This document shows, in pieces, positions 1 to 64,000 of a DNA stretch of 64,000 nucleotides. Numbering within the stretch: position 1 is the stretch's first letter; the number at the start of each line of letters is the position of its first letter. The notes under the pieces are model-generated. The model did no database searches and was not told where the DNA came from. It saw nothing but the letters and a program-made list of their open reading frames with translations. The stretch lies in the sequence record MT939492.1. One strand, written 5' to 3'. The translations under genes were made by a program, and so were the position numbers.

Positions 1-1
1 C

Positions 2-820
2 GGCAGGGCGCCGTATACGGTCACGGTGGAGGGTGTGAATCCCGATCAGCAGGAAGACCTCGCTTCACTGATCGCCGCCTTCCTGGCCAACACGTTCCCC
101 AAGAATCGCGTGTTCCTCAAGATGGCAACGCGTCCGAGTTGGTCGGCGTCTGAAGAAGGCGTGCAAGATCTTACCGCTCATCTCGCCGGCGAGGACAATT
201 GCGGCGGACTCGGCGTCGGCAAAAATCGCACCGCACACGACTTCGACAATATCCTGGTGCGTGACGGACCGGCGGACCACCCCGCGTGGACCATGGACCC
301 ACCGAGCTACCAGATCCCGGAAAACAGCGCGATGTATCTGGAAGCCGAACGCAAGGTAACTGGACCTTTCCCGTTCCTGTTCCCGACCGAGGCCTTCAGC
401 TACGTCGGTAAGAAGCTGGCTGTCACGGCAATCGTGCTTCATGTCACTGAATCGGCAGGTGACATGGTAGTTCGTCTGGATAAGCCGGTTATCCTCAGGC
501 CGAAGAATGCGATGATCGAAGCGGAAGAACAGATCCGCAAGGTTATCCGCAATCGCGAGCAGATGGAAGCCGATCACATCCCGATCGCCGGCGGTGTCCG
601 TAGTCCTCCTGCGAAGATGCCGGGCCTTACGCTCTTCGGTTCTTCCGAGGATCAGCGCAGGGAGATCGAAGTCGCAGTCCATTTGTCCCTGGTCATCGAC
701 TGCATCCACCACACGATCGATTATGCCATCACCAACATCCCGCTGCTTCGCGGTAAGCGCAGCAAGGTGGTTCCGTTGGGGTTGGTCATCGACCTCATCG
801 ACGAACCCGACGTGGAGTAA
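2..820 (+). CDS. Hypothetical protein, 5'-truncated by the window edge; resembles the N-terminal part of 2589..4730
   Basis: Frame is open from position 2 with no stop before GTG26; codon usage is phage-like; the next gene starts at 828. Confidence 0.75.
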   Translation, partial: GRAPYTVTVEGVNPDQQEDLASLIAAFLANTFPKNRVFLKMATRPSWSASEEGVQDLTAHLAGEDNCGGLGVGKNRTAHDFDNILVRDGPADHPAWTMDPPSYQIPENSAMYLEAERKVTGPFPFLFPTEAFSYVGKKLAVTAIVLHVTESAGDMVVRLDKPVILRPKNAMIEAEEQIRKVIRNREQMEADHIPIAGGVRSPPAKMPGLTLFGSSEDQRREIEVAVHLSLVIDCIHHTIDYAITNIPLLRGKRSKVVPLGLVIDLIDEPDVE

Positions 821-827
821 CACGAAG

Positions 828-1145
828 ATGTCCAAGGGACAAGACATCCGCGAAACGGCTATGGGCAAACTGAAGCTCATTGAGGAGCAGGTGCTATTCG
901 TCGAAGGAACGCTGGGTATGCTTGACCTGCCCACGCCTGCCGGCACCACGCGCACATCGAAGATCACCAACCTGTTGTCCAGGGGAACTGGTCTGCCTAG
1001 TGAGCATAGCGAGGAGCTGCTCAATCTGGGAGTTGCCATGGCATACGGTCGTGAGAACCACCGTGACCTGGACAGCATCGAGCTGCGCCACAACGGCGAT
1101 GACACCATCGACCTCCACGCACGTTTTGCACCAAAGGGACCGTAA
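828..1145 (+). CDS. Small hypothetical protein, paralog family A (105 aa)
   Basis: ATG828 lies 7 nt after the upstream stop (ORF track start 594 overlaps the previous gene); C-terminus RDLDSIELRH..LHARFAPK is shared with neighbours. Confidence 0.8.
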   Translation: MSKGQDIRETAMGKLKLIEEQVLFVEGTLGMLDLPTPAGTTRTSKITNLLSRGTGLPSEHSEELLNLGVAMAYGRENHRDLDSIELRHNGDDTIDLHARFAPKGP

Positions 1146-1148
1146 CCG

Positions 1149-1433
1149 ATGGAAGAGTCCGAAAACGCTCCAAACCTCGTCGATCTTGTCGATGTGAGTG
1201 ACATCGGCAATCCGACCAAGCTGGCCACAGGTCTGCGCAAGTCCCGTCTGGAATCGATGCTCAGCTCGGGCACGACTCTGGACCAGGGTAGGGCGCAGGA
1301 TCTGCTCAACGGCCACATCAACGCAGCCTTCGGTGAAGACAACTACCGGGGGCTGGACACGATCGAAATCCAGCGCAACTTTAGCGACGTAGTCGTGGTG
1401 CGAGCCACGTTCCGTCCCAAAGACAAGGACTGA
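1149..1433 (+). CDS. Small hypothetical protein, paralog family A
   Basis: Tightly packed ORF; C-terminus RGLDTIEIQR..VRATFRPK. Confidence 0.8.
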   Translation: MEESENAPNLVDLVDVSDIGNPTKLATGLRKSRLESMLSSGTTLDQGRAQDLLNGHINAAFGEDNYRGLDTIEIQRNFSDVVVVRATFRPKDKD

Positions 1434-1434
1434 A

Positions 1435-1770
1435 ATGTCTCTTACGTTCCAACCAGCAAAAGCCCTTCGACCCGTCGTCAATGTGGGCGAGTACCTCGAC
1501 CCCGCCAAGCGACCCGAAGGCGCTGTCATCTACGGTTCACCCAACCCCCGTTTCTGCGGGCCGGTTGATGTGGATGAACTTCGTCGCCTCGCCATGGCAG
1601 TTGGCATCAACGTCGACGAAGAGAAGGCTGTTGTCGAACGGTTCTGCGAACGCCTCAAGTCACGCATGGCCGTGATTCCCCAGGTTCCGGTTCTGCCGGA
1701 TCAACCCGAGGGAGGTGAGCAGCCGTTCATCGTCCTCGATTCCCTTTCGCTTTATCTGGAGCAGAAGTAG
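1435..1770 (+). CDS. Hypothetical protein
   Basis: 111 aa ORF abutting both neighbours. Confidence 0.75.
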   Translation: MSLTFQPAKALRPVVNVGEYLDPAKRPEGAVIYGSPNPRFCGPVDVDELRRLAMAVGINVDEEKAVVERFCERLKSRMAVIPQVPVLPDQPEGGEQPFIVLDSLSLYLEQK

Positions 1771-2150
1771 TGTCCAATTCCAAGAAGCCGGTCTACGTCA
1801 CCGAACAGGACGAACCGATCGAAGAGCGCGTCCTCGCCAATGCGCGCTACGATACCACCCTGGCCCGCATCGCCGATGGTCAGCGTGACGACGGCAAGAT
1901 GCGCCGCGCGCGTATCGAGGGTCTGCTGAGCGACGGTGTCGCCCCCAATACCCGCTACCAGGCCCTGAACGCCGCGCAGTCGGCTGCCGGCGGCTACGGT
2001 TCGGACTGGACCAAGCAGCCGAAGGTTCGTCGTGAAGTCGACTCGGTCGAGATCGAAGAACTGCCGGGCAACCGCGTTCGCGTGACTGCCGAGTACGCGC
2101 CGGTCAAGGACCAGCCGAAGCTGATCTGCCCCGGCGAGCCCTCGGTCTAA
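1770..2150 (+). CDS. Small hypothetical protein, paralog family A
   Basis: GTG start overlaps the upstream stop; C-terminus REVDSVEIEE..VRVTAEYAP. Confidence 0.8.
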   Translation: MSNSKKPVYVTEQDEPIEERVLANARYDTTLARIADGQRDDGKMRRARIEGLLSDGVAPNTRYQALNAAQSAAGGYGSDWTKQPKVRREVDSVEIEELPGNRVRVTAEYAPVKDQPKLICPGEPSV

Positions 2151-2494
2151 TGCGGCCGGACATCGAAGACGACGAGGACGAAGACGACGAAGAGGGTCAT
2201 GTCTCTTTGCCGATGCTGAGGTCGATGCAGCGCGCCTGCACCGGCTTCAAGGAGGTTGGCTCTGACCGGCCGAATCCTGGTTCTCGTCGTACGCACATCG
2301 AAAACATGCTGGCTGATTTCGAAGACCGGCATTTCTCCGATGCGGTATTCGATAGCGCACTCTCGCATGCCAAGTATTTCGGAAGTGATCAGTATTCTTC
2401 GCCCAAGCGTCGGGACGTTGATTCGGTCACCCTGGAACGCATCGGCGAAAGCGACGACGTGCGTCTGACTGCGGTCTTCCGTACCAAGCGTTAG
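2150..2494 (+). CDS. Small hypothetical protein, paralog family A
   Basis: TAATG coupling; C-terminus RDVDSVTLER..VRLTAVFRTK. Confidence 0.8.
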   Translation: MRPDIEDDEDEDDEEGHVSLPMLRSMQRACTGFKEVGSDRPNPGSRRTHIENMLADFEDRHFSDAVFDSALSHAKYFGSDQYSSPKRRDVDSVTLERIGESDDVRLTAVFRTKR

Positions 2495-2502
2495 TAGTAC
2501 CG

Positions 2503-2529
2503 CCTCCCCGACAACGTTGGGGAGGTTTT
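2503..2529 (+). terminator. Hairpin terminator
   Basis: cctccccgac-aac-gttggggagg followed by tttt, just after stop 2494. Confidence 0.6.
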
Positions 2530-2588
2530 AGTAAATCGGCAGCTGAGCAAGGCTGTCCCACAATCGCACCCAAGAGAAAACAATCGCA

Positions 2589-4730
2589 ATGTCCAAGATT
2601 ACCTACACCCGCGAACAGCAGCCCCTGACCGTCGAGATCAGTGGCGGTCCCCAGTCCGGCAAGACCTCGGTGGCACGCCTGATCGCAACGGCCCTGCACA
2701 ACTCCGGTATGGAAGTTCTGCTGGCATCCCGTGATGATTTCCCGGCCTACACCACGGCCGAAGGCAACATGGAAAACGTGCCGGTCTTCGTGACTGACTC
2801 CCTGTACGAAGGGCGTCTGTTCGACGGTGGACACTGGAACTGGGAACACGGCAACGACACCGTCATCAGCGGTTCCCCGCAGAGCGAGCCGATCCAGAAC
2901 CGTGGCGACTTCTGGACCAAGGTCGAAGCGACCATCTCGGCCATTGCCCTGCTGGCCGGCACGGCAACCGACGACACCATCCAGACCCTGGTCAACAACC
3001 AGCTGGCCGAACTGGCCACCGATCGCTTCTCGCAGTACCGCCCTCCGGCGGTGGAGATCGAGCGCAACGGCAAGGCCATGCACAAGGTCACGATCAAGGT
3101 CTACGGCCTGTACAGCAGCGAGCCGTTCGAGCGTGAGTACATCCTGTACAACCCGACCCACATCGTCTGCCGCATGCGCAATCCGCGTGACCAGGAAGCC
3201 TACATGGAAACGCCGGCCGTCGCCGAAGACGACATGGCGCGTCATCAGGCCGATCTGGTTGCTCCGCCGGTGGTCAGCCCGGACGACTACATCAGCGTCA
3301 TCGATGTCGTCCAGCGTTCTCTGAGCAGTGCTGTCAATACCCTGCCGATCAGCAGCAAGGAGAACGACGTTGAACGCCGCCTGGACGCCGATGCCATCAA
3401 GCACTTCATCGACTTCGAACTGTACCTGGCCAATCTGAAGAAGGTGGTCGGGGAGGTCGGTATCAAGGTCGAGGCACTGACGGTGAAGGCCCGCATTACC
3501 TTCGTCAACGGTGAAGAGCAGACCAAGGAAGTCGTTCGCCCCGATTCGCTGGAGCTGGGAACCATCCAGCGCATCAGTGCCCTGATGAAGGTGATCTATC
3601 CGGGTATCGTGGCAGTTCACGAAGCGGCCAAGCGTGGCGAAGGTGCCTTCCCGGCCAAGACGATGTCGCAAGCGCTGGACAACGTCAAGTCGGCAGAAAT
3701 CGGTCTGGTCCTGCGCGATCTGGGTATGTCGGTGTCGTTCAGTGCTGATGTGCCGAACGCCAACGGGTGGCGCGAGAAGATCCTCATGATCTTCGATCCG
3801 ACCAGCCACACGCTGGAGCAGGCCCAGTATCTGCGCGACATGGCAGATCAGCTGAATCTGCAGGAAGGTGAGGATCGTATCTTCGGCGCCCAGAACGTCT
3901 CGATCGAGGTGCTGGATGGGCAGCTCCATCCGCTGGTGAAGAAGCTGGCTGTCAACATCGCCAGCTACGTCTCGGCCATCCACGCGGCAGGTTTGGCCGA
4001 TGAAGAAGCAGCCCTGCCGGTCGTCCTGGCCGCCTGCCAGAATGAACTGCGTGACAAGCTGCACTCCTTCGACATCCCGCAGCCGGTCGTCCTGCTGTTC
4101 GCCGAAGAAGGCCACCTGAAGGCCAACGTCACCATCGGCGCCACCCAGGCTCGCCTGTCCGCCCCGTTGACCTTCATCGACTCCGATAGCCTGGCGGCGT
4201 ACTCGCGTTTCCACAACGAGGTCAAGCCGTCGCTGGATCGTCTGACCAACGCCCTGGAAACGTCCGAGATCAAGAGCGATCGTGAACTGCTGCTGGCCTA
4301 TGAAGTCGCCTCGGGCAGTCAGCCCAAGACCGGCATCAATGTCCAGGCGATCGGCGGCATCCTGAGCCTGTTCCGTGACAATGGTCAGCAGTTGCCGGTG
4401 GCGCGTTTCTTCGCCGGTGAGGTTTCGGAAGACTACCAGAAGAGCGAAGCCAAGGTCGAAGAACCGGTGGTCACCCACGTCGGTGACAACTTCCCGCGTT
4501 CCAAGAAGCTGACCGCCGCTCACCTGCGCAAGGTGTGCCGCATCAAGCGTGGCGTGGGTTCGGTGATCGCCCCGGCCCTGAACCAGTGGCCGAAGGTGAA
4601 GACCTTCGACGTTGGCACCGACGACAACCAGCTGTTCAAGGTGCGTCTGCGCGCTACCAAGGATGGTGAAGTTGCCGCTGAAGTCAAGCCGGCCAAGAAG
4701 GCTGTCAAGAAGACCGCCAAGAAGAAGTAA
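2589..4730 (+). CDS. Multidomain protein with an N-terminal P-loop (Walker A) and a Lys/Ala-rich C-terminal tail
   Basis: TVEISGGPQSGKTSVARLIA is a beta-strand plus GxxxxGKT; ends KPAKKAVKKTAKKK. Confidence 0.7.
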   Translation: MSKITYTREQQPLTVEISGGPQSGKTSVARLIATALHNSGMEVLLASRDDFPAYTTAEGNMENVPVFVTDSLYEGRLFDGGHWNWEHGNDTVISGSPQSEPIQNRGDFWTKVEATISAIALLAGTATDDTIQTLVNNQLAELATDRFSQYRPPAVEIERNGKAMHKVTIKVYGLYSSEPFEREYILYNPTHIVCRMRNPRDQEAYMETPAVAEDDMARHQADLVAPPVVSPDDYISVIDVVQRSLSSAVNTLPISSKENDVERRLDADAIKHFIDFELYLANLKKVVGEVGIKVEALTVKARITFVNGEEQTKEVVRPDSLELGTIQRISALMKVIYPGIVAVHEAAKRGEGAFPAKTMSQALDNVKSAEIGLVLRDLGMSVSFSADVPNANGWREKILMIFDPTSHTLEQAQYLRDMADQLNLQEGEDRIFGAQNVSIEVLDGQLHPLVKKLAVNIASYVSAIHAAGLADEEAALPVVLAACQNELRDKLHSFDIPQPVVLLFAEEGHLKANVTIGATQARLSAPLTFIDSDSLAAYSRFHNEVKPSLDRLTNALETSEIKSDRELLLAYEVASGSQPKTGINVQAIGGILSLFRDNGQQLPVARFFAGEVSEDYQKSEAKVEEPVVTHVGDNFPRSKKLTAAHLRKVCRIKRGVGSVIAPALNQWPKVKTFDVGTDDNQLFKVRLRATKDGEVAAEVKPAKKAVKKTAKKK

Positions 4731-4732
4731 CC

Positions 4733-4761
4733 ACATAGAGGGGAGCCTTCGGGCTCCCCTC
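4733..4761 (+). terminator. CATA-flanked hairpin
   Basis: acata-gaggggagcc-ttcg-ggctcccctc; no U-tract. Confidence 0.6.
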
Positions 4762-4781
4762 GACCACCGTAAAGGAAGATC

Positions 4782-5201
4782 ATGGCTCTTTCCCGTGTTG
4801 CCACCCACCTGCCCGCAGTTCCCAAGCAGGTTACCGAGGCCAAGCCTCTGACCTCTGACCAGATCGAACAGCTCAACGCGCTGATCCTGCGTGGTGCTCC
4901 GTTCGATAAGACCACCTACTCCGCCGTGCTGCCGTGGCTGAAGATGCACTTCAGCGACAAGTACGTGCGCGAAGCAATCGAAAAGCTCATCGGCTACCGT
5001 GTTACCGGTGTGGACATGGGTAAGTCCATCGTCTACAACCTCCCGCACAAGAAGCTGGAGCATTCTGCTATCTACACCAAGGATGGCACGTACGGCCTGC
5101 GTGAACGCGGCACGCGCAAGCGTACCATCGTCTTCGTGCAGATCCATTTCGAGAATGGCCTGCACTACATCACCTCGGTCGTCCCGGCCGACAAGCTGTA
5201 A
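4782..5201 (+). CDS. Hypothetical protein
   Basis: 139 aa ORF with RBS aaggaag. Confidence 0.8.
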   Translation: MALSRVATHLPAVPKQVTEAKPLTSDQIEQLNALILRGAPFDKTTYSAVLPWLKMHFSDKYVREAIEKLIGYRVTGVDMGKSIVYNLPHKKLEHSAIYTKDGTYGLRERGTRKRTIVFVQIHFENGLHYITSVVPADKL

Positions 5202-5227
5202 CCCCAACCTTTTTCTTTGCCGCGAAA

Positions 5228-6349
5228 ATGACCACGAAAACTCCCGAACGTACCCTGGTGGTGGCCATCGTCCACACCCTCACCCAGTTCCAACATCTCC
5301 CGCCGCAGTGGCTCGCCAATGACTGCAGGACGCGTATCGTCGTTACCAACGACATGCGCTACGTGATCGAAAATGACAACACGGTCACCAAGAACTTCGA
5401 CATGGGTATCACGACCGATGATGTCAACTTCATCAGCGGTGGTGGCACGCATTCCAACACCCGTCGCAACAACGCCCATCTGACGGATTACGTCGAGGGC
5501 ATGCATTACCAAGCCCGCGAAACCAAGACGGCGCAGACCCTGCGCATGGCCAGCCTTGCCCGCCTGCTTCAGCTGAAGAACTTCATCAGCCCGCGTATCT
5601 ACAGCACCCAGTTCGCCGACAACCGCAATTCGACGTTCGGTCCGGACATCCGTGGCCGCGTCGTGGTCAAGCCGATCGACGGTGCCCGTGGTATCGGTCA
5701 GATCGTGGCCGACATGGACAAGATCACGCCAGCCGCCCTGATGATCCTGATCAAGGCCGCCAAGGACAAGGACGCCTTCCTGGAAGCGCTTGAAAAGCTC
5801 AAGCCGCATGTCGAGTACCATATCGGTCACGGCGATATCGAGGAAGGTCTGACCTCGCTGGTTGAGCAGGGCTTCTTCGTCCAGCAGCAGGTTCCCAACG
5901 TCACGGCCGAGTTCCGCCTGATCCTGACCCACAAGTCTGAAGTGGCGATGATCTTCAAGCGCAAGCGTGACAACATCCCGCTCTCGGACGATGCCAATGC
6001 CTTCGACTACAAGCAGGCCACCGGCGTCACTGTACTGCTGGAAGAAGCCAAGCCGACCGGCGAGTACGAACTGAATGTCCATCTGGATGAGATCACCACG
6101 TTCCTGAAGGAACTGGACATCCCGCTCAACTCGGTGGACCTGTTCTTCACCGACGACGGCAAGTGGGGTGTGTTCGAATACTGCCCGCAGTTCGGCACCG
6201 AGGGTATCGACCAGAAGATCATGGAACCGTTCCTGCGCGCGCAGATCGAGAACATGCTCGGCATCATCCCCATGCTCAACTACATGACTCCGGAAGATAC
6301 CCACCGCGTGATCCGCGCTCAGGGTGTCGAAACGGCTGAACGCTGCTGA
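5228..6349 (+). CDS. ATP-grasp (RimK-like) ligase
   Basis: Motifs in canonical order: VVVKPIDGARGIGQ, FVQQQV..EFRLI, SVDLF..DGKWGVFEYCPQFG. Confidence 0.75.
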   Translation: MTTKTPERTLVVAIVHTLTQFQHLPPQWLANDCRTRIVVTNDMRYVIENDNTVTKNFDMGITTDDVNFISGGGTHSNTRRNNAHLTDYVEGMHYQARETKTAQTLRMASLARLLQLKNFISPRIYSTQFADNRNSTFGPDIRGRVVVKPIDGARGIGQIVADMDKITPAALMILIKAAKDKDAFLEALEKLKPHVEYHIGHGDIEEGLTSLVEQGFFVQQQVPNVTAEFRLILTHKSEVAMIFKRKRDNIPLSDDANAFDYKQATGVTVLLEEAKPTGEYELNVHLDEITTFLKELDIPLNSVDLFFTDDGKWGVFEYCPQFGTEGIDQKIMEPFLRAQIENMLGIIPMLNYMTPEDTHRVIRAQGVETAERC

Positions 6350-6350
6350 G

Positions 6351-6388
6351 CGGCATAATGGAATGAGGGGGTAAAATCCCTCATTCCA
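6351..6388 (+). terminator. GGCATA-flanked hairpin
   Basis: cggcataa then an 11-bp stem tggaatgaggg/ccctcattcca. Confidence 0.65.
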
Positions 6389-6392
6389 ATCA

Positions 6393-6415
6393 TTTTCAGT
6401 TCTATATAACCTAGG
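6393..6415 (+). promoter_or_regulatory. Putative early promoter, copy 1
   Basis: ttttcagttctatataacctagg; matches the copies at 8962, 19602 and 27054 and resembles the phiKZ early consensus TATATTAC. Confidence 0.6.
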
Positions 6416-6455
6416 TGAAGCTACCCCAATAACCCATCGCAAGGAAGCCATTACC

Positions 6456-6623
6456 ATGAACAAGTTCTTCAAACTTACCAGCGTTGCGCTGGTTGCCCTT
6501 ATGCTGTCTGCTGTCGGTTTCTCGGCCTACGCTGAGATGAAGGCGAATAAGGTCTCTGGTGCTCCGGTTGAATACTCCGGCAGCCAGTTGTCCTTTGCCA
6601 ACGAGATTTCCAAAGCGTTCTAA
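6456..6623 (+). CDS. 55-aa protein with a signal peptide (not in the ORF track)
   Basis: MNKFFKLTSVALVALMLSAVGFSAYA|EMKANK...; RBS aaggaag; AYA resembles a signal peptidase I site. Confidence 0.75.
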   Translation: MNKFFKLTSVALVALMLSAVGFSAYAEMKANKVSGAPVEYSGSQLSFANEISKAF

Positions 6624-6637
6624 ACGGAGAAGTACGA

Positions 6638-6973
6638 ATGCGTCAAGTTGCCTATCGCGGTAAGGTCTACCTCAATTGCCTGACCCTCGCTAACCAGCAC
6701 CGCATTGAAGTGTCTGAAGCGCGTCGCCGCGTGTTGTCCAAAGATCCGCTGTACAGTGACTACCAGTGGGCCGATGAAGATGAGGCCCGCACGTTCACGA
6801 TGGTCCATGTGCCGGGTCGTTACAAAGTGGTCATCGGTCGTCAGCGCTACGAATCGTTCGAGGAGGCCGCCGATGATTACGGCGTCACCAAGAACACCAT
6901 TCGCCGTCGCGTCGAATCGGATTACTTCCCGAACTACTACACCCTGGTTATCGCGCCGCGGTTGCGCGGCTAA
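6638..6973 (+). CDS. Small DNA-binding protein with two NUMOD1/HTH-like repeats
   Basis: Internal repeat V.Y.G..Y...RRRVLS..P.Y versus V.IG..YESFEEAADDYGVTKNTIRRRVES..P.Y. Confidence 0.6.
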   Translation: MRQVAYRGKVYLNCLTLANQHRIEVSEARRRVLSKDPLYSDYQWADEDEARTFTMVHVPGRYKVVIGRQRYESFEEAADDYGVTKNTIRRRVESDYFPNYYTLVIAPRLRG

Positions 6974-6982
6974 CGGAGTATC

Positions 6983-7435
6983 ATGTCCTCGCACGTTGCA
7001 GTACCACCGATGAGCTACGACAAGAAGTTCATCTTCGTTCACAACCACCACGATGTGGCAGCTGCAATGATTGCTGCCGTTCCGCTCATCCCACTGGTTG
7101 AATGCGAACGAGCCCCTGCTAGCTTGGTCAGCCACATCAAACTCGACCTGAACATTGGTCCGTTCATTGACCTCTTCGATGAAAACGTCACGATCTTCCA
7201 GCCGCTGATGGCCTCGCAGCATCTGCGTCGCAAGGGATACGACGATCGTATCTTCACTCTTTTCGGACGCTTCCATCTACCCAGCCGTAGTCACAATGGA
7301 ACTCCGATGAACGTCTTGGCGTATGTGGACTTCAAGCACTTCATCGAACGGCGTCGTTACGAAGGTGCGTGCTGCTTCAACTGTGCGGCGAGAGATATGC
7401 TGATCAATACGTACAACTTCGAAGAAGCACCCTGA
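6983..7435 (+). CDS. Hypothetical protein
   Basis: ORF with RBS ggag; followed by a terminator. Confidence 0.75.
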   Translation: MSSHVAVPPMSYDKKFIFVHNHHDVAAAMIAAVPLIPLVECERAPASLVSHIKLDLNIGPFIDLFDENVTIFQPLMASQHLRRKGYDDRIFTLFGRFHLPSRSHNGTPMNVLAYVDFKHFIERRRYEGACCFNCAARDMLINTYNFEEAP

Positions 7436-7480
7436 CATAGCCCTCCCCGCAAGGGGAGGGTGATCCCCTATCTTTTTCTT
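7435..7480 (+). terminator. CATA-flanked hairpin with U-tract
   Basis: acatag-ccctcccc-gcaa-ggggaggg then tctttttctttt. Confidence 0.7.
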
Positions 7481-7543
7481 TTGTCGGTACGACTATGCTA
7501 TAGCGGGCAAAGGCCTGCTTTGCTCACTCCCAGAGGCACTTTC

Positions 7544-8911
7544 ATGACCAACAGTCTCCACAACCTTTTCGCCTCCATGGAGGCTGATGAGGCAAACGGC
7601 ACAGCTCAGAAAGAGCTGGAGTACGTGTTCTACGGCAAGCTGACCGACTTCACTGAACTGGAGCGGGCGGCAGGCAAGGAAACCCACGAACAGTGGGAAA
7701 TCCGCGTTGAAGCCGGTGACAAGAATCCCTTCCCGGGCTGCGTGCGTGTGCGCCGCTACCAGGGTGAACGCTACGTCCAGTGCATCAAGGTCATCACTCC
7801 CGGCGAAGACGCCAAGGACGAAGTCGAGCTGGAAGTCACCAAGGACATCTTCGAGTTCGTCAAGAAGCTGGCCACCGGTGGTAGCAACAAGGTTCGCTAC
7901 ATCTTCGAGATCCCCGAATCGAAGAACGTCTGGGAAGTCGACGTCTACGTCAAGCCCGACGGCACCTACGAGGAATGGTGCAAGATCGAGATGGAGGTCA
8001 AGGAACCGGTCGACTCGGTGCCGAAGCTTCCGGTCTCTTGTACCGACGTGATCGTCAACCAGTACAAGAACCGTACCGAAGACGAACACGCCAAGGTCAA
8101 GGAACTGATGAGCACGGTGTTCATCCTGGGCAATCAGTACCTGGCCGGCGCCAGCGAGCTGGGCAATGCCACGCAGGCTACCGACTCCGAGCCGGAAGGC
8201 GAAGCTGACAACCAGGACACCGGCGAAGGCGAACAGCAGACCGACACCGGTTCGGATGAATCCAAGACCGACGACCAGAACAAGGACGGTGGTGATGAAG
8301 GTTCCGCTGAAGGTGATGACAAGAAGGACGAAGGCAAGGGAACCGAGGACGCCACCGCTTCCACCGAGTCCCACGACCACTCCCACCAACCCATCGCCTC
8401 TGCCGACGTCGAAGGCGAAATCAGCGAAGCCCAGCGGGCGCTCCTGAGCGAGCTGTTCACCGGCGACATGATCGTCAACGATGGCCAGGAACAGATCTGC
8501 AAGGAACTGTTCAACCTGCGTGATCGTGGTCTGGTGGAATGCGGCGAGCAGGAAGGCGTGTGGCGCATCTCCGAAGCCGGCCGCGTGTACTACACCGAGA
8601 ACTACCGCATGGAAGACCTGGTGGCTGTGGAAAGCTATCTGGTGGACATGCAGGAACTGGCCGAGCGCGCCGAAGCGCTGGGTTCGGAAATCGGTGTGCT
8701 CACCCCCGTCGAAATGATGGACGACGAGCGTACCGCACCGCTGGTGGAAGAAGCGCGTGAACTGGCCAACCAGACCGCGCTGTCCAAGACCTACCCGACC
8801 GAAGACCCGAACACCATGATTTCCCTGGAGTTCGTCAAGAAGCTGTCCAGCCGCATCGACGCGGGCATGGAAGCTGCGCACAGCCGCATCGCACTGCTGC
8901 GCGGCCGCTAA
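7544..8911 (+). CDS. CYTH (triphosphate tunnel) domain protein with an acidic linker and C-terminal wHTH-like and helical domains
   Basis: KELEYVFY, EQWE, RVR, KVRY.F, WEVDVY and KIEMEV are CYTH motifs; ATG7544 has RBS gagg. Confidence 0.7.
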   Translation: MTNSLHNLFASMEADEANGTAQKELEYVFYGKLTDFTELERAAGKETHEQWEIRVEAGDKNPFPGCVRVRRYQGERYVQCIKVITPGEDAKDEVELEVTKDIFEFVKKLATGGSNKVRYIFEIPESKNVWEVDVYVKPDGTYEEWCKIEMEVKEPVDSVPKLPVSCTDVIVNQYKNRTEDEHAKVKELMSTVFILGNQYLAGASELGNATQATDSEPEGEADNQDTGEGEQQTDTGSDESKTDDQNKDGGDEGSAEGDDKKDEGKGTEDATASTESHDHSHQPIASADVEGEISEAQRALLSELFTGDMIVNDGQEQICKELFNLRDRGLVECGEQEGVWRISEAGRVYYTENYRMEDLVAVESYLVDMQELAERAEALGSEIGVLTPVEMMDDERTAPLVEEARELANQTALSKTYPTEDPNTMISLEFVKKLSSRIDAGMEAAHSRIALLRGR

Positions 8912-8913
8912 CA

Positions 8914-8952
8914 ACATACGAGGAGGGGCATCGCGCCCCTCCTCTATGCCGC
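8914..8952 (+). terminator. CATA...TATGCC-flanked hairpin
   Basis: acatac-gaggaggggc-atcgc-gcccctcctc-tatgccgc. Confidence 0.65.
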
Positions 8953-8961
8953 ATTAAAGGC

Positions 8962-8984
8962 TTTTCAAACCTACATTACCTAGG
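8962..8984 (+). promoter_or_regulatory. Putative early promoter, copy 2
   Basis: ttttcaaacctacattacctagg. Confidence 0.6.
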
Positions 8985-9046
8985 AGAGTCATGGCCTACG
9001 TTAATCCTGATAGCCCACGACCATTCTTTAAGAGAGGAGAACTACC

Positions 9047-9499
9047 TTGAAAATCCAGCGTACCATTACCGTCTTCACCCTGGACGGCGTCATCGATCAT
9101 TTCAACCACCAGGACGTCAACGCGGCTCTGAAGCCGTTCTATGCCCCCGGTCCGGAAGAGACCCTCAGGGTCGAACTGAACAAGACACAGAACCCCTCTC
9201 CGGTGGGTGGTCTGCCGACTCATCGCGGGTTCGTCGAACTGGACCTGTCCCTGCTCAAGGGTAACCGCCTGAACTGGCCGGCTGTCCTGTTGTACTACGC
9301 TCCGATGGACATGGAGCAGAGCAAGCGACAGGAGATCGACAAGCACATCCGCGAAACCCAGTTCATGCTCAAGGACTTCGTTCTGTTGTCAGGTCAGCTG
9401 ACGAGCGATTACTTTGCGCTGTTCATCAAGGACGACGGCGCCGAAGAGCAGCAGGCTTCGCTGAACATGGGCAATCTCGGTAACTACAGCGAACACTAA
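9047..9499 (+). CDS. Hypothetical protein
   Basis: TTG start with RBS gaggag. Confidence 0.75.
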   Translation: MKIQRTITVFTLDGVIDHFNHQDVNAALKPFYAPGPEETLRVELNKTQNPSPVGGLPTHRGFVELDLSLLKGNRLNWPAVLLYYAPMDMEQSKRQEIDKHIRETQFMLKDFVLLSGQLTSDYFALFIKDDGAEEQQASLNMGNLGNYSEH

Positions 9500-9501
9500 C
9501 G

Positions 9502-9933
9502 ATGCAGCTCTCCATCCCGATGGATCTGATTGCCACAGTAGGTCGTGAAACAATCAGGCGCATTGGGGAACACTCCATTGAGCCTGATTGGTTCATCCAT
9601 AGCTACTTCTACAACTGGCGTGAGTTGCGTTATGCAAACGAGCATGACGCAGAGCACGAACTGTACAATGAAGTAGCTGACTGGCTGGAGGAGTATTTCT
9701 TCGACCGCTACGATACCGACTTGGTCAACTCATCAGAGCAGTTGCGCGATGAGCTTACCGAGATGATGTGCAAAGGCCTGCTTCGTGTCTATGACGAACT
9801 GGAGCCTACGCTTGGACCACTGATGCGCGATACGTTTGCGCAGGACGAGTACCGTGACCCTGTTCACGTTGACCCGTTTGTAGAAGACGATAGGGTGATT
9901 ATCAATGTCAGAGAGTTTGATGACGTCGACTAA
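9502..9933 (+). CDS. Acidic hypothetical protein, paralog pair B
   Basis: 143 aa; packed operon. Confidence 0.75.
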   Translation: MQLSIPMDLIATVGRETIRRIGEHSIEPDWFIHSYFYNWRELRYANEHDAEHELYNEVADWLEEYFFDRYDTDLVNSSEQLRDELTEMMCKGLLRVYDELEPTLGPLMRDTFAQDEYRDPVHVDPFVEDDRVIINVREFDDVD

Positions 9934-10336
9934 ACTCTACATAGAGCCTGCGGGCACTCGTGTAGTGGGGCGTCGGTTGGTCAGACTACTGGCCGATGCT
10001 CACTTGGATTGGGAGATCATTTACCACATCATCCTGAAGTATTGGCTGGTGTACATTGACTTCCAGTCCAATTACGAATCCATCGAGATGATGACGATGG
10101 GTGAGTTGCTGTCCTACATCTACTCAGACGAGGACCGTACCGAGGACTCAGTTGCGCTCGAATCTGAAGTGATCATCGAGCGCAACTATAGTCAGATCCT
10201 TGAAGCGTTCGAACGCATCATTGAGAGCCTCTATCCGTACCTCAGTCCATTTGACGCGCGGATATGCTCCTTCGAGTTTGAGACGTTCACCGAGAATGGC
10301 GTCTTCATCTCGGTTCATTACGATCCACAATTCTAA
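9905..10336 (+). CDS. Acidic hypothetical protein, paralog pair B
   Basis: 143 aa; similar layout to 9502..9933; start uncertain. Confidence 0.7.
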   Translation: MSESLMTSTKLYIEPAGTRVVGRRLVRLLADAHLDWEIIYHIILKYWLVYIDFQSNYESIEMMTMGELLSYIYSDEDRTEDSVALESEVIIERNYSQILEAFERIIESLYPYLSPFDARICSFEFETFTENGVFISVHYDPQF

Positions 10337-10345
10337 GGGAGTCTC

Positions 10346-10747
10346 ATGGAAACCATGACTGGTCAGATCTCTCGTGATCGCTCGTACAGGATCAACGATG
10401 CTGGCCTCATCCTGATGGACACCTCGGTGCGGTCAGCCCCGCCGATCTACAACATCTTCGCCCCCACGTGGGACATGGTGCGTGGAGTGAAGGACGGCTA
10501 CCTGCCGTACACCGACATTGCCTACACTGAAGCCGACTACACTCGCGATTATCGGAAGATGATGATCAACAGTTGGCGGAGCCGTCAGCGGCAGTGGAGG
10601 GAAATCATGGAGCGCAAAGGCGTGTACGTGATCTCCTGCTACTGTCCGGAAGGATGCTTCTGCCATCGTTATCTGCTCGAAGGCTTCTTCAAAGAAATCT
10701 CTGAGAAGTACAACCTGCCCTACGACTACTACGGGGAGTTTAAGTAA
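10346..10747 (+). CDS. DUF488-like protein
   Basis: FAPTWDMV...YT..Y..MM..S...CYCP...CHR motif pattern. Confidence 0.65.
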   Translation: METMTGQISRDRSYRINDAGLILMDTSVRSAPPIYNIFAPTWDMVRGVKDGYLPYTDIAYTEADYTRDYRKMMINSWRSRQRQWREIMERKGVYVISCYCPEGCFCHRYLLEGFFKEISEKYNLPYDYYGEFK

Positions 10748-10764
10748 TCCCCAAAGGAACTACC

Positions 10765-11325
10765 GTGCCAACACACCTGCTGAAGATTTCCCCCCATGTG
10801 CTGGAAGACATCAGACGCGATGCGCAGTACAACCAAGATGCGCTTGCAACCTCTGATGAACTAAAGCAGAGTTTTAAGCAGGGTTATCAAACCGCCCGCG
10901 AGGAGATCATGGAACGTCTCTTTGCAGAGATCGAGGACGAGAAGCGCCGATCCGAGTTCAGAGGGTTCTTCTACCTCACCGGAATCGGCGATAACTTCGA
11001 TCGTTCGAACTTCCCTGTTGACGGCACCATGCCTGAACTGCCATGCGGCTCGTATGTCGCCACCGCACAACTGCCAGACGGTACGACGTTTGACATGATG
11101 CTGGAATGGAAACATCGTGAAGGTATCGACACCGATGACTACAGCCCACGCGACATCGCAGAGTTGCTGCGGGAACAAGCCCACAATCAGCATCCGGAGT
11201 TCGGCCCCCTGACGTCCTTCGTGCTGTCCACCTTCAAGAAAGATGAAGCCGGTATCAATCAGTGCTTCATCCTCAACACCCCCTTGAAATACAAGCCCCT
11301 TATCATCAACGGAGAAACACCTTGA
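10765..11325 (+). CDS. Hypothetical protein
   Basis: GTG start with RBS aagga. Confidence 0.75.
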   Translation: MPTHLLKISPHVLEDIRRDAQYNQDALATSDELKQSFKQGYQTAREEIMERLFAEIEDEKRRSEFRGFFYLTGIGDNFDRSNFPVDGTMPELPCGSYVATAQLPDGTTFDMMLEWKHREGIDTDDYSPRDIAELLREQAHNQHPEFGPLTSFVLSTFKKDEAGINQCFILNTPLKYKPLIINGETP

Positions 11326-12443
11326 AGAGTTTCATCACGCGTGCCAACGAGGCAGTGCAGGCCCAGCGGGTTCCCTACACCGACGTTCCCCACGCCCAGC
11401 GGCGCGTGTATGCGGAACTGGTGAAGGAAATCGTCGAGGAAGTTCTGGCCGACTGCGTCAAGACGCACTCCATCCAGACGACGTGGAGCTTCCCGACCGA
11501 ATACGAGTACATGAACTTGATGCCTTACGTACAGCTCAAGGTCAATGTCGATGCACTCGACTCGGTTGAGCGGGCACTGCACGAGTGCCGCAAGACTCTC
11601 AACACGCGCGGCATCCACATGCGCCTGGGTCGCAACAACGACAACACCGCCATCATGGTGAGACTGGTGGACTTGTTCGCCATCGTGGACCGCACGGTGG
11701 TTCATGGGAAGTGCTTCAATGGCCCGGGTGGTGTACGCGATAACCTCACCGAAGCCGGCTGGATCGACAAGACCTTCCCGTATTGGTTGGTCAAGCTCGA
11801 TGGTCTGTACCACGAAGTCCAGCGCAGTGAGGAAGGCCCGAAAGGCTTGATCGGCATCAGCGCATGGAAGTTCATGATCGACTACGCGGCCTCGCGTTAC
11901 AAGATCAAGTTCCTCACCCACTGGAACGATCACAAGCGCAAGGAAACCATCGCCGCTTACGTGCCGAGTTACATGAAGGACGACACGGCAGTGTTCGACG
12001 ACGACATCCGCTACCTGTTGGCCTGCAACCGCAAGGACTTCACCTACCTCGACACCTCAGCGCCCGAGACCATTCGTGACCAGGTCCGTCCGGTGATCCA
12101 AGGCCTGCGCTTTGCCAAGACGATTGGCGACTTCATCCAGCACTGCCAGTGCTCCGGTATCGGTACTGACTTCATCCCTAGTCAGATGCTGCTGGACTCT
12201 GCAAAGAGCCAGAACATCACCAAGGATCTGGAGGCCTCCATCCTCTGGACGGCCATGACCCTGCCGGTGACCACGACCTTGTACCAGCGTCAGCTGGAGG
12301 TGAAGAACCTGACCATCGACCTCGGTACTGGCAACTGGACGGACTCCAAGTTCAGTCCCATGCTGCAGACCCTGGTCGAACCGCTGGCTTCCATGATCCG
12401 CAATTACGAGCGCGTTTCCAAGCTCAAGTTCTTCAAGGAGTAA
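11322..12443 (+). CDS. Hypothetical protein
   Basis: TTG11322 has RBS ggag and overlaps the upstream stop; preferred to ORF-track start 11262. Confidence 0.75.
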   Translation: MKSFITRANEAVQAQRVPYTDVPHAQRRVYAELVKEIVEEVLADCVKTHSIQTTWSFPTEYEYMNLMPYVQLKVNVDALDSVERALHECRKTLNTRGIHMRLGRNNDNTAIMVRLVDLFAIVDRTVVHGKCFNGPGGVRDNLTEAGWIDKTFPYWLVKLDGLYHEVQRSEEGPKGLIGISAWKFMIDYAASRYKIKFLTHWNDHKRKETIAAYVPSYMKDDTAVFDDDIRYLLACNRKDFTYLDTSAPETIRDQVRPVIQGLRFAKTIGDFIQHCQCSGIGTDFIPSQMLLDSAKSQNITKDLEASILWTAMTLPVTTTLYQRQLEVKNLTIDLGTGNWTDSKFSPMLQTLVEPLASMIRNYERVSKLKFFKE

Positions 12444-12445
12444 TC

Positions 12446-13000
12446 GTGTCGCACGTCACCCGCATGCAGTTGGCGTTCGCGCCGACCGATATCGTTCAGG
12501 GTCAGGTGATGTCCAGCCTGATCACCGCCGAGAAGGCTGTCAAGGCCGCCGAGGAAACCATGAACTCCATGTTCATGGCAGCCTACCTCAACGCACTGGA
12601 GAAACTGACTGACCGCGCCAACTACATCCGGGAGTACATGGATGACTACCTGGAAAGCGCGCGGAAGGACAACGGAGCCAACGTTGTCCTTGGACGCATC
12701 GAAGGTCAGAAGTTCGTACTCCGTGCAGCTCACGCGGACTGGTACGAGGAGTACACCAACTCCGACTACATGGCCTGCATCAAGGAGATGCTCGGCGGTC
12801 CCAATCGTCCGATGACGGCGATGGACATCAAGCACGCGGGCTGCGAACTGATCCTTGGCTACGACTACGAGAAGGAGCAGTGGCGCATGCTCAGTCCCCT
12901 GCTCGCCGGTCGTCTCAGGTTCCCAGCCTGCCGCGCGAGCGTGATTATGTCGGTGGAGGTCGCCGGCGACTCCTTCACTGTATCGCGCACCTTCACTTAA
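12446..13000 (+). CDS. Hypothetical protein
   Basis: GTG start coupled to the upstream stop, RBS aaggag. Confidence 0.75.
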   Translation: MSHVTRMQLAFAPTDIVQGQVMSSLITAEKAVKAAEETMNSMFMAAYLNALEKLTDRANYIREYMDDYLESARKDNGANVVLGRIEGQKFVLRAAHADWYEEYTNSDYMACIKEMLGGPNRPMTAMDIKHAGCELILGYDYEKEQWRMLSPLLAGRLRFPACRASVIMSVEVAGDSFTVSRTFT

Positions 13001-13031
13001 TCCTTCCTTCCCAAAGAGTAACAAGATCAAC

Positions 13032-13670
13032 ATGGATCGAATCACTGCTGTCAATCTGCTCAACACCGATGCCGGTCGTCGTGAACACGGTGGTCAGGCC
13101 AATGGCTGGAGCGCAGGCGTCACGCTGCTTGCCAACCAACAGGACCACGAAACCAGTTACATGAAGATGGTGACGTTGGGCGACATCACCATGCGTCCGT
13201 CCACTGCGGTGTTCCTCTACGAGAACGCTCAGGGCGTACACACCGTCGGCGTCCCCTACGAAACCATCTTCCATCCTGAAGACCAGGGCGCCTTCGAGCG
13301 CAGCGGCGCGGCTCTGCTGTACCAGATGACCGTGGCTCTGGCCAAGTTCGCCATGGACACTGGCTTCCCGGCTCCCGATGGTGAGATCGCTCTGATGCTG
13401 CTCTCCAGCGAACGTGGCGGTCTGATCGGTGAAGGTGAAGAAGACGGCGTCAAGGTCAGCTTCTTCCCGCATGCCGTGGAGAAGGTGCTGGTCATGTACG
13501 AAAAGCGCGTGGGCAAGCTGCCGCCGTTGGGTCAGGCGTACCGTAACAAGGGGCTGAGCGGCACCGCCGGTGCGTTCGGCCTGCAGGCTCAGTTGCAGGT
13601 TGCCCGTGCCAAGGGTCGTAACCGCGCCAGCAAATCCAACAAGCGCAAATCCAAGAAGAAGGTGCACTGA
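13032..13670 (+). CDS. Hypothetical protein with a basic C-terminal tail
   Basis: Ends KGRNRASKSNKRKSKKKVH. Confidence 0.75.
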   Translation: MDRITAVNLLNTDAGRREHGGQANGWSAGVTLLANQQDHETSYMKMVTLGDITMRPSTAVFLYENAQGVHTVGVPYETIFHPEDQGAFERSGAALLYQMTVALAKFAMDTGFPAPDGEIALMLLSSERGGLIGEGEEDGVKVSFFPHAVEKVLVMYEKRVGKLPPLGQAYRNKGLSGTAGAFGLQAQLQVARAKGRNRASKSNKRKSKKKVH

Positions 13671-14341
13671 TGGACAAGGCCACTTTGGAAATGCTGTCCC
13701 ATGTCGGCACGTCCTTGAGTTACAGCCTGGATGATGTCGGTTCCCGAGTAATGGACCAGATCAACGATGCGCGGGAGAAAGCTGTCGGTGAGCTTCGCGC
13801 GAACCGCCCCAAGGCCAACAGCCTGGCACGCCTGCGTATCCACACTTTCCAGGAGCGCTTCTCCCCGCATCAGTACATCCGGGAAGGCTTCGACGCCATT
13901 GAGGTGGATTTCCGGCAGGACGGCATGATCACCCTGCACTACCTCAACGTTGGATTCAACGCAGCGACGGTACAGGATCTGAGTACCGTTACCAAGATGT
14001 TCGCAGATGAGATCCACCCGAAGCTGCCGGGGGACATCTCGACCAATCCCAGCGCGGTGATGGGATACCTGCGTGACCTTTCCTCTAGGTTCTGGCTTGT
14101 ATCGACGCCATCGGAAGGGGGTATCTGGTGCTGGTATGTCAACCCGAGTCGTGCGATGGTCATGGAGCTTGCGCATAGCGACATGTACGGTGGGGACGAG
14201 TGGGCCTCCATGCGCGATCTGGCACGTAAGCGCATCCTCGTCAAGAACGCCGGCCCGAAGTTGCGAGGGCATCTGTTCGCCGGTCCCAGTGAGCTACTAC
14301 CTTTCGGGAGAGTAGCACCATCCGAGGAAGCGCAGGCATGA
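13670..14341 (+). CDS. Hypothetical protein
   Basis: TGATG coupling. Confidence 0.75.
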   Translation: MDKATLEMLSHVGTSLSYSLDDVGSRVMDQINDAREKAVGELRANRPKANSLARLRIHTFQERFSPHQYIREGFDAIEVDFRQDGMITLHYLNVGFNAATVQDLSTVTKMFADEIHPKLPGDISTNPSAVMGYLRDLSSRFWLVSTPSEGGIWCWYVNPSRAMVMELAHSDMYGGDEWASMRDLARKRILVKNAGPKLRGHLFAGPSELLPFGRVAPSEEAQA

Positions 14342-15027
14342 GCATCGTAGTCGTCGACTCGGATCTCACTCTGGTCGGTGACTCGCGGCGCAGTACAATT
14401 CGGGCTGGAGTGGCTGTTCGTACCAATGACAGTCACCCCAAGCTGGTCTCGTTGGCTGACAAGGACGTTGTCTTTGAAAGCGCCAAGGTTATCGCAGCTG
14501 CACGCTGTGCTAACGTGAAGACCTCCGAGTTCATGCTCTCCCACCTCATCCAGGGCAAGCTGCGTAAGCTCACCGTCCAGCCTTCCAAGTTCAAGGCGTT
14601 CAACGCCAAGCCCGGCAAGCTGCTGATCCTCACCGTCAATGGTCTCTACTTGGCCTCCTACAAGGGAACCAAGATGACCATCCAGTCGGTGGAAGCTCCG
14701 TTCGCAATGGGGTCTGGTGCCTCCTTTGCAATGAAGCTGCTCAAGCGTACGTCGATGAAAGCGCCGGAAGTGACAGCATTGGTATGCAAGATGTACCCCA
14801 ATGCTGGCGGGCCTCTGATCGGCGTCACCATGAGCCCGGAAGGGAAGAATGGTCCGCTGGTTACGGCCTTCAGTATCCTCAATTCCGACGCTGCAATCAC
14901 CCAAGCCCTGCACAATGCCTGCATTAGCTTCACAGGAGCTGCTGACGGCAAAGACAGGGTCTTGATGGGTGGTAGGCGCAGGAACGACAACACGCAGCTC
15001 TACGAGCGTCTGGGAGTTTCTCCGTGA
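14338..15027 (+). CDS. HslV/proteasome-beta-like Ntn-hydrolase (putative peptidase)
   Basis: N-terminal Ser after Met removal, LVGDSR, Lys at position 34 and FAMGSGASFA match the T1/DSR/K33/GSG pattern. Confidence 0.65.
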   Translation: MSIVVVDSDLTLVGDSRRSTIRAGVAVRTNDSHPKLVSLADKDVVFESAKVIAAARCANVKTSEFMLSHLIQGKLRKLTVQPSKFKAFNAKPGKLLILTVNGLYLASYKGTKMTIQSVEAPFAMGSGASFAMKLLKRTSMKAPEVTALVCKMYPNAGGPLIGVTMSPEGKNGPLVTAFSILNSDAAITQALHNACISFTGAADGKDRVLMGGRRRNDNTQLYERLGVSP

Positions 15028-15689
15028 GTTTGATTTACATCAAGACCGATGGTGGGGCTGCGAAGATCGTGGCCCCGATTCAGTCCATCAACATCAGCGC
15101 ACTGTACCATCGTCGTGAGGACGATGACTACAAGTTCCATGGCGAGGCAATCGTGGCGGCCGGGTATGCGGTGGGTTCGCTGCACATCCCGGAGACGGCG
15201 CTGTTCCATGGTGCCCACGATTTCGCTGAGGCGTTGAGTGAAGGCCTGCTCGACTCAGCTCCTCTGGCAGAGCTGCCCGTGTTCGATAAGGGCAAGCTGC
15301 GCTACAACGCCATCGACTTCTTCATCCTCACCCCTACCAAGTTGTACCGGATTCGTGGTGACTGGGATGGCGAGGGCGAAGTCCAGCACATCGGCACCTA
15401 TGTCAGGCTCGGCGGTATTCACGAGCTGTACATCGGTATGCAGGGCCAGTTCCTGACGATGTTCCCGGCAGACCTGCTGACCGACCCGATGCAGGCTATC
15501 TATCAGACGGCTACGATCATATCGCTCAAGGGTATGGATTGGACTCCGGTCTCCTCCAGTCAGCTGACCGAGCTGAACACCGCTGGTCTGATCTCCGGCA
15601 AGATCGAATGGGAGCACAAGCTGCATCAACGCCACCCGCGTCGCCCCGAGGTGTGGGATATCCTCACCCTGAAGCAGAACAAGGCATAA
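15024..15689 (+). CDS. Hypothetical protein, possibly a degenerate Ntn-fold paralog
   Basis: GTGA coupling; N-terminus SLIYIKTDGGAAKIVA; YIGMQGQF in place of the GSG loop. Confidence 0.6.
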   Translation: MSLIYIKTDGGAAKIVAPIQSINISALYHRREDDDYKFHGEAIVAAGYAVGSLHIPETALFHGAHDFAEALSEGLLDSAPLAELPVFDKGKLRYNAIDFFILTPTKLYRIRGDWDGEGEVQHIGTYVRLGGIHELYIGMQGQFLTMFPADLLTDPMQAIYQTATIISLKGMDWTPVSSSQLTELNTAGLISGKIEWEHKLHQRHPRRPEVWDILTLKQNKA

Positions 15690-15735
15690 ACGGCTGGGAG
15701 GGTGACCTCCCAGCTATGCCGCATCTTTTTTTTTT
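15683..15735 (+). terminator. GGCATA...TATGCC-flanked hairpin with U-tract
   Basis: ggcataaacg-gctgggagg-gtga-cctcccagc-tatgccgcatctttttttttt. Confidence 0.75.
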
Positions 15736-15804
15736 GTCCCCGGAAATGCCGAAACTTATCCTATGTTGACCGGAAGGTCTAACGTCTCCTAACCACCAAA
15801 GGAA

Positions 15805-16926
15805 ATGCACATGGCCATCTTCTTCATGACTGGCTTCGACTTGTTCGGCAGCGCTGATAATTCCTCCAAGAATGGCCCTCTCCTCGGCGCAGGCCTGATC
15901 AATCATCCCAGCAAGCCAACCATCGGTAACACCGCACTCAAGGACCACAGCATCGGTGTGTCCACCCTCGATAGATACATGATGGGTAAGGGTGCCAACC
16001 GGCGTAAGGCCGTAACTTGGTGGGCTGGCGAGCAGCAGATGAATGGCACGGTGGCAGCTACCTTCCCCCTGCCCGTCGGTGTCGCTGGAACCAATGGACA
16101 GCGTACGACATTTGGCTTCCGGCTCAAGAAGCAGAAGATCAATCCGGCCGGAGCGGCACTGCCGAACGTTTGGTACTCCATGTTGAGTATCAATGGTTCC
16201 GTTTATTTGGCTTTCTCGCCCGGAGCCAATACGCTCTATTTCGGAGTCAGTTCCAACGCGTTCCCCTACGTCTTCGTTGACGGTCAGGAGTACTACATCG
16301 AGCTTTCGCTGGTACGCACCGGCACATCCACGCATTCGTTCGAGCTTTACATCGACGGCGTCAAGGTAGGCGCAACCTTCAGCACAAGCCTGACTGGTCC
16401 GTTCACCACCTTCGCGCTCGGCAGCGGCGGCTCCAACTATATCTGGAACATGGCGGTCTCCTATAGCGACGTCTACGTATCCGATACCAAACTCGGCCCG
16501 CAGATGGTGATCAGTCGTCAGCCCACGCTGCAGTTGGTGAAGAATTGGACTCCGTCGGAGGGCGAAGACAACCTCGCCTTGATCACTGGCGCGAACACCA
16601 TGGATGACGGTAAGATCATCAGCTCGCCCGACCTGGGTAACCTGAGTGATCGCTATCGCCTGGAGTTCAATCTGCCGTCGCATCAGAAGGCCTACGCGGC
16701 TTCCCTGTTCGTGCGAGGCAAGCGCGATCAGGCATCCACTCGACGCGTGCTCGCCACCGTATTCGGTCCGGCAGGAACCACGTTGGATCCGGACAAGCGC
16801 GTCAATACGCTGTTCGACACTGCTGCGTTCCGCACGGATCTGCTGTGGTCCACCGAGGATCAGTCTGTGCTGACTCCGGCCAATCTCGCAGGACTGGAGA
16901 TGACGCTGGTCTCCCCGCTGAGCTAA
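15805..16926 (+). CDS. Putative virion structural protein, beta-rich (lectin/ConA-like)
   Basis: MAIFFMTGFD N-terminus; rich in G/S/T and aromatic residues; next to tail-family genes. Confidence 0.5.
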   Translation: MHMAIFFMTGFDLFGSADNSSKNGPLLGAGLINHPSKPTIGNTALKDHSIGVSTLDRYMMGKGANRRKAVTWWAGEQQMNGTVAATFPLPVGVAGTNGQRTTFGFRLKKQKINPAGAALPNVWYSMLSINGSVYLAFSPGANTLYFGVSSNAFPYVFVDGQEYYIELSLVRTGTSTHSFELYIDGVKVGATFSTSLTGPFTTFALGSGGSNYIWNMAVSYSDVYVSDTKLGPQMVISRQPTLQLVKNWTPSEGEDNLALITGANTMDDGKIISSPDLGNLSDRYRLEFNLPSHQKAYAASLFVRGKRDQASTRRVLATVFGPAGTTLDPDKRVNTLFDTAAFRTDLLWSTEDQSVLTPANLAGLEMTLVSPLS

Positions 16927-16936
16927 GGAGAAGACC

Positions 16937-17146
16937 ATGACCGCCAGAGTCTCCTCGATCGGCGCCATGTTCCTTCAGGACGACCAGGGCTCTGCCTTGG
17001 TCAGTTCCTTGGGGGCGATGGTCATGATCAACGATGTCTCACCTGCCCTGGTCAGTAACATTGGTATCCAGATTCTCATGGACGCCCAAGCTGACACAAA
17101 CATTCCGCCCGAGTCCGGAGCGATGCTCCAGATTCAGAAAGTGTAA
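16937..17146 (+). CDS. Small protein with V.S.G...M repeats, probably structural
   Basis: RBS aaggag; repeats ARVSSIGAM / ALVSSLGAM / ALVSNIGIQ. Confidence 0.65.
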   Translation: MTARVSSIGAMFLQDDQGSALVSSLGAMVMINDVSPALVSNIGIQILMDAQADTNIPPESGAMLQIQKV

Positions 17147-17155
17147 GGTGGATTC

Positions 17156-17722
17156 ATGACCGACCTGTCAATTGAAGCGAGGGATATCGTTCTGGGTTTG
17201 ATCAACCAGGACAATGACCTCACTCTCACTCACGAACAGGTGACGCTGGAGCCGCCGGGTGCTGTTACGCCCGGTGAGCCCACCACGGCCATGCGGGTTC
17301 GTTCCAAGCCGACCTTCGACTACAGCGGTAGCGTCAGTCTCTCCTACGAGCGATTGAATCTGCAGCAGGTGATCGACAAGGCTGGCGGGATGAGCATCCT
17401 CACGCCGAAGGACGTCACCTTCGAGCAGTTCATCGGCAGTATCGCTGAGCTGTACGACATCAACTTCACCACGTCTGAAATCGAACCGGTTGGCGTGTTC
17501 GATCTGTCCCAGGGTTACGACCAGCTGAATGTGCAGGTCAAGGCCAAGGGCGGCTCGTACGCCTACTACGGCGAAGGCGTGATCGTGGCTCACTTCGATT
17601 ACATCCCGGTGCCTGTGGATGAGCTGGTGACCGCTGCTGGCAAGGTATCCGCCGCCATTCGCACAGGCCTGTACAACATCTTCTACAACGCCCCTGGTGG
17701 CGGTATTCCCGTCCCCGGCTGA
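17156..17722 (+). CDS. Tail-tip family protein, anchor module only
   Basis: IVLGLINQDN...YERLNL...YDINF...AYYGEG matches the N-terminal module of the 39-48 kb paralogs. Confidence 0.7.
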   Translation: MTDLSIEARDIVLGLINQDNDLTLTHEQVTLEPPGAVTPGEPTTAMRVRSKPTFDYSGSVSLSYERLNLQQVIDKAGGMSILTPKDVTFEQFIGSIAELYDINFTTSEIEPVGVFDLSQGYDQLNVQVKAKGGSYAYYGEGVIVAHFDYIPVPVDELVTAAGKVSAAIRTGLYNIFYNAPGGGIPVPG

Positions 17723-17739
17723 ACAACCAAGGAACCAAG

Positions 17740-18279
17740 ATGAGCACCAATCCCGAAGAAGTCATCGAGCGTCTCAACGCAGCCGCCGAAGATACCGAGG
17801 CCAGCAATCTGCTGCTGCGTCAGTTCATCCAGGGCGGGCAGGACGAAGTGGTGGAGCTGGACGATGGCAACATCCCCACGCTGCGCAACCTGCTGGAAGA
17901 AGTGCGTAACCGCGCTGGTTCGCGTCGCTTCAACATCAACTTCTCCGTCAACGACCTGCTGCGTTACGAGATGAAGGCCGAGCCGCTGTTCGGCGCCATC
18001 ATCGGTGAAGACGTTGTTGTCGATCGTGCGCTCAGCTCGTGCATCTTCCGACTCAACACTGCACCGACGGCTGACATCGCTCTGCAGATCACTCTGGGCG
18101 AGAATCGCTTCGACGTGGTCTTCGCAGCCGGCAGTAAGGATGGCGTGGTTCAGAATGGCAGCGCTGAGCTGATCAACGTACCACGCAGCTCGGCACTGGA
18201 AGTGTCGCTGAACAGCTACGCTCGCGGCGCTGCTCAGATCCGCATCATGATGGAACTGATGATCGTCGAGATCTACTAA
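17740..18279 (+). CDS. Putative tail fibre adaptor/structural protein
   Basis: N-terminus FIQGGQDEVV.LDDG.IPTL resembles fibre head-binding segments. Confidence 0.5.
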   Translation: MSTNPEEVIERLNAAAEDTEASNLLLRQFIQGGQDEVVELDDGNIPTLRNLLEEVRNRAGSRRFNINFSVNDLLRYEMKAEPLFGAIIGEDVVVDRALSSCIFRLNTAPTADIALQITLGENRFDVVFAAGSKDGVVQNGSAELINVPRSSALEVSLNSYARGAAQIRIMMELMIVEIY

Positions 18280-18280
18280 G

Positions 18281-18321
18281 CGGCATAAATAGAGGAGGGG
18301 CCGAAGCCCCTCCTCTATGCC
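18281..18321. terminator. Bidirectional GGCATA...TATGCC hairpin
   Basis: cggcataaat-agaggaggggc-cgaa-gcccctcctct-atgcc between convergent genes; no U-tract. Confidence 0.7.
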
Positions 18322-18337
18322 CCCATGCTGTTCGCGA

Positions 18338-19492
18338 TTAGCTCGCGGCAGCTTCGGTGACGTGGACTTCGGCAGCCGCCAGCACGCGCGGAGCGATCGA
18401 GTCCAGGCGACGGGCCTGCACGGCGATGTAGAAGTCGCCCAGCAGTGCGCCGGTTTCGCTGGTGGCAACGCCCGGGAAGGCGTCGGTGTAGAACGAAGCG
18501 CGCTGGATTTCCTGGATCAGGTCACCGGTGGCCGAGAAGTAGGCGTCGGTGATGTCCACACCGGCAGCTTCGTCCTTCAGCGACAGCGAGCCGTCCTGGT
18601 TCTTCACGGCGACCAGGTGCAGGCCGGCGGTGCGGTCGGCGGTCTGGATGAACACTTCGACGGCGTACAGGTCGAGCACGGCAGCGCCGTGGGTCTTGTC
18701 CAGCAGGCCGATCGAGAACGGGATGTTCCAGTCGCCGGCAGCCGGCACGGTCACGTTGTACTTCGGCAGGGCGCCATCGACCGGTGCGAAGGTGTTGATG
18801 TCCTTCCAGATACGAGCGCCGACGGCCACTTCCAGCTCGCCGTTGCTGTTGACGACCAGGTGGTCCGACGGGTTGCCGGTGCCGGTGAACAGCTTGCCAT
18901 CTTCGGTCTGGAAGGCTTCGTTGACTTCCACGTCCTGCACGACCTTCGGCTTGATCAGGCCCGAGACGATGCCGGCCGGGTACTTCAGGCCGTTCAGCAC
19001 GGTCTTGACGATCACCGAGGACAGCGGCGGCTTGCCGTCGGTCAGGATGATCTTCAGCTCGCCGATCCAGGCGAACGAAGTCGCCTTGGTCTTCAGGGTG
19101 TAGTCCAGCGGGTACTCGCCGGTCGGCAGGGCTTCGAAGACGACGTCGTCCTCGTCCAGACCCAGGCCGAAGGTGTCGTTGATCTCGGTGACCAGTTCGC
19201 TGGAGTTGGTCAGGCCAACCGAGCGCAGTTCGAGTTCCGGCAGGCCGGCGTCGGTGAACAGCTTCTGCAGGTCCAGACGCTGGTAGGCGGCGGTGACTTC
19301 GCCACCGAAGCGGCTTTCGGCCTTGGCGGTGATCAGGACGGTCGAGTTGACCTCTTCGCCCTGGCTGGCATCAGCCACCGGGTTGGCGAAGTCGACGTCG
19401 TCGAAGGTCAGCGGACCATAGATCATTTCCGCCGCGTTCTCTTCGTTCACGAGCGCGAGCAGGCGATCCTTGCTCTTGTCATTGAGCGACAT
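18338..19492 (-). CDS. Tail-tip/fibre family protein (anchor plus variable C-domain)
   Basis: LLALVNEEN..YQRLDL..LNGLKYP..NGELEV; RBS gagg upstream. Confidence 0.75.
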   Translation of the reverse strand: MSLNDKSKDRLLALVNEENAAEMIYGPLTFDDVDFANPVADASQGEEVNSTVLITAKAESRFGGEVTAAYQRLDLQKLFTDAGLPELELRSVGLTNSSELVTEINDTFGLGLDEDDVVFEALPTGEYPLDYTLKTKATSFAWIGELKIILTDGKPPLSSVIVKTVLNGLKYPAGIVSGLIKPKVVQDVEVNEAFQTEDGKLFTGTGNPSDHLVVNSNGELEVAVGARIWKDINTFAPVDGALPKYNVTVPAAGDWNIPFSIGLLDKTHGAAVLDLYAVEVFIQTADRTAGLHLVAVKNQDGSLSLKDEAAGVDITDAYFSATGDLIQEIQRASFYTDAFPGVATSETGALLGDFYIAVQARRLDSIAPRVLAAAEVHVTEAAAS

Positions 19493-19601
19493 TTTCAATA
19501 CCTCTAGCTAGTAAGGTGGGTGCGCATTGGTAGGCAAGGTCCGGTGAAGTGGAGCTGCCCACATAAGATAGATTCGGTTCCAAAGAACCCGATTCCAAAA
19601 A

Positions 19602-19624
19602 CTTTCACCTATACATCACCTAGT
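19602..19624 (+). promoter_or_regulatory. Putative early promoter, copy 3
   Basis: ctttcacctatacatcacctagt preceded by an A-tract. Confidence 0.6.
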
Positions 19625-19722
19625 TGAAGTAGTACAACCAATCCGCCAAGATTATCCATCTATCGACCATTCCCTCCAAAGGAAAGGTTGATAGATGGGT
19701 AGTTTTAGGTGTCTTCTTTTTT
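19625..19722 (+). ncRNA. Candidate small RNA or structured leader
   Basis: 16-bp stem 19653-68/19686-701 with two G-U pairs, then a U-rich run; directly after the promoter motif. Confidence 0.35.
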
Positions 19723-19748
19723 CGTTGTAACAGTAAGGGAGAAACATA

Positions 19749-21212
19749 GTGACGTATCGTCCACGTAAACATCGTGATCCGATCAAGCCTGCTCCGAAGA
19801 AGGCTGCTGCAAAGAAGACCGCTCCGCCGAAAGCTGCACCTCGCAAGAGCCAGGTACAGAAGGAAGCAGAGCGGTTGTTGATCGAGACGGACGCTGCCAA
19901 GAACACGCGCTACACCAATCAGGTCATCCATGAACTTTTCGCCAAGTTCACTCCCCGGGTTCGTGACCTGACCTTCGTCCACCAGCACGCACCTTTCGAA
20001 TCCAACGTCTACAACGGCTTGGGCGTGGGTGAGAGCTTCGTGCACAGCCTGATCCAACTGGCATGGTCCATCTACCCCGAGACGCTGCGCAGCAGCTATC
20101 AGGGGAAGAACGTCGAGATGCGAGCTCCTCAGGGCTGGCTACCGATGGAGTTCCTGCCGCTGGCCGAGTCCACCAAGTACACCGGTGGTATCGTCATGCT
20201 GACCATGGATCGTCGCGACAGCCGTCCTGACATCTTTGACGAACTGCTGACCCTGCCGATGATCATGGGAGTCAGAGCAGTTAGCTACACCAATCTGCTG
20301 CTGGCGCTGAATCTCCACGAGCTGAGCCAGGACACTGACCGCAGCGTGGAAGAGCAGGATCTGCTGGAACGCTTCTGCGGTTACTACATGGGTCGCATCG
20401 CAGCCTTCGGGTTGATCTTCAGGTGCGGCTTCATCAGCATGTCCGACGAACAGAACCTGGACGCTGAAGAGGCCATGTTCAAGCACGTCGACGAACGCTT
20501 CCAGACGATGCTGAACATCGCAGACGCCAAGGACGCAAGGAACAACCCCGACCTGGAAAGGTTCGAGGAAGCACTGATCCAGACGACCGGCTATGGTCAG
20601 ATCGGCTCCTATGTTCGCATGGGGTTCATCGACACCATGGCCTTCTTCGACGACCTGACCACCAAGCACCCCGAGCTGCTCACCGAGCCGCTCGATTCAC
20701 TGACCCACCCCGGCTCCAAAATCAACCTCACGACCGAAGATGACGGATTGGTCGTACGAGTGAACTACAAGGCCACTCCCGGCCAACGCAAGACTGTGAC
20801 CGAATTCGTTCGACCCGTCGACGATGCTGTCGAACTCGATTTTGTCCCAGAGAAAGTCACCCTCACCAAGCCCAAGACCACCAAGGAAAAGACCATGTCC
20901 CAGAGCACCGCTACCGCCCGCACCGTCACCCGTCCGGCCCGTTCGATCCCGCTGAGCCAGGGCGCTGGCCGTCCCGCCAAGGACTACCAGAAGGCCACCT
21001 TCGCTGAAGACGCCAAGGACTTCGGCGCCCGCTCCCTGGCCCGCTCCGAAACCCAGCTGCGCCGTGGTGTCCGCACCGTGAAAAACGTCGCGCTGGAAAC
21101 CGTCCACAACAAGAAGCGCCTGGCCATCATCGGCGGCGTGGCTGTGGCAGTTGTCGGCGGCGTGATGCTGTACAACTACCTGTCCGGGGACAACAACCTC
21201 GGCGATGCGTAA
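19749..21212 (+). CDS. Hypothetical protein with a Lys/Ala/Pro-rich N-terminus and a C-terminal TM helix
   Basis: GTG with RBS aaggga; KPAPKKAAAKK; LAIIGGVAVAVVGGVMLY. Confidence 0.75.
   Translation: MTYRPRKHRDPIKPAPKKAAAKKTAPPKAAPRKSQVQKEAERLLIETDAAKNTRYTNQVIHELFAKFTPRVRDLTFVHQHAPFESNVYNGLGVGESFVHSLIQLAWSIYPETLRSSYQGKNVEMRAPQGWLPMEFLPLAESTKYTGGIVMLTMDRRDSRPDIFDELLTLPMIMGVRAVSYTNLLLALNLHELSQDTDRSVEEQDLLERFCGYYMGRIAAFGLIFRCGFISMSDEQNLDAEEAMFKHVDERFQTMLNIADAKDARNNPDLERFEEALIQTTGYGQIGSYVRMGFIDTMAFFDDLTTKHPELLTEPLDSLTHPGSKINLTTEDDGLVVRVNYKATPGQRKTVTEFVRPVDDAVELDFVPEKVTLTKPKTTKEKTMSQSTATARTVTRPARSIPLSQGAGRPAKDYQKATFAEDAKDFGARSLARSETQLRRGVRTVKNVALETVHNKKRLAIIGGVAVAVVGGVMLYNYLSGDNNLGDA
20895..21212 (+). 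CDS. In-frame nested 105-aa membrane-anchored protein
   Basis: Strong RBS aaggaaaagacc-ATG inside 19749..21212. Confidence 0.55.
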   Translation: MSQSTATARTVTRPARSIPLSQGAGRPAKDYQKATFAEDAKDFGARSLARSETQLRRGVRTVKNVALETVHNKKRLAIIGGVAVAVVGGVMLYNYLSGDNNLGDA

Positions 21213-21229
21213 GCAGCCGGCCTGAAGCT

Positions 21230-21257
21230 AGTGGGGAGTAGTTCTCTACTCCCCACT
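21230..21257 (+). terminator. Hairpin
   Basis: agtggggagtag-ttct-ctactccccact, 12-bp stem after stop 21212. Confidence 0.6.
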
Positions 21258-21282
21258 CCTATTGGACGGAGGAAAGAGACGA

Positions 21283-21723
21283 ATGTCCGTCGTGATAAAA
21301 CAACCCGCCATGCGCGATTTCTTCACCCGCTTTTTTGAGAGCATCGATCAGTTGGCCAAGAACATCGGCTTCCTGTTCATGCATTTCGTCCTTCGTGGCA
21401 AGGTCGGCATGTTCGACTACGACTTCGAAGAAAACGAAGAAGACGGCCTGATCCACATTCGTGGTAACGGCATTGAACCCAACCGCTACATCAAGTTCCG
21501 CATCGAGAACCGCTGGATGGCTGGCAAGAGCAAGTTGCCCCCATCGGCAGTTCGTGACATCTTCTCCCGCATCATCGGCTCCGGCCTGAACACCACCGGT
21601 TTCCTCTTCAAGGGTTACTGGTACACACCCTACGGCGCACCCACGCGTCAACTAGGCGGTGACCACGCATTCAAAGACTACCGTCTCTGGAACAAGGACA
21701 CTGCCGCCCAACTATCCCAGTAA
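21283..21723 (+). CDS. Hypothetical protein
   Basis: ATG21283 with RBS ggagg. Confidence 0.75.
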   Translation: MSVVIKQPAMRDFFTRFFESIDQLAKNIGFLFMHFVLRGKVGMFDYDFEENEEDGLIHIRGNGIEPNRYIKFRIENRWMAGKSKLPPSAVRDIFSRIIGSGLNTTGFLFKGYWYTPYGAPTRQLGGDHAFKDYRLWNKDTAAQLSQ

Positions 21724-21732
21724 AGGAGCATC

Positions 21733-22233
21733 ATGAACGCAGTCGCAGTCACCCGCACCGAGCCGTCCATCGGTGAAATGTCCCTGGCCATCGCCAAGGT
21801 GTTCCACAGCGCCTTCTGCCCCTCGACTGAATGTGAAGCAGGCTGGCGCAAGATCGCCAAGATGTTCAAGGACGTGGATAGCCGCACTTCCTACTTCCAC
21901 ATCACCATCGGCAACAACAAGCTGGTCATGACCAACTACGATGATCGTGGTCGGCAGCTGGTGAGTGCAACGCGTTCCTTCGATCGCCCCAAGGGCAAGC
22001 ATCCGGCCAGGACGCTCACCGCCAACCAGATCCTCGATCTGGAACGCGCCATGTTCCACCTGACCGAGCACGAGCATCTGCGCAAGATCGAGATGCACAC
22101 CCTGCTGGAAGTCCACCTGCCCAACGTGGTGGATGAGATGAACCTCTCCATCGCCATCAGCGACTGCGGTCGTCGGCGCTTCCGTGTGGAACGCAACCCG
22201 AAGTTCGATCCTGCCATCTTCCGCAAGATCTAA
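21733..22233 (+). CDS. Hypothetical protein
   Basis: RBS aaggag. Confidence 0.8.
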   Translation: MNAVAVTRTEPSIGEMSLAIAKVFHSAFCPSTECEAGWRKIAKMFKDVDSRTSYFHITIGNNKLVMTNYDDRGRQLVSATRSFDRPKGKHPARTLTANQILDLERAMFHLTEHEHLRKIEMHTLLEVHLPNVVDEMNLSIAISDCGRRRFRVERNPKFDPAIFRKI

Positions 22234-22234
22234 A

Positions 22235-22294
22235 CGGCATAGGCTCCAGCTACCCGCGAGGGTAGCTGGAGCTATGACCTAACTCTTTTTTTTT
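22235..22294. terminator. Bidirectional GGCATA...TATG hairpin with U-tract
   Basis: cggcatag-gctccagctaccc-gcga-gggtagctggagc-tatgac...ttttttttt. Confidence 0.75.
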
Positions 22295-22297
22295 GCC

Positions 22298-23869
22298 TTA
22301 CGCGGCGATCGAGCTCATCTCGAAGCTATCAAACCAGGGCATTTCTTCACTCGTTCCGATCGCACCACCACCAGGCTTGCGCAGCGTGGTGTCCTTACCG
22401 TTGAAGTCCCACAGCAGCGTGCCCACCTTCTGGAACGGTAGCGCGAAGTACATGTCTCGATCATCGGTCTGATCGATAAGTCCTCGATGCTTACCGCGCT
22501 GGAATGTGAGGTACGCTCTGCCATCCACCTTGACGATGTGGATGTAGTACTCCAGATCGACTTCCTGATCGATACCCTTACAGCCGTCCCAATAACCCAG
22601 GTTCGCCACTTCCTTGACGAAGTCCGATTCAGAGATGCCGTCGCGCAGCTTCTGCTTAGCATCGGAGGACAGCTGATGCGGGGTCATGATGTGGATACCC
22701 TTGGCCGAGCCCAGGTTACGCACACGACGGATCAGATCCTTGATCTCCGCACCGGTTGCACCATGAGTACAACCAGCCTTGTTGAACATGGCCAGGTAGT
22801 CGATGACCAACAGGTGGATCTCGTAACCCATCGCCTCGAAGCGATTGATACGATCCTGCAGACTGGCGTAGGAGAACTCCGACGGGTTGACGCGGACCAT
22901 GTTGATTTCATAGCCCATCTGCGTGAGCTTACCGATGGTGTACTCGGCAATCTCTTCGGAGGTGTACTGAGTGGAGTCGACCTTGACCCCTTCCAGATTC
23001 TCCTTGATGAACTTGAACATCCACAGCAGCTTATCACTCACCTTGTCCTCGGTGGAGATAAGCATCATCATCGGCTTCTTGGTCTTGTCCTTCAAGTAAG
23101 GCGTGTTGAACATGCACGCTGTGGCGAACACAGCGTTACACCAGCCCGACTTGAACTTGTGCTGCAGCGCACCCACCAGAGACATGTCGCCACGACGCAG
23201 GCCCTTGTGGTGGCCCAGCATGCGCATGAAGCCCTGATAGCCGACAACCATCACGCCGTCTGTCTGGTTCTCTTCCTTCGCGCGTTCAACGGCGCCTGCA
23301 ATCTTGGTAATGTCATCGAAGGTCAGATCGTTGTCATCTTGCTCAATGACAGCGGTGGCATCACTTCGGTACGGCTCCAGCTTGTCCATCAGATCCTGGA
23401 CGTAGGTGCGCCAGTCAATGCTGCCTGCATTGAACATCAGCGTACTGGAAGCCGAACGAACCAGGTTGGTCACCGCATTGTTGCGATGATAGTGAATCAG
23501 GTCACGACGATGGGACAGGGCTTCGTCGCGGATCTTTTCCTGGTCGTCGATATCGCGGATGCCCTGTTCGATGGCGTCAAACAGCCACGTCTCGTCACCC
23601 ACGTTCACACGTATTCTTTGAAGCAATGCTTCCTTGTCTACCGACCGCTCTGCCTTGCGGTCGATGAGCCAGAGCACCGTTGCCCGCAGGCCCGTCATCA
23701 CCTCGCGTCCATGGTCGGTTTCGATCACGGACTCAGGAAGCTTGATGGAGTTCAACGTCTCACGGATGAGATCGTCAGAGCCAGAACCGTAGTCGGCAAT
23801 CTGGCTTTCGCGGAACAGCAGGGTTACCGCTTTTACGAGGAGTAGTTTTGCATCCATTTGTATGAACAC
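22298..23869 (-). CDS. dnaB: DnaB-like replicative helicase (phiKZ gp118-like)
   Basis: LLVIDYLAM (Walker B), ISTED, TPHQLS, QEVDLE and FQRGKHRG; divergent from the capsid region as in phiKZ-like phages; start could be 23857. Confidence 0.85.
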   Translation of the reverse strand: MFIQMDAKLLLVKAVTLLFRESQIADYGSGSDDLIRETLNSIKLPESVIETDHGREVMTGLRATVLWLIDRKAERSVDKEALLQRIRVNVGDETWLFDAIEQGIRDIDDQEKIRDEALSHRRDLIHYHRNNAVTNLVRSASSTLMFNAGSIDWRTYVQDLMDKLEPYRSDATAVIEQDDNDLTFDDITKIAGAVERAKEENQTDGVMVVGYQGFMRMLGHHKGLRRGDMSLVGALQHKFKSGWCNAVFATACMFNTPYLKDKTKKPMMMLISTEDKVSDKLLWMFKFIKENLEGVKVDSTQYTSEEIAEYTIGKLTQMGYEINMVRVNPSEFSYASLQDRINRFEAMGYEIHLLVIDYLAMFNKAGCTHGATGAEIKDLIRRVRNLGSAKGIHIMTPHQLSSDAKQKLRDGISESDFVKEVANLGYWDGCKGIDQEVDLEYYIHIVKVDGRAYLTFQRGKHRGLIDQTDDRDMYFALPFQKVGTLLWDFNGKDTTLRKPGGGAIGTSEEMPWFDSFEMSSIAA

Positions 23870-23891
23870 TTATTCTTGAAGAGGAATTGCG

Positions 23892-24407
23892 ATGAAGATG
23901 CTGTTCGCACCGCTCTGGATGATGCGCGCCATCGAGGCAGCGTCTCTCCCCAGAAGTGCTCTGGTCAACATCCCCAAACTTTTGGGCATAGTATCACCTG
24001 AGGATGTAAGACTTTATGTTGGCATCAATGGCCGACTGAACGACGTCCTCCCCGCACCCATCGTTGACTCGTTCCATTCCAGCGTCGACTGCCTCTACCA
24101 GACCGCCAACGAATGCGAAGAAACTCGCAAGCGTTTGGAGCTGGGCGAGGACTTCAACGCTGTCGTGAGCGACAAACGTATGAAGGATTCCGCTGCAGAG
24201 CTGGGCAAGTATGTACTTTCTTGCTACCCATTCTCTGAAGACACGGTGCTGATTTACCAGACCTCTGTGGAGGGAAGCACCGACATGGCTTCGCTGTACA
24301 CCGATGTCATGAAGATCCTCAATACCAAAATGCCGTTCGAAGAGCTCATGACCGAGCCCTGCGCGCGTGCATGGCTGCGTCACACCCTCGATCAGCAAGC
24401 GGCCTAA
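23892..24407 (+). CDS. Conserved hypothetical protein between DnaB and the capsid gene
   Basis: RBS gagga; position matches phiKZ-like synteny. Confidence 0.7.
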   Translation: MKMLFAPLWMMRAIEAASLPRSALVNIPKLLGIVSPEDVRLYVGINGRLNDVLPAPIVDSFHSSVDCLYQTANECEETRKRLELGEDFNAVVSDKRMKDSAAELGKYVLSCYPFSEDTVLIYQTSVEGSTDMASLYTDVMKILNTKMPFEELMTEPCARAWLRHTLDQQAA

Positions 24408-24614
24408 TAAGGCCTGACAAGAGCATTAGGCTTTTCCGCCTATTCTCCACTTTGCGCTTGATTTCCTGTATGGTATGGACAGGTTATCCCCGCAGGTGGA
24501 GGCAGTCCTAGGACAGGGTCGGGCATGTTGCAGCTCCCTATGAAGATATTCTATGGGAAAAGTGGCCGCCCCTCGCCCGATCCTATTCACACCAAACCGT
24601 CAAGGAACCCAGAA

Positions 24615-26900
24615 ATGCAGCGCCTCAACATTGCCTCGCGTCCGCACAACCCCTACAAGCAGGGCATCGACAACCTGAAGTCGCTGGTCCAGAACCAGTC
24701 TGCCAACTTCGGCGGCAAGGAAGCGACCAGCGCGATCCTGTCGATGGAAAGCCTGAGCGATTCGGCCTTCGCCACCCTGGAGCAGACCGCCCACGGCGTG
24801 TCGGCCAGCCTGGAAAGCCACTACAAGGGCCTGGACAACTCGGTCAAGATCGACCTGACCGAAGCCCAGAAGACCGCCGGTGCCATGGTTGCCATGGCCT
24901 TCGCCGATCCGGCCGCCTACCACAAGGCCGCCCTGAACAAGAAGGCCGTGTCGCAGGAAGGCATCCGCATGTCCTACGCCAGCAACTTCGGCGCTGCCGG
25001 CCTGCTGGACTACACCGACACCGTCGAACCGGCCCTGGAAGCCTTCGACGACCGCGAACTGCAGAACTCGATGGCCTACTCCATCCAGTTCAACGTCGAA
25101 GCTGCCCGCCAGGACGACGCTGCTGAACTGGCCTACCCGACCATCGTGGTCGGCCCGGACCAGGCTGCCATCGACGTCACCGTCGGTCGCTACCAGGTCC
25201 ACAAGGAAATCCGTCGCAAGTCCGACGGCACCGAGACCAACTGGCACCTGCGCAACCTGATCGACGCGCACCGTGACCACACCATCCTGGCCGACGAAGA
25301 AACCCGCGTCTACCCGGTCGTGGCCGAAGACGACAGCAACGCTGCCTCGTTCGTCGACGCCGCCATCGTGGGCGAGCGCGTGGTGCAGGTGTCGGGCTTC
25401 GACATCACCACCGCCCCGCTGGTGGTCCGCAAGAAGCACGAAATCATCGGCCTGTCCGCTCACCCGGAACTGATGGCCAACCAGATCCTGGACAACAGCG
25501 ACGCGCTGGATGCCCGCCTGGCCCTGGAAACCCTGTACGTCCAGCTGGCCGACGGTGAAACCGCCGTGCCGTTCGACGTCAGCCGCCTGCCGCTGAACAG
25601 CTTCCTGAAGACCATCGAAGGCCAGAGCAAGGATCTGTCGCTGCGTTTCACCAGCGTCGGCGCCCAGCTGAACTCGGCCACCACCACCGTCGACCAGGCC
25701 GTGCCGGCCATCGTCGCCGACCTGACCACCGCCAAGTACACCGTCAAGCTGCGCCTGCAGGCCTTCGGTGATGCCAACGTGCAGTACGGCACCGTCCGCG
25801 TGGACGCGCCGGAAGTCGAAGTCTTCGCCATCCTGGACGAGAACTCCGACCTGGTCGACCTGAAGTCCGGCGCCGGCCTGGCGATCGTGGACAAGCTGAA
25901 GGACGCCCGCATCGTCGGTTACGACCTGAAGGCCTACCGCACCAACAGCAACCGCCGTACCCGCGGCATGCAGCTGGACGTCCAGTGGGAAACCGAGCGT
26001 TACGTGATCCCGCTGGGTTCGCCGATCAGCGCCCCGAGCCCGATCACCGCCTCGCGCGATGCCTCGGACCTGAAGGCCCTGACCAACGCCGTGCGCATCC
26101 GCAACAGCAACAACGCGATCACCACGATGTTCAACTACGCAGCCGCGCTGCGTGACTACGTGGCCGGCCCGCAGATCAAGGGCTCGATCGCTCCGCTGGA
26201 AGGCATGGGTCGCTTCCTGGTCAAGCCGTTCTACGAAGAGCTGGAACTGGACCTGGAGAAGGAAATCAACTCCATCCGTTCGTGGGACAAGGCGTTCGAC
26301 GTCTCGGCCTGCCTGGTCAACGCGGTGCGTGACATCACCTACCGCATGTACCAGCAGTCCGGCTACCAGCAGGCGCTGGACGCGCACGCCGGTTCGGGCA
26401 ACAAGCCGATCCTGGGCCTGATCACCGACCAGGTCATCACCCGTCACCTGATGGTGCAGGGCGATACCCGTACCTGGGCGACCGTGTTCGACGAAGCCAA
26501 GCAGGCCGTTTCGGTCGACGACCGTGTCGATGGTCACATCGTCATGTTCTTCGTCCGTCCGTCCGCGCAGGGCGCCGATCCGCTGGCGTTCGGCAACTTC
26601 GCCTGGATCCCGGAACTGACCAGCTCGGTGATGGTGAACCGCAACGGCGCCACCATCAAGGAAGCGATGGTCCAGCCGCGTGCGCGTCACTTCAACAACT
26701 GCCCGATCATGGCGATCATCAAGGTGAAGGGCCTGGACAAGGTGCTGACCCTGAAGTCGACCCTGGCCGTGGACAGCACCGACGTGACCCCGGACGCCGG
26801 CAACGGCGGCAACGGCGGCTCGACCCCGGGCACCGGTGGCAACGGCACCGATCCGGGTGCTGGCGGCAACGGCGGCACCGGTGGCGGCACCGGCGGCTAA
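24615..26900 (+). CDS. Major capsid protein precursor (phiKZ gp120-like)
   Basis: Strongest codon bias in the window; about 760 aa; PALE|AFD processing-like site; RNLIDA, TNSNRRTRG and PELT motifs; RBS aagga before ATG24615. Confidence 0.88.
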   Translation: MQRLNIASRPHNPYKQGIDNLKSLVQNQSANFGGKEATSAILSMESLSDSAFATLEQTAHGVSASLESHYKGLDNSVKIDLTEAQKTAGAMVAMAFADPAAYHKAALNKKAVSQEGIRMSYASNFGAAGLLDYTDTVEPALEAFDDRELQNSMAYSIQFNVEAARQDDAAELAYPTIVVGPDQAAIDVTVGRYQVHKEIRRKSDGTETNWHLRNLIDAHRDHTILADEETRVYPVVAEDDSNAASFVDAAIVGERVVQVSGFDITTAPLVVRKKHEIIGLSAHPELMANQILDNSDALDARLALETLYVQLADGETAVPFDVSRLPLNSFLKTIEGQSKDLSLRFTSVGAQLNSATTTVDQAVPAIVADLTTAKYTVKLRLQAFGDANVQYGTVRVDAPEVEVFAILDENSDLVDLKSGAGLAIVDKLKDARIVGYDLKAYRTNSNRRTRGMQLDVQWETERYVIPLGSPISAPSPITASRDASDLKALTNAVRIRNSNNAITTMFNYAAALRDYVAGPQIKGSIAPLEGMGRFLVKPFYEELELDLEKEINSIRSWDKAFDVSACLVNAVRDITYRMYQQSGYQQALDAHAGSGNKPILGLITDQVITRHLMVQGDTRTWATVFDEAKQAVSVDDRVDGHIVMFFVRPSAQGADPLAFGNFAWIPELTSSVMVNRNGATIKEAMVQPRARHFNNCPIMAIIKVKGLDKVLTLKSTLAVDSTDVTPDAGNGGNGGSTPGTGGNGTDPGAGGNGGTGGGTGG

Positions 26901-26996
26901 CTGTTTTGGGGACGCTGGGTGGTTGGCAAATCCGCCACCCAGCAACTCAGACCAGTAACACCTAGTTCTACCTGCATTTCTGGCAGTACGGTGGAT

Positions 26997-27041
26997 CAGA
27001 GGGGTGGCTTCGGCCACCCCTCTGGTTTTTCCTTTATGCCG
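26997..27041 (+). terminator. Capsid gene terminator with TATGCC tail
   Basis: cagaggggtggc-ttcg-gccacccctctg-gttttt...tatgccg. Confidence 0.8.
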
Positions 27042-27053
27042 TCAAGCAAAAAA

Positions 27054-27076
27054 ACTTGAACCATACATCATTGAGG
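27054..27076 (+). promoter_or_regulatory. Putative early promoter, degenerate copy 4
   Basis: A-tract then acttgaaccatacatcattgagg; the TACATCA core aligns with the other copies. Confidence 0.45.
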
Positions 27077-27137
27077 TGTAACAGGATAGTTACGACCAAA
27101 TCGATTTGGAAGTTGCAAAGAAACTTTAGGGGATATC

Positions 27138-28226
27138 ATGGGTAGAGTATTCCGTGCAGTGGTGACGCGCGAATGCGCCACACTGCGCGTGGATTCAAAC
27201 AAGCGAATGGCCGCGGATAACGTGTCTGGCCACGGTAAGGATATCTCGTTCTACAACGGACTCGGGCATGCCGTTGATGTGACAGATGTCTTGGGGGTCA
27301 GGACCACTATTCCTTCCAACACTCGTAGGAAGGCCGATGGGATATTTGAGGTCGTCGTCGTTTACAGGTGGAACCACAATGTAAATGTAGACATCTCTTC
27401 AGTATCTTCTGGAGTAGCCGAAAATCAGAGCAAGGTACGCAGGGCACTAATTGACGCACTGGACAATTCACGAGACATGATGGACAAGTTCCGTCGTACT
27501 CGAAGTCTACACATCTCCTTCACTCGTGAGGATCTCCGAGATAACGGTGGTGCGTTCTATATCCGAGAAATCGACATGGTCGTATCGGATGCGGACTTGG
27601 AAAGTGTGATCATTCACCCTCGATCGGAAGAGAGTAACATCGAACGACTGTTTGCCAGAGACAAGGATGAGGCCCGTGAAGGGTTCTTCGGATTTAACAT
27701 CAAACTTGTCGACAACCATGGACGACATGGCACGCAGTACCTGAATCTGAATGGAGTCGTCCACGACGTCCACCCTGTGAGCGCACCGGGGGTAGAAGAC
27801 GGCGTTTATGTCCTTACGCGACCACCAGCTACGGCTGGGGCAAACTTCCCGTCCACCCCAGTAATGGAGTGGTGTTCTCTTGAAGAGGCACGGAAGAAGT
27901 ATCGACTCTATGGAAGCTATCGTGAAGCCGACTCGCTCGGCGACTGGAAGGCGGAACAAGAGCGTAAGCGTGAAGAGGCAACGCAACAATTCAAGACAAA
28001 GGACATGGAGAACGTCCAAGTCATGACTGAGATCAAGCGAGAGTCTGATCTCATTAGCCATCACCGGAACATGGAAATGCTGCTGAGGAAGGAACGATCT
28101 GAAGAGGTCTCACTATCCCGGCGCGAGCATACCGAGTTCTGGAAGTCGATGCCAGCTGTCCTGACAGCGATTGGCGCAATACTGGCAGGTCTAAAGGCAT
28201 TCTCCATGTTTGGCAACAAGAACTAG
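27138..28226 (+). CDS. Conserved hypothetical protein with a hydrophobic C-terminal helix
   Basis: ORF with RBS gggga; AT-richer codons; ends VLTAIGAILAGLKAF. Confidence 0.75.
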   Translation: MGRVFRAVVTRECATLRVDSNKRMAADNVSGHGKDISFYNGLGHAVDVTDVLGVRTTIPSNTRRKADGIFEVVVVYRWNHNVNVDISSVSSGVAENQSKVRRALIDALDNSRDMMDKFRRTRSLHISFTREDLRDNGGAFYIREIDMVVSDADLESVIIHPRSEESNIERLFARDKDEAREGFFGFNIKLVDNHGRHGTQYLNLNGVVHDVHPVSAPGVEDGVYVLTRPPATAGANFPSTPVMEWCSLEEARKKYRLYGSYREADSLGDWKAEQERKREEATQQFKTKDMENVQVMTEIKRESDLISHHRNMEMLLRKERSEEVSLSRREHTEFWKSMPAVLTAIGAILAGLKAFSMFGNKN

Positions 28227-28254
28227 CAACAACCATCCTTAGCCCGAGGAAACG

Positions 28255-29877
28255 ATGGCGGACAAACATTACTCCAGGCTGCTCAGGGAAGTCACTCCAC
28301 GACTCAACCCTGACATCGCAGACGGTCTGGCAACCAAGCACGTGCCCTATGTTGACAAGATGGTGGACGATATCTTCCGCACCGCAGCTGCCGGTTTTCC
28401 GGACGGGCTGAAGTACGACGGATTCGCCCGCTGTACGCCGAGGGAGACCTTCAGGGAGATCACCAAGCGGGTCAACAGCCAAAGGACTTGGGAAACAGCA
28501 AAGACCAGTGCACATCTGAACAAGTACATGTTCAGCTACATGGGTCAGCCACTCGATCCGAGGTACATCTATCTGCCCAACGTCATGGACGGTGGTCTGA
28601 TGTATCTGCGTGGGTCGTTGTTCGCAGTGGCGCCGGTTTTGGCGGACCGGGTATTCAGCATCAACGCAACATCAATCTTTATCCCATTGCAAGGCGCCAA
28701 GCTCACTTTCGAGCGAATGTATTACACCTTCATGCGTGACGGCATTCAGGTTGACGCGCACTTGATCCATGCCTCGTTGTACAATCACACGGCGGAGGGC
28801 AAAGCAGAACTGGCCCGCCAGCCGATCCGTGGTGACTCGACGATGGCACATTACCTGTTCTGTCGCTATGGCGTGGAAGAGACCTTCAAGAACTACGGCG
28901 GCACCAACATCGTCGTGGGGAACTCGGCTTGGATCAACGAAGAAGCCTACCCGGCCAAAGACTGGGTGATCTTCTCCTCAGCGCAGGTCAAGCCACAAGG
29001 TGTTCGTCTGAAGATCGGTCACCCGGTCTCGGATATCCGCATGGCCATCCCTCGGGAGAACTATTCGGACGCAGTGCACATCCTGGTTGGCAGTTTCTTC
29101 TATGCCATTGACCATTTCCCCGAACGGTTCCCGCTGGAGTTCGCGCTCGACATCACCCGATGGCAGCTCGCACTCGGCATCTTCCTGTTCGGCGAAGGAC
29201 AGAGCGAGGGTAAGATCCTGGAGCGCCTCGACGACCACCTTGCGTCGCTCGATACCTACATGGATCGCAACTCCCGCAAGAAGCTCCTGGAAGATGGAGT
29301 GATCGTGGAGACGGTCTATGACCTGTTCTTCCACATGATCGACACCTTCCACAGCCGACTGACCGGTAATGCCAAGGACATTGCCAGCATGTACGGCAAG
29401 CAGTTCGTGATCCTGAGGTACATCGTCTTCGATATCAACAAGGCGATCTACAACTTCAGCTTCAACCTGCGTAACTCCAAGAAGCCGATCTTGAATCCCA
29501 AGGAGATCAACGCCGAGCTTCGGCGTACTCTGCGGACTGACTTGATCTTCCAGCTCAATCAGCCCACGCACAACGAAGTTACTTCGGTAACGTGCCCTGG
29601 TGACAACAAGGTCTTCAAGATCACCTCGCGTCTGGTGGCCCAGACCAGTACGACAGGTGGTCGCGGTGGTAACAAGGGTAGCATGAGCGACCCTGCACGA
29701 CAGCTGCACTCCTCCATGGCCGAGGTGGGTAGTTTCCGTAACATGTCTAAGAGTGATCCCACTGGTCGGGACCGCGCAAATGTGTACGTGCGCCTGTCCC
29801 ACGATGGACTGGTGGAAAGGTCACCCGCACTTCGTCCGATCCTGGATGATGTGCAACAGAGAATCCAACGGCGTTAA
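28255..29877 (+). CDS. Non-virion RNA polymerase beta subunit (phiKZ gp123-like)
   Basis: 540 aa; YLPNV..GG...LRGS and HSSMAEVGS...KSDPTGR motifs; position downstream of the capsid gene as in phiKZ. Confidence 0.72.
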   Translation: MADKHYSRLLREVTPRLNPDIADGLATKHVPYVDKMVDDIFRTAAAGFPDGLKYDGFARCTPRETFREITKRVNSQRTWETAKTSAHLNKYMFSYMGQPLDPRYIYLPNVMDGGLMYLRGSLFAVAPVLADRVFSINATSIFIPLQGAKLTFERMYYTFMRDGIQVDAHLIHASLYNHTAEGKAELARQPIRGDSTMAHYLFCRYGVEETFKNYGGTNIVVGNSAWINEEAYPAKDWVIFSSAQVKPQGVRLKIGHPVSDIRMAIPRENYSDAVHILVGSFFYAIDHFPERFPLEFALDITRWQLALGIFLFGEGQSEGKILERLDDHLASLDTYMDRNSRKKLLEDGVIVETVYDLFFHMIDTFHSRLTGNAKDIASMYGKQFVILRYIVFDINKAIYNFSFNLRNSKKPILNPKEINAELRRTLRTDLIFQLNQPTHNEVTSVTCPGDNKVFKITSRLVAQTSTTGGRGGNKGSMSDPARQLHSSMAEVGSFRNMSKSDPTGRDRANVYVRLSHDGLVERSPALRPILDDVQQRIQRR

Positions 29878-29902
29878 GCCAAGAACAGCGGAGTAAGCCA
29901 AG

Positions 29903-32119
29903 ATGTCACGTTCCCGTTCCCGCCTGCCTGTCGACCCGGAGTTTGTCGACAAGGGGTATTTCGTCCGTGGTTTGCCCGAGCGCATCCCGGACCGCTACAT
30001 TCCCAACATCCAGATCCCCGGTGCCATCGAGCGCGACCTGCCGTTGATCGCAGGTGTTGTGATGCAGGAACTGCAGGCCGAATACGGCCGGCATGAACTG
30101 CGCAATTTCCTGTACAACATGATGGCCGACAACGAGTTCGACAACAAGGACTACGATGCTCTCATCGGGTCGGTTGCCGAAGCGTTCTTCTTCTTCTACG
30201 AAGGCGAGCGCATGGATGCCGAAGAGGCCCTGCGCAAGGCCACCAAGATCGTGGTGAAGTTCACCATGGCGCTCTTCGTGGAAAAGTACCCGGAACTCGA
30301 TGAATACATCGACAACCGCATGGACCGCGAGCTGCGCGATGCCATGGATGATGGTCGCGACCTGATCGCCGATATCGAAGACTTCAGCCGTGGTGGTGGT
30401 CGTCGTGGTGGCCGTGGTCGTGATCGCGATGACCGTGATGATCGTCGTGACGACCGTCGTGGTGGTGGTCGTCGTGGTAGCCGTGAAGATGGCGGCTACC
30501 ATGGCAACGGCACTCGCGGCTACCGTGATGGTGGTCGTCGTCGTGACGAGGCCGATGAAGAAGCAACGGCTACGCGTCGTGGCGGCATGGCTGGTGCAGT
30601 ACGTGCGTCGAGCAAGGGCGACCGTACCGAGCGCACCGATCGTGATGATCGTCGCAACCGCCGTGACTCCTCGCGCAATGATCGTGATCGCGAGTTCAGC
30701 AACGGCGATATCGAAGAGCGCTCTGGCAACGACCTGCACGCGGTGGAAGAAGAGCTGCATGCTTCTCCGCAGGGCAGCAACTACCAGAACCACGAAGCAC
30801 AGCGCAAGGCCGACGCCAAGGGTGGTGCAATGCCGAAGCTGTTTGACCGCAGCGCCGGGCGTGTCGTGTCCTCCGGTGAAGTTGCCAAGGACAAGGTGCT
30901 GATCGACAACATCCGTGCCGGTCGTCCCTATGACCGCGTGGACCTGGAAGACGGTTCGTTCGTCGTCCCGGAAGTGCTGAGCACCCACAAGAAGACCTTC
31001 AGCCCGGAGCAGCCGTTCGCTCTGGTCTACGACCCCGCCCTCTTCGTGAAGTTCCACCGGGTTTACCCGGATGGTCGTGTCGAAGAAATCGTGAAAGAGC
31101 GCAACGAAGATATGGACTACCTGGACCTGGAAACCAACGACAACCTCAAGACCAAGGCGCAACATCAGCGTCGCCAGGGTCGTGTGGATCCCCGCTACGA
31201 TCTGGTGGCCAACATGCACAAGAAGGGCGAAAAGATGGTCGGCGTCGAGCCGGCAGCGCCGAAGGACGTCGAAGAAGGCGCCGACGCTACCTTCGACAAC
31301 CTGGTCTTCGGCCAGGATCTGGAAGTGGGCGACGTGGCAACCACCGTTCCGGCCATGTCGGTGGCTCAGGCCATCGCGATGACCGAAGTGGTGTCGGCCG
31401 AGAATGAAGGTGAGGACACCCCCAAGGAGTTCTACATCGACATCCTCACCCCGCACCTGGTGGAAACCAACCTGATCGGCGCGTTCCTGGCCATCGGCAA
31501 GGAAAAGACCGTGCAGGCTGCGCTGGCCAAGTTCTCCCAGCTCCAGGGTCAGGAAGACGTGCCGGTTCGTCTGTGGCATCAGCTCAACGATGCGCTGACC
31601 GCTCGCGTCAACTACCTGCTGAAGAACTCGATGGGGCTGAGCTGGACCATCGATACCGCTGCCGATGACTTCGGTGATCTGCTGAAGGCGATGCAGGCCA
31701 AGCCGGCTGTCGGCGTGGCTGCTGCCAACCTGCTGAACTCCAAGGTCGACGAGGTGTTCAACTCGGTGATGCGTGTGCTCAAGGACGAGGAGCTGGCTCG
31801 CTACTCCGAAGAGTACGGCAAGCCGGGTGCCGGTCTGCACTGGCTGGTATTCGCTCGTCGCCAGTCGGTGACGCTGCTGAGCTGGTCCAGCGCTGACATG
31901 GGCCCGTCGCTGGTCAACGGTGGCGCTGTCTCCGAGCAGCTCTACCCGAGCCTGCACCAGTCGCTGGAGCGTCTGCTGCAGCGTACCTCGATCGTCGGTG
32001 GCGAGTTCTGCCATCGTTACCTGGTGACCGAGGACAACGTGGTGTACGACCTGCAGGTGGGCTTCTTCAACAACAGCCACTACGTACTGACGCCGTCCAA
32101 CGTCAGCATCATGGGCTAA
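29903..32119 (+). CDS. Conserved protein with a central Arg/Gly/Asp-rich disordered region
   Basis: RGGGRRGGRGRDRDDRDDRRDDRRGGGRR low-complexity tract at about 30380-30720. Confidence 0.8.
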   Translation: MSRSRSRLPVDPEFVDKGYFVRGLPERIPDRYIPNIQIPGAIERDLPLIAGVVMQELQAEYGRHELRNFLYNMMADNEFDNKDYDALIGSVAEAFFFFYEGERMDAEEALRKATKIVVKFTMALFVEKYPELDEYIDNRMDRELRDAMDDGRDLIADIEDFSRGGGRRGGRGRDRDDRDDRRDDRRGGGRRGSREDGGYHGNGTRGYRDGGRRRDEADEEATATRRGGMAGAVRASSKGDRTERTDRDDRRNRRDSSRNDRDREFSNGDIEERSGNDLHAVEEELHASPQGSNYQNHEAQRKADAKGGAMPKLFDRSAGRVVSSGEVAKDKVLIDNIRAGRPYDRVDLEDGSFVVPEVLSTHKKTFSPEQPFALVYDPALFVKFHRVYPDGRVEEIVKERNEDMDYLDLETNDNLKTKAQHQRRQGRVDPRYDLVANMHKKGEKMVGVEPAAPKDVEEGADATFDNLVFGQDLEVGDVATTVPAMSVAQAIAMTEVVSAENEGEDTPKEFYIDILTPHLVETNLIGAFLAIGKEKTVQAALAKFSQLQGQEDVPVRLWHQLNDALTARVNYLLKNSMGLSWTIDTAADDFGDLLKAMQAKPAVGVAAANLLNSKVDEVFNSVMRVLKDEELARYSEEYGKPGAGLHWLVFARRQSVTLLSWSSADMGPSLVNGGAVSEQLYPSLHQSLERLLQRTSIVGGEFCHRYLVTEDNVVYDLQVGFFNNSHYVLTPSNVSIMG

Positions 32120-32126
32120 GGCCTGA

Positions 32127-32146
32127 TGGGGAGGGAAACCTCCCCA
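32127..32146 (+). terminator. Hairpin (GAAA loop)
   Basis: tggggagg-gaaa-cctcccca after stop 32119. Confidence 0.6.
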
Positions 32147-32324
32147 CTGTAAAAAGAAACAGCTGTAGACAATAATGTGGAGCTAGAGTTCCTACCTAGT
32201 GCTCGAAACTCCTAACGTGATAGCAGCTTAGCTGCATTGGCTAACGACGGTTGGTCAATAGGAAAGCACGCGCCGCTCCACCTTCCACCGGTGCGCCGCT
32301 GCTGCCCCATCCGCGTTACCACCT

Positions 32325-32375
32325 GCATACCCCCCGCCCCGTTCTGCGACGGTGGCGGGGGATTGCTTTTATGCC
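32325..32375 (+). promoter_or_regulatory. GCATA...TATGCC-flanked hairpin upstream of 32397
   Basis: gcatac-cccccgcc-ccgt-tctgcg-acgg-t-ggcggggg-attgctt-ttatgcc. Confidence 0.5.
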
Positions 32376-32396
32376 TTCTACCTAATGGAGCTGTCT

Positions 32397-33383
32397 GTGA
32401 ATACCCCGATGTTTTCCCTCGAAGACGATACCAACACCGTCTACGATCGTACCCCCCTGATGACCACCATTGGTGCGCGCATCACTGATTTCAACAACCG
32501 GATGGAATATCGCAACCTCGAAACCCGGATGGTTGTCTCTCCCGATGAAGATCAGGAGAAGCTGCCGGGCGACTTCGTTGCCATCGAGTTCGAGCAGTTC
32601 CCCACGGAGAACGAATCGTTCGCCATTCGTCAGGAACTGATCATGTCCGGCCTGTACATGCGTGCACACCTCGATGAGGGGCAGGCATCGCTGGAACAGG
32701 TCAAGGCGATCGTTGGCATGCTCGAAGTCCACTGGGGGCCGATGTATGATGCCGCCATTGCGGTCATCGACCTCATCCAGTCCGGCAAGGTGAATCCGAT
32801 CACCGTGCGCAAGTCCGACGAACTCGGTGACCATGAGCAGACCGTGTTCATGTCTTCCTACGGTGTCCCGCGTACCATGCAGGACATGGTGATCGATGAG
32901 ATCGGCCTGCCTCTGCGCACCAAGCTCAACGAAGCTCTGCGTAGCGATGGCCTGCCGTTTGTCATGGTCTATTCCCGCACCGTGGGTGAGGCGGTCTACG
33001 TCTTCTATCAGGAAGACAACCCCGACGCCATCAGCCTGCTGGACGTGGATGACTACATCGATCTCATCGCCCGTTCTGAAGTCGATCCGGCGATGCTGGC
33101 CGAAGCTGACAAGTTGACCATGCGCACCCGCCTGCTCAACGACATCATCGCCAAGTACGTCAGCAACCTCAACGACATCGCCACCAACACCAAGGGTGAT
33201 CTGAATTCGCCGCTGGTGCGGATGTTGCACGACGAGCTGACTTCCAACGAGTTCACGGCCGCTGCCGAGAAGCTGTTGGCGATCTCCGGCACTGAGCAGC
33301 TCATCCGCAATGCCTCGGCACATCACCTGTTCGTCCAGCTCACCCTGGCCGATCTGACCAACGACAAGAGCGTCATCGCTTAA
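32397..33383 (+). CDS. Hypothetical protein, probably virion-associated
   Basis: GTG32397 has GGAG 6 nt upstream; in frame with ORF 32352. Confidence 0.7.
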   Translation: MNTPMFSLEDDTNTVYDRTPLMTTIGARITDFNNRMEYRNLETRMVVSPDEDQEKLPGDFVAIEFEQFPTENESFAIRQELIMSGLYMRAHLDEGQASLEQVKAIVGMLEVHWGPMYDAAIAVIDLIQSGKVNPITVRKSDELGDHEQTVFMSSYGVPRTMQDMVIDEIGLPLRTKLNEALRSDGLPFVMVYSRTVGEAVYVFYQEDNPDAISLLDVDDYIDLIARSEVDPAMLAEADKLTMRTRLLNDIIAKYVSNLNDIATNTKGDLNSPLVRMLHDELTSNEFTAAAEKLLAISGTEQLIRNASAHHLFVQLTLADLTNDKSVIA

Positions 33384-33416
33384 TACCTTCATATCGCCTG
33401 GTGACATAGGCGCTTT

Positions 33417-33506
33417 AGCCCACTCCTATCCGGGGGGTGGGCTCTTTTTTACCGTCTTCTTTTTTTTTGTCTTCAGGGCATAGAGGGAGGCCCCGAAGGG
33501 CCTCCC
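33417..33506. terminator. Two hairpins between convergent genes
   Basis: agcccactcc/ggggtgggct plus U-tract for the + gene; gggcatagagggaggccc-cgaa-gggcctccc for the - gene. Confidence 0.7.
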
Positions 33507-33512
33507 ATTTCC

Positions 33513-36500
33513 TCAGTTCTGCTTAGCCTGTTCCATCGAGACGATCTTGACGGGCAGTCGGAATGCGCCATCGGCGTTGGCACGTGCCAGACGCTTCATG
33601 CCATCCAGAATGACCACACGACCATCTTCCTCGCGCACGCCTACCAGCGGGTAGCTGTAGTCGGCACGGGATACCAGACGCGGGGAAAGCGAGCCGGCCT
33701 GCTGCAGGTTGAACCGCAGATCCTTCACTTCCACCGACTCCGGTTCAATGGAGTGGGCTGCACGCAGCAGCGGGTTGATCGGACGACTCACGGCCTCGTA
33801 GAAGTAGGTACGATCATCGGCTTCCTGGTAGAGGTCGGCAATGGACTCGGTGGATGCCTCCTCACCGGTTTCCTCCTCAGCGCCAGTTTCGGCCGCTGCC
33901 TCTTCCTCGCCGGTTTCGGTCTGCTCCTCTTCTTCCTGCTCCTCTTCCTCTTCACCCGTGTCGGTCTGCTCTTCCTCACCGGTGTCCTGCGTTTCGTCAG
34001 GATTCTCGGTGTCAGTGCCGAACTCGTCCGCACCAGTGCCCATTCCGTCATCAGCGCCCGGACCAGCGCCACCGTCATCCGGCGGAGTTTCGTCCTGCGG
34101 CTCACGTGCCTCGACCAACTTCTTGATCTTGTCCATGTACTTGCCGAAGACCTTGTACAGCGTCTTCATGTGGTCATGGGTGGAATCGAAGATGTTGACC
34201 TTGCTCACGCCCTTCTCATCCAGCTCCATCAGCTCGAACAGCTCGGGCATGATGTTGTTGGTGCGCAGGTACTGACGCAGGTAGTGCGCCTTGGTCAGAG
34301 CGACCAGGCCTTCCACGGCACTGGAGATATCGGTGTTCTGATCGCCACCGCCATCGAACATTTCCTTGCTGATGTAGGCAGGCAGGACTTCATCCAGGGC
34401 TTCGCGGTACTCCTTGTACGCGTCGATCTGAACCTTGACCTTGGTCGTGTCCGGCGAAGGCAGTTCGCAGATGATCGAGTCGATGAACAGCTTGACGACG
34501 TTGTCGACGTTCAGTTCCTGACCATGGGTCTGGATGTACTGACGGACTTCATCGCCCAGCTTGCCCTTGTTCTCGACGATGATCTTGCGCAGACGATCCA
34601 GCAGCGTGCCGGAGTTGTAGGTGTACTTCTGCACGAAGTCAGTGACATGCGGGCAGAACTGTTCCTGCGTCTTCATCACGCGCTTGGTCAGCAGCAGGTT
34701 GTTGGTCACCGCCGTGGTCGCAAACTCCGGACCCTGGGCGTTGTCCACCATCTCCACCGGGATACCCAGCGACAGCGAGTGGTTCTTGCGCAGCAGGTTG
34801 TCCAGATCCAGATCCGGCTTGTTGACCGATGCTGCGAAGTCCTCGGCGTTGACTTCCGTGTTGGGGTAGCCATCGTTACCACTGACCACTACTTCCACAC
34901 CTGCGTTCTGCAGGAAGGAGATGATGTCCAACGGGTTGGAGGCACCCAGCGGGTAAGCCTGCTGACGGTTCTTGGAGAACTCGCCGATGATGAACTCGAC
35001 GGTATCCACCGGATCGTCGTCACGCTCATCGAGCTTGATGTTCAGCTTCGTACGACCCACCGAGTTACGCAGCGAACCCATCGTGTTGGCGAACATCAGG
35101 ATCGCCCGCATGCCGCCGAGGATCTTGGTGTCTTCCAGCAACGAACGACCGATGCCGAACTTGTTGTAGTCGATGGCGAAGTAGGTCACCATTTCAGCCG
35201 GGACGTACAGCAGACGCGTGTCCTGGTTGGCCAGGGTACGGGCCAGCATGATCCGGTAGACTTCTTCCGGACGAGCGATGGTGACGTTGGCACCTGCAGC
35301 ACCTGCACGCAGACGTGCCAGAACGTTCTGCTCGACCATGTCCGTGTAGGCGCGCTGGAGCGACTCACCGTCGATCTCGTTGTTGCCCTTCATGCCGTAC
35401 GTGCCGCGATGGGTCGACTGGATCAGCTGACTGATCATGTCGTTGTTCGCGTTCACGTTCTGGTTGAGCTGACCGTAGTAGTCGTCCTGGGTCGCCTTGT
35501 TGACCAGATGACCCTGCTCGTCGCAGACCAGGAAATAGCCGATGTGATCGGACGGATCGGACGGTACGAATACCGGGATCACTGCTTCCGACGGCGCCTC
35601 GATGACCAGCGGATGGCCCTTGGTCTTGGACTTGAGCTGATCACGGGTGTACAGGGTCTGCACCGGCATCGATGCGTAACGGCGCTGGGTGTACAGTGCC
35701 GACTGCACTTCCATCAGGGTCGGCTTGCCGTCAGTGCCAAGCGACTCCGTAGCCACCGTCACCTTGGGCAGGTTCAGCAGACCCTTGCGGTTGTTGCGAC
35801 GCTTGAGGATGGCGTCACTGCGATGATGAATGGCAGCCTGCGCCAGCGCAGGCATCTTCAGCATCTCGGGGTTGTCGGTGATGACCAGTCGACCGGCCTT
35901 GGCGGCATTGCTATCGCCGAAGGGACGGAAGACGGGGTTGTAGCTCTGGTTGGCATGCTGACCACTGCCACTGAACGACTCCAGAGCGAAGCCCACGCCA
36001 GCGGCCGTAGAAGTGCCCTTGGCGGCATCGCCAGCCGCTTCCTTAGGCTGACCCAGCCAGCCCAGGCAATTGCCGTCCACGCCTTCCACGGCAGCCTTGA
36101 CGGACTCCATGGAGGTGCGGGTCGGGTTGTTGATGACGTCGTCGATCGTGGACTCGGACAGGATGATCATCGGGCGGGAGCCGCGGTGATACAGGATGTC
36201 CTCCAACAATGTCGGAAGTCGGCTGTCCATCTTATAGACTTGCGAGAAGTGGGTAGAAACCACGTCCAGCAACAGGCCGGAGAGCTCGCTGTCGAAGATG
36301 CCATCCTGGACGCGATAGTTCAGCTTCGCGTTGATCATGTCCTTCGGGGACAGGATCGAGCTGACCATGATCTGCATGTTCAAACGCAGATCCGGCAGCA
36401 GCTGCATCAGGTTGGCCGAGTCGGTGACGTTGGTGGCCGTGTTGTCACTGAGCTTGGTGAAGAACTGATCACCCGGCAGGTTCACTTCACGACGGCGGAA

Positions 36501-36647
36501 CATCCCACCAGTCTGGACTTCCCGGTTGGCGTAGACCAACTTGGAAACCAGCGAACCGAGCTGCGGGCTGTTCTTCAGGGCCCCGATCTTCGGCATTGCC
36601 TTTCGGCGATCGCTGTCCTTCGAAAAGACGGGCGGCAGGTTGCTCAT
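33513..36647 (-). CDS. Portal protein (phiKZ gp129-like) with a C-terminal ParB/Srx-like domain
   Basis: DLRLNMQIMVSSILSPKD, PSEAVIPV.VP..P..HIGYF and KFGIGRSLLE are typical of the family; divergent from the baseplate gene as in phiKZ-like phages. Confidence 0.75.
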   Translation of the reverse strand: MSNLPPVFSKDSDRRKAMPKIGALKNSPQLGSLVSKLVYANREVQTGGMFRRREVNLPGDQFFTKLSDNTATNVTDSANLMQLLPDLRLNMQIMVSSILSPKDMINAKLNYRVQDGIFDSELSGLLLDVVSTHFSQVYKMDSRLPTLLEDILYHRGSRPMIILSESTIDDVINNPTRTSMESVKAAVEGVDGNCLGWLGQPKEAAGDAAKGTSTAAGVGFALESFSGSGQHANQSYNPVFRPFGDSNAAKAGRLVITDNPEMLKMPALAQAAIHHRSDAILKRRNNRKGLLNLPKVTVATESLGTDGKPTLMEVQSALYTQRRYASMPVQTLYTRDQLKSKTKGHPLVIEAPSEAVIPVFVPSDPSDHIGYFLVCDEQGHLVNKATQDDYYGQLNQNVNANNDMISQLIQSTHRGTYGMKGNNEIDGESLQRAYTDMVEQNVLARLRAGAAGANVTIARPEEVYRIMLARTLANQDTRLLYVPAEMVTYFAIDYNKFGIGRSLLEDTKILGGMRAILMFANTMGSLRNSVGRTKLNIKLDERDDDPVDTVEFIIGEFSKNRQQAYPLGASNPLDIISFLQNAGVEVVVSGNDGYPNTEVNAEDFAASVNKPDLDLDNLLRKNHSLSLGIPVEMVDNAQGPEFATTAVTNNLLLTKRVMKTQEQFCPHVTDFVQKYTYNSGTLLDRLRKIIVENKGKLGDEVRQYIQTHGQELNVDNVVKLFIDSIICELPSPDTTKVKVQIDAYKEYREALDEVLPAYISKEMFDGGGDQNTDISSAVEGLVALTKAHYLRQYLRTNNIMPELFELMELDEKGVSKVNIFDSTHDHMKTLYKVFGKYMDKIKKLVEAREPQDETPPDDGGAGPGADDGMGTGADEFGTDTENPDETQDTGEEEQTDTGEEEEEQEEEEQTETGEEEAAAETGAEEETGEEASTESIADLYQEADDRTYFYEAVSRPINPLLRAAHSIEPESVEVKDLRFNLQQAGSLSPRLVSRADYSYPLVGVREEDGRVVILDGMKRLARANADGAFRLPVKIVSMEQAKQN

Positions 36648-36691
36648 TATCCACTCCAGTACACAAACAATTTAGAAGGGAGGACGCAGCG

Positions 36692-39391
36692 GTGTCCACT
36701 GCGTATTACAAACTTTACGTCGCCGACGTTCTTGCATTGTCGCGCTCGCTGGTCATCAAGTCCGCCGATGCTGCCGAGGCGAGCAATCGGTATCTTCGTG
36801 AGCTCGGCTACGAAGTGCGTGACGAAGATCCCAGTAGCTGGCGTTATTACAGGAACATGGCCGGCGAGTATCATCCAGCGGACAAACTGATGTATGTCAC
36901 CTCGCTGGACACGCTTCAAAGAATAGAGTTCACCAAGGAAAGTTTGGCTGAGCATCGCGTCACCAAGCGCGAATACTCCACCCACGGGGACTACTACAAG
37001 CAGCTTCGGGAGAAATACCCGGCGCAGGTCGGACTGATCAACGGTATCCTCAACCCGATCGATCTGACCGCTGGGTTCACTCCCAACGACGTGGACGCTG
37101 CCGACTTCTCCACGATCTACAACTGCGCCGACGGCACGATCTTGTACTACGATCAGACGTTGGTGGAGAGCAACGAGCGCAACCTGATCCCGCAGCTGGA
37201 GGCATGGCTGCGCCGTGTCCTGATCCGCTGGATCGTTCCGGGGTTCCAGCTCACCGACGACATGTACTTCGGTGCGATGTTTGCAGCCATCGGCTCGAAC
37301 ATCCCCGGCAAGATCATGGGTATCCGTGACAGCAATGCGCACACTCGCTACGCGCACAGCTTCCACATCCGCGAGTTCCTGGCCAGCCATGGCAAGCTGG
37401 ACACGTTCATCGACACGCTGACCAAGAAGCAGATGCTGTGGCTGTATCGCAACATCCGCTACATCGAGCGCAATCCGGGTAAGCAGGAGACCTTCGATGA
37501 TCTGCTGCAGAACCTGCTGACCGAACGCGGCATCCCGCTGGCCAAGTGGGACATTCGCCACGACCTGGAAGAGCAGCCGGACAACATCTCCCCCACTCCG
37601 CGCTTGTTCCGTACTGCGTTGAACTTCGGGTTCAATCAGACCGGTGACGATGTGCGTAGCGTGGCGCGCATGTTGGATGCGGAGCAGCCTGCGGCAAAGG
37701 ATAACGCTTCCATCCAGGGTTACGAGGAGCCTCTGATCACCGAGGCCATCCAGACCGCTGCAATGGATGCGTTCCCGACGAAGGTACTTGAATCGGCCAT
37801 GCTGGATCTGACCGACTCGATGCCCTTCACGCTGTCGGACACCCTGCTCAACCACTGGATCTTCTGGAGCAACAACGATCGCTACACGCCGGTTATCACC
37901 GTGCCCGATCCTCGTTCGGGTGAAGGTGTACGGATGACGGTACGCAACGCGTTCATCGTCTACCTGTGGGCTTACAACAAGTCTCGCGGTGTCGACCTGG
38001 TACGCTTGCCGAAGCTGGAGGCTCGCCATATCCTCCGTGATCCTGCTCCGCGTCCGTCTGAGCTGTGGACCATCGTCGATCGCAAGTACGTCAAGGACAA
38101 CATCGTAGAGGCTCTCTACGCTGGTCACCCGGACATGATCCCCAGCAAGATCATCTCCACGGTCACCTTCTACGAAGCCTGTCAGGAGATCTTCAACTAC
38201 ACCATGCACCAGCGCGACGTTTACGCCGCCCAGGAGCATGAGATGACTCGTGGCATGACCGAGGCGCTTGCGCACCGGTTCTTCTATAACGTCCCGGTGG
38301 ACTTCGGCATGAGTCTGTACTACGAGGACTGGCTGACCGAGAACAACTACCTGATCCACGACTACAGCGTCTTGGAGCTGGATCTGTTCGCCTCGAACAT
38401 CCTGAAGGTTGCAACCGGGATGGACAGCACCAACACCAAGTCGGCTAAGGAGCTGCAGCAGGCGATGATCTCGCTGATGGAGCAGCTGTCCAGCTATTCC
38501 ATCCAGTTCATCTCCTCCATCAACTCCGATGCGTTGAAGATGGCTGACTTCGCTGTCATCCGTCTGGGCGATGACTACACCACCGCTGGCGATACCACGG
38601 ACCTGTCCAAGCTGGCCGTGCGTGTGCTCAGTGCTGACACGTTGGCTCGACATGAAGTTGAGTACGACATGATCGGTGATCTGGTGGAGTTCGATGTGAC
38701 GTCCACCAAGCTCCACGAGCTGGACGTAGACTTCTCGGTTGGCTTTGAAGGCGGTCTCTCTCGCGAGGTCACTGAGAACGTGGACATGCTCAATGTGCGA
38801 TTCTCCATCGTGCAGGAGCCGTCCAAGACGCTGGCCAGTCAGATCACCAAGACCACGCTGCCCGTGTTCGATGCTACTGCTCGCTTCACGGCGGGTAAGT
38901 ATCTGGCCACAGACAGCAACCCGCTGTTGGCAATGCCCAATGGCTGGTCGGTGATTCGACGCATGAACGATGACAACAACGCGGCAGTGTATCCCCATAA
39001 CGCTACGATCGCTCGTACCGGTATGGTGGGTGCAAATGCCAAGGTGCTGGTGACCGCTGTTCCTCCGCGCAATACGGCAGAGGTTGAGCGTTACACCGGC
39101 GTCATCGAACTGCAGGCGCCGCTGCTGGATCTGGCCACGTACTTCACTGGTGCTAACCTGCGCTGGGACGGAGACGTGCGTCCGATGGACGTCTACGAGA
39201 TCGTGGACTGGCTCAATCGCAAGTACGGCATGGAGCTGGCTCGCGATGAATTCGTCTACGCTGCAATCGCCGCCAATGCAACCTCGGTGACGATGAGTGC
39301 CTCGACCAAGAGCATGCGACTGAAGGGAAGCTTCACTGTCCAGATTCCGGCCAGTAGCTTCATGGGTAAGCTGGCAGAGATGTTCGGCTAA
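36692..39391 (+). CDS. Conserved virion (baseplate-associated) protein
   Basis: GTG with RBS ggagg; SWRYY.NMAGEYHP and SLDT..I.F motifs typical of the phiKZ-like gene next to the portal; C-terminal anchor-like module. Confidence 0.7.
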   Translation: MSTAYYKLYVADVLALSRSLVIKSADAAEASNRYLRELGYEVRDEDPSSWRYYRNMAGEYHPADKLMYVTSLDTLQRIEFTKESLAEHRVTKREYSTHGDYYKQLREKYPAQVGLINGILNPIDLTAGFTPNDVDAADFSTIYNCADGTILYYDQTLVESNERNLIPQLEAWLRRVLIRWIVPGFQLTDDMYFGAMFAAIGSNIPGKIMGIRDSNAHTRYAHSFHIREFLASHGKLDTFIDTLTKKQMLWLYRNIRYIERNPGKQETFDDLLQNLLTERGIPLAKWDIRHDLEEQPDNISPTPRLFRTALNFGFNQTGDDVRSVARMLDAEQPAAKDNASIQGYEEPLITEAIQTAAMDAFPTKVLESAMLDLTDSMPFTLSDTLLNHWIFWSNNDRYTPVITVPDPRSGEGVRMTVRNAFIVYLWAYNKSRGVDLVRLPKLEARHILRDPAPRPSELWTIVDRKYVKDNIVEALYAGHPDMIPSKIISTVTFYEACQEIFNYTMHQRDVYAAQEHEMTRGMTEALAHRFFYNVPVDFGMSLYYEDWLTENNYLIHDYSVLELDLFASNILKVATGMDSTNTKSAKELQQAMISLMEQLSSYSIQFISSINSDALKMADFAVIRLGDDYTTAGDTTDLSKLAVRVLSADTLARHEVEYDMIGDLVEFDVTSTKLHELDVDFSVGFEGGLSREVTENVDMLNVRFSIVQEPSKTLASQITKTTLPVFDATARFTAGKYLATDSNPLLAMPNGWSVIRRMNDDNNAAVYPHNATIARTGMVGANAKVLVTAVPPRNTAEVERYTGVIELQAPLLDLATYFTGANLRWDGDVRPMDVYEIVDWLNRKYGMELARDEFVYAAIAANATSVTMSASTKSMRLKGSFTVQIPASSFMGKLAEMFG

Positions 39392-39431
39392 CGGCATAAG
39401 GGGAGGGGCTTTCGCCCCTCCCTCTATGTCC
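39392..39431. terminator. Bidirectional GGCATA...TATG hairpin
   Basis: cggcataag-gggaggggc-tttc-gcccctccc-tctatgtcc; no U-tract on either strand. Confidence 0.7.
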
Positions 39432-39449
39432 TTCTGCTTTCAGCGCCGC

Positions 39450-40499
39450 TTAGGTCTGCGGAGCCGACAGCGTGAAGTGACCCAGCACGCGCGGACCGAA
39501 GCCGACCTTGCGGATGGCCACGGCAGTCGCCGAACGGATGGTGCCAGCGATGGCGACCAGGTCGACCAGCGCCTGCAGCTTCAGGCCCGACTCGCTCACG
39601 GTGAGGACGATGTCAGCCAGTTCCGGCACGGCGTCTTCGGCCACGTTCTCACGCAGCACGTAGCCTTCGCCTTCGGCCACGACCTTGTACTCGATCTCGC
39701 GGCTGCCATCGATGCGCAGGCGGAAGTCGTACAGGCTGTCCAGCTTGGCGCCGTCAGCCAGCGAGGCCGGGTTGGCCAGTTCGAACAGGACCATGTACTT
39801 GGCGTCCGGATCGACTTCGTGGCCACCGTTGGACCACTTGACCTTGCCGTCCATGTTGGCGCCCACGCCGACGATGGCTTCCTGGTTGGTGCCGACTTCG
39901 TAGAACACGTGGTCCACGATCGACGGATCCATGCCCGGCAGGGTCAGCGATTCGGTGTAGGCGTTGAGCACCTTGCCCACATGACCCGGCAGCGCTTCGG
40001 GGTACTGGAAGCCCTTCAGCGTGGTGTGGGTGATGTAGTTCGGCAGCATGATCTTTTCAGCGATCAGCTGAACGACCATTTCGCCCAGGTACACGTACGA
40101 ACCCGGCTTGGCCTTGACGGTCAGCTCGGCGGAGCCGAACTCGCCCGGGTAGGCGCCGACGATCTCGACGTCGGTCGGTTCCAGCTGCAGGCCGTACTCG
40201 GCGTTCATCGCGTCCAGCAGGGTGGCGTCGGAGACCACGTCCTTGGCCGAGAACTCCACTTCCTGGTCGATGAACATGCGGTCCAGGAACAGACGCTCGA
40301 AGCGCGTGGTGACCGGGCCGTACCAGTAGCTGGTCGGCGAAGCGGTGACCGTACAGGCGGTGTTGCGCTCGTCCTGGTTCTGGCTCAGTTCCACCGGCGG
40401 CCCGAAGATCAGGTCGTCGAAGGTGAAGGTGGCGTCGTTGTCGTCGTTGATCAGGTCCAGGAGGAGTTCCTTACCCGGCTTGTTCAAGTAGTCGATCAT
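39450..40499 (-). CDS. Tail-tip/fibre paralog 1
   Basis: KPGKELLLDLINDDN..FERLFL..LKGFQYP anchor module. Confidence 0.8.
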   Translation of the reverse strand: MIDYLNKPGKELLLDLINDDNDATFTFDDLIFGPPVELSQNQDERNTACTVTASPTSYWYGPVTTRFERLFLDRMFIDQEVEFSAKDVVSDATLLDAMNAEYGLQLEPTDVEIVGAYPGEFGSAELTVKAKPGSYVYLGEMVVQLIAEKIMLPNYITHTTLKGFQYPEALPGHVGKVLNAYTESLTLPGMDPSIVDHVFYEVGTNQEAIVGVGANMDGKVKWSNGGHEVDPDAKYMVLFELANPASLADGAKLDSLYDFRLRIDGSREIEYKVVAEGEGYVLRENVAEDAVPELADIVLTVSESGLKLQALVDLVAIAGTIRSATAVAIRKVGFGPRVLGHFTLSAPQT

Positions 40500-40569
40500 T
40501 TCGTAATACCCTTGTGGTGTGTTGCAGTGAGGTGGAGACGCTCAAATGATTCGCAAGATGCTTGGCGAA

Positions 40570-41685
40570 TCAGCGGCGCATGGTCCGGGTGAGGACGATT
40601 TCCTTGGAGCGCTTGGTCTTGTGCTTGCCGCGCAGAGTCACGATCAGAACGCCGGTCGTACCCGCACTACCGCCGCCGCCACTGCCACGGGACATGCCCA
40701 GGGTGATCAGACGCGGCTGGATATGCTGCTGGTAAGAGACTGCGTAATCCCACTCGAAGCTGAACGCTGCGTACGAACGGTACGCGGGGACATTGTCGCC
40801 GCTGACGTTCATACCGTCGGTGACGCCGTCGCCTTGCCAGATCACACGGCCGTTGCCCTGGAGAACCGGCTTCAGGGTAACCTTGCCGTTGATCGAACCC
40901 ATTTCCAGGGTGAAGTCGTATTCGTCCATCAGCTGGACGAGGTTACGGGCACTTGCCGCCTTGATGCCGACGATCATCTGCGGGAAGCGATAGCTACCGC
41001 TGCCGATCGGGCCACCGACCTGCACGATAGCACCCTTCGGATCGCCATTGATCGTGGTCGGGTAGGTGACCGGATAACCACGCATCTGGATATCCAGCAC
41101 CACGTCGCCGTTGTTGGCACCGTAGGTCTGCAAGCCATCGACGATCGGACCGTCGGTGTAGATGACGTTGTTCCACGAGGGGACGTCGGCGTTCGGGTAA
41201 TGGAAACCCTCCAGCTCGGTCTTCAGGATGCGGGCGGAGAGCGGCATGCGCTCCAGGTCCACGAACAGCGGGAACTCGCCGGTGTAGGCGAGATTGTTGC
41301 CCTTGGCGCGCAGCTTGTACGGTTCGGGGATTGCGCCATCGTCCTGCGGCAGCAGCTCGAACTCGTCGATCTTGAAGGACAGATCGTAGGTGAAGTTCAG
41401 GTGACAGATGATGTCTGCCGCCGTGGCTTCCTTGGGAACGGAAACCGAGACGTCCTGTCCGGCGAACAGCGTTGCCAGATCCAGTCGATCGTACTTGACG
41501 TCGACGAACTTGTTCCACGGCGAGTCCTCGGCCGCAGCAACATTCAGCTCGGTGTTGCCATCTTCCGTGGAGGCGGTCGGCTCACCGAAGACGAGCTGTT
41601 CTTCGGTGATGGTGGTGCCGTTCTCGGAGTTGATCAGATCCAGGATCAATTCGGAGCCGGATTTTGCGAGAGGACAGACGTCCAT
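40570..41685 (-). CDS. Tail-tip/fibre paralog 2
   Basis: MDVCPLAKSG..YDRLDL..RMPLSAR..GFHYPNAD. Confidence 0.82.
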   Translation of the reverse strand: MDVCPLAKSGSELILDLINSENGTTITEEQLVFGEPTASTEDGNTELNVAAAEDSPWNKFVDVKYDRLDLATLFAGQDVSVSVPKEATAADIICHLNFTYDLSFKIDEFELLPQDDGAIPEPYKLRAKGNNLAYTGEFPLFVDLERMPLSARILKTELEGFHYPNADVPSWNNVIYTDGPIVDGLQTYGANNGDVVLDIQMRGYPVTYPTTINGDPKGAIVQVGGPIGSGSYRFPQMIVGIKAASARNLVQLMDEYDFTLEMGSINGKVTLKPVLQGNGRVIWQGDGVTDGMNVSGDNVPAYRSYAAFSFEWDYAVSYQQHIQPRLITLGMSRGSGGGGSAGTTGVLIVTLRGKHKTKRSKEIVLTRTMRR

Positions 41686-41720
41686 CTATAGTACCTGCTG
41701 CGGTGGGTGAAACGGTTGGA

Positions 41721-42935
41721 TTACTTTTCAGGATCGGTTCGGACGTCCAGACGCACGACCAGAGACTTACCCTTGCCATCCTTGCGCTTGGCCGTGATGA
41801 TGACGTAGCCTTCGCCGTGCATGCGAGATGCGCCACTGCCGCTCCAACCACGGAAGCGCGGCAGCAACGACACGCCCGGCTGGAGGGAGGAGCGGAACCA
41901 GTTGCCAGTGGTCGAATTGTTCACGACGGACCAGGGCAGGGTGCTGTTGTCGTCCAGCAGCCACTGAATGGCCTGGGCGTTCGACGGATGGATTCGGGCC
42001 ACGGCAGTGACCTTCTTACCGATGGCGTACGCGTCATTCGTCTGGGTATTGCGACTGAACGCTTCGGCGCTGATGTCGTACAGCGACATCAGTTCCTGGG
42101 CAGTCCAGTTTGCAGCGTCCACACGACGGAACCCGCACGAGATGAAGAACGCGTTCTGCGTGACATCACCGCCGATTTTCATCTGCGGGAGAATCATCAC
42201 CCCGTCAACGACAGGCCAGTTGAACTTACTGTACCCGGCGCGCGAATTGGTGCGATGATTGGTGGAAACATCACCGCCAACGTAGAGCAACAGTTCGCCA
42301 TTGTTGGCCGACTTCATGCCCGTGCGCCATTCGTCACGAACATCCGCCGGGGGTTCGGAGTATGCGCCGAGCTGAGTTATTCCCGCCAGGCCAGTTTCGT
42401 TGGCGTGATAGATCACGTTATTGAGACTGGGCTCATCCGCATTGGGATAGCGGAAGCCGGCTAGATCGGTGGTCAGGATACGGGCGCTCAGGGGCATCCG
42501 CTCCAGATCGACGAACACATCGAACGTACCGGAGTACGCCAGATTGTTGGCCAGTGCTTCAACCTTGTAAAGCTCGGGGAGTTCGCCGTCTTCAACCGGC
42601 GTCACCGTGAACTCATTGACATCGAACTTGGTCCCGTAGGTATAGTTCAGATGACAGATGATGTCGGCAGGTGTTGCGGCTTTCGGAACGGAGACTTCCG
42701 CACGTTCACCATGGAACAAGGTGCTCAGGTCCAGGCGATCGTAGTTCACATCCACGAAGCTGTTCCAGGGCGCATCCGCTGCGGCAGCCAGGTTCAGCTT
42801 GGTGTTCTGTTCGGCATCGGTTGCTTCGGGGTTACCGAAGACAAGCTGGTCCTCAGTGATCGCCGAGGAGTTCTCGGCGTTCACCAATTCGAGGATCAGC
42901 TCCTTGCCAGATTTGGCCAAGGGGCAGACTTCCAT
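41721..42935 (-). CDS. Tail-tip/fibre paralog 3
   Basis: MEVCPLAKSG..YDRLDL..RMPLSAR..GFRYPNAD. Confidence 0.82.
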   Translation of the reverse strand: MEVCPLAKSGKELILELVNAENSSAITEDQLVFGNPEATDAEQNTKLNLAAAADAPWNSFVDVNYDRLDLSTLFHGERAEVSVPKAATPADIICHLNYTYGTKFDVNEFTVTPVEDGELPELYKVEALANNLAYSGTFDVFVDLERMPLSARILTTDLAGFRYPNADEPSLNNVIYHANETGLAGITQLGAYSEPPADVRDEWRTGMKSANNGELLLYVGGDVSTNHRTNSRAGYSKFNWPVVDGVMILPQMKIGGDVTQNAFFISCGFRRVDAANWTAQELMSLYDISAEAFSRNTQTNDAYAIGKKVTAVARIHPSNAQAIQWLLDDNSTLPWSVVNNSTTGNWFRSSLQPGVSLLPRFRGWSGSGASRMHGEGYVIITAKRKDGKGKSLVVRLDVRTDPEK

Positions 42936-42945
42936 CGGTTACTCC

Positions 42946-44142
42946 TTAGTTCGGGGCGGTGGGGAAGGGAGGATTGGCAACGGCCGGGAGCTTGATAACG
43001 TCAGCCTTGACCAGCAGATTCATCAGCTTGCCCTTACCGTCCTTGCGTACTGCGTAGAAGCGATACTCTGCCTCGCCGGAGAACACGAAGTTGGAGTACA
43101 GCAGACCCGGCCATACGTTTGCATTGGTGGGGACGAGCTGGGTAATCGTCGCGTTGGCAGGCAGGTTTTCACCAGCCACGCTACCGAAGTCCGTACCGGC
43201 AATGGGATCACCCACCACGCGGAACAGATGCGTGGTCCCGGCAGCGGAAGCCTTCTGCCACTTCCAGGTACGAGTCACCCACTCCGCATCGGCAGTCGCG
43301 CGCGACTTGGTCTCGAAGAAGATATCGTAGTCTTCCATGAGCTGACGCGGAGTTTTACCCTCGTAGCGCAGACCGACCCACACTTCCCAGCCAGTGGAAC
43401 TGGTGACATTGGAGGGACTGGTATAACGCCAGCCATAGAGCGACCTGCGTCCAGTTACCGGATCCGCCGGGTGACCCGGGTAGCTACCAGTGCTGTCAGC
43501 AGGCTTTCGAGACAGGCCCCGGAATCCCAGGAACAGCTCGCCATTGGTCGCCTCGTCGTAACCCCAGGTATTGCCATTCTGGCGTGGCGCCCAGGTCGAA
43601 CGCACGTTCGGGCGAACCACCGGGTTGTTCAGAGACGGCTCATCCGCATTGGGATAGCGGAAGCCATTGAGGTCGGTCTTCAGCAGACGCGCCGACAACG
43701 GCATGCGATCGAGGTCAACGAAGATGTCCATCTCGCCGGTGTAGGCGAGGTTGCCTTCCTTGGCCTTGAGCTTGAACAGCTCCGGCAGTTCGCCATCCTC
43801 GACAGCCGTGAGATCGAACTCACTGGCAGTGAACTTCAAATCGTACGTGAAGTTCAGATGGCAAACGATATCTTCCTTGGTCGCACCCTTCGGCGCGGAA
43901 AGTTCAGCGCGTTGTCCGTGGAACAGAGTGTTGAGGTCCAGTCGGTCGTAGACAATGTCCACGTCCTTGTTCCACGGGGAGTCCGGTGCCGCCACCAGAT
44001 TGAGGCCGGTGTTACCGTCCTCGTTCCCAGCCTGCGGCGTACCGAACATGAGCTGCTCGACGGTGATCTCGCTGTTGTTTTCAGCATTGACCAGATCGAG
44101 GACCAGCTCCTGGCCAGTTTTGGCCAATGGGCAAACATCCAT
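42946..44142 (-). CDS. Tail-tip/fibre paralog 4
   Basis: MDVCPLAKTG..YDRLDL..RMPLSAR..GFRYPNAD. Confidence 0.82.
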   Translation of the reverse strand: MDVCPLAKTGQELVLDLVNAENNSEITVEQLMFGTPQAGNEDGNTGLNLVAAPDSPWNKDVDIVYDRLDLNTLFHGQRAELSAPKGATKEDIVCHLNFTYDLKFTASEFDLTAVEDGELPELFKLKAKEGNLAYTGEMDIFVDLDRMPLSARLLKTDLNGFRYPNADEPSLNNPVVRPNVRSTWAPRQNGNTWGYDEATNGELFLGFRGLSRKPADSTGSYPGHPADPVTGRRSLYGWRYTSPSNVTSSTGWEVWVGLRYEGKTPRQLMEDYDIFFETKSRATADAEWVTRTWKWQKASAAGTTHLFRVVGDPIAGTDFGSVAGENLPANATITQLVPTNANVWPGLLYSNFVFSGEAEYRFYAVRKDGKGKLMNLLVKADVIKLPAVANPPFPTAPN

Positions 44143-44154
44143 CTATTATCTCCT

Positions 44155-45345
44155 TTAACCGGTTCGGCCGGCGAGGTTGACCTTGAAAGTCAGTTCGATC
44201 GGCTTGGCAATGCCTGAGGTGCGCTGGGCGACAACATTGTAGGTTACATAACCCACGCAGATCGCGACCCGCTGGTTGGTCGGAGAGTTCGAGGTTACTA
44301 CATCAGCCTGCTGCAAAGCGGCGAATTGATTACCCGGGGAATAGGGGATGTAGGAGTCGACCTGGTACGCCGGGACGCCGTTCTGCATGACGACGGAGAG
44401 ACGATCTTTCAGACCGTCCTCATAGACGATTTCCAGATACGACTGACCAGCTACCCGGACTACCTTACCCTTACGGGAGACAGCCTTGGTCTGATCGTTG
44501 GGACTGACGATCATCTCAACATCGATGATGTAACCATCGAGCAGATGTTCGAACTTGTCCTGCCCCGGCAACATGCCCATGAACAGAAGCAGTCTCGGCG
44601 CATTGCGGTAGATCGTGTTGTTGTACTGGTTGGCCGTACTGTAGGCACCATACACGGCAGGTTCCCCGCCGAAGTAATCGGCCGGCTGGAAGACAGCCGT
44701 ACTACCCTGCGTCCTGTACCACACCGCTCGGGCACCCACAAACATCTCGCCATTGCGAGCGTAGGAGTAGCGGGTGAGACCACTGGCGCCTTCACCGAGG
44801 ATGAACCCATCAGGCATCGTCTTGTTGTGTTCGACGATGATATCGCCGCCGGCGGAGTAGCCGAAGCCATTGAGGTCAGTGACCGTGAGGCGGGCCGACA
44901 ACGGCATGCGGTCCAGATCAGCGAAGACCTGGAGCGTACCCGTGTAAGCCAGGTTCTCCGCCTTGGCTTTCATCTCGTACAGTTCAGGCAGGTCACCGTC
45001 TTCCAACGGCTTGATCTCGAACTCATCCACCTTGAAGGCAGTGCCGTAGGTGTAGTTGAGGTGACACACCAGGTCGGACGGGGTAGCGCCCTTGGGCAGA
45101 GAGATCTCGGCTCGTTCGTTGTGGAAGATGGTCGCCATGTCCAGTCGATCGTAAGACACGTCGACGAACTTGTTCCATGGAGCATCTTCAGCGGCTGCAA
45201 CGTTGAGGGCGGTGTTGCCGCCCTCGCTGTTGGCCGCAGGCGTACCGAGCACCAGCTGCTCGGCCGCGATCTCCGTATTGTTCTCGGAGTTGATCAGGTT
45301 GAGGATAAGCTCCTCACCTGACTTTGCCAGCGGGCAGATTTCCAT
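44155..45345 (-). CDS. Tail-tip/fibre paralog 5
   Basis: MEICPLAKSG..YDRLDM..RMPLSAR..GFGYS. Confidence 0.82.
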   Translation of the reverse strand: MEICPLAKSGEELILNLINSENNTEIAAEQLVLGTPAANSEGGNTALNVAAAEDAPWNKFVDVSYDRLDMATIFHNERAEISLPKGATPSDLVCHLNYTYGTAFKVDEFEIKPLEDGDLPELYEMKAKAENLAYTGTLQVFADLDRMPLSARLTVTDLNGFGYSAGGDIIVEHNKTMPDGFILGEGASGLTRYSYARNGEMFVGARAVWYRTQGSTAVFQPADYFGGEPAVYGAYSTANQYNNTIYRNAPRLLLFMGMLPGQDKFEHLLDGYIIDVEMIVSPNDQTKAVSRKGKVVRVAGQSYLEIVYEDGLKDRLSVVMQNGVPAYQVDSYIPYSPGNQFAALQQADVVTSNSPTNQRVAICVGYVTYNVVAQRTSGIAKPIELTFKVNLAGRTG

Positions 45346-45358
45346 CTAGGGATTCCTG

Positions 45359-47278
45359 TTAAGCGGTGAAGGTGAACATGGTCGCCATTTCGATCGGCTT
45401 GCCAGTACCATCCTTGCGCTTGAGTTTCCAACGCAGTTCGGTCTGGCCGACGTAGGCGTACCTGGCAGTGCTCAACTGCGTGACATTGAGACCCTTACAG
45501 AACGGCGGAGCATCGGCGAGCGCCGCCGCACTGCTGCCCTGAATCCCGTTGGGCCGGATGTTGACGACGTAGTAGTTCTTGCCGTCGATTTCCGTACGGC
45601 CGGCGTTGTAGTTGCTCGACCCACCCTGCAGTTTCAGACCGTATTGGAGCTTACCATTGGCGTCGGTCCAGGGCAGCATGTCACGCGTCTCGGTCGTCCA
45701 TGATGCCGACGAACTTGTACGACTACGGCAGATCAGCTGGATGTCATATTCCTTCATGACACGGTCATCGCCCAACTCATCGATGTCGTAGTTCAAACCG
45801 AACGCAAGGCGCCAGGGCTCCATGGTGGTGCCGATCATGATCGTCTTCGGCGAGCGGGTGGGGTTGTCCTGGGCAACGCCGCTCACAGTGCGCGTTTGAA
45901 TGGATCGGGTATAGAGCAGAACCTCACCATTGTCGACGTAGTCTACCAAGCCACCAGTGTCGCCTCGGGTTCCAACCACGCCCAGTCCGTTCGGCAGAGG
46001 AGCCGGCTGGGATACTACGTACGACGGAGTGGTCAGCGAACCAGGCTGATTCAACTGTGGGTCGGATGCGAACTTCATGCGCAGCACGATCGGATCCGCT
46101 ACCCCTTCCCTGCGCTGGAATACAACCTCGACTTCACCTTCACCGAACACACGCTGGATGCCTCGTCCGTCGATCACCTGGCTCCATTCCGTCAGCCCAG
46201 GCAGGGCGCGGTTTATGGTGCCCATGGAAATGTTCGCACGCATCCCCACACTTCCCAGCGTACCCTGATTACCGATAGAGCCGGCCTTGGCGCTGGCATC
46301 GTCTGGCTGGAAGTAGAAGCTATCGATACGTCCGAGGTCATCTTCGGCCTTGTAGTTACGCTCGGCCCGAACGCCGTTGCCATTACTCGACAAGGCCTTC
46401 AGGGTGATATCATAACGTTCAAGGATATCTTTAGTGGTGAGCGGCGTGCCGTCAACGTTCATGATGCCGACCAGCAGTGTCGGGGCAGCATTTGGCTGCG
46501 CCGCCGCCGCGCGTACCTGCGGGAACACCACCGTGCCGTTGATGGCATCGCGGGGACCATAGAACCTGCCTACTCCGCTCTGATTCGCCGGGAGCGACGG
46601 GTCGTAGGTGGGGACTTCCAGTGCCATGTAGCCGATGACCTCACCGTTATTGCCAGTGGTGACGCCACGACGATAGACAGCCTTCAAGGCAGGATCTGAA
46701 GGTGCGCTGTAGTAACCGAAGTTACCGTACATGCTGAAGTCGGTATCCGGGGTGTACACCACGTTGTCGAGCGCCGGACCTCGGTACGGGTACTTGAACC
46801 CGTTCAGATCGGTCACGGTCAAACGAGCCGTCAGTGGCATGCGATCAAGATCGGCAAACACATCCACCGATCCAACGTAGGCCATGTTGCCAGCCTTCGC
46901 CGTAACCTTGTAGAGTTCCGGCAAGTCACCATCTTCCAACGGGACGACGTCGAATTCAGCAACGTCGAACTTCAGGTCGTAGGTGTAATTCAGGTGGCAG
47001 ATCAGATCAGCCGCCGTTGCCCCCTTGGGCAGAGACACCTCGGCACGTTCGTTGTTGAACAACACTCCAAGATCGAGACGATCGAAGGAGGTATCCACGA
47101 AGCTGTTCCACGGTGCGTCGGGAGCTGCAGTCAGGCGGAGGGCGGTGTTCCCGCCCTCCTCATTCGATTCCACTTCGCCGAAGACCAACTGCTCCTCGGC
47201 GATCTCGCTCCCATTCTCCTGGTTGACCAGGTCGAGGATGAGCAGCTTACTGGGTTTCGCCAATGGGCAAACGTCCAT
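45359..47278 (-). CDS. Tail-tip/fibre paralog 6 (two variable domains)
   Basis: MDVCPLAKPS..FDRLDL..RMPLTAR..GFKYP; two NGE..YDI..R(K)xG units. Confidence 0.82.
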   Translation of the reverse strand: MDVCPLAKPSKLLILDLVNQENGSEIAEEQLVFGEVESNEEGGNTALRLTAAPDAPWNSFVDTSFDRLDLGVLFNNERAEVSLPKGATAADLICHLNYTYDLKFDVAEFDVVPLEDGDLPELYKVTAKAGNMAYVGSVDVFADLDRMPLTARLTVTDLNGFKYPYRGPALDNVVYTPDTDFSMYGNFGYYSAPSDPALKAVYRRGVTTGNNGEVIGYMALEVPTYDPSLPANQSGVGRFYGPRDAINGTVVFPQVRAAAAQPNAAPTLLVGIMNVDGTPLTTKDILERYDITLKALSSNGNGVRAERNYKAEDDLGRIDSFYFQPDDASAKAGSIGNQGTLGSVGMRANISMGTINRALPGLTEWSQVIDGRGIQRVFGEGEVEVVFQRREGVADPIVLRMKFASDPQLNQPGSLTTPSYVVSQPAPLPNGLGVVGTRGDTGGLVDYVDNGEVLLYTRSIQTRTVSGVAQDNPTRSPKTIMIGTTMEPWRLAFGLNYDIDELGDDRVMKEYDIQLICRSRTSSSASWTTETRDMLPWTDANGKLQYGLKLQGGSSNYNAGRTEIDGKNYYVVNIRPNGIQGSSAAALADAPPFCKGLNVTQLSTARYAYVGQTELRWKLKRKDGTGKPIEMATMFTFTA

Positions 47279-47288
47279 GGGTTACTCC

Positions 47289-48491
47289 TTATACGGCCTG
47301 AGCCTCGGTGGTGATGACGATCGGCTTGGCCTTGCCCAGCTTGCGGGTCAGGGTCAGCGTCACCTTGATGAGCCCGCGATAGGTGGTGATGCTGGTTCCG
47401 TTCACGCTGCCAGTGGTGGCAGCCAGGCCCGGGAACATCACGCTGCTACCGTTGAGGGTGAGCGTCTTGGTGGTGGTCTTACCCGAACCGGTGTTGGCAA
47501 GCGTACCGATGCGCGCACCGCCGGCAGCGTTATTGATGACCAGACGGTTGGGCTGATCCGGGAAGTATGCAATCAGACCCTTGACAACCTTCTGGTTGGA
47601 GCCGTTCGGGTTGGCGGTGGTGACCCCAACCTCGATATCGTAACCTTCCAGGATATCCTGGAACTTGGTCTGCTCTGCCGTCAGGTTGAAGCCGAGCGCC
47701 ATCTGCCAGGGCCGCACGTACCCGAAGTTGCTGTGCGAGCCGGTACGGGTGGTGATCTCGTACTTGCCATCCGGACGCGGGTCGACGCCGACGCCGCCAG
47801 TGGTGTCCCAGTTACCGGTGGTGTTGAACAGACGCACGAAGCTGACAACCTCGCCGTTCTCGGCGGTGTTGAAGCCCTTGCGGTTGTCCTGAATGCCGGA
47901 GCTGATGAGACCACCACCCCACGCGGTATCGACGGTGCGATTGCGCGTTGCGATGATGTTGTTCAGCGACGGGGTGTTGGCGTTGGGGTAGTTGAAACCC
48001 TCCAGGTCCGACTTGGTCAGACGGTCGCTCAGCGGGGAGCGTACCAGGTCCAGCAGCAGGGGAACCTGACCGAGGTAACCCAGCGAGGTAGCCACGGCCT
48101 TCAGGCTGAACTCACCCGGGATGTTCTCGGCGGTGATCGCTGGGGAGATCTCCATCTCCAGGTGCGCCAGCTTCGTACCGTACTCGGCGTTGATGCGGGC
48201 GATGATGTCTTCCTTGGTAGCGCCCTTGGGAACGGACACTTCGATACCACCGTTGAAGTAACGCGCCAGTTCGCGCCGGTGGTAGTCCACCTTCACGCTC
48301 TTGTTCCACGGTGCGTCCGGGACAGCGATGACCTCGGTGCGCGTGTTGGCGTCGCTGCCTTCGATCGGCTCAGCCAGCGTGTTGGGCAGACCGAAGTCGA
48401 TCTGCTCGCGCTCGATGGTGCTTTCGTTGTCCGTGTTGATCAGATTCAGCAACAGAACGTCACTGGTCTGAGGCTGTTCGATTTCGCTCAT
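47289..48491 (-). CDS. Tail-tip/fibre paralog 7
   Basis: ATG48491 with RBS ggag; LLLNLINTDN..YHRREL..RSPLSDR..GFNYPNAN. Confidence 0.8.
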   Translation of the reverse strand: MSEIEQPQTSDVLLLNLINTDNESTIEREQIDFGLPNTLAEPIEGSDANTRTEVIAVPDAPWNKSVKVDYHRRELARYFNGGIEVSVPKGATKEDIIARINAEYGTKLAHLEMEISPAITAENIPGEFSLKAVATSLGYLGQVPLLLDLVRSPLSDRLTKSDLEGFNYPNANTPSLNNIIATRNRTVDTAWGGGLISSGIQDNRKGFNTAENGEVVSFVRLFNTTGNWDTTGGVGVDPRPDGKYEITTRTGSHSNFGYVRPWQMALGFNLTAEQTKFQDILEGYDIEVGVTTANPNGSNQKVVKGLIAYFPDQPNRLVINNAAGGARIGTLANTGSGKTTTKTLTLNGSSVMFPGLAATTGSVNGTSITTYRGLIKVTLTLTRKLGKAKPIVITTEAQAV

Positions 48492-48539
48492 TTGAACGTC
48501 TCCATTGAAAGGTTGGCGGATGTCTAGTATCCCTCCTAG

Positions 48540-48585
48540 GACATAGGATTGGTCTTTATAAAACGACGCCACCCAATCTTATGGC
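48540..48585. promoter_or_regulatory. Divergent promoter region, possibly late
   Basis: AT-rich gap between divergent structural operons, with TATG on each strand (48542-45 minus, 48580-83 plus); a 4-mer is weak evidence. Confidence 0.3.
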
Positions 48586-48642
48586 TACCCCGAAAACATC
48601 AGCGCATCTGGTGCTTTCATTTCCCTTTAACGGAGTCTTTGC

Positions 48643-49725
48643 ATGCACAGCCAGCCTCCCTTCCCGCGCGGTGGACATCCGTCCCCCGGGAACTTCTCGG
48701 ATCAAGACAGTTGGAGTCCGGCCCCGCCGATTCATGGACGTCGGCCGCCTGCACCTGGTCCCCACGATCACCACGACCACGGTCATTCGCACCCGCGTCC
48801 TGATCCCCGGCATTACGAGCATTTCCCGCACCAGCATCGCCAGCCTGAAGCATGGCAGTGCGCTGAGCCGATCTACCCGTACAACAAGCCGGGTAAGCAC
48901 GTACTGGTCGATCTGATCAACCGTGCCAACGAGACCGACTTCGCGCCCGATCAGCTGGAGATCAGCGCGCCTGCTGCATTGGGCAATACGCTGACGCAGG
49001 TGCACATCACCCCGACCCACAAGACCGGGTGGTGCAGCAGCGAGACCTTCACTTATCATCGCATGATAATGGAGGCGTATCTGGGCAAGACCCACATCCA
49101 CTTGCATGTGGACGCCCGGATGACCAAGGAGAGTGTCGCCCAAGCCATGCGTGATCGCTACCGCATCTGGCTGGACATGGAAGACTTCGACGTGGACTTC
49201 TCCAACTGCCCGCCGAGCTGGCTGCAGCGTGGGCATTTCCTGGCTCGCCTTCGCTTCCGTCCGAACTGCCTGATCTGGATCGGCGCGATGGAAGTGATCC
49301 TGATCCCGGACAATCGCCTCAGTGCGATGATCTGCGTGACTGATCTCTCCGGCTTCATCTATCCAGACCATCTGGGTGGTCAGGGTCGCAAGCAGCTGGC
49401 CGAATCGTACTACCAGGATCTGGAAGGCACCATCATTTACCAGAACCTGCTGAAGTACCGTGTCGGCGAACCGGTGCGTACTCACGACGGCAAATGGCGT
49501 GACGGTACTCGCCTGACTGGCGACTTCTGGATCTCCTCTCCGCAGGAAGTCGAGTTCAACGTATCCGGTGCTCGCATCGTCTACAACGGTCGCAACGAAG
49601 GCCCGTGGCACTGCGGCTGCAACGACTACAGTCATGTGCTGGTGATCGAGCTGAGCCACCTGTGCAAGAACCTGCGCGGCAAGCTGGTCATCCCCTACGA
49701 CGTGCGGCGCGAACAGCCCTACTGA
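48643..49725 (+). CDS. Virion structural protein with an anchor module and a His/Pro-rich N-terminus
   Basis: KPGKHVLVDLINRAN..YHR..LSGFIYP; N-terminus PHDHHDHGHSHP. Confidence 0.75.
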   Translation: MHSQPPFPRGGHPSPGNFSDQDSWSPAPPIHGRRPPAPGPHDHHDHGHSHPRPDPRHYEHFPHQHRQPEAWQCAEPIYPYNKPGKHVLVDLINRANETDFAPDQLEISAPAALGNTLTQVHITPTHKTGWCSSETFTYHRMIMEAYLGKTHIHLHVDARMTKESVAQAMRDRYRIWLDMEDFDVDFSNCPPSWLQRGHFLARLRFRPNCLIWIGAMEVILIPDNRLSAMICVTDLSGFIYPDHLGGQGRKQLAESYYQDLEGTIIYQNLLKYRVGEPVRTHDGKWRDGTRLTGDFWISSPQEVEFNVSGARIVYNGRNEGPWHCGCNDYSHVLVIELSHLCKNLRGKLVIPYDVRREQPY

Positions 49726-49801
49726 TCGACGTGTAGAGAATTACCTCCAGCACGCTATCGTATAGCGCGTCTTACGTCAAAACGAACAAAGGTATTCCCA
49801 C

Positions 49802-50662
49802 GTGAAAATCATTACCCGTACTGGCTACGGCTGCCTGCGTCAGACCGAGCTGCTGATCGGCAAGCCCTACAAGGCACTGCCCAACAGCACGCTCAACGAG
49901 AAGTTCGAAGTCCAGGCCAACGTCCTGCCCGAAGCTGGCAAGATCCCGTACCTGGGCTTCTACTGCATCGGCCAGGGTGGTCACCGCAACGAGACCGGTG
50001 CCGACGGCTTCCCGCTGACCAGCCCGATCGACCATCGTCCCACCGACGGCGGCCTGTTCCGCTACCTGCCGTTCGTGCTGCGTGAGCTGACCAACGACCT
50101 GGACAGCGCCGCTCGTTCGCGCTATGCCATGCGCAAGATCATCCAGGTGGATGGCCGCAACTATGTGGCCTACTACCTGAAGAAGATCCCGATGGACTCG
50201 GTGTCCCCGGACATCTACTACAACCGCGTGGTGGATGGTCAGGTCACCACGACGCCGTTCCGTCCGGACAACAGCAACCTCAATCCGACCCCGCCGGAAA
50301 TCCCGAACACCGGTACTGTCACCACCTCCGGTGACTACCTGTCCGTTTCGGCGATCCTGCCGCTGGACTTCACCGCCAATGACGTGGCCGAGCTGGTCAA
50401 CGCCATCCGCATCCTGTTCAAGGACGAGCGCTACGCGGTGATCTCCGAGATCGGCATGGTGACTGCTGCCATCAAGCTGGTCACCGGCCCGGGCCCGGGC
50501 AACACCACGATCCAGTACGAAGAAGCTGTGGCTGCACAGATCGCCGCCCACATGACCGGTCACTACCCGGTCGGTTTCACCAACATGGGCTTCAACCTGA
50601 AGGTGAACCTGGGCGCGACCGAGCCGATGTTCAAGCCGTCGGCCGTTACCACCGGCAACTGA
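49802..50662 (+). CDS. Conserved virion (baseplate wedge-like) protein
   Basis: GTG start; NSTLNEKF, IG.GGH, YLPFVLR, VAYYLKK and ISEIGMV are typical of this phiKZ-like structural family. Confidence 0.6.
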   Translation: MKIITRTGYGCLRQTELLIGKPYKALPNSTLNEKFEVQANVLPEAGKIPYLGFYCIGQGGHRNETGADGFPLTSPIDHRPTDGGLFRYLPFVLRELTNDLDSAARSRYAMRKIIQVDGRNYVAYYLKKIPMDSVSPDIYYNRVVDGQVTTTPFRPDNSNLNPTPPEIPNTGTVTTSGDYLSVSAILPLDFTANDVAELVNAIRILFKDERYAVISEIGMVTAAIKLVTGPGPGNTTIQYEEAVAAQIAAHMTGHYPVGFTNMGFNLKVNLGATEPMFKPSAVTTGN

Positions 50663-50678
50663 TCCAGCGAGGTACGTT

Positions 50679-51299
50679 ATGCTGGTGATGCCGGATCGAG
50701 GGAGAGAATACCGGGTGCTCGGAGTCGACCCCGGTGGTTTCTGTCTGGGTACAGCAGTCTTGGAGATCAACTTTGAGACCTCTTCCGTTGAGGTCATCCA
50801 TGCTGATACTGTCCATGCCAGCAATGCCGATGTCCGATACCCCGTGTTGCAGGAAGTGCACGGGGGTCGGGTTCCTCGACATCGAATGCTGGAGGACGAG
50901 ATTGCTTGCCTCCTGCGCACATTCGAACCCAACTCGGTGATTTCCGAATCGCCATTTATGCGCAAGTTTGCCAAGGTCTTCCATGCGCTGATCGAATGTG
51001 TTTACCTTCTCCGTTTCGCACTGCGGCAGTTCGATGAAAACATCAAGCTGTTGGCAGTGGATCCTCCATCGGTGAAGATGGCTGTGGGCGGAACTGGTAA
51101 GAGCGATAAGGACGCAATGAAGCGTCTGGTTTGCAAAGTACCTAATCTTACCTTTGCCGAAAGCGTCGATTACGATTCTCTGGACGAACACTCCGTGGAC
51201 GCAATCGCCATCGCCTACTGTCATTGCGCATACCTGCTTGGTTGCGCTAGAGAGGTTAAACCCAATGAAAATGCGCGACGCCGTAAAGGTCGTCGGTGA
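50679..51299 (+). CDS. ruvC: RuvC-like Holliday junction resolvase
   Basis: VLGVDPG, ISESPF, VKMAVGGTGKSDK and DEHSVDAIAIAY (all four acidic catalytic motifs). Confidence 0.9.
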   Translation: MLVMPDRGREYRVLGVDPGGFCLGTAVLEINFETSSVEVIHADTVHASNADVRYPVLQEVHGGRVPRHRMLEDEIACLLRTFEPNSVISESPFMRKFAKVFHALIECVYLLRFALRQFDENIKLLAVDPPSVKMAVGGTGKSDKDAMKRLVCKVPNLTFAESVDYDSLDEHSVDAIAIAYCHCAYLLGCAREVKPNENARRRKGRR

Positions 51300-51741
51300 A
51301 CTGACCCTGGCGGACTTCCCCTGGGGCCAGCGCATTGTCGACTACACCAACGATTTCCTGGAGGAGGCCGAGGTTTCCTTGGCCACCACGGGCGTTGAGC
51401 TGTTGGCTGAGATCAGCAAGCTGCCTGTGGAAAAGCAGGAAACGCTGCTGGCTCTGTCGTTGAAGATTCGCAAGCCGGAAGCCAAGCCGGTCAAGAAGGC
51501 GAAGAAGAAACACGCCGGACTGATCGAGTCGCTGGTGAAGAATCCGCGCTTGCTGATGTTGATGCTGGTCCTCACCGCATCTGTCGTCATCGCTTTCCTG
51601 GTCATCTTGGCCGTCAACGCCGCTGCCGTGAAGAATGGTGGCGCCCCTGATCAAGGACTGATCGACGCGGTGTTTAAGTTCCTGATTGAACTTGTCAAGG
51701 CATTCACGGGCGCCGGAGCAAATCCCACCCCCGCGATGTAG
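51265..51741 (+). CDS. Membrane protein (one TM helix plus an amphipathic helix)
   Basis: ATG51265 with RBS gagg; LLMLMLVLTASVVIAFLVILAV. Confidence 0.7.
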   Translation: MKMRDAVKVVGELTLADFPWGQRIVDYTNDFLEEAEVSLATTGVELLAEISKLPVEKQETLLALSLKIRKPEAKPVKKAKKKHAGLIESLVKNPRLLMLMLVLTASVVIAFLVILAVNAAAVKNGGAPDQGLIDAVFKFLIELVKAFTGAGANPTPAM

Positions 51742-51774
51742 CGCACCTTAGTCTAGCTGCGCGATAAAGATTCA

Positions 51775-51814
51775 GGTCATATCGCCCCTCCCCGAAGGGA
51801 GGGGCTTTATGCCG
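51775..51814. terminator. Bidirectional CATA...TATGCC hairpin
   Basis: ggtcatatc-gcccctccc-cgaa-gggaggggc-tttatgccg. Confidence 0.7.
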
Positions 51815-51819
51815 TTCTG

Positions 51820-52500
51820 TTAACGCTTGAGGTTGAACTCGATCTTCAGCCGACCCTCGGCCAGGTAAGGCATGAAGTCCTTCAGGGTAGACAGGGACAA
51901 CAGGCCGAACTTAGCTGGGTAACCTGCGGCAGTTGCAGGAGCTTCTCTGATCGCATTCGCTTCCAAATCAAAGCTAGCTACCTGAGCTGCGCCGTTACTG
52001 GGGTAGAAGGTAATGGTGAGATCGCTAACGCCCCAATTGATCGTGGTGCTGCCATCGGCATTGACAGTGCGGTCGTTCAGGAACAACACGAAGCTGTCGT
52101 AGGTGTTTTCCGGGCCGCTACCCGTGGAAGTCGCGATGCGCCCGATGGTTGCCGACATGACCTTGCTGACGCTGGTCGTGATCAGGTAGCCCAGCGGACC
52201 ATCGTTTCTCACGTTCCCTGCGTAGCGGCGGGCAGCGTGATAGCCTACTCGCGGAGTGCCACCCTGGCCGATGCTGTCGCTGGCAACGTAAGCCTCGAAT
52301 GTCAGCTTGGTGTACGGAGGACCACTCGGATCATTGTCGAACACCTCGACCATGGCGCCGTTGATCTTCTGCCAGCCCTTCACGATGGGCTTTGTGCGAC
52401 CTACCCACTGACCGTCCTCGTAGGTCTGGGTGATGATGGACGGAGCTACCGTTTTCATCTCCCCACCCACGTTCACAAGGAAGTCACGCTTCCTCGCCAT
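51820..52500 (-). CDS. Hypothetical tail-associated protein
   Basis: ATG52500 with RBS ggagg; beta-rich. Confidence 0.65.
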   Translation of the reverse strand: MARKRDFLVNVGGEMKTVAPSIITQTYEDGQWVGRTKPIVKGWQKINGAMVEVFDNDPSGPPYTKLTFEAYVASDSIGQGGTPRVGYHAARRYAGNVRNDGPLGYLITTSVSKVMSATIGRIATSTGSGPENTYDSFVLFLNDRTVNADGSTTINWGVSDLTITFYPSNGAAQVASFDLEANAIREAPATAAGYPAKFGLLSLSTLKDFMPYLAEGRLKIEFNLKR

Positions 52501-53182
52501 GGTCGACCTCCTTACCTTCGCACTGCGCAATGAAGCCGTTGGTGCGGAAGTGGTCAGAGGCGGCCGTCATCAGGTCACCGCCCACGGCGTAGGAATGATC
52601 GAACTCCAGCACGCCGTTCTTGTCGGTGTCCCATTCGCCGGTGATCGAATAGCCATCCGGGCAGTAGGCAATGCCCTCGTAGCTGACCTTGTCGTAGACC
52701 AGCTCCAGGTTCTTGTTACCCGGAGCCTCCCAGATCGCCTTGTGGGTGACCGCACGCACACCAACCTTCACGTCGTCCTTGACGGAGGTGACGATACGTG
52801 CCTTGTGACCATTGACCCGACGAACCATTTCAGCAGCCGATACCATCGAGCGCTTCCCCGGAACGACCACGTTCAGGAAATCGGCGATGGCGATCTTCTC
52901 CAGCTGCTCGATGGTGTAGTCGCCGTCCTTGATGAGCACGCCGAACTTCTGGCCGTTCAGGTAAGGAGTGGCGTTGGCGTATTCGTGGTCCTTCTCCGGC
53001 TGGTTCTTCCAGAGCACCAGTGTGTAGACCAGCGCACGGAAGTTGACAGGCTGGGGAGCGCTGTGCAGTTCCAGCTTGTTGATGCGCATGATCGCCCGGT
53101 AGATCGTGGATCCACCCACCGGGAGATTGTTGACCACGAACATGCCGCGATTGGTGTCGATGATGCCTTCTTCTTCGGCCAT
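52484..53182 (-). CDS. Hypothetical protein
   Basis: RBS ggag; in the tail operon. Confidence 0.7.
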   Translation of the reverse strand: MAEEEGIIDTNRGMFVVNNLPVGGSTIYRAIMRINKLELHSAPQPVNFRALVYTLVLWKNQPEKDHEYANATPYLNGQKFGVLIKDGDYTIEQLEKIAIADFLNVVVPGKRSMVSAAEMVRRVNGHKARIVTSVKDDVKVGVRAVTHKAIWEAPGNKNLELVYDKVSYEGIAYCPDGYSITGEWDTDKNGVLEFDHSYAVGGDLMTAASDHFRTNGFIAQCEGKEVDHGEEA

Positions 53183-53185
53183 GAC

Positions 53186-53602
53186 TTACGCTCCCGTCTG
53201 GAACCAGACCGCGCCATCGGGGAGATTGTTGATCTCCGCCTGCGTCGGGGCATGGTCGGCTACTACGAACATGGAGATCTGCTCGGAGGTCGGCCGGGAA
53301 CCGATACCCTGCTGGATGGCCACATTCATCGCCTGCGTGGTCGGACGTGCAGCCAGCCCTTCGCTCAGCGCCTGCTTGGTCGCCAGATCCTTGGTCGCAT
53401 CCGTCACCGACTGCTTGGTCGCCAGATCCTTCGTGGCATTCGTCAGGGCCGTGTTCATGGCCTGGGTAGTCGGGCGGGCATTGATGCCTTCGTTGTAGAC
53501 CTGGGTGGTGACAAAGCCTTTCAGCTTGTCCGTCACCTTGACCACGAAGTCCTCGATCGACTTCTTCAGTGCCGCGATGAGGGCGGGGGTGGAATCGCTC
53601 AT
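53186..53602 (-). CDS. Short fibre-like protein with internal repeats
   Basis: ATKDLATKQ twice and RPTTQAMN twice; C-terminus LPDGAVWFQ. Confidence 0.7.
   Translation of the reverse strand: MSDSTPALIAALKKSIEDFVVKVTDKLKGFVTTQVYNEGINARPTTQAMNTALTNATKDLATKQSVTDATKDLATKQALSEGLAARPTTQAMNVAIQQGIGSRPTSEQISMFVVADHAPTQAEINNLPDGAVWFQTGA
53372..53431. repeat. 21-bp direct repeat at 39-bp spacing
   Basis: ctgcttggtcgccagatcctt at 53372 and 53411. Confidence 0.85.
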
Positions 53603-53611
53603 GGTTACCTC

Positions 53612-56527
53612 TTATTTCCAGATCAGGGAGCCGGGCCTGCTGGGCAGACCGCCGCTAACGGGGATGGATTGACCGGCAGGCACCGTGGACAGGCGCCCAC
53701 CGCCAATACCGACTACCTTACCAATCGACATGCGTTCCACCGCCGAAGCGTTGGTCACAATCGAGCCCAGATACATGCGCTGCATGCTGTCGGGGTATTT
53801 GGTTTCGGTAACCTGGTAGGACGGACTGGGGACAGTCACGGCGTAGACGTAGAACGTGGTGTTGGCTGGGTTGGCTTTGATGTCAGCCAGATTGATGGTT
53901 GCAGGCTGGAGTTCATAATAACGTCCGCCCAGCACCAACGGCTCTGCCTGATTGAACGCCACCGTCCATGCCGATGCCATCTGAGCGCTCGCCAGAACGC
54001 GCCAGTTGGCACGGTCAGTGTCGAAGCTCCAGTTCTTCATGTGCTCAGCCGTGGTCGCCGCAGGAGCAATCAGGGCCTTGGTCACGAAGTCGGCATCGGT
54101 GTTGGTATCGATCATCTCACACAGGCCCATGCCAGCGATGGCCACTACGCCGCGCAGGTTGGGTGCCGAATTGGACCGACGAATCACGGTGTAGGTTCCA
54201 TCCACTACCTTGCCCGTGGAACGACTCATCGCAAATCGCGAGTCAAACATAGCCGCTGCACCTGAGGTGTCGTGGCTATTTACCATACGCAAACCGATCA
54301 GGTACGCATCTGCTGTCTGATAGGCCTGGAAGTACGCTGAGCGCGTGGAGATGGACTGGGGTCCGATGGTGTACGTACTGGGGCCGCCGGACATGCGCAC
54401 ACTGCCGATCGGATCTTTCAGCGTCGGAGTGATCGCACCAGAACGCCCAGAGTTCAACGTCCATGCCCATGTCCACGTCGAACCATCGTCGAATACCACA
54501 GGAACATTGAGGATGGGCGGCAGGTCGGCCATTTCGGTGGTGATGATCTCCAGCGCCATCGATCGCACGACATTGGGCGCCATTGCCGCCACCACCGCCG
54601 CTCTCAGGTTCTCCAGAGCTGCGGTGGTGATGCTGATGGGTACAGAGGCCGTCCCATTGGCCGCCAGACGCATCATACCGCTCATCCGGATGCCATCGCC
54701 TAGTACGCCAAGGCTCGTGGTCACAGTGCCGTCAGTGGCCACTACGGAGGCAGGATAGGTGGTGTCCTGATAATGCCCTGGGGTGTCGGACACGAACTGA
54801 CGCCGCGTACTCGGTGACCAGCCGGTGTAACTGCCGTTGTAGAGCGACTTGTAGGTGAACCCAGGCGTACCGATGGAGAACAGAGCGTGTGCTGCAGTGC
54901 TCTGGCCATCGTTGCGTCGACCGAAGCTGTGGACCAGCCAACCGGAAGGGATCGGGACCGGCGAACTGTTGAACTGACCCAGTGCCGAAGGCGCAGGCGG
55001 GTAGGAGTTGTCCGTAGTCACCCACGGGGATCGCAGGCAGGTCATCGGCAGGTAACCATTGACCTTCGGACTGTTCGGCCCAGCTGACGCCTTACCCCGG
55101 TTGAAGCGATTGGGGCTGAACTGGTAGTAACCGTCCGTGAAGACGTAAACCGTACCATCTTCTCCCACAGTGACCGAAGCCTGCTGATCACTATCGCCGA
55201 AACCGTAGTACTCACTACCGGTCAGCGTGTAGGAAGGTCCAGCAACAGTGGCCGTGTTCGCGGAGTCGCTCACGATCAGACGCACCGGAGGATTGTCCGG
55301 CAGTGAGCCTGCACCAGTCTTCACTTCGAAGTAGGACGACGTCGGGGTCAACGTGATCTCGTACTCGAAGTTGAACCGATGGGTCAGGTAGCCGGAGAAC
55401 CCGCTGATGCTGGTCCGTCGACCGCCACGGAAGCTACCCTTCACCTTACCCGAAGCCGGGTCGTAGATGGAGAAGATACCGGGGCGATGATTGACCGACA
55501 CGAACGGACGCTGCGTGTCACGCGAACCGGGTGCATGGATGAACGGCTTGTCCGTCATCAGACGCGACACCACGCACTCGGCCAGACGATGGATGTTGGC
55601 CGGGGTTCCGGCACGGGGCGTTTCCCCGTACAGATCCTTGGTCGTGCAGTTGGTGATCCGGATGGGTTCGACCAGTGCTTGGTTGGCAGCCGAGAACGCC
55701 GAGATAGGGAAGAAGTGCACAGCCATGTCGAACTTCTGTGTGGAGGTGTCACGCATGTCAGACATGGTCAGCACGTAGACGCCATCCGGAGTCAGGATAC
55801 ACTCACCGCGATGCAGGTAGTCGGCGAACCATTCGGAACTGATCAGGATGCCGCGATGATTGGAGCCGAAGATGGAGCCGTCCATCAGCGAGATGAAGGT
55901 TTCACCGAACTCACCGGTGTCCAGGTTCTGCACCTTGCCGGCGATCACACCAGCGCCGCCTTGGAACACGTACGCACTGGTCTTGCCAGCGGGGAAGTAC
56001 GGAGCCTTGTAGCGATTGTTGGTGTAGATCATCGTCGGCTTAGCCGCAACAGCCGCATCCTCGGAATAGCACAGGAAGGCGCCAGTGCGGCCGCCGTCTG
56101 TACCATTGCGAATCAGCGCCACAGAACCGTCCGGCTCCACGTTCATGACCGACCACCGCATCTCCTGATAACGGAACGCTGCCTCGAACGCGCCGGAGGT
56201 ATCTACCGGGTATTCGTTCTGACGACCGAAGGAGATCACCGGACAGGCGTCTGCCGGCAACGTGGTTTCCAGTGCAGAGATGGCGGTGGGCTTGTCGTAG
56301 GTATTGAGCTGCGCAGCGGTGACGCCGTGCGGATTGTCCCTACGACTTGCGTGGGCGGTGAGACGACCGATGATCTCCCAGAACCAGTCGGAGTACACCT
56401 TACCTCCGAGCAGGGTCGTGTTGTCCGAGGTCGTTGCCGACCCCGGTTTCTCCTTGGAGCGTGCGATAGCCTTGGCGAGGAAGGCGTCCAACTTTGCCTT
56501 CATCGCGGGCAAGCCCTTAATGCTCAT
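53612..56527 (-). CDS. Large tail fibre/baseplate protein (paralog of 56543..59479)
   Basis: HASRRDNPHGVTAAQ, RNGTDGG and C-terminal PANTTFYVY..IPVSGGLP. Confidence 0.75.
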   Translation of the reverse strand: MSIKGLPAMKAKLDAFLAKAIARSKEKPGSATTSDNTTLLGGKVYSDWFWEIIGRLTAHASRRDNPHGVTAAQLNTYDKPTAISALETTLPADACPVISFGRQNEYPVDTSGAFEAAFRYQEMRWSVMNVEPDGSVALIRNGTDGGRTGAFLCYSEDAAVAAKPTMIYTNNRYKAPYFPAGKTSAYVFQGGAGVIAGKVQNLDTGEFGETFISLMDGSIFGSNHRGILISSEWFADYLHRGECILTPDGVYVLTMSDMRDTSTQKFDMAVHFFPISAFSAANQALVEPIRITNCTTKDLYGETPRAGTPANIHRLAECVVSRLMTDKPFIHAPGSRDTQRPFVSVNHRPGIFSIYDPASGKVKGSFRGGRRTSISGFSGYLTHRFNFEYEITLTPTSSYFEVKTGAGSLPDNPPVRLIVSDSANTATVAGPSYTLTGSEYYGFGDSDQQASVTVGEDGTVYVFTDGYYQFSPNRFNRGKASAGPNSPKVNGYLPMTCLRSPWVTTDNSYPPAPSALGQFNSSPVPIPSGWLVHSFGRRNDGQSTAAHALFSIGTPGFTYKSLYNGSYTGWSPSTRRQFVSDTPGHYQDTTYPASVVATDGTVTTSLGVLGDGIRMSGMMRLAANGTASVPISITTAALENLRAAVVAAMAPNVVRSMALEIITTEMADLPPILNVPVVFDDGSTWTWAWTLNSGRSGAITPTLKDPIGSVRMSGGPSTYTIGPQSISTRSAYFQAYQTADAYLIGLRMVNSHDTSGAAAMFDSRFAMSRSTGKVVDGTYTVIRRSNSAPNLRGVVAIAGMGLCEMIDTNTDADFVTKALIAPAATTAEHMKNWSFDTDRANWRVLASAQMASAWTVAFNQAEPLVLGGRYYELQPATINLADIKANPANTTFYVYAVTVPSPSYQVTETKYPDSMQRMYLGSIVTNASAVERMSIGKVVGIGGGRLSTVPAGQSIPVSGGLPSRPGSLIWK

Positions 56528-56542
56528 CTTTCACCCTTTCTG

Positions 56543-59479
56543 TTAGTTCCAGTTCAGCGGAACGATGTCCTGAGGAGCACCACCGCTGACCGAGATGCCC
56601 GAACCGATCGCCGTCGCCGAAGGACGATAGTTGCCGATGCGGGTAACCTTGTTGATGTTCAACGAAGTGATCGACGATGCGCCAGTGACAATCGTGCCGA
56701 TGAACATGTTGATTGCCGACTCTGGCACTTCTGCCAGCTGAATGACGTACTGCAACTGACCTGCCACCAGACGCACGTAGACGTAGAACGTCTTATTGGC
56801 CGGTGCGGGATCGATCTCGTTGAGGAAGATCGTAACCGGCTCCAGGACATACTTGCGCCCAGACAGGATAACGTCAGTCGGTTCGGTGAAGGACACGTTC
56901 CACTGCGCCGGTTTGAGCATGGATAGCAGCACGAGGTTCGTCGGATTCTTCGTGGTGAGGTTGTACAGCTCTGCCTCGGTATCGCCCTCGATCGTGTAGG
57001 TGACCTTGGAGAACGAATCGTAGCCGGAGTTGCAGCGCGTGATGCACATCCCCTTACCCGGAATGAACACACGCTTGGACACACCGTTGCTCACGTCGCT
57101 GACGGAGACGCCCACCTTCTCGAACTTACGCGTGGCCTTGTTCAGTGCCCATCGCCACGTCGGATAGCCAGAGCTACCGTTACGTTGCACATGACGCCCA
57201 CCGTGACCGCTGAGGAACCAGTAGTTGTCCGATTCGATCATGGCCATCGCGCCAGCGCGGCGCTGAGTGGACAGGTTCATGCTAATGCCCGTCACGTTGG
57301 AATCGGTGGCCACGTTGATCAGCGAAGCGTCATCCCACGTGATACCGGTGATCGTTCCGTTCTTCGTATTCGGCTCAGCCAGGATCATGGCTGTACTTAC
57401 CCGCGCATTGTCCTGCAGATACGTCGCAGCGACCATCGCAGGTCCGGTACGGGGAATCATCCATTCCACGGTGAAGTCGGCCTCGTTGGCCGTCAGAGGC
57501 GGATTGAAGGCCGCAATGACCTTTGCCTTCATCTGAGCGCGGACGCTATCGAAGAAGGCCTCAGTGATTGCCAGCGTGTGCGTGTAGGTCAGGTCGGAGT
57601 TGATGCCGCGATAGATCAGGTTTCGCTGACCATGAACCAGTGACACCTGATCCACGGTGAACTGATTGAGGTTGCTCAACTTGGTCTCTGTCATCATCAT
57701 GTACGTGAGTTCAGACAGGCCAACTCGCAATTCGCCCAACTCCAGTCGATAAGCCCGGGGGATCGAGCCCTGCAGCGTACCGAAGTCCAGTGAGGGGTAT
57801 GTGAAGCTGGTCTCGTAGCCGACGTCCCCGTAGGCCATGTGCTCCTGCCAGCGCCCGGTCAGGGAGTTGCCTTCGCAGTGCACCATCACCTTGTTGTTGC
57901 CAAGGAAGATGGGAGCGCCGAAGCGTCGACCGAACGCGCCACCGAACTGAGGAGAGAAGCTGACCGAAAGCGAGGACGACTGCGGAGTGTCCTGCGTCGG
58001 ATCAAGCAGCGCGGATATCTTGGCCGTACCTGCGAACTTGCGACGAACCAGCTGATGGCTGTAGCTACCCCACCAGTTCATCTGCGAAAGCATGTAGCAG
58101 GGAACCACGGTGCCGTTGGCCTGACGCTCGTAGGTGAACAGGTAGTCCGTACCGCGATCGCTTACAGAGCCGCGCACACGGGCATTCAGAGGACCACTGA
58201 AGACAATATTGGCTCCGTTGGTGGTAACCTTCATCGGTGCTACCGGAGGACTGGTCTGACCGAGTACTTCGATCGGCGAAACCTTCTTGTTGATGAAGTC
58301 GATCTTGAACGTCCACACCCAAACGTTCCAGGTGGAACGCGAGGCCTGACCCGGAGGATTCCAGTTGAACTGGAACTGGTTCTCGTAGTTGGCATGGTAG
58401 ACGCCATCTTCCATTGCACCGTGGATACCCGCACGATTGGCAGGCGAGCGGATCATGGTGATGCTGATCGTGGAGCTGTCCGGGGTCTCCCACTGAATGA
58501 GCGGCAGCTTGCTCGCATCGGCACTGGTGCCTACCTGAGTCATCCGGATGGTCGGCTGATTCGTACGCCGGGTGCCGTAGAGATCGGTCACGTCCCAATC
58601 CGTCTCGGTACGCACTTCGGTGATATTGCCAGCGCGCACCTGGCTTTCGGCAATCGAGTAGACAGAGATCGATGCACCATCCGCGTTGCTACCGCGAGGG
58701 TTCAGGAAATAGATCCTGCCCGCCAGATAGGTGACGTCAACTCGACTGCAGTTGTAACCGCTATCGACGTCGAACCATTCTGCCGGCAGCATGTTGGTGG
58801 GAATGTGTGCTCCGATGTGCGCGGAGTCGTCGAACGTACCGCCCGCCATCGCAAGAAACACAGCCACATCACCGGAAGCATTGTTGGAGCGACCGAAGAT
58901 GACGTCGCGATTGGAGCGGAAGAGCATGTCCGCATAGCGGCCGGCGCCTGCCAGGAACGCTGGAGCGTAGCGACGGGAGGTGACACGAATGGCCATCTGC
59001 ACAGCCTGGTTCAACGGATCGAGCACGTAGGAGTAGTAGATACCCTTCGTACCGCCATCCGTACCGGCGCGCAACATGACCAGCGTTCCATCGTCTTCGA
59101 TGTTCATCGCAACGTGGAGATTGTCGGTCGGAGCGATTGCACCCTCGTAACTACCGGAGACACCCACTGGCAGGAAGTTCAGTGCGCCATAGCGACTGAT
59201 GGGCAGAACACCCACTGGCACGCGGCCGGTGAGCATGGTGTCAAGCTCAGCCTTGGAATAAGCGTTGACCTGTGCCGGGGTGACTTGATGCACGTTGGCG
59301 CGGTTGGAGATGTGGTCGGTGCTACCGGCTTTCACATTGGCGATGACCGCCGCCTTGTTCTGACTCATCCACTTCAAGGCATTGTCAGCCTTGAGGACAA
59401 GGGTTGCTTTGGCGCGGAACAGCACACCCAGACGGGTGAAGAACCGGTCGATGGCCTGCTTTGCGGGCGAGATATCCAT
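56543..59479 (-). CDS. Large tail fibre/baseplate protein
   Basis: NVHQVTPAQV, RAGTDGG and C-terminal PANKTFYVY..ISVSGGAP. Confidence 0.75.
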   Translation of the reverse strand: MDISPAKQAIDRFFTRLGVLFRAKATLVLKADNALKWMSQNKAAVIANVKAGSTDHISNRANVHQVTPAQVNAYSKAELDTMLTGRVPVGVLPISRYGALNFLPVGVSGSYEGAIAPTDNLHVAMNIEDDGTLVMLRAGTDGGTKGIYYSYVLDPLNQAVQMAIRVTSRRYAPAFLAGAGRYADMLFRSNRDVIFGRSNNASGDVAVFLAMAGGTFDDSAHIGAHIPTNMLPAEWFDVDSGYNCSRVDVTYLAGRIYFLNPRGSNADGASISVYSIAESQVRAGNITEVRTETDWDVTDLYGTRRTNQPTIRMTQVGTSADASKLPLIQWETPDSSTISITMIRSPANRAGIHGAMEDGVYHANYENQFQFNWNPPGQASRSTWNVWVWTFKIDFINKKVSPIEVLGQTSPPVAPMKVTTNGANIVFSGPLNARVRGSVSDRGTDYLFTYERQANGTVVPCYMLSQMNWWGSYSHQLVRRKFAGTAKISALLDPTQDTPQSSSLSVSFSPQFGGAFGRRFGAPIFLGNNKVMVHCEGNSLTGRWQEHMAYGDVGYETSFTYPSLDFGTLQGSIPRAYRLELGELRVGLSELTYMMMTETKLSNLNQFTVDQVSLVHGQRNLIYRGINSDLTYTHTLAITEAFFDSVRAQMKAKVIAAFNPPLTANEADFTVEWMIPRTGPAMVAATYLQDNARVSTAMILAEPNTKNGTITGITWDDASLINVATDSNVTGISMNLSTQRRAGAMAMIESDNYWFLSGHGGRHVQRNGSSGYPTWRWALNKATRKFEKVGVSVSDVSNGVSKRVFIPGKGMCITRCNSGYDSFSKVTYTIEGDTEAELYNLTTKNPTNLVLLSMLKPAQWNVSFTEPTDVILSGRKYVLEPVTIFLNEIDPAPANKTFYVYVRLVAGQLQYVIQLAEVPESAINMFIGTIVTGASSITSLNINKVTRIGNYRPSATAIGSGISVSGGAPQDIVPLNWN

Positions 59480-59557
59480 GCGAGTACCTTGTAGCTGAAA
59501 TAAAGGAAATAAGGGCTCCCTGCCCGATGCATAGCATCAGGCAGAGAGTAGACCTTA

Positions 59558-60283
59558 TCAGCGTATCCACGCGGCATTGAGTTGCTCTGGATTCATCGGC
59601 ATGCCTTCCGTACGGGGAATGCTGCCACCCGTCGGCAATTGGGAGATCGTGAACGTATCCAAACGCTGGCGCGATGACCCGAAGGACACCGTGATATTGC
59701 CGCTGGCATCGGTACGCACTGTCGCCATGTACATGCGATTGAGGGTTTCACTCAAACGCTCAGCGCTGACCACGTAGACAGGAGAACCTTCACTCATGGA
59801 GACGTAGACGTGAATGTCCTTGCTTGCGTAATCAGCCAGAGCACTGAAGATCGTACCCAGGTTCAGAGTCGTCGCCCCAAGTGCAAAGAAACGACCCAAC
59901 ATCAGAACAGACTGCGCCCGGATGGTGAACTGCTTGCCGGAGTAAGGCCAGATCAACAGCGTGTTGGTCGTACCCAGTCCCGTTGCCGAGATGGGTAGGA
60001 TACCGGAGGGGATCAGCCCTGCGAGCAGAGCATCAATCTCCGGGATGGTGTACACGCCCACGTTGGCAGCGGTGTCAACATGCGGATTGCTCCGACTGTT
60101 GATGTGCGCTACTTGCGTAGCTTCCGCTTCGGTGGTGAGCGCCGCCAGTGCTGTGTTCTCCAGCCTGTCCGCATTGTCCGAGGCATAGGCGGCGGCCCTC
60201 TTGGCCGCCGCCAACTCATTGATAGCCGCGGGGATACGATCAATGGCTTCCTGCAGGTCTTGCAAGTCCTGTTCTCTACTCAT
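59558..60283 (-). CDS. Short paralog of the two preceding fibre proteins
   Basis: NPHVDTAA..PSGILPIS joined directly to the C-terminal module. Confidence 0.7.
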   Translation of the reverse strand: MSREQDLQDLQEAIDRIPAAINELAAAKRAAAYASDNADRLENTALAALTTEAEATQVAHINSRSNPHVDTAANVGVYTIPEIDALLAGLIPSGILPISATGLGTTNTLLIWPYSGKQFTIRAQSVLMLGRFFALGATTLNLGTIFSALADYASKDIHVYVSMSEGSPVYVVSAERLSETLNRMYMATVRTDASGNITVSFGSSRQRLDTFTISQLPTGGSIPRTEGMPMNPEQLNAAWIR

Positions 60284-60300
60284 TGTCGTATCCCTTTCAG

Positions 60301-63300
60301 TCAGCCCAGATCGGTTGCTGCGTCGTTGAACGATTCGGTCAAGCTTGCGATCAGCAGGTCCATGTCGGCACTTGCAGAACCGAAGATCTTGACTTCCTCG
60401 AACGAACCGTCGCCCAGGCCAGCAAACAGGCGCCCGGTGATCTGGTTGTTGTACATGCGACCCGGCAGGATCAGTTCATCGGCCGACAGATCCGAAGGTG
60501 CCCAGCCCGAACCCGACCACTGCTGCACGGCGCCGGTACGGCCATCGATGATGGTCGGACGCGAACCCGGGAGCGAGTCGTACAGGAAACGAGAGGGGTT
60601 GTTCAGACCCATGTAGCCGATGCTGACCGGACCATCGAACACGGACAGTTCCGGCAGATCGTCCACGGAGAACGAGAGCTGCGCAGCTGCCACGTAGTTC
60701 TTCAAGCGCGCATCGCCCGGCTGGATGGTAGCGGAGCCGGTGGAGTCGAGGATGAAGTCGGTGGTGCGGACAGTGAAGACCTTGCCGACACGGGTGACAC
60801 GGATACGGCAGCCGCCCAGCTGGTAGGCCCAGCCAGTGTTGCCGGTGATCTCGCTGCCGTTGAGGCGACGGGTGTCGCTCTGGACGCCATCGCCCCACTT
60901 CAGCTTGTTGGTCGACTTGATCAACTTGCTGTCGCGCTGACCCAGATCGTACTGGATACCCATCAGCGCCATCGGAGCGGTGGTGTTGCCGGCAGGAACG
61001 TGCTGCGTGGTCAGACCAGCAGCGAAGCCCAGCGAACCACCCGGGGTACGCGTCACGGTGATGGTGCGGATGATGCCGCCATCGTCCACGGCGCCGATCA
61101 CCAGACCGACCAAGCCCTTGGTTGCCGAACGGCTGTCAACCAGCACTTCGAAATCGAAATCATCGAAGGTCTCATTGGACAGCAGACCGACCACACGCGG
61201 ACTGGTGCGGCTGTTCTCGGTACGAGTGGTCGTGGTGTTGTACGTCCACGCTGCGTTGTCGGCAGCGTCACCATTGGGCTCACCTTCGGCGTTGATGGAC
61301 ACACGACGGTAGGTGTTGACCAGCTCGGTCGGGTCGTCCGCATCGCCCTGCATCGAGGCCAGCTCGGAATCGTTCAACACGATGCCCAGACGGCTCACGA
61401 CACGGCTCAGCGAAGCACCCGGGTCACCGTTATCTTCATCCGTGAACAACACCTGACCACGCTTGCCGGAGTACAGCGAAGTGTCCAGCTTGCGGGCCAA
61501 GCGAGAGTCGACCTCGCCCGTGGTGTAAGCGCCGACCTGAGCGGCCGTCACTTCATGCGGGTTGTCCTTGCGGTTGGCGTGACCATCCACACCGCCAGAG
61601 ATCAGCGGCATGACGAACTGCTTGACGCGCAGCGGGGTCATGTAACGGGTATTCAGTTCACCGGCGATCGCTTCCTGTTCGGATGCGACTGCGTAGTTCA
61701 GAACCGAGCCCAGACCAACCTGAGCCTTCGTCACCTGATGGGGGTTATCCAGGTTGCCGATGTGCGGGCCGACCACGTCGTTGTCGTACGTGGCCATCGC
61801 CGTGCGAACACCCAGCGGCGTCACGTACTTGTTGTTGACCGCCGTGGCTTCCAGACGACCTGCCGCCTGCATTTCTGCGGTGGTAGCAACGCCGTAGTCC
61901 TGCACGGAACCCAGACCGACTTGCGCCTTGGAAACCTTGTGCGGGTTGTCGGTACGTGCAGCGAACGGATCGAAGACCGTGGCCTTGAAATCGCCGACGA
62001 CGGCCTTGACCAGCGAAGGCGTCATGTACCGCGTGTTCAGCGAACCTTCCAGCGCTTCCTGCGTATTGGCAATCGCGTAGTTCTGGACAGAGCCCAGTCC
62101 CACTTGTGCCTTGGTCACTTCGTGCGGGTTGTCCTTGCGGCTGGAGTGCTGACCGACGACGTCCGTCATTTGTGCAGCAATGGCCTGCTTGGTACGCGCC
62201 GGGGTCATGTAGGCCGTGTTGATGTCACCGGACTCAGCCTGCTGCTGCGTTGCGATCGGGTAATCCTGGACCGACCCCAGACCCACCTGCGCCTTGGAGA
62301 CACGGTGCGGGTTGTCGTAGTTGGTCACGTGACCACCGGTCAGCTCGCCACTGATCTGATTGACCATGTAGCGAACCAGCAGCGGCGTCATGTAGCGATC
62401 GTCACGCTCACCAGCCAGAGCTTCCTGCTCGGTTGCGATCGGGTAGTTCTGCACGAAGTTCAGGCCAACCTGCGCCTTGGTCACCTTGTGCGGATTACCG
62501 AAATCGTTGGCATGGGACGTGAACAGATCACCCACCTGCTTCTTGACGGCCTGCGCGGTACGCTGGGGCGTCATGTAGCGAGTGGAGGACGTACCGTCTT
62601 CGGCTTCACCCTGCGTGGCGATGGCATAGTTCAGCACGCTACCCAGACCGACTTGCGCCTTGGTGACTGCATGCGGATTCTGCTTGTCCTGGAGGTGCGC
62701 TTCCAGGCGCTGGTCCAGAATCGCATTGACACGCAGCGACACGCCCGCAGGGGTCATGTAGCGCTGGTTGCTGCCGCCGTTGGTCGCTTCGACGTCCGAG
62801 GCGATGGGGTAGTCGGACACGTTGCCGAGACCGACCTGACCCTTGGTGACCTTGTGCGGGTTGTCTTCATCGTTGGCGTGCTCGTCGAACAGACCACGCA
62901 TGGTCGCGATGCGACCGTCCAGCTGCGAGATCTTGTTGTTGACGTGCGCCATGATGGCGTCTTCCACGGCACCGGAACCGGTCAGGATCGCAGTGACCAT
63001 GTTCTCCAGAACGGGGATCAGGTACTCGAAGCCGTAGAGGTCGCCGATATCGTGCAAGTGGTCCGACGGAGCGAACGTCTCGGGCAGGCCGATGATGTCG
63101 CCCCAGTACACCGGACGGTTGTCGATGTTGAGGTTGTCGATGGCATCCTGCAGCGCGCCGGCCGAAACACTGAACTCACCGCCCACGACCTGGTAGAAGA
63201 TCTCCAGATCCGAGGGGACGAGGGTGTCGGTGATGACGATGGCGCAGCAGACTTCCAGACCCGTGACGACCGAGGCATCCTGATAGAACTCGGTGCACAC

Positions 63301-63507
63301 GTACTGCGTCTTGGGTTCCAGAACCTTGCCGGTGGATTTGACGCGGACCCGCAGGCCTTCGGTGTAGAAGGCGCCGTACTTGGGGACGATGACACGATTC
63401 TTCCGGCTCGCCGACGTCGCACCGATGTTGTGCGGCTCCGCCTGAACCAGATTGTTCGTGCTCCGCCCGGTCAGGTCCAGGGGATAACGAATGATGAGCG
63501 AGGGCAT
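60301..63507 (-). CDS. Tail fibre protein with NPHxVTKAQVGL repeats
   Basis: 7 full and 1 partial repeats of about 60 aa; N-terminus YPLDLTG...KYGAFY; beta-rich C-domain. Confidence 0.82.
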   Translation of the reverse strand: MPSLIIRYPLDLTGRSTNNLVQAEPHNIGATSASRKNRVIVPKYGAFYTEGLRVRVKSTGKVLEPKTQYVCTEFYQDASVVTGLEVCCAIVITDTLVPSDLEIFYQVVGGEFSVSAGALQDAIDNLNIDNRPVYWGDIIGLPETFAPSDHLHDIGDLYGFEYLIPVLENMVTAILTGSGAVEDAIMAHVNNKISQLDGRIATMRGLFDEHANDEDNPHKVTKGQVGLGNVSDYPIASDVEATNGGSNQRYMTPAGVSLRVNAILDQRLEAHLQDKQNPHAVTKAQVGLGSVLNYAIATQGEAEDGTSSTRYMTPQRTAQAVKKQVGDLFTSHANDFGNPHKVTKAQVGLNFVQNYPIATEQEALAGERDDRYMTPLLVRYMVNQISGELTGGHVTNYDNPHRVSKAQVGLGSVQDYPIATQQQAESGDINTAYMTPARTKQAIAAQMTDVVGQHSSRKDNPHEVTKAQVGLGSVQNYAIANTQEALEGSLNTRYMTPSLVKAVVGDFKATVFDPFAARTDNPHKVSKAQVGLGSVQDYGVATTAEMQAAGRLEATAVNNKYVTPLGVRTAMATYDNDVVGPHIGNLDNPHQVTKAQVGLGSVLNYAVASEQEAIAGELNTRYMTPLRVKQFVMPLISGGVDGHANRKDNPHEVTAAQVGAYTTGEVDSRLARKLDTSLYSGKRGQVLFTDEDNGDPGASLSRVVSRLGIVLNDSELASMQGDADDPTELVNTYRRVSINAEGEPNGDAADNAAWTYNTTTTRTENSRTSPRVVGLLSNETFDDFDFEVLVDSRSATKGLVGLVIGAVDDGGIIRTITVTRTPGGSLGFAAGLTTQHVPAGNTTAPMALMGIQYDLGQRDSKLIKSTNKLKWGDGVQSDTRRLNGSEITGNTGWAYQLGGCRIRVTRVGKVFTVRTTDFILDSTGSATIQPGDARLKNYVAAAQLSFSVDDLPELSVFDGPVSIGYMGLNNPSRFLYDSLPGSRPTIIDGRTGAVQQWSGSGWAPSDLSADELILPGRMYNNQITGRLFAGLGDGSFEEVKIFGSASADMDLLIASLTESFNDAATDLG

Positions 63508-63563
63508 GTTGACTCCGTGAAAGCTTGGCGGGAGGATTACTCCCGCCTAACCGGATGGATGAC

Positions 63564-64000
63564 TTAGGCGGCCAGACCGAATGCGACGTAGCTCCAACCC
63601 TGCACACCGATACCGTCCCAGCGGAAGCGGAAACCGGTAGCGCCAACGCCGTCGACGGACTGCATCGAGCGGGAAGGCGAGCCGTTGGTGATGTCGTGAG
63701 ACAGCGCCACGGTGGCGGGGCGGTTGGCGAACTGACGCATGAACGGGGTGAAGATGTTGTTCTGCGTGCTGGAGATCCAGCCGAAGCAGACCAAGATCGG
63801 CCCGATGCGAGCGTAGCCACGCTGACCGTTGCCGTAGTTCTCCACGTTGCCCGAACCATCGCCGATACCCAGCGATACCAGGTACTGACGCAGCGCATCT
63901 GCCGGAACGTAGCGACCGCCCGTACCGTTGCCGATATCCCATGCGGACGCGGCAGGCCAGTCGTTCAGGCTACCCAGGCCGACTTGACCCTTGTCGGTCC
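63564..64000 (-). CDS. Tail fibre protein, C-terminal part (truncated by the window edge)
   Basis: Frame is open to the edge: KGQVGLGSLNDW...GYARIGPILVCFG...ATGFRF..WSYVAFG (fibre C-terminal lectin-like domain). Confidence 0.75.
   Translation of the reverse strand, partial: TDKGQVGLGSLNDWPAASAWDIGNGTGGRYVPADALRQYLVSLGIGDGSGNVENYGNGQRGYARIGPILVCFGWISSTQNNIFTPFMRQFANRPATVALSHDITNGSPSRSMQSVDGVGATGFRFRWDGIGVQGWSYVAFGLAA

Follow-up and report, generated by a model that had tools for sequence, protein, structure and literature searches.

A tandem array of seven DUF7941 proteins in jumbo phage Xoo-sp14, with C-terminal domains exchanged as cassettes at the family linker

The DNA analysed here (the window, 64,000 nucleotides) corresponds to bases 62001-126000 of MT939492.1, the 232-kb genome of the phiKZ-like jumbo phage Xanthomonas phage Xoo-sp14. 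Between positions 39450 and 48491 it carries seven tandem ORFs on the minus strand, all intact and tightly spaced; the array of seven same-strand paralogs proposed earlier from the letters alone (the sequence-only reading) is thus real. That reading had counted eight copies, including one at 18338, and had missed three further ORFs with the same domain, DUF7941, at 17156-17722, 48643-49725 and the C-terminal end of 36596-39391, all on the plus strand. In total, the window holds 11 DUF7941 ORFs, seven in the array and four elsewhere. The features are as follows.

39450-40499, minus strand: paralog 1 (Xoosp14_129, 349 aa); N-module and linker 40002-40499, C-domain 39450-40001
40570-41685, minus strand: paralog 2 (Xoosp14_130, 371 aa); N-module 41197-41685, C-domain 40570-41196
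41721-42935, minus strand: paralog 3 (Xoosp14_131, 404 aa); N-module 42447-42935, C-domain 41721-42446
42946-44142, minus strand: paralog 4 (Xoosp14_132, 398 aa); N-module 43654-44142, C-domain 42946-43653
44155-45345, minus strand: paralog 5 (Xoosp14_133, 396 aa); N-module 44857-45345, C-domain 44155-44856
45359-47278, minus strand: paralog 6 (Xoosp14_134, 639 aa); N-module 46790-47278, C-domains 46064-46789 and 45359-46063
47289-48491, minus strand: paralog 7 (Xoosp14_135, 400 aa); N-module 47988-48491, C-domain 47289-47987
18338-19492, minus strand: paralog 8 (Xoosp14_114, 384 aa); N-module 18980-19492, C-domain 18338-18979; DUF7941 E 5e-34
17156-17722, plus strand: Xoosp14_112 (188 aa), DUF7941 N-module only; Pfam E 2.7e-20, positions 1-146 of 276
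48643-49725, plus strand: Xoosp14_137, canonical full-length DUF7941; domain ~48877-49701, Pfam positions 3-275 of 276, E 2e-54
49802-50662, plus strand: Xoosp14_138, DUF7208 (Pfam E 2e-102), phiKZ gp139 homologue
36596-39391, plus strand: phiKZ gp128 wedge homologue (phrog_3222, E 2e-207) with a C-terminal DUF7941-like domain (~38966-39346)

The ORF at 36596-39391 is convergent with the array, and Xoosp14_137 is transcribed divergently from it. The gp128-type baseplate wedge protein has 899 aa in relatives, and the extra domain in Xoo-sp14, at residues 791-917, matched DUF7941 with E 2.6e-8.

The Pfam search showed that the first ~165 aa of paralogs 1-7 match DUF7941 (PF25613) at positions ~3-176 of 276, with E values of 1e-23 to 1e-34 (1.5e-34 for paralog 1) and scores of 83-120 bits against a gathering cut-off of 27. 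Further matches above threshold came from the ORFs at 18338, 17156 and 48643 and from the C-terminal end of the 36596 ORF, and the N-module of the 18338-19492 copy is of the same type as in the array. When AlphaFold models of paralog 6 (pLDDT 67) and paralog 7 (pLDDT 84) were searched with Foldseek, their N-modules matched phiKZ gp127 (9xqd chain 0) with TM scores of 0.60 (rmsd 4.7 Å) and 0.64 (rmsd 4.2 Å), respectively, both at probability 1.0; the chain was confirmed to be PHIKZ127, and the fold compared is that of gp127 residues 1-150. The BFVD model of Xoosp14_112 aligned with the N-module of paralog 6 at TM 0.62 (Foldseek). The phage's chimallivirus origin is seen in a major capsid protein related to that of phiKZ-like phages and in DUF7208, phrog_3222 and phrog_3004 homologues in synteny; the shell protein chimallin is encoded outside the window. 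Judged by sequence homology, the array encodes seven members of the chimallivirus virion family DUF7941, their virion role being annotated by homology.

The sequence-only reading had described a constant anchor of ~160 aa ending at a hinge. A DUF7941 N-module is indeed common to all copies, but it is not constant (~24-67% identity): protein identity was 58-67% among paralogs 2-6, 38-44% for paralog 7 and ~24-33% for paralogs 1 and 8 against the others, and DNA identity among the copies was 61-71%. The hinge motif was found in all copies and aligns with the linker motif of Xoosp14_137, of the canonical members of phage SPN3US and of gp127; by alignment, the hinge is the family-wide linker motif of DUF7941. 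The linker was modelled with low confidence (pLDDT <50 at residues 153-162 of paralog 6 and 158-164 of paralog 7). The canonical DUF7941 C-terminal domain (positions ~176-276) is absent from the seven, whose Pfam matches stop at 174-198 of 276, and the C-domain profile gave a hhalign probability of 0.07% against canonical C-domains. Goslar gp23, gp86, gp92 and gp161 likewise lack the canonical C-domain (10.64898/2026.04.21.720040), and its absence is therefore not disqualifying for family membership.

The array had also been placed at the tail tip. This placement does not hold, as the anchor is a DUF7941 module and its phiKZ homologue gp127 is located in the outer peripheral baseplate (PMC13250141). 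Xoosp14_137 adjoins the DUF7208 gene Xoosp14_138, and this synteny is kept in all relatives. In the phiKZ baseplate, dimers of gp139 make up a band whose end is at gp127 (PMC13250141). In phage KTN4, which belongs to the phiKZ species, the gene at the gp139 position matched DUF7208 (E 1e-117) and the gene at the gp128 position is phrog_3222, as in Xoo-sp14. Xoosp14_137 is probably the counterpart of phiKZ gp127.

In place of the canonical C-domain, the array proteins carry C-modules of ~180-250 aa each. These had been said to look unrelated; however, the results showed that the C-domains of paralogs 2-7 are homologous: BLASTP aligned paralogs 3 and 6 at 27% across 248 aa (E 1e-20), and hhalign connected the domains through paralog 7 as hub, with probabilities of 82-99%. 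They are one divergent all-beta family. The C-domain is all-beta in the paralog 7 AlphaFold model, and paralog 6 contains two tandem C-domains (profile matches E 5e-66 and 4e-63) whose order of strands and helices is identical in its model. No sequence link to the others was found for the paralog 1 C-domain (hhalign ≤1%, profile score -1.4 bits). The BFVD model of paralog 1 aligned with the paralog 6 model over 424 columns (Foldseek), and this full-length structural alignment is suggestive of, and only hints at, kinship of the C-domains. The three ordered framework motifs reported for all C-domains are present in paralogs 2-7, but their look-alikes in paralog 1 are unproven. The copy at 18338, described as following the same pattern, does so in its N-module; its C-domain was matched directly by a non-chimallivirus protein, P0027 (31% identity, E 7e-16), which scored 32.5 bits against a profile of array-only C-domains, and by these searches it would join the array family only through intermediates.

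The C-domain of paralogs 2-7 gave no Pfam or PHROG match, and neither a known binding fold nor a catalytic motif was recognised in it. Its best PDB matches (fimbrial adhesin lectin domains, pilins and Ig-like sandwiches; TM ≤0.34, E ~1e-2) are unconvincing, and because a convincing structural neighbour is absent, ligand binding by the C-domains is conjecture. Of 1.84 billion cluster representatives, a profile built from the window's nine C-domains matched only 51, and some of the matched proteins carry two or three tandem copies of the module without DUF7941. A profile restricted to array-type C-domains still matched five of the 51, with 27-49 bits compared with ≤3.8 bits for shuffled controls. 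In a PaBG-like jumbo phage, a C-module protein is encoded directly upstream of the tail sheath gene; other carriers are Sphingomonas phage PAU, Brevundimonas jumbo phages and Yersinia phage fHe-Yen9-04.

Xoo-sp14 was compared with four metagenomic relatives (L003, L004, L007 and L008), a small sample (four or five genomes at most) in which L003 and L008 are mutually close. The N-modules were 82-99% identical to those of Xoo-sp14, whereas several C-domains were only 12-31% identical; in nine gene pairs an N-module identity of 85-98% stood against a C-domain identity of 12-31%. Likelihood change-points placed six independent junctions in a span that runs from 2 residues before the hinge to 10 residues beyond it. 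The breakpoint comparison proposed by the sequence-only reading thus strongly bears out its suggestion of domain swapping by recombination at the hinge, and the proteins are indeed modular, built of an anchor, a hinge and a variable C-domain. Paralog 1 is the most conserved slot, with C-domains 71-97% identical among relatives. For paralog 2 and its L007 counterpart (N-type 90% and C-type 26% identical), the junction lies 10 aa past the hinge, as it does for paralog 4 and L003_4 (N-module 98%; C-domain 31% globally, 28% over the best BLASTP stretch). For paralog 5 compared with L003, L008 and L007 (N-module 94-98%, C-domain 26-27%), the junction lies exactly at the hinge, and DNA homology with L003 and L008 ends at position 44856 and restarts near the start of the next gene. 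The paralog 3 C-type was found behind a paralog 4 N-type in L003, the paralog 3 N-type bears other C-types in L008 and L004, and the paralog 6 N-type in L004 (89% identical) bears a single paralog 5-like C-domain. Each of the C-types 3, 4, 5 and X9 was found attached to two different N-types. With the upstream junction at the linker and the downstream one at the gene end or the next gene start, N-types and C-types are therefore re-assorted.

Synonymous divergence (dS) was 0.9-2.2 in swapped cassettes, compared with 0.2-0.5 in the matching N-modules and 0.16-0.5 in flanking genes. Because dS is near saturation and one C-type stands behind different N-types, the cassettes were swapped whole at the hinge rather than their loops hypermutated. 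At the level of sequence comparison, these results demonstrate that related phages exchange C-domains as complete cassettes at the linker. The dN/dS values of retained C-domains, the second comparison that had been proposed, were 0.12-0.66; since they are below 1, a gene-wide signal of positive selection is absent. As a substrate for the swaps, the related anchor DNA of the paralogues themselves had been suggested. Within the genome, the longest identical run shared by two anchors is 10-20 nt in all pairs but one, paralogs 3 and 4, which share a 29-nt run from codon 160, and because the anchor DNA is too diverged, frequent exchange between paralogues of one genome is not expected. Homology arms are more likely to be supplied by the orthologous anchors of co-infecting relatives, which are 82-99% identical.

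The layout had been called antibody-like, a fixed frame with hypervariable loops. Targeted diversification of this kind, whether through in-place hypermutation of loops by a diversity-generating retroelement (DGR) or comparable system or through switching by site-specific inversion, would account for the few framework motifs kept in otherwise very divergent C-domains, and indels, the sole feature favouring predicted loops, point the same way. However, in predicted strands the commonest residue per column has a share of 0.33, compared with 0.36 for coil, so that divergence is spread alike over both, and because entire domains diverge or are replaced, the antibody analogy fails. Near-saturated synonymous sites in swapped cassettes, junctions that match the domain boundary, and seven ORFs that are all intact and co-oriented argue against it as well. 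Neither a template/variable repeat pair nor inverted repeats, which would suggest retro-diversification or inversion, were found in the window, where the sequence-only reading had seen no reverse transcriptase or invertase: no near-identical repeat of at least 50 nt occurs within the 64 kb, the array's repeats being the 61-71% identical anchors only, and the search for inverted repeat pairs (seed 14, minimum length 50) returned 0. From the 64 kb covered, we consider targeted diversification scarcely credible. Hardly more credible is that the array corresponds in Xoo-sp14 to the gp131-gp135 fibre paralogues of phiKZ, which have a fibre-anchoring N-domain in common and form hetero-hexameric baseplate fibres, although the layout is analogous: tail-region tandem paralogues with an N-domain in common and differing C-domains (PMC13250141). 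The KTN4 equivalents of gp131-135 are PHROG 13857 and 2163 and carry no DUF7941, the gp131-family members of Xoo-sp14 sit elsewhere (53612-63507, minus strand), and the PDB chain matched by the paralog models is gp127, not a gp131-type N-domain. Membership of the gp131-like fibres is refuted, as the array proteins matched PHROG 1037 and 2935 only and lack the gp131-type N-domain (PHROG 2163/13857).

Reading these data jointly, we consider it probable that the DUF7941 array docks on baseplate filaments and shows cassette-exchanged C-modules for host binding. From structural work on Goslar and phiKZ, the N-module and linker would dock head-to-tail onto other DUF7941 modules, and onto the outer peripheral baseplate via the gp127-like Xoosp14_137 and the gp139-like DUF7208 band. 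If the N-modules dock onto baseplate DUF7941, the seven proteins would therefore stand in baseplate-anchored filaments with their C-modules outward. The C-modules may bind host-surface structures, as suggested by their turnover pattern and by the finding that unrelated jumbo phages have the module in tail-region proteins too, and host recognition by the array proteins is likely. The multi-receptor repertoire suggested by the sequence-only reading would be plausible. Exchange of cassettes between co-infecting relatives, for which the conserved N-modules of orthologues and the adjacent gene would be the homology arms, would re-sort binding specificities. The Goslar/phiKZ basis for filaments and docking is itself largely AlphaFold-based and in preprint (10.64898/2026.04.21.720040).

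The seven proteins might instead be spacers or decorations of the peripheral baseplate or of filaments with no ligand role, the turnover of their C-domains reflecting weak constraint, or escape from host defences triggered by phage structural proteins, and not receptor choice. The C-domain without a recognised binding fold or catalytic motif, dN/dS below 1, and the most abundant Goslar DUF7941 proteins, gp22 and gp23, which have no recognisable binding domain (10.64898/2026.04.21.720040), are consistent with such a role. However, weak constraint fails to explain near-saturated dS confined to the C-domain, or one C-type behind different N-types; intact foreign modules have therefore been acquired and retained. 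In addition, tail-region proteins in unrelated jumbo phages repeatedly end in this module, sometimes with two or three copies of it. Such recurrence is the usual signature of host-interaction domains, and we regard the spacer role as unlikely. An extension of the preferred reading, docking with exchanged C-modules for host binding, can be put forward tentatively: the seven may be interchangeable subunits of a heteropolymeric filament net, co-polymerising head-to-tail through the DUF7941 module and linker, each with a different adhesin module. The net would allow combinatorial, multivalent host capture, re-sorted by cassettes from a module pool common to Chimalliviridae and to PaBG-like, PAU, Brevundimonas and Yersinia jumbo phages.

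That phage host-recognition proteins pair a conserved anchor with distal domains open to exchange is a well established principle, and the array is not unprecedented. New are a lineage whose entire tandem array has swapped the canonical DUF7941 C-domain for a previously undescribed beta-sandwich module, the comparative evidence for the linker as a recombination joint, which fits its proposed role as a conserved protein-protein docking element, and the circulation of the C-module among unrelated jumbo phages. These findings offer a sequence-level handle on variation of the outermost virion surface in jumbo phages of a crop-pathogen host, and bear on the host specificity that candidate biocontrol phages have in nature.

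In mosaic tail-fibre and tailspike genes, a conserved N-terminal adaptor bears exchangeable receptor-binding domains. The array resembles them in its conserved attachment part, the sharp drop in similarity at the domain boundary and the horizontal exchange of the distal domain, but its anchor is a DUF7941 module, probably polymerising, rather than a trimeric fibre shaft, and no trimerisation or chaperone features were seen in the array proteins. The phiKZ gp131-gp135 genes are likewise tandem, with a common N-terminal attachment domain and differing distal C-domains, but belong to another family (PHROG 2163, 13857), and in gp131 the C-domain folds as a seven-bladed propeller (PDB 4gbf). By contrast, phiKZ gp126 and gp127 do have DUF7941 (E 9e-10 and 7e-28 in KTN4) and lie beside the gp128 wedge gene; in the baseplate, gp127 is next to the gp139 (DUF7208) band, and a gp126-gp127 dimer fits the phiKZ baseplate density (10.64898/2026.04.21.720040; PMC13250141). 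Unlike Xoo-sp14, the phiKZ type has only about three DUF7941 members, with the N-module alone or with a canonical C-domain, no array and none of these beta-sandwich modules. Salmonella phage SPN3US, also a chimallivirus, has a tandem array of eight DUF7941 genes (NC_027402.1, 115393-122930), of which seven keep the canonical full-length domain (positions 1-276), compared with none of the seven in the Xoo-sp14 array; in its eighth member, as in Xoo-sp14, the N-module is joined to a different C-part.

DUF7941 was recognised only in 2026, as a chimallivirus-specific and very abundant virion component for which a host-capturing filament cloud was proposed, with a location at the peripheral baseplate and a role in host recognition (10.64898/2026.04.21.720040). 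In Goslar, DUF7941 proteins are abundant in the virion and gp22 forms filaments (10.64898/2026.04.21.720040). As in the array, the Goslar proteins begin with a globular module that leads into a linker, and there are many paralogues per genome; gp22 and gp23 are filament formers, whereas the Xoo-sp14 array is known here from sequence and models. In Goslar gp86, gp92 and gp161 the canonical C-domain is also replaced, by carbohydrate-binding, hydrolase or LRR domains. Unlike in Goslar, the Xoo-sp14 members stand in one tight tandem array of seven, all carry one all-beta module type lacking a Pfam or PHROG match (the link of paralog 1 being unproven), and relatives provide documented cases of cassette exchange at the linker.

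The window sequence was found to be identical to bases 62001-126000 of the record MT939492.1 of Xanthomonas phage Xoo-sp14, a 232-kb jumbo phage infecting Xanthomonas oryzae pv. oryzae, whose major capsid protein is related to the capsid proteins of phiKZ-like phages. The seven tandem genes described by the sequence-only reading, Xoosp14_129 to Xoosp14_135 (39450-48491, minus strand; paralogs 1-7), are indeed all intact and co-oriented, with gaps of 10-70 nt between them; an eighth copy, Xoosp14_114 (paralog 8), lies at 18338-19492 on the minus strand. The following long ORFs mirror the array genes:

39426-40592, plus strand, antisense ORF
40546-41691, plus strand, antisense ORF
42799-44217, plus strand, antisense ORF
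47025-48527, plus strand, antisense ORF

These ORFs were rejected as genes and are high-GC antisense shadows; their translations are arginine-rich and of low complexity, which is expected of antisense frames in 59% G+C DNA. The one ORF scanned for family matches, 18317-19507 (plus strand, overlapping paralog 8), gave none. Scans of the array locus for sigma-70 promoters and terminators yielded counts no better than those of shuffled sequences, and for the neighbouring genes at 10765-16926 paralogy was undetectable by BLASTP at E < 1e-3.

The N-terminal module of all seven array proteins and of the 18338-19492 copy matched Pfam DUF7941 (PF25613) over model positions of approximately 3-176 of 276 (E 1e-23 to 1e-34); the same proteins also matched PHROG 1037 and 2935, two groups that carry the label 'virion structural protein'. 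This module had been proposed to be a constant anchor, but its identity is 58-67% among paralogs 2-6, 38-44% between these and paralog 7, and approximately 24-33% between paralog 1 or 8 and all others, the DNA identity of the anchor copies being 61-71%. A local profile search detected the DUF7941 module in 11 window ORFs, namely the eight paralogs and three more:

17156-17722, plus strand, Xoosp14_112, the DUF7941 N-module alone
48643-49725, plus strand, Xoosp14_137, a canonical full-length DUF7941 protein (E 2e-54)
36596-39391, plus strand, a wedge-like ORF with a DUF7941 module at its C-terminus

The first 78 or so codons of Xoosp14_137 (48643-48876, plus strand) are rich in proline, histidine and arginine and lie outside the DUF7941 match, reflecting either a start codon annotated too far upstream or a low-complexity extension; the counterparts in relatives are also called at 360 aa. 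The product of ORF 36596-39391 is a wedge protein like phiKZ gp128 with an extra C-terminal DUF7941-like domain, which phiKZ gp128 (724 aa) lacks. In GenBank this ORF is represented by an 815-aa gene starting at 36944 and a small overlapping gene at 36647-36955 (minus strand); in relatives the counterpart is one 899-aa gene.

AlphaFold models of paralog 6 (pLDDT 67) and paralog 7 (pLDDT 84) were both matched to chain 0 of PDB entry 9xqd with probability 1.0 (TM 0.60 and rmsd 4.7 A, and TM 0.64 and rmsd 4.2 A, respectively). This chain is PHIKZ127 (gp127), and in phage KTN4, which belongs to the phiKZ species, the equivalents of gp126 and gp127 matched DUF7941 with E values of 9e-10 and 7e-28, respectively. 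The hinge motif noted after the anchor was found in all copies. The motif, which Xoosp14_137 and canonical members of phage SPN3US have as well, lines up with the beginning of the gp127 linker and is of low confidence in both AlphaFold models, indicating that the hinge is the linker of the DUF7941 family and is not specific to the array. Taken together, these results demonstrate that the seven array proteins are DUF7941 members with a gp127-like fold and the linker motif.

One reading was that the array corresponds to the fibre paralogues gp131-gp135 of phiKZ (PMC13250141). This reading was rejected because the KTN4 equivalents of gp131-gp135 matched PHROG 13857 and 2163 and lacked DUF7941, and because the matched chain is gp127. 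The gp131-type fibre family of Xoo-sp14 is a second paralogue family in the window, separate from the array:

53612-63507, minus strand, Xoosp14_144-147, four tandem genes matching PHROG 2163, 13857 and 3573

The largest of these four genes contains a 183-nt (61-aa) repeat present seven times at approximately 61658-62880.

The C-domains were described as looking unrelated; however, significant homology was detected among those of paralogs 2-7. Between the C-domains of paralogs 3 and 6, identity is 27% over 248 aa (E 1e-20), and hhalign joined all C-types (sequence classes of C-domain) of paralogs 2-7 via paralog 7 with probabilities of 82-99%. Homology of the C-domains across paralogs 2-7 is thus demonstrated. 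Paralog 6 carries two C-domains with secondary-structure elements in the same order, and the three motifs previously noted correspond to a few invariant columns in the alignment of the nine C-domains of the window. The view that paralog 8 follows the same pattern holds for its N-module; its C-domain was missed by the array-only profile and is joined via P0027, a non-chimallivirus protein that matched it directly (E 7e-16) and scored 32.5 bits against the array-only profile, compared to 3.8 bits or less for shuffled controls. The C-domain of paralog 1 showed no sequence link to the others by hhalign and profile comparison. The sole hint of its kinship comes from the BFVD model of paralog 1, whose alignment with the model of paralog 6 spans 424 columns (E 1e-16) and is much stronger than matches of the N-module only.

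The array C-domain is all-beta. It matched nothing in Pfam or PHROG, and PDB sequence searches with paralog 4 alone and with an eight-sequence profile returned nothing relevant. An origin by divergence from the canonical DUF7941 C-domain was rejected (hhalign probability 0.07%). Foldseek showed only weak likeness to fimbrial adhesin lectin domains, pilins and Ig-like sandwiches (TM 0.34 or below), and the arrestin/Vps26 matches of the two-domain paralog 6 model (TM approximately 0.25, rmsd > 18 A) were read as generic tandem-sandwich likeness rather than homology. In strands the commonest residue per column accounts for a share of 0.33, in coil for 0.36. Although indels favour loops (gap share 0.12 in coil versus 0.06 in strands), conservation is not concentrated in strands, and the proposed antibody-like layout of a fixed frame with hypervariable loops therefore does not fit.

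A tblastn search of phage genomes with paralog 1 matched only the N-module, in Erwinia and Cronobacter jumbo phages, and isolated phages in the searched collection gave no array match at megablast level. As no close relative was found among these phage genomes, relatives with the same locus were taken from metagenome assemblies (L003, L004, L007, L008 and, at a greater distance, L011), in which the array contains six or seven genes. The C-type is kept in all relatives at the end slots (paralogs 7 and 1) but not at the inner slots, where nine gene pairs have N-modules of 85-98% identity and C-domains of 12-31% identity. In all nine pairs, the likelihood change-point fell between 2 residues before and 10 residues after the hinge. 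The nine pairs represent about six independent junctions, and by a rough estimate the chance of six random junctions falling in this 13-residue window, in proteins of about 400 residues, is of the order of 1e-9. At the DNA level, homology to L003 and L008 stops at 44856, the hinge of paralog 5, and restarts where the next gene begins; the replacements of paralog 3 in L008 and paralog 2 in L007 show the same pattern.

N- and C-types were also found to be re-assorted. In both the window and L007, C-type 3 follows N-type 3, and in L003 it follows N-type 4; C-types 4, 5 and X9 each likewise stand behind two different N-types. The dS values are 0.9-2.2 for swapped cassettes, 0.2-0.5 for the adjoining N-modules and 0.16-0.5 for flanking genes, indicating that the cassettes are old or foreign alleles acquired by recombination rather than products of local hypermutation. 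The dN/dS of retained C-domains (0.12-0.66) is above that of N-modules (0.02-0.45, at or below 0.16 in most pairs) and below 1. Among the array genes, exact identity extends furthest in paralogs 3 and 4, which have a 29-nt run in common beginning at codon 160. This is the position of the hinge and the joint of the L003 chimera of N-type 4 and C-type 3; in every other pair the longest run does not exceed 20 nt. No near-identical repeat pairs or inverted repeats were found in the window. These results demonstrate that whole cassettes are exchanged at the linker among relatives, and the earlier suggestion of recombination at the hinge is well supported by the junction positions, the re-assortment and the dS contrast.

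The profile of the nine C-domains matched no more than 51 out of 1.84 billion cluster representatives, and DUF7941 was present in 27 of the 44 representatives scanned. In others, a different N-terminal part, 110-140 aa long, precedes one to three C-modules. The P0027 gene lies immediately upstream of a tail sheath gene, and the sheath of that contig is closest to those of PaBG-type jumbo phages. Similar modules were detected in gp9 of Sphingomonas phage PAU and in g094c and g095c of Yersinia phage fHe-Yen9-04, the two Yersinia genes being annotated by the depositors as possible cell-interaction surface proteins; Brevundimonas jumbo phages and Xanthomonas phages RTH11 and LucasX have them as well. 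Outside Chimalliviridae, the C-module was seen in one to three tandem copies with other N-terminal parts (a PaBG-like contig, PAU gp9, Brevundimonas and fHe-Yen9-04). C-module sites are as follows:

L012 (the PaBG-like contig), 10001-11758
MT939492.1, 80365-80958 (18365-18958 in the window)
JQ362498.1, 2174-2869
LT960551.1, 47806-49790

In the phiKZ virion, each star lobe of the outer peripheral baseplate contains a single gp127, in which a band of gp139 dimers running from the wedge protein gp128 terminates (PMC13250141). Xoo-sp14 keeps a phiKZ-type neighbourhood: a DUF7208 (gp139-like) gene at 49802-50662 adjoins the canonical DUF7941 gene, and at the other end of the array a phrog_3222 (gp128-like) gene is convergent with it, placing the array beside the DUF7208 and wedge genes. 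The tail-tip location assigned by the sequence-only reading is unsupported, since the anchor is a DUF7941 module matching gp127 of the outer peripheral baseplate. A gene for a RuvC-like Holliday-junction resolvase is located at 50959-51300 (plus strand), two genes from the recombination-prone array. All relatives have it at the same position, and KTN4 shows a weak RuvC match close to the equivalent site; its nearness to the array may therefore reflect ancestral synteny and not a functional connection.

DUF7941 has been described as chimallivirus-specific and its proteins as very abundant in Goslar virions; Goslar gp22 formed filaments in vitro, head-to-tail assembly was predicted in which the linker docks on the next N-domain, and a 'fiber cloud' anchored at the peripheral baseplate was proposed (10.64898/2026.04.21.720040). 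In some members, the N-module is followed by carbohydrate-binding, hydrolase or LRR domains (10.64898/2026.04.21.720040). By analogy with the published Goslar and phiKZ work, the array proteins may attach to the peripheral baseplate and assemble head to tail.

The turnover and distribution of the C-modules suggest a role in host-surface binding. The array is a new variant within the DUF7941 family described in 2026. Other phage host-recognition proteins likewise combine a conserved anchor with distal domains that can be exchanged, a familiar principle. As in Xoo-sp14, DUF7941 genes are arranged in tandem in SPN3US, where eight lie in a row and seven of the eight keep the canonical C-domain.
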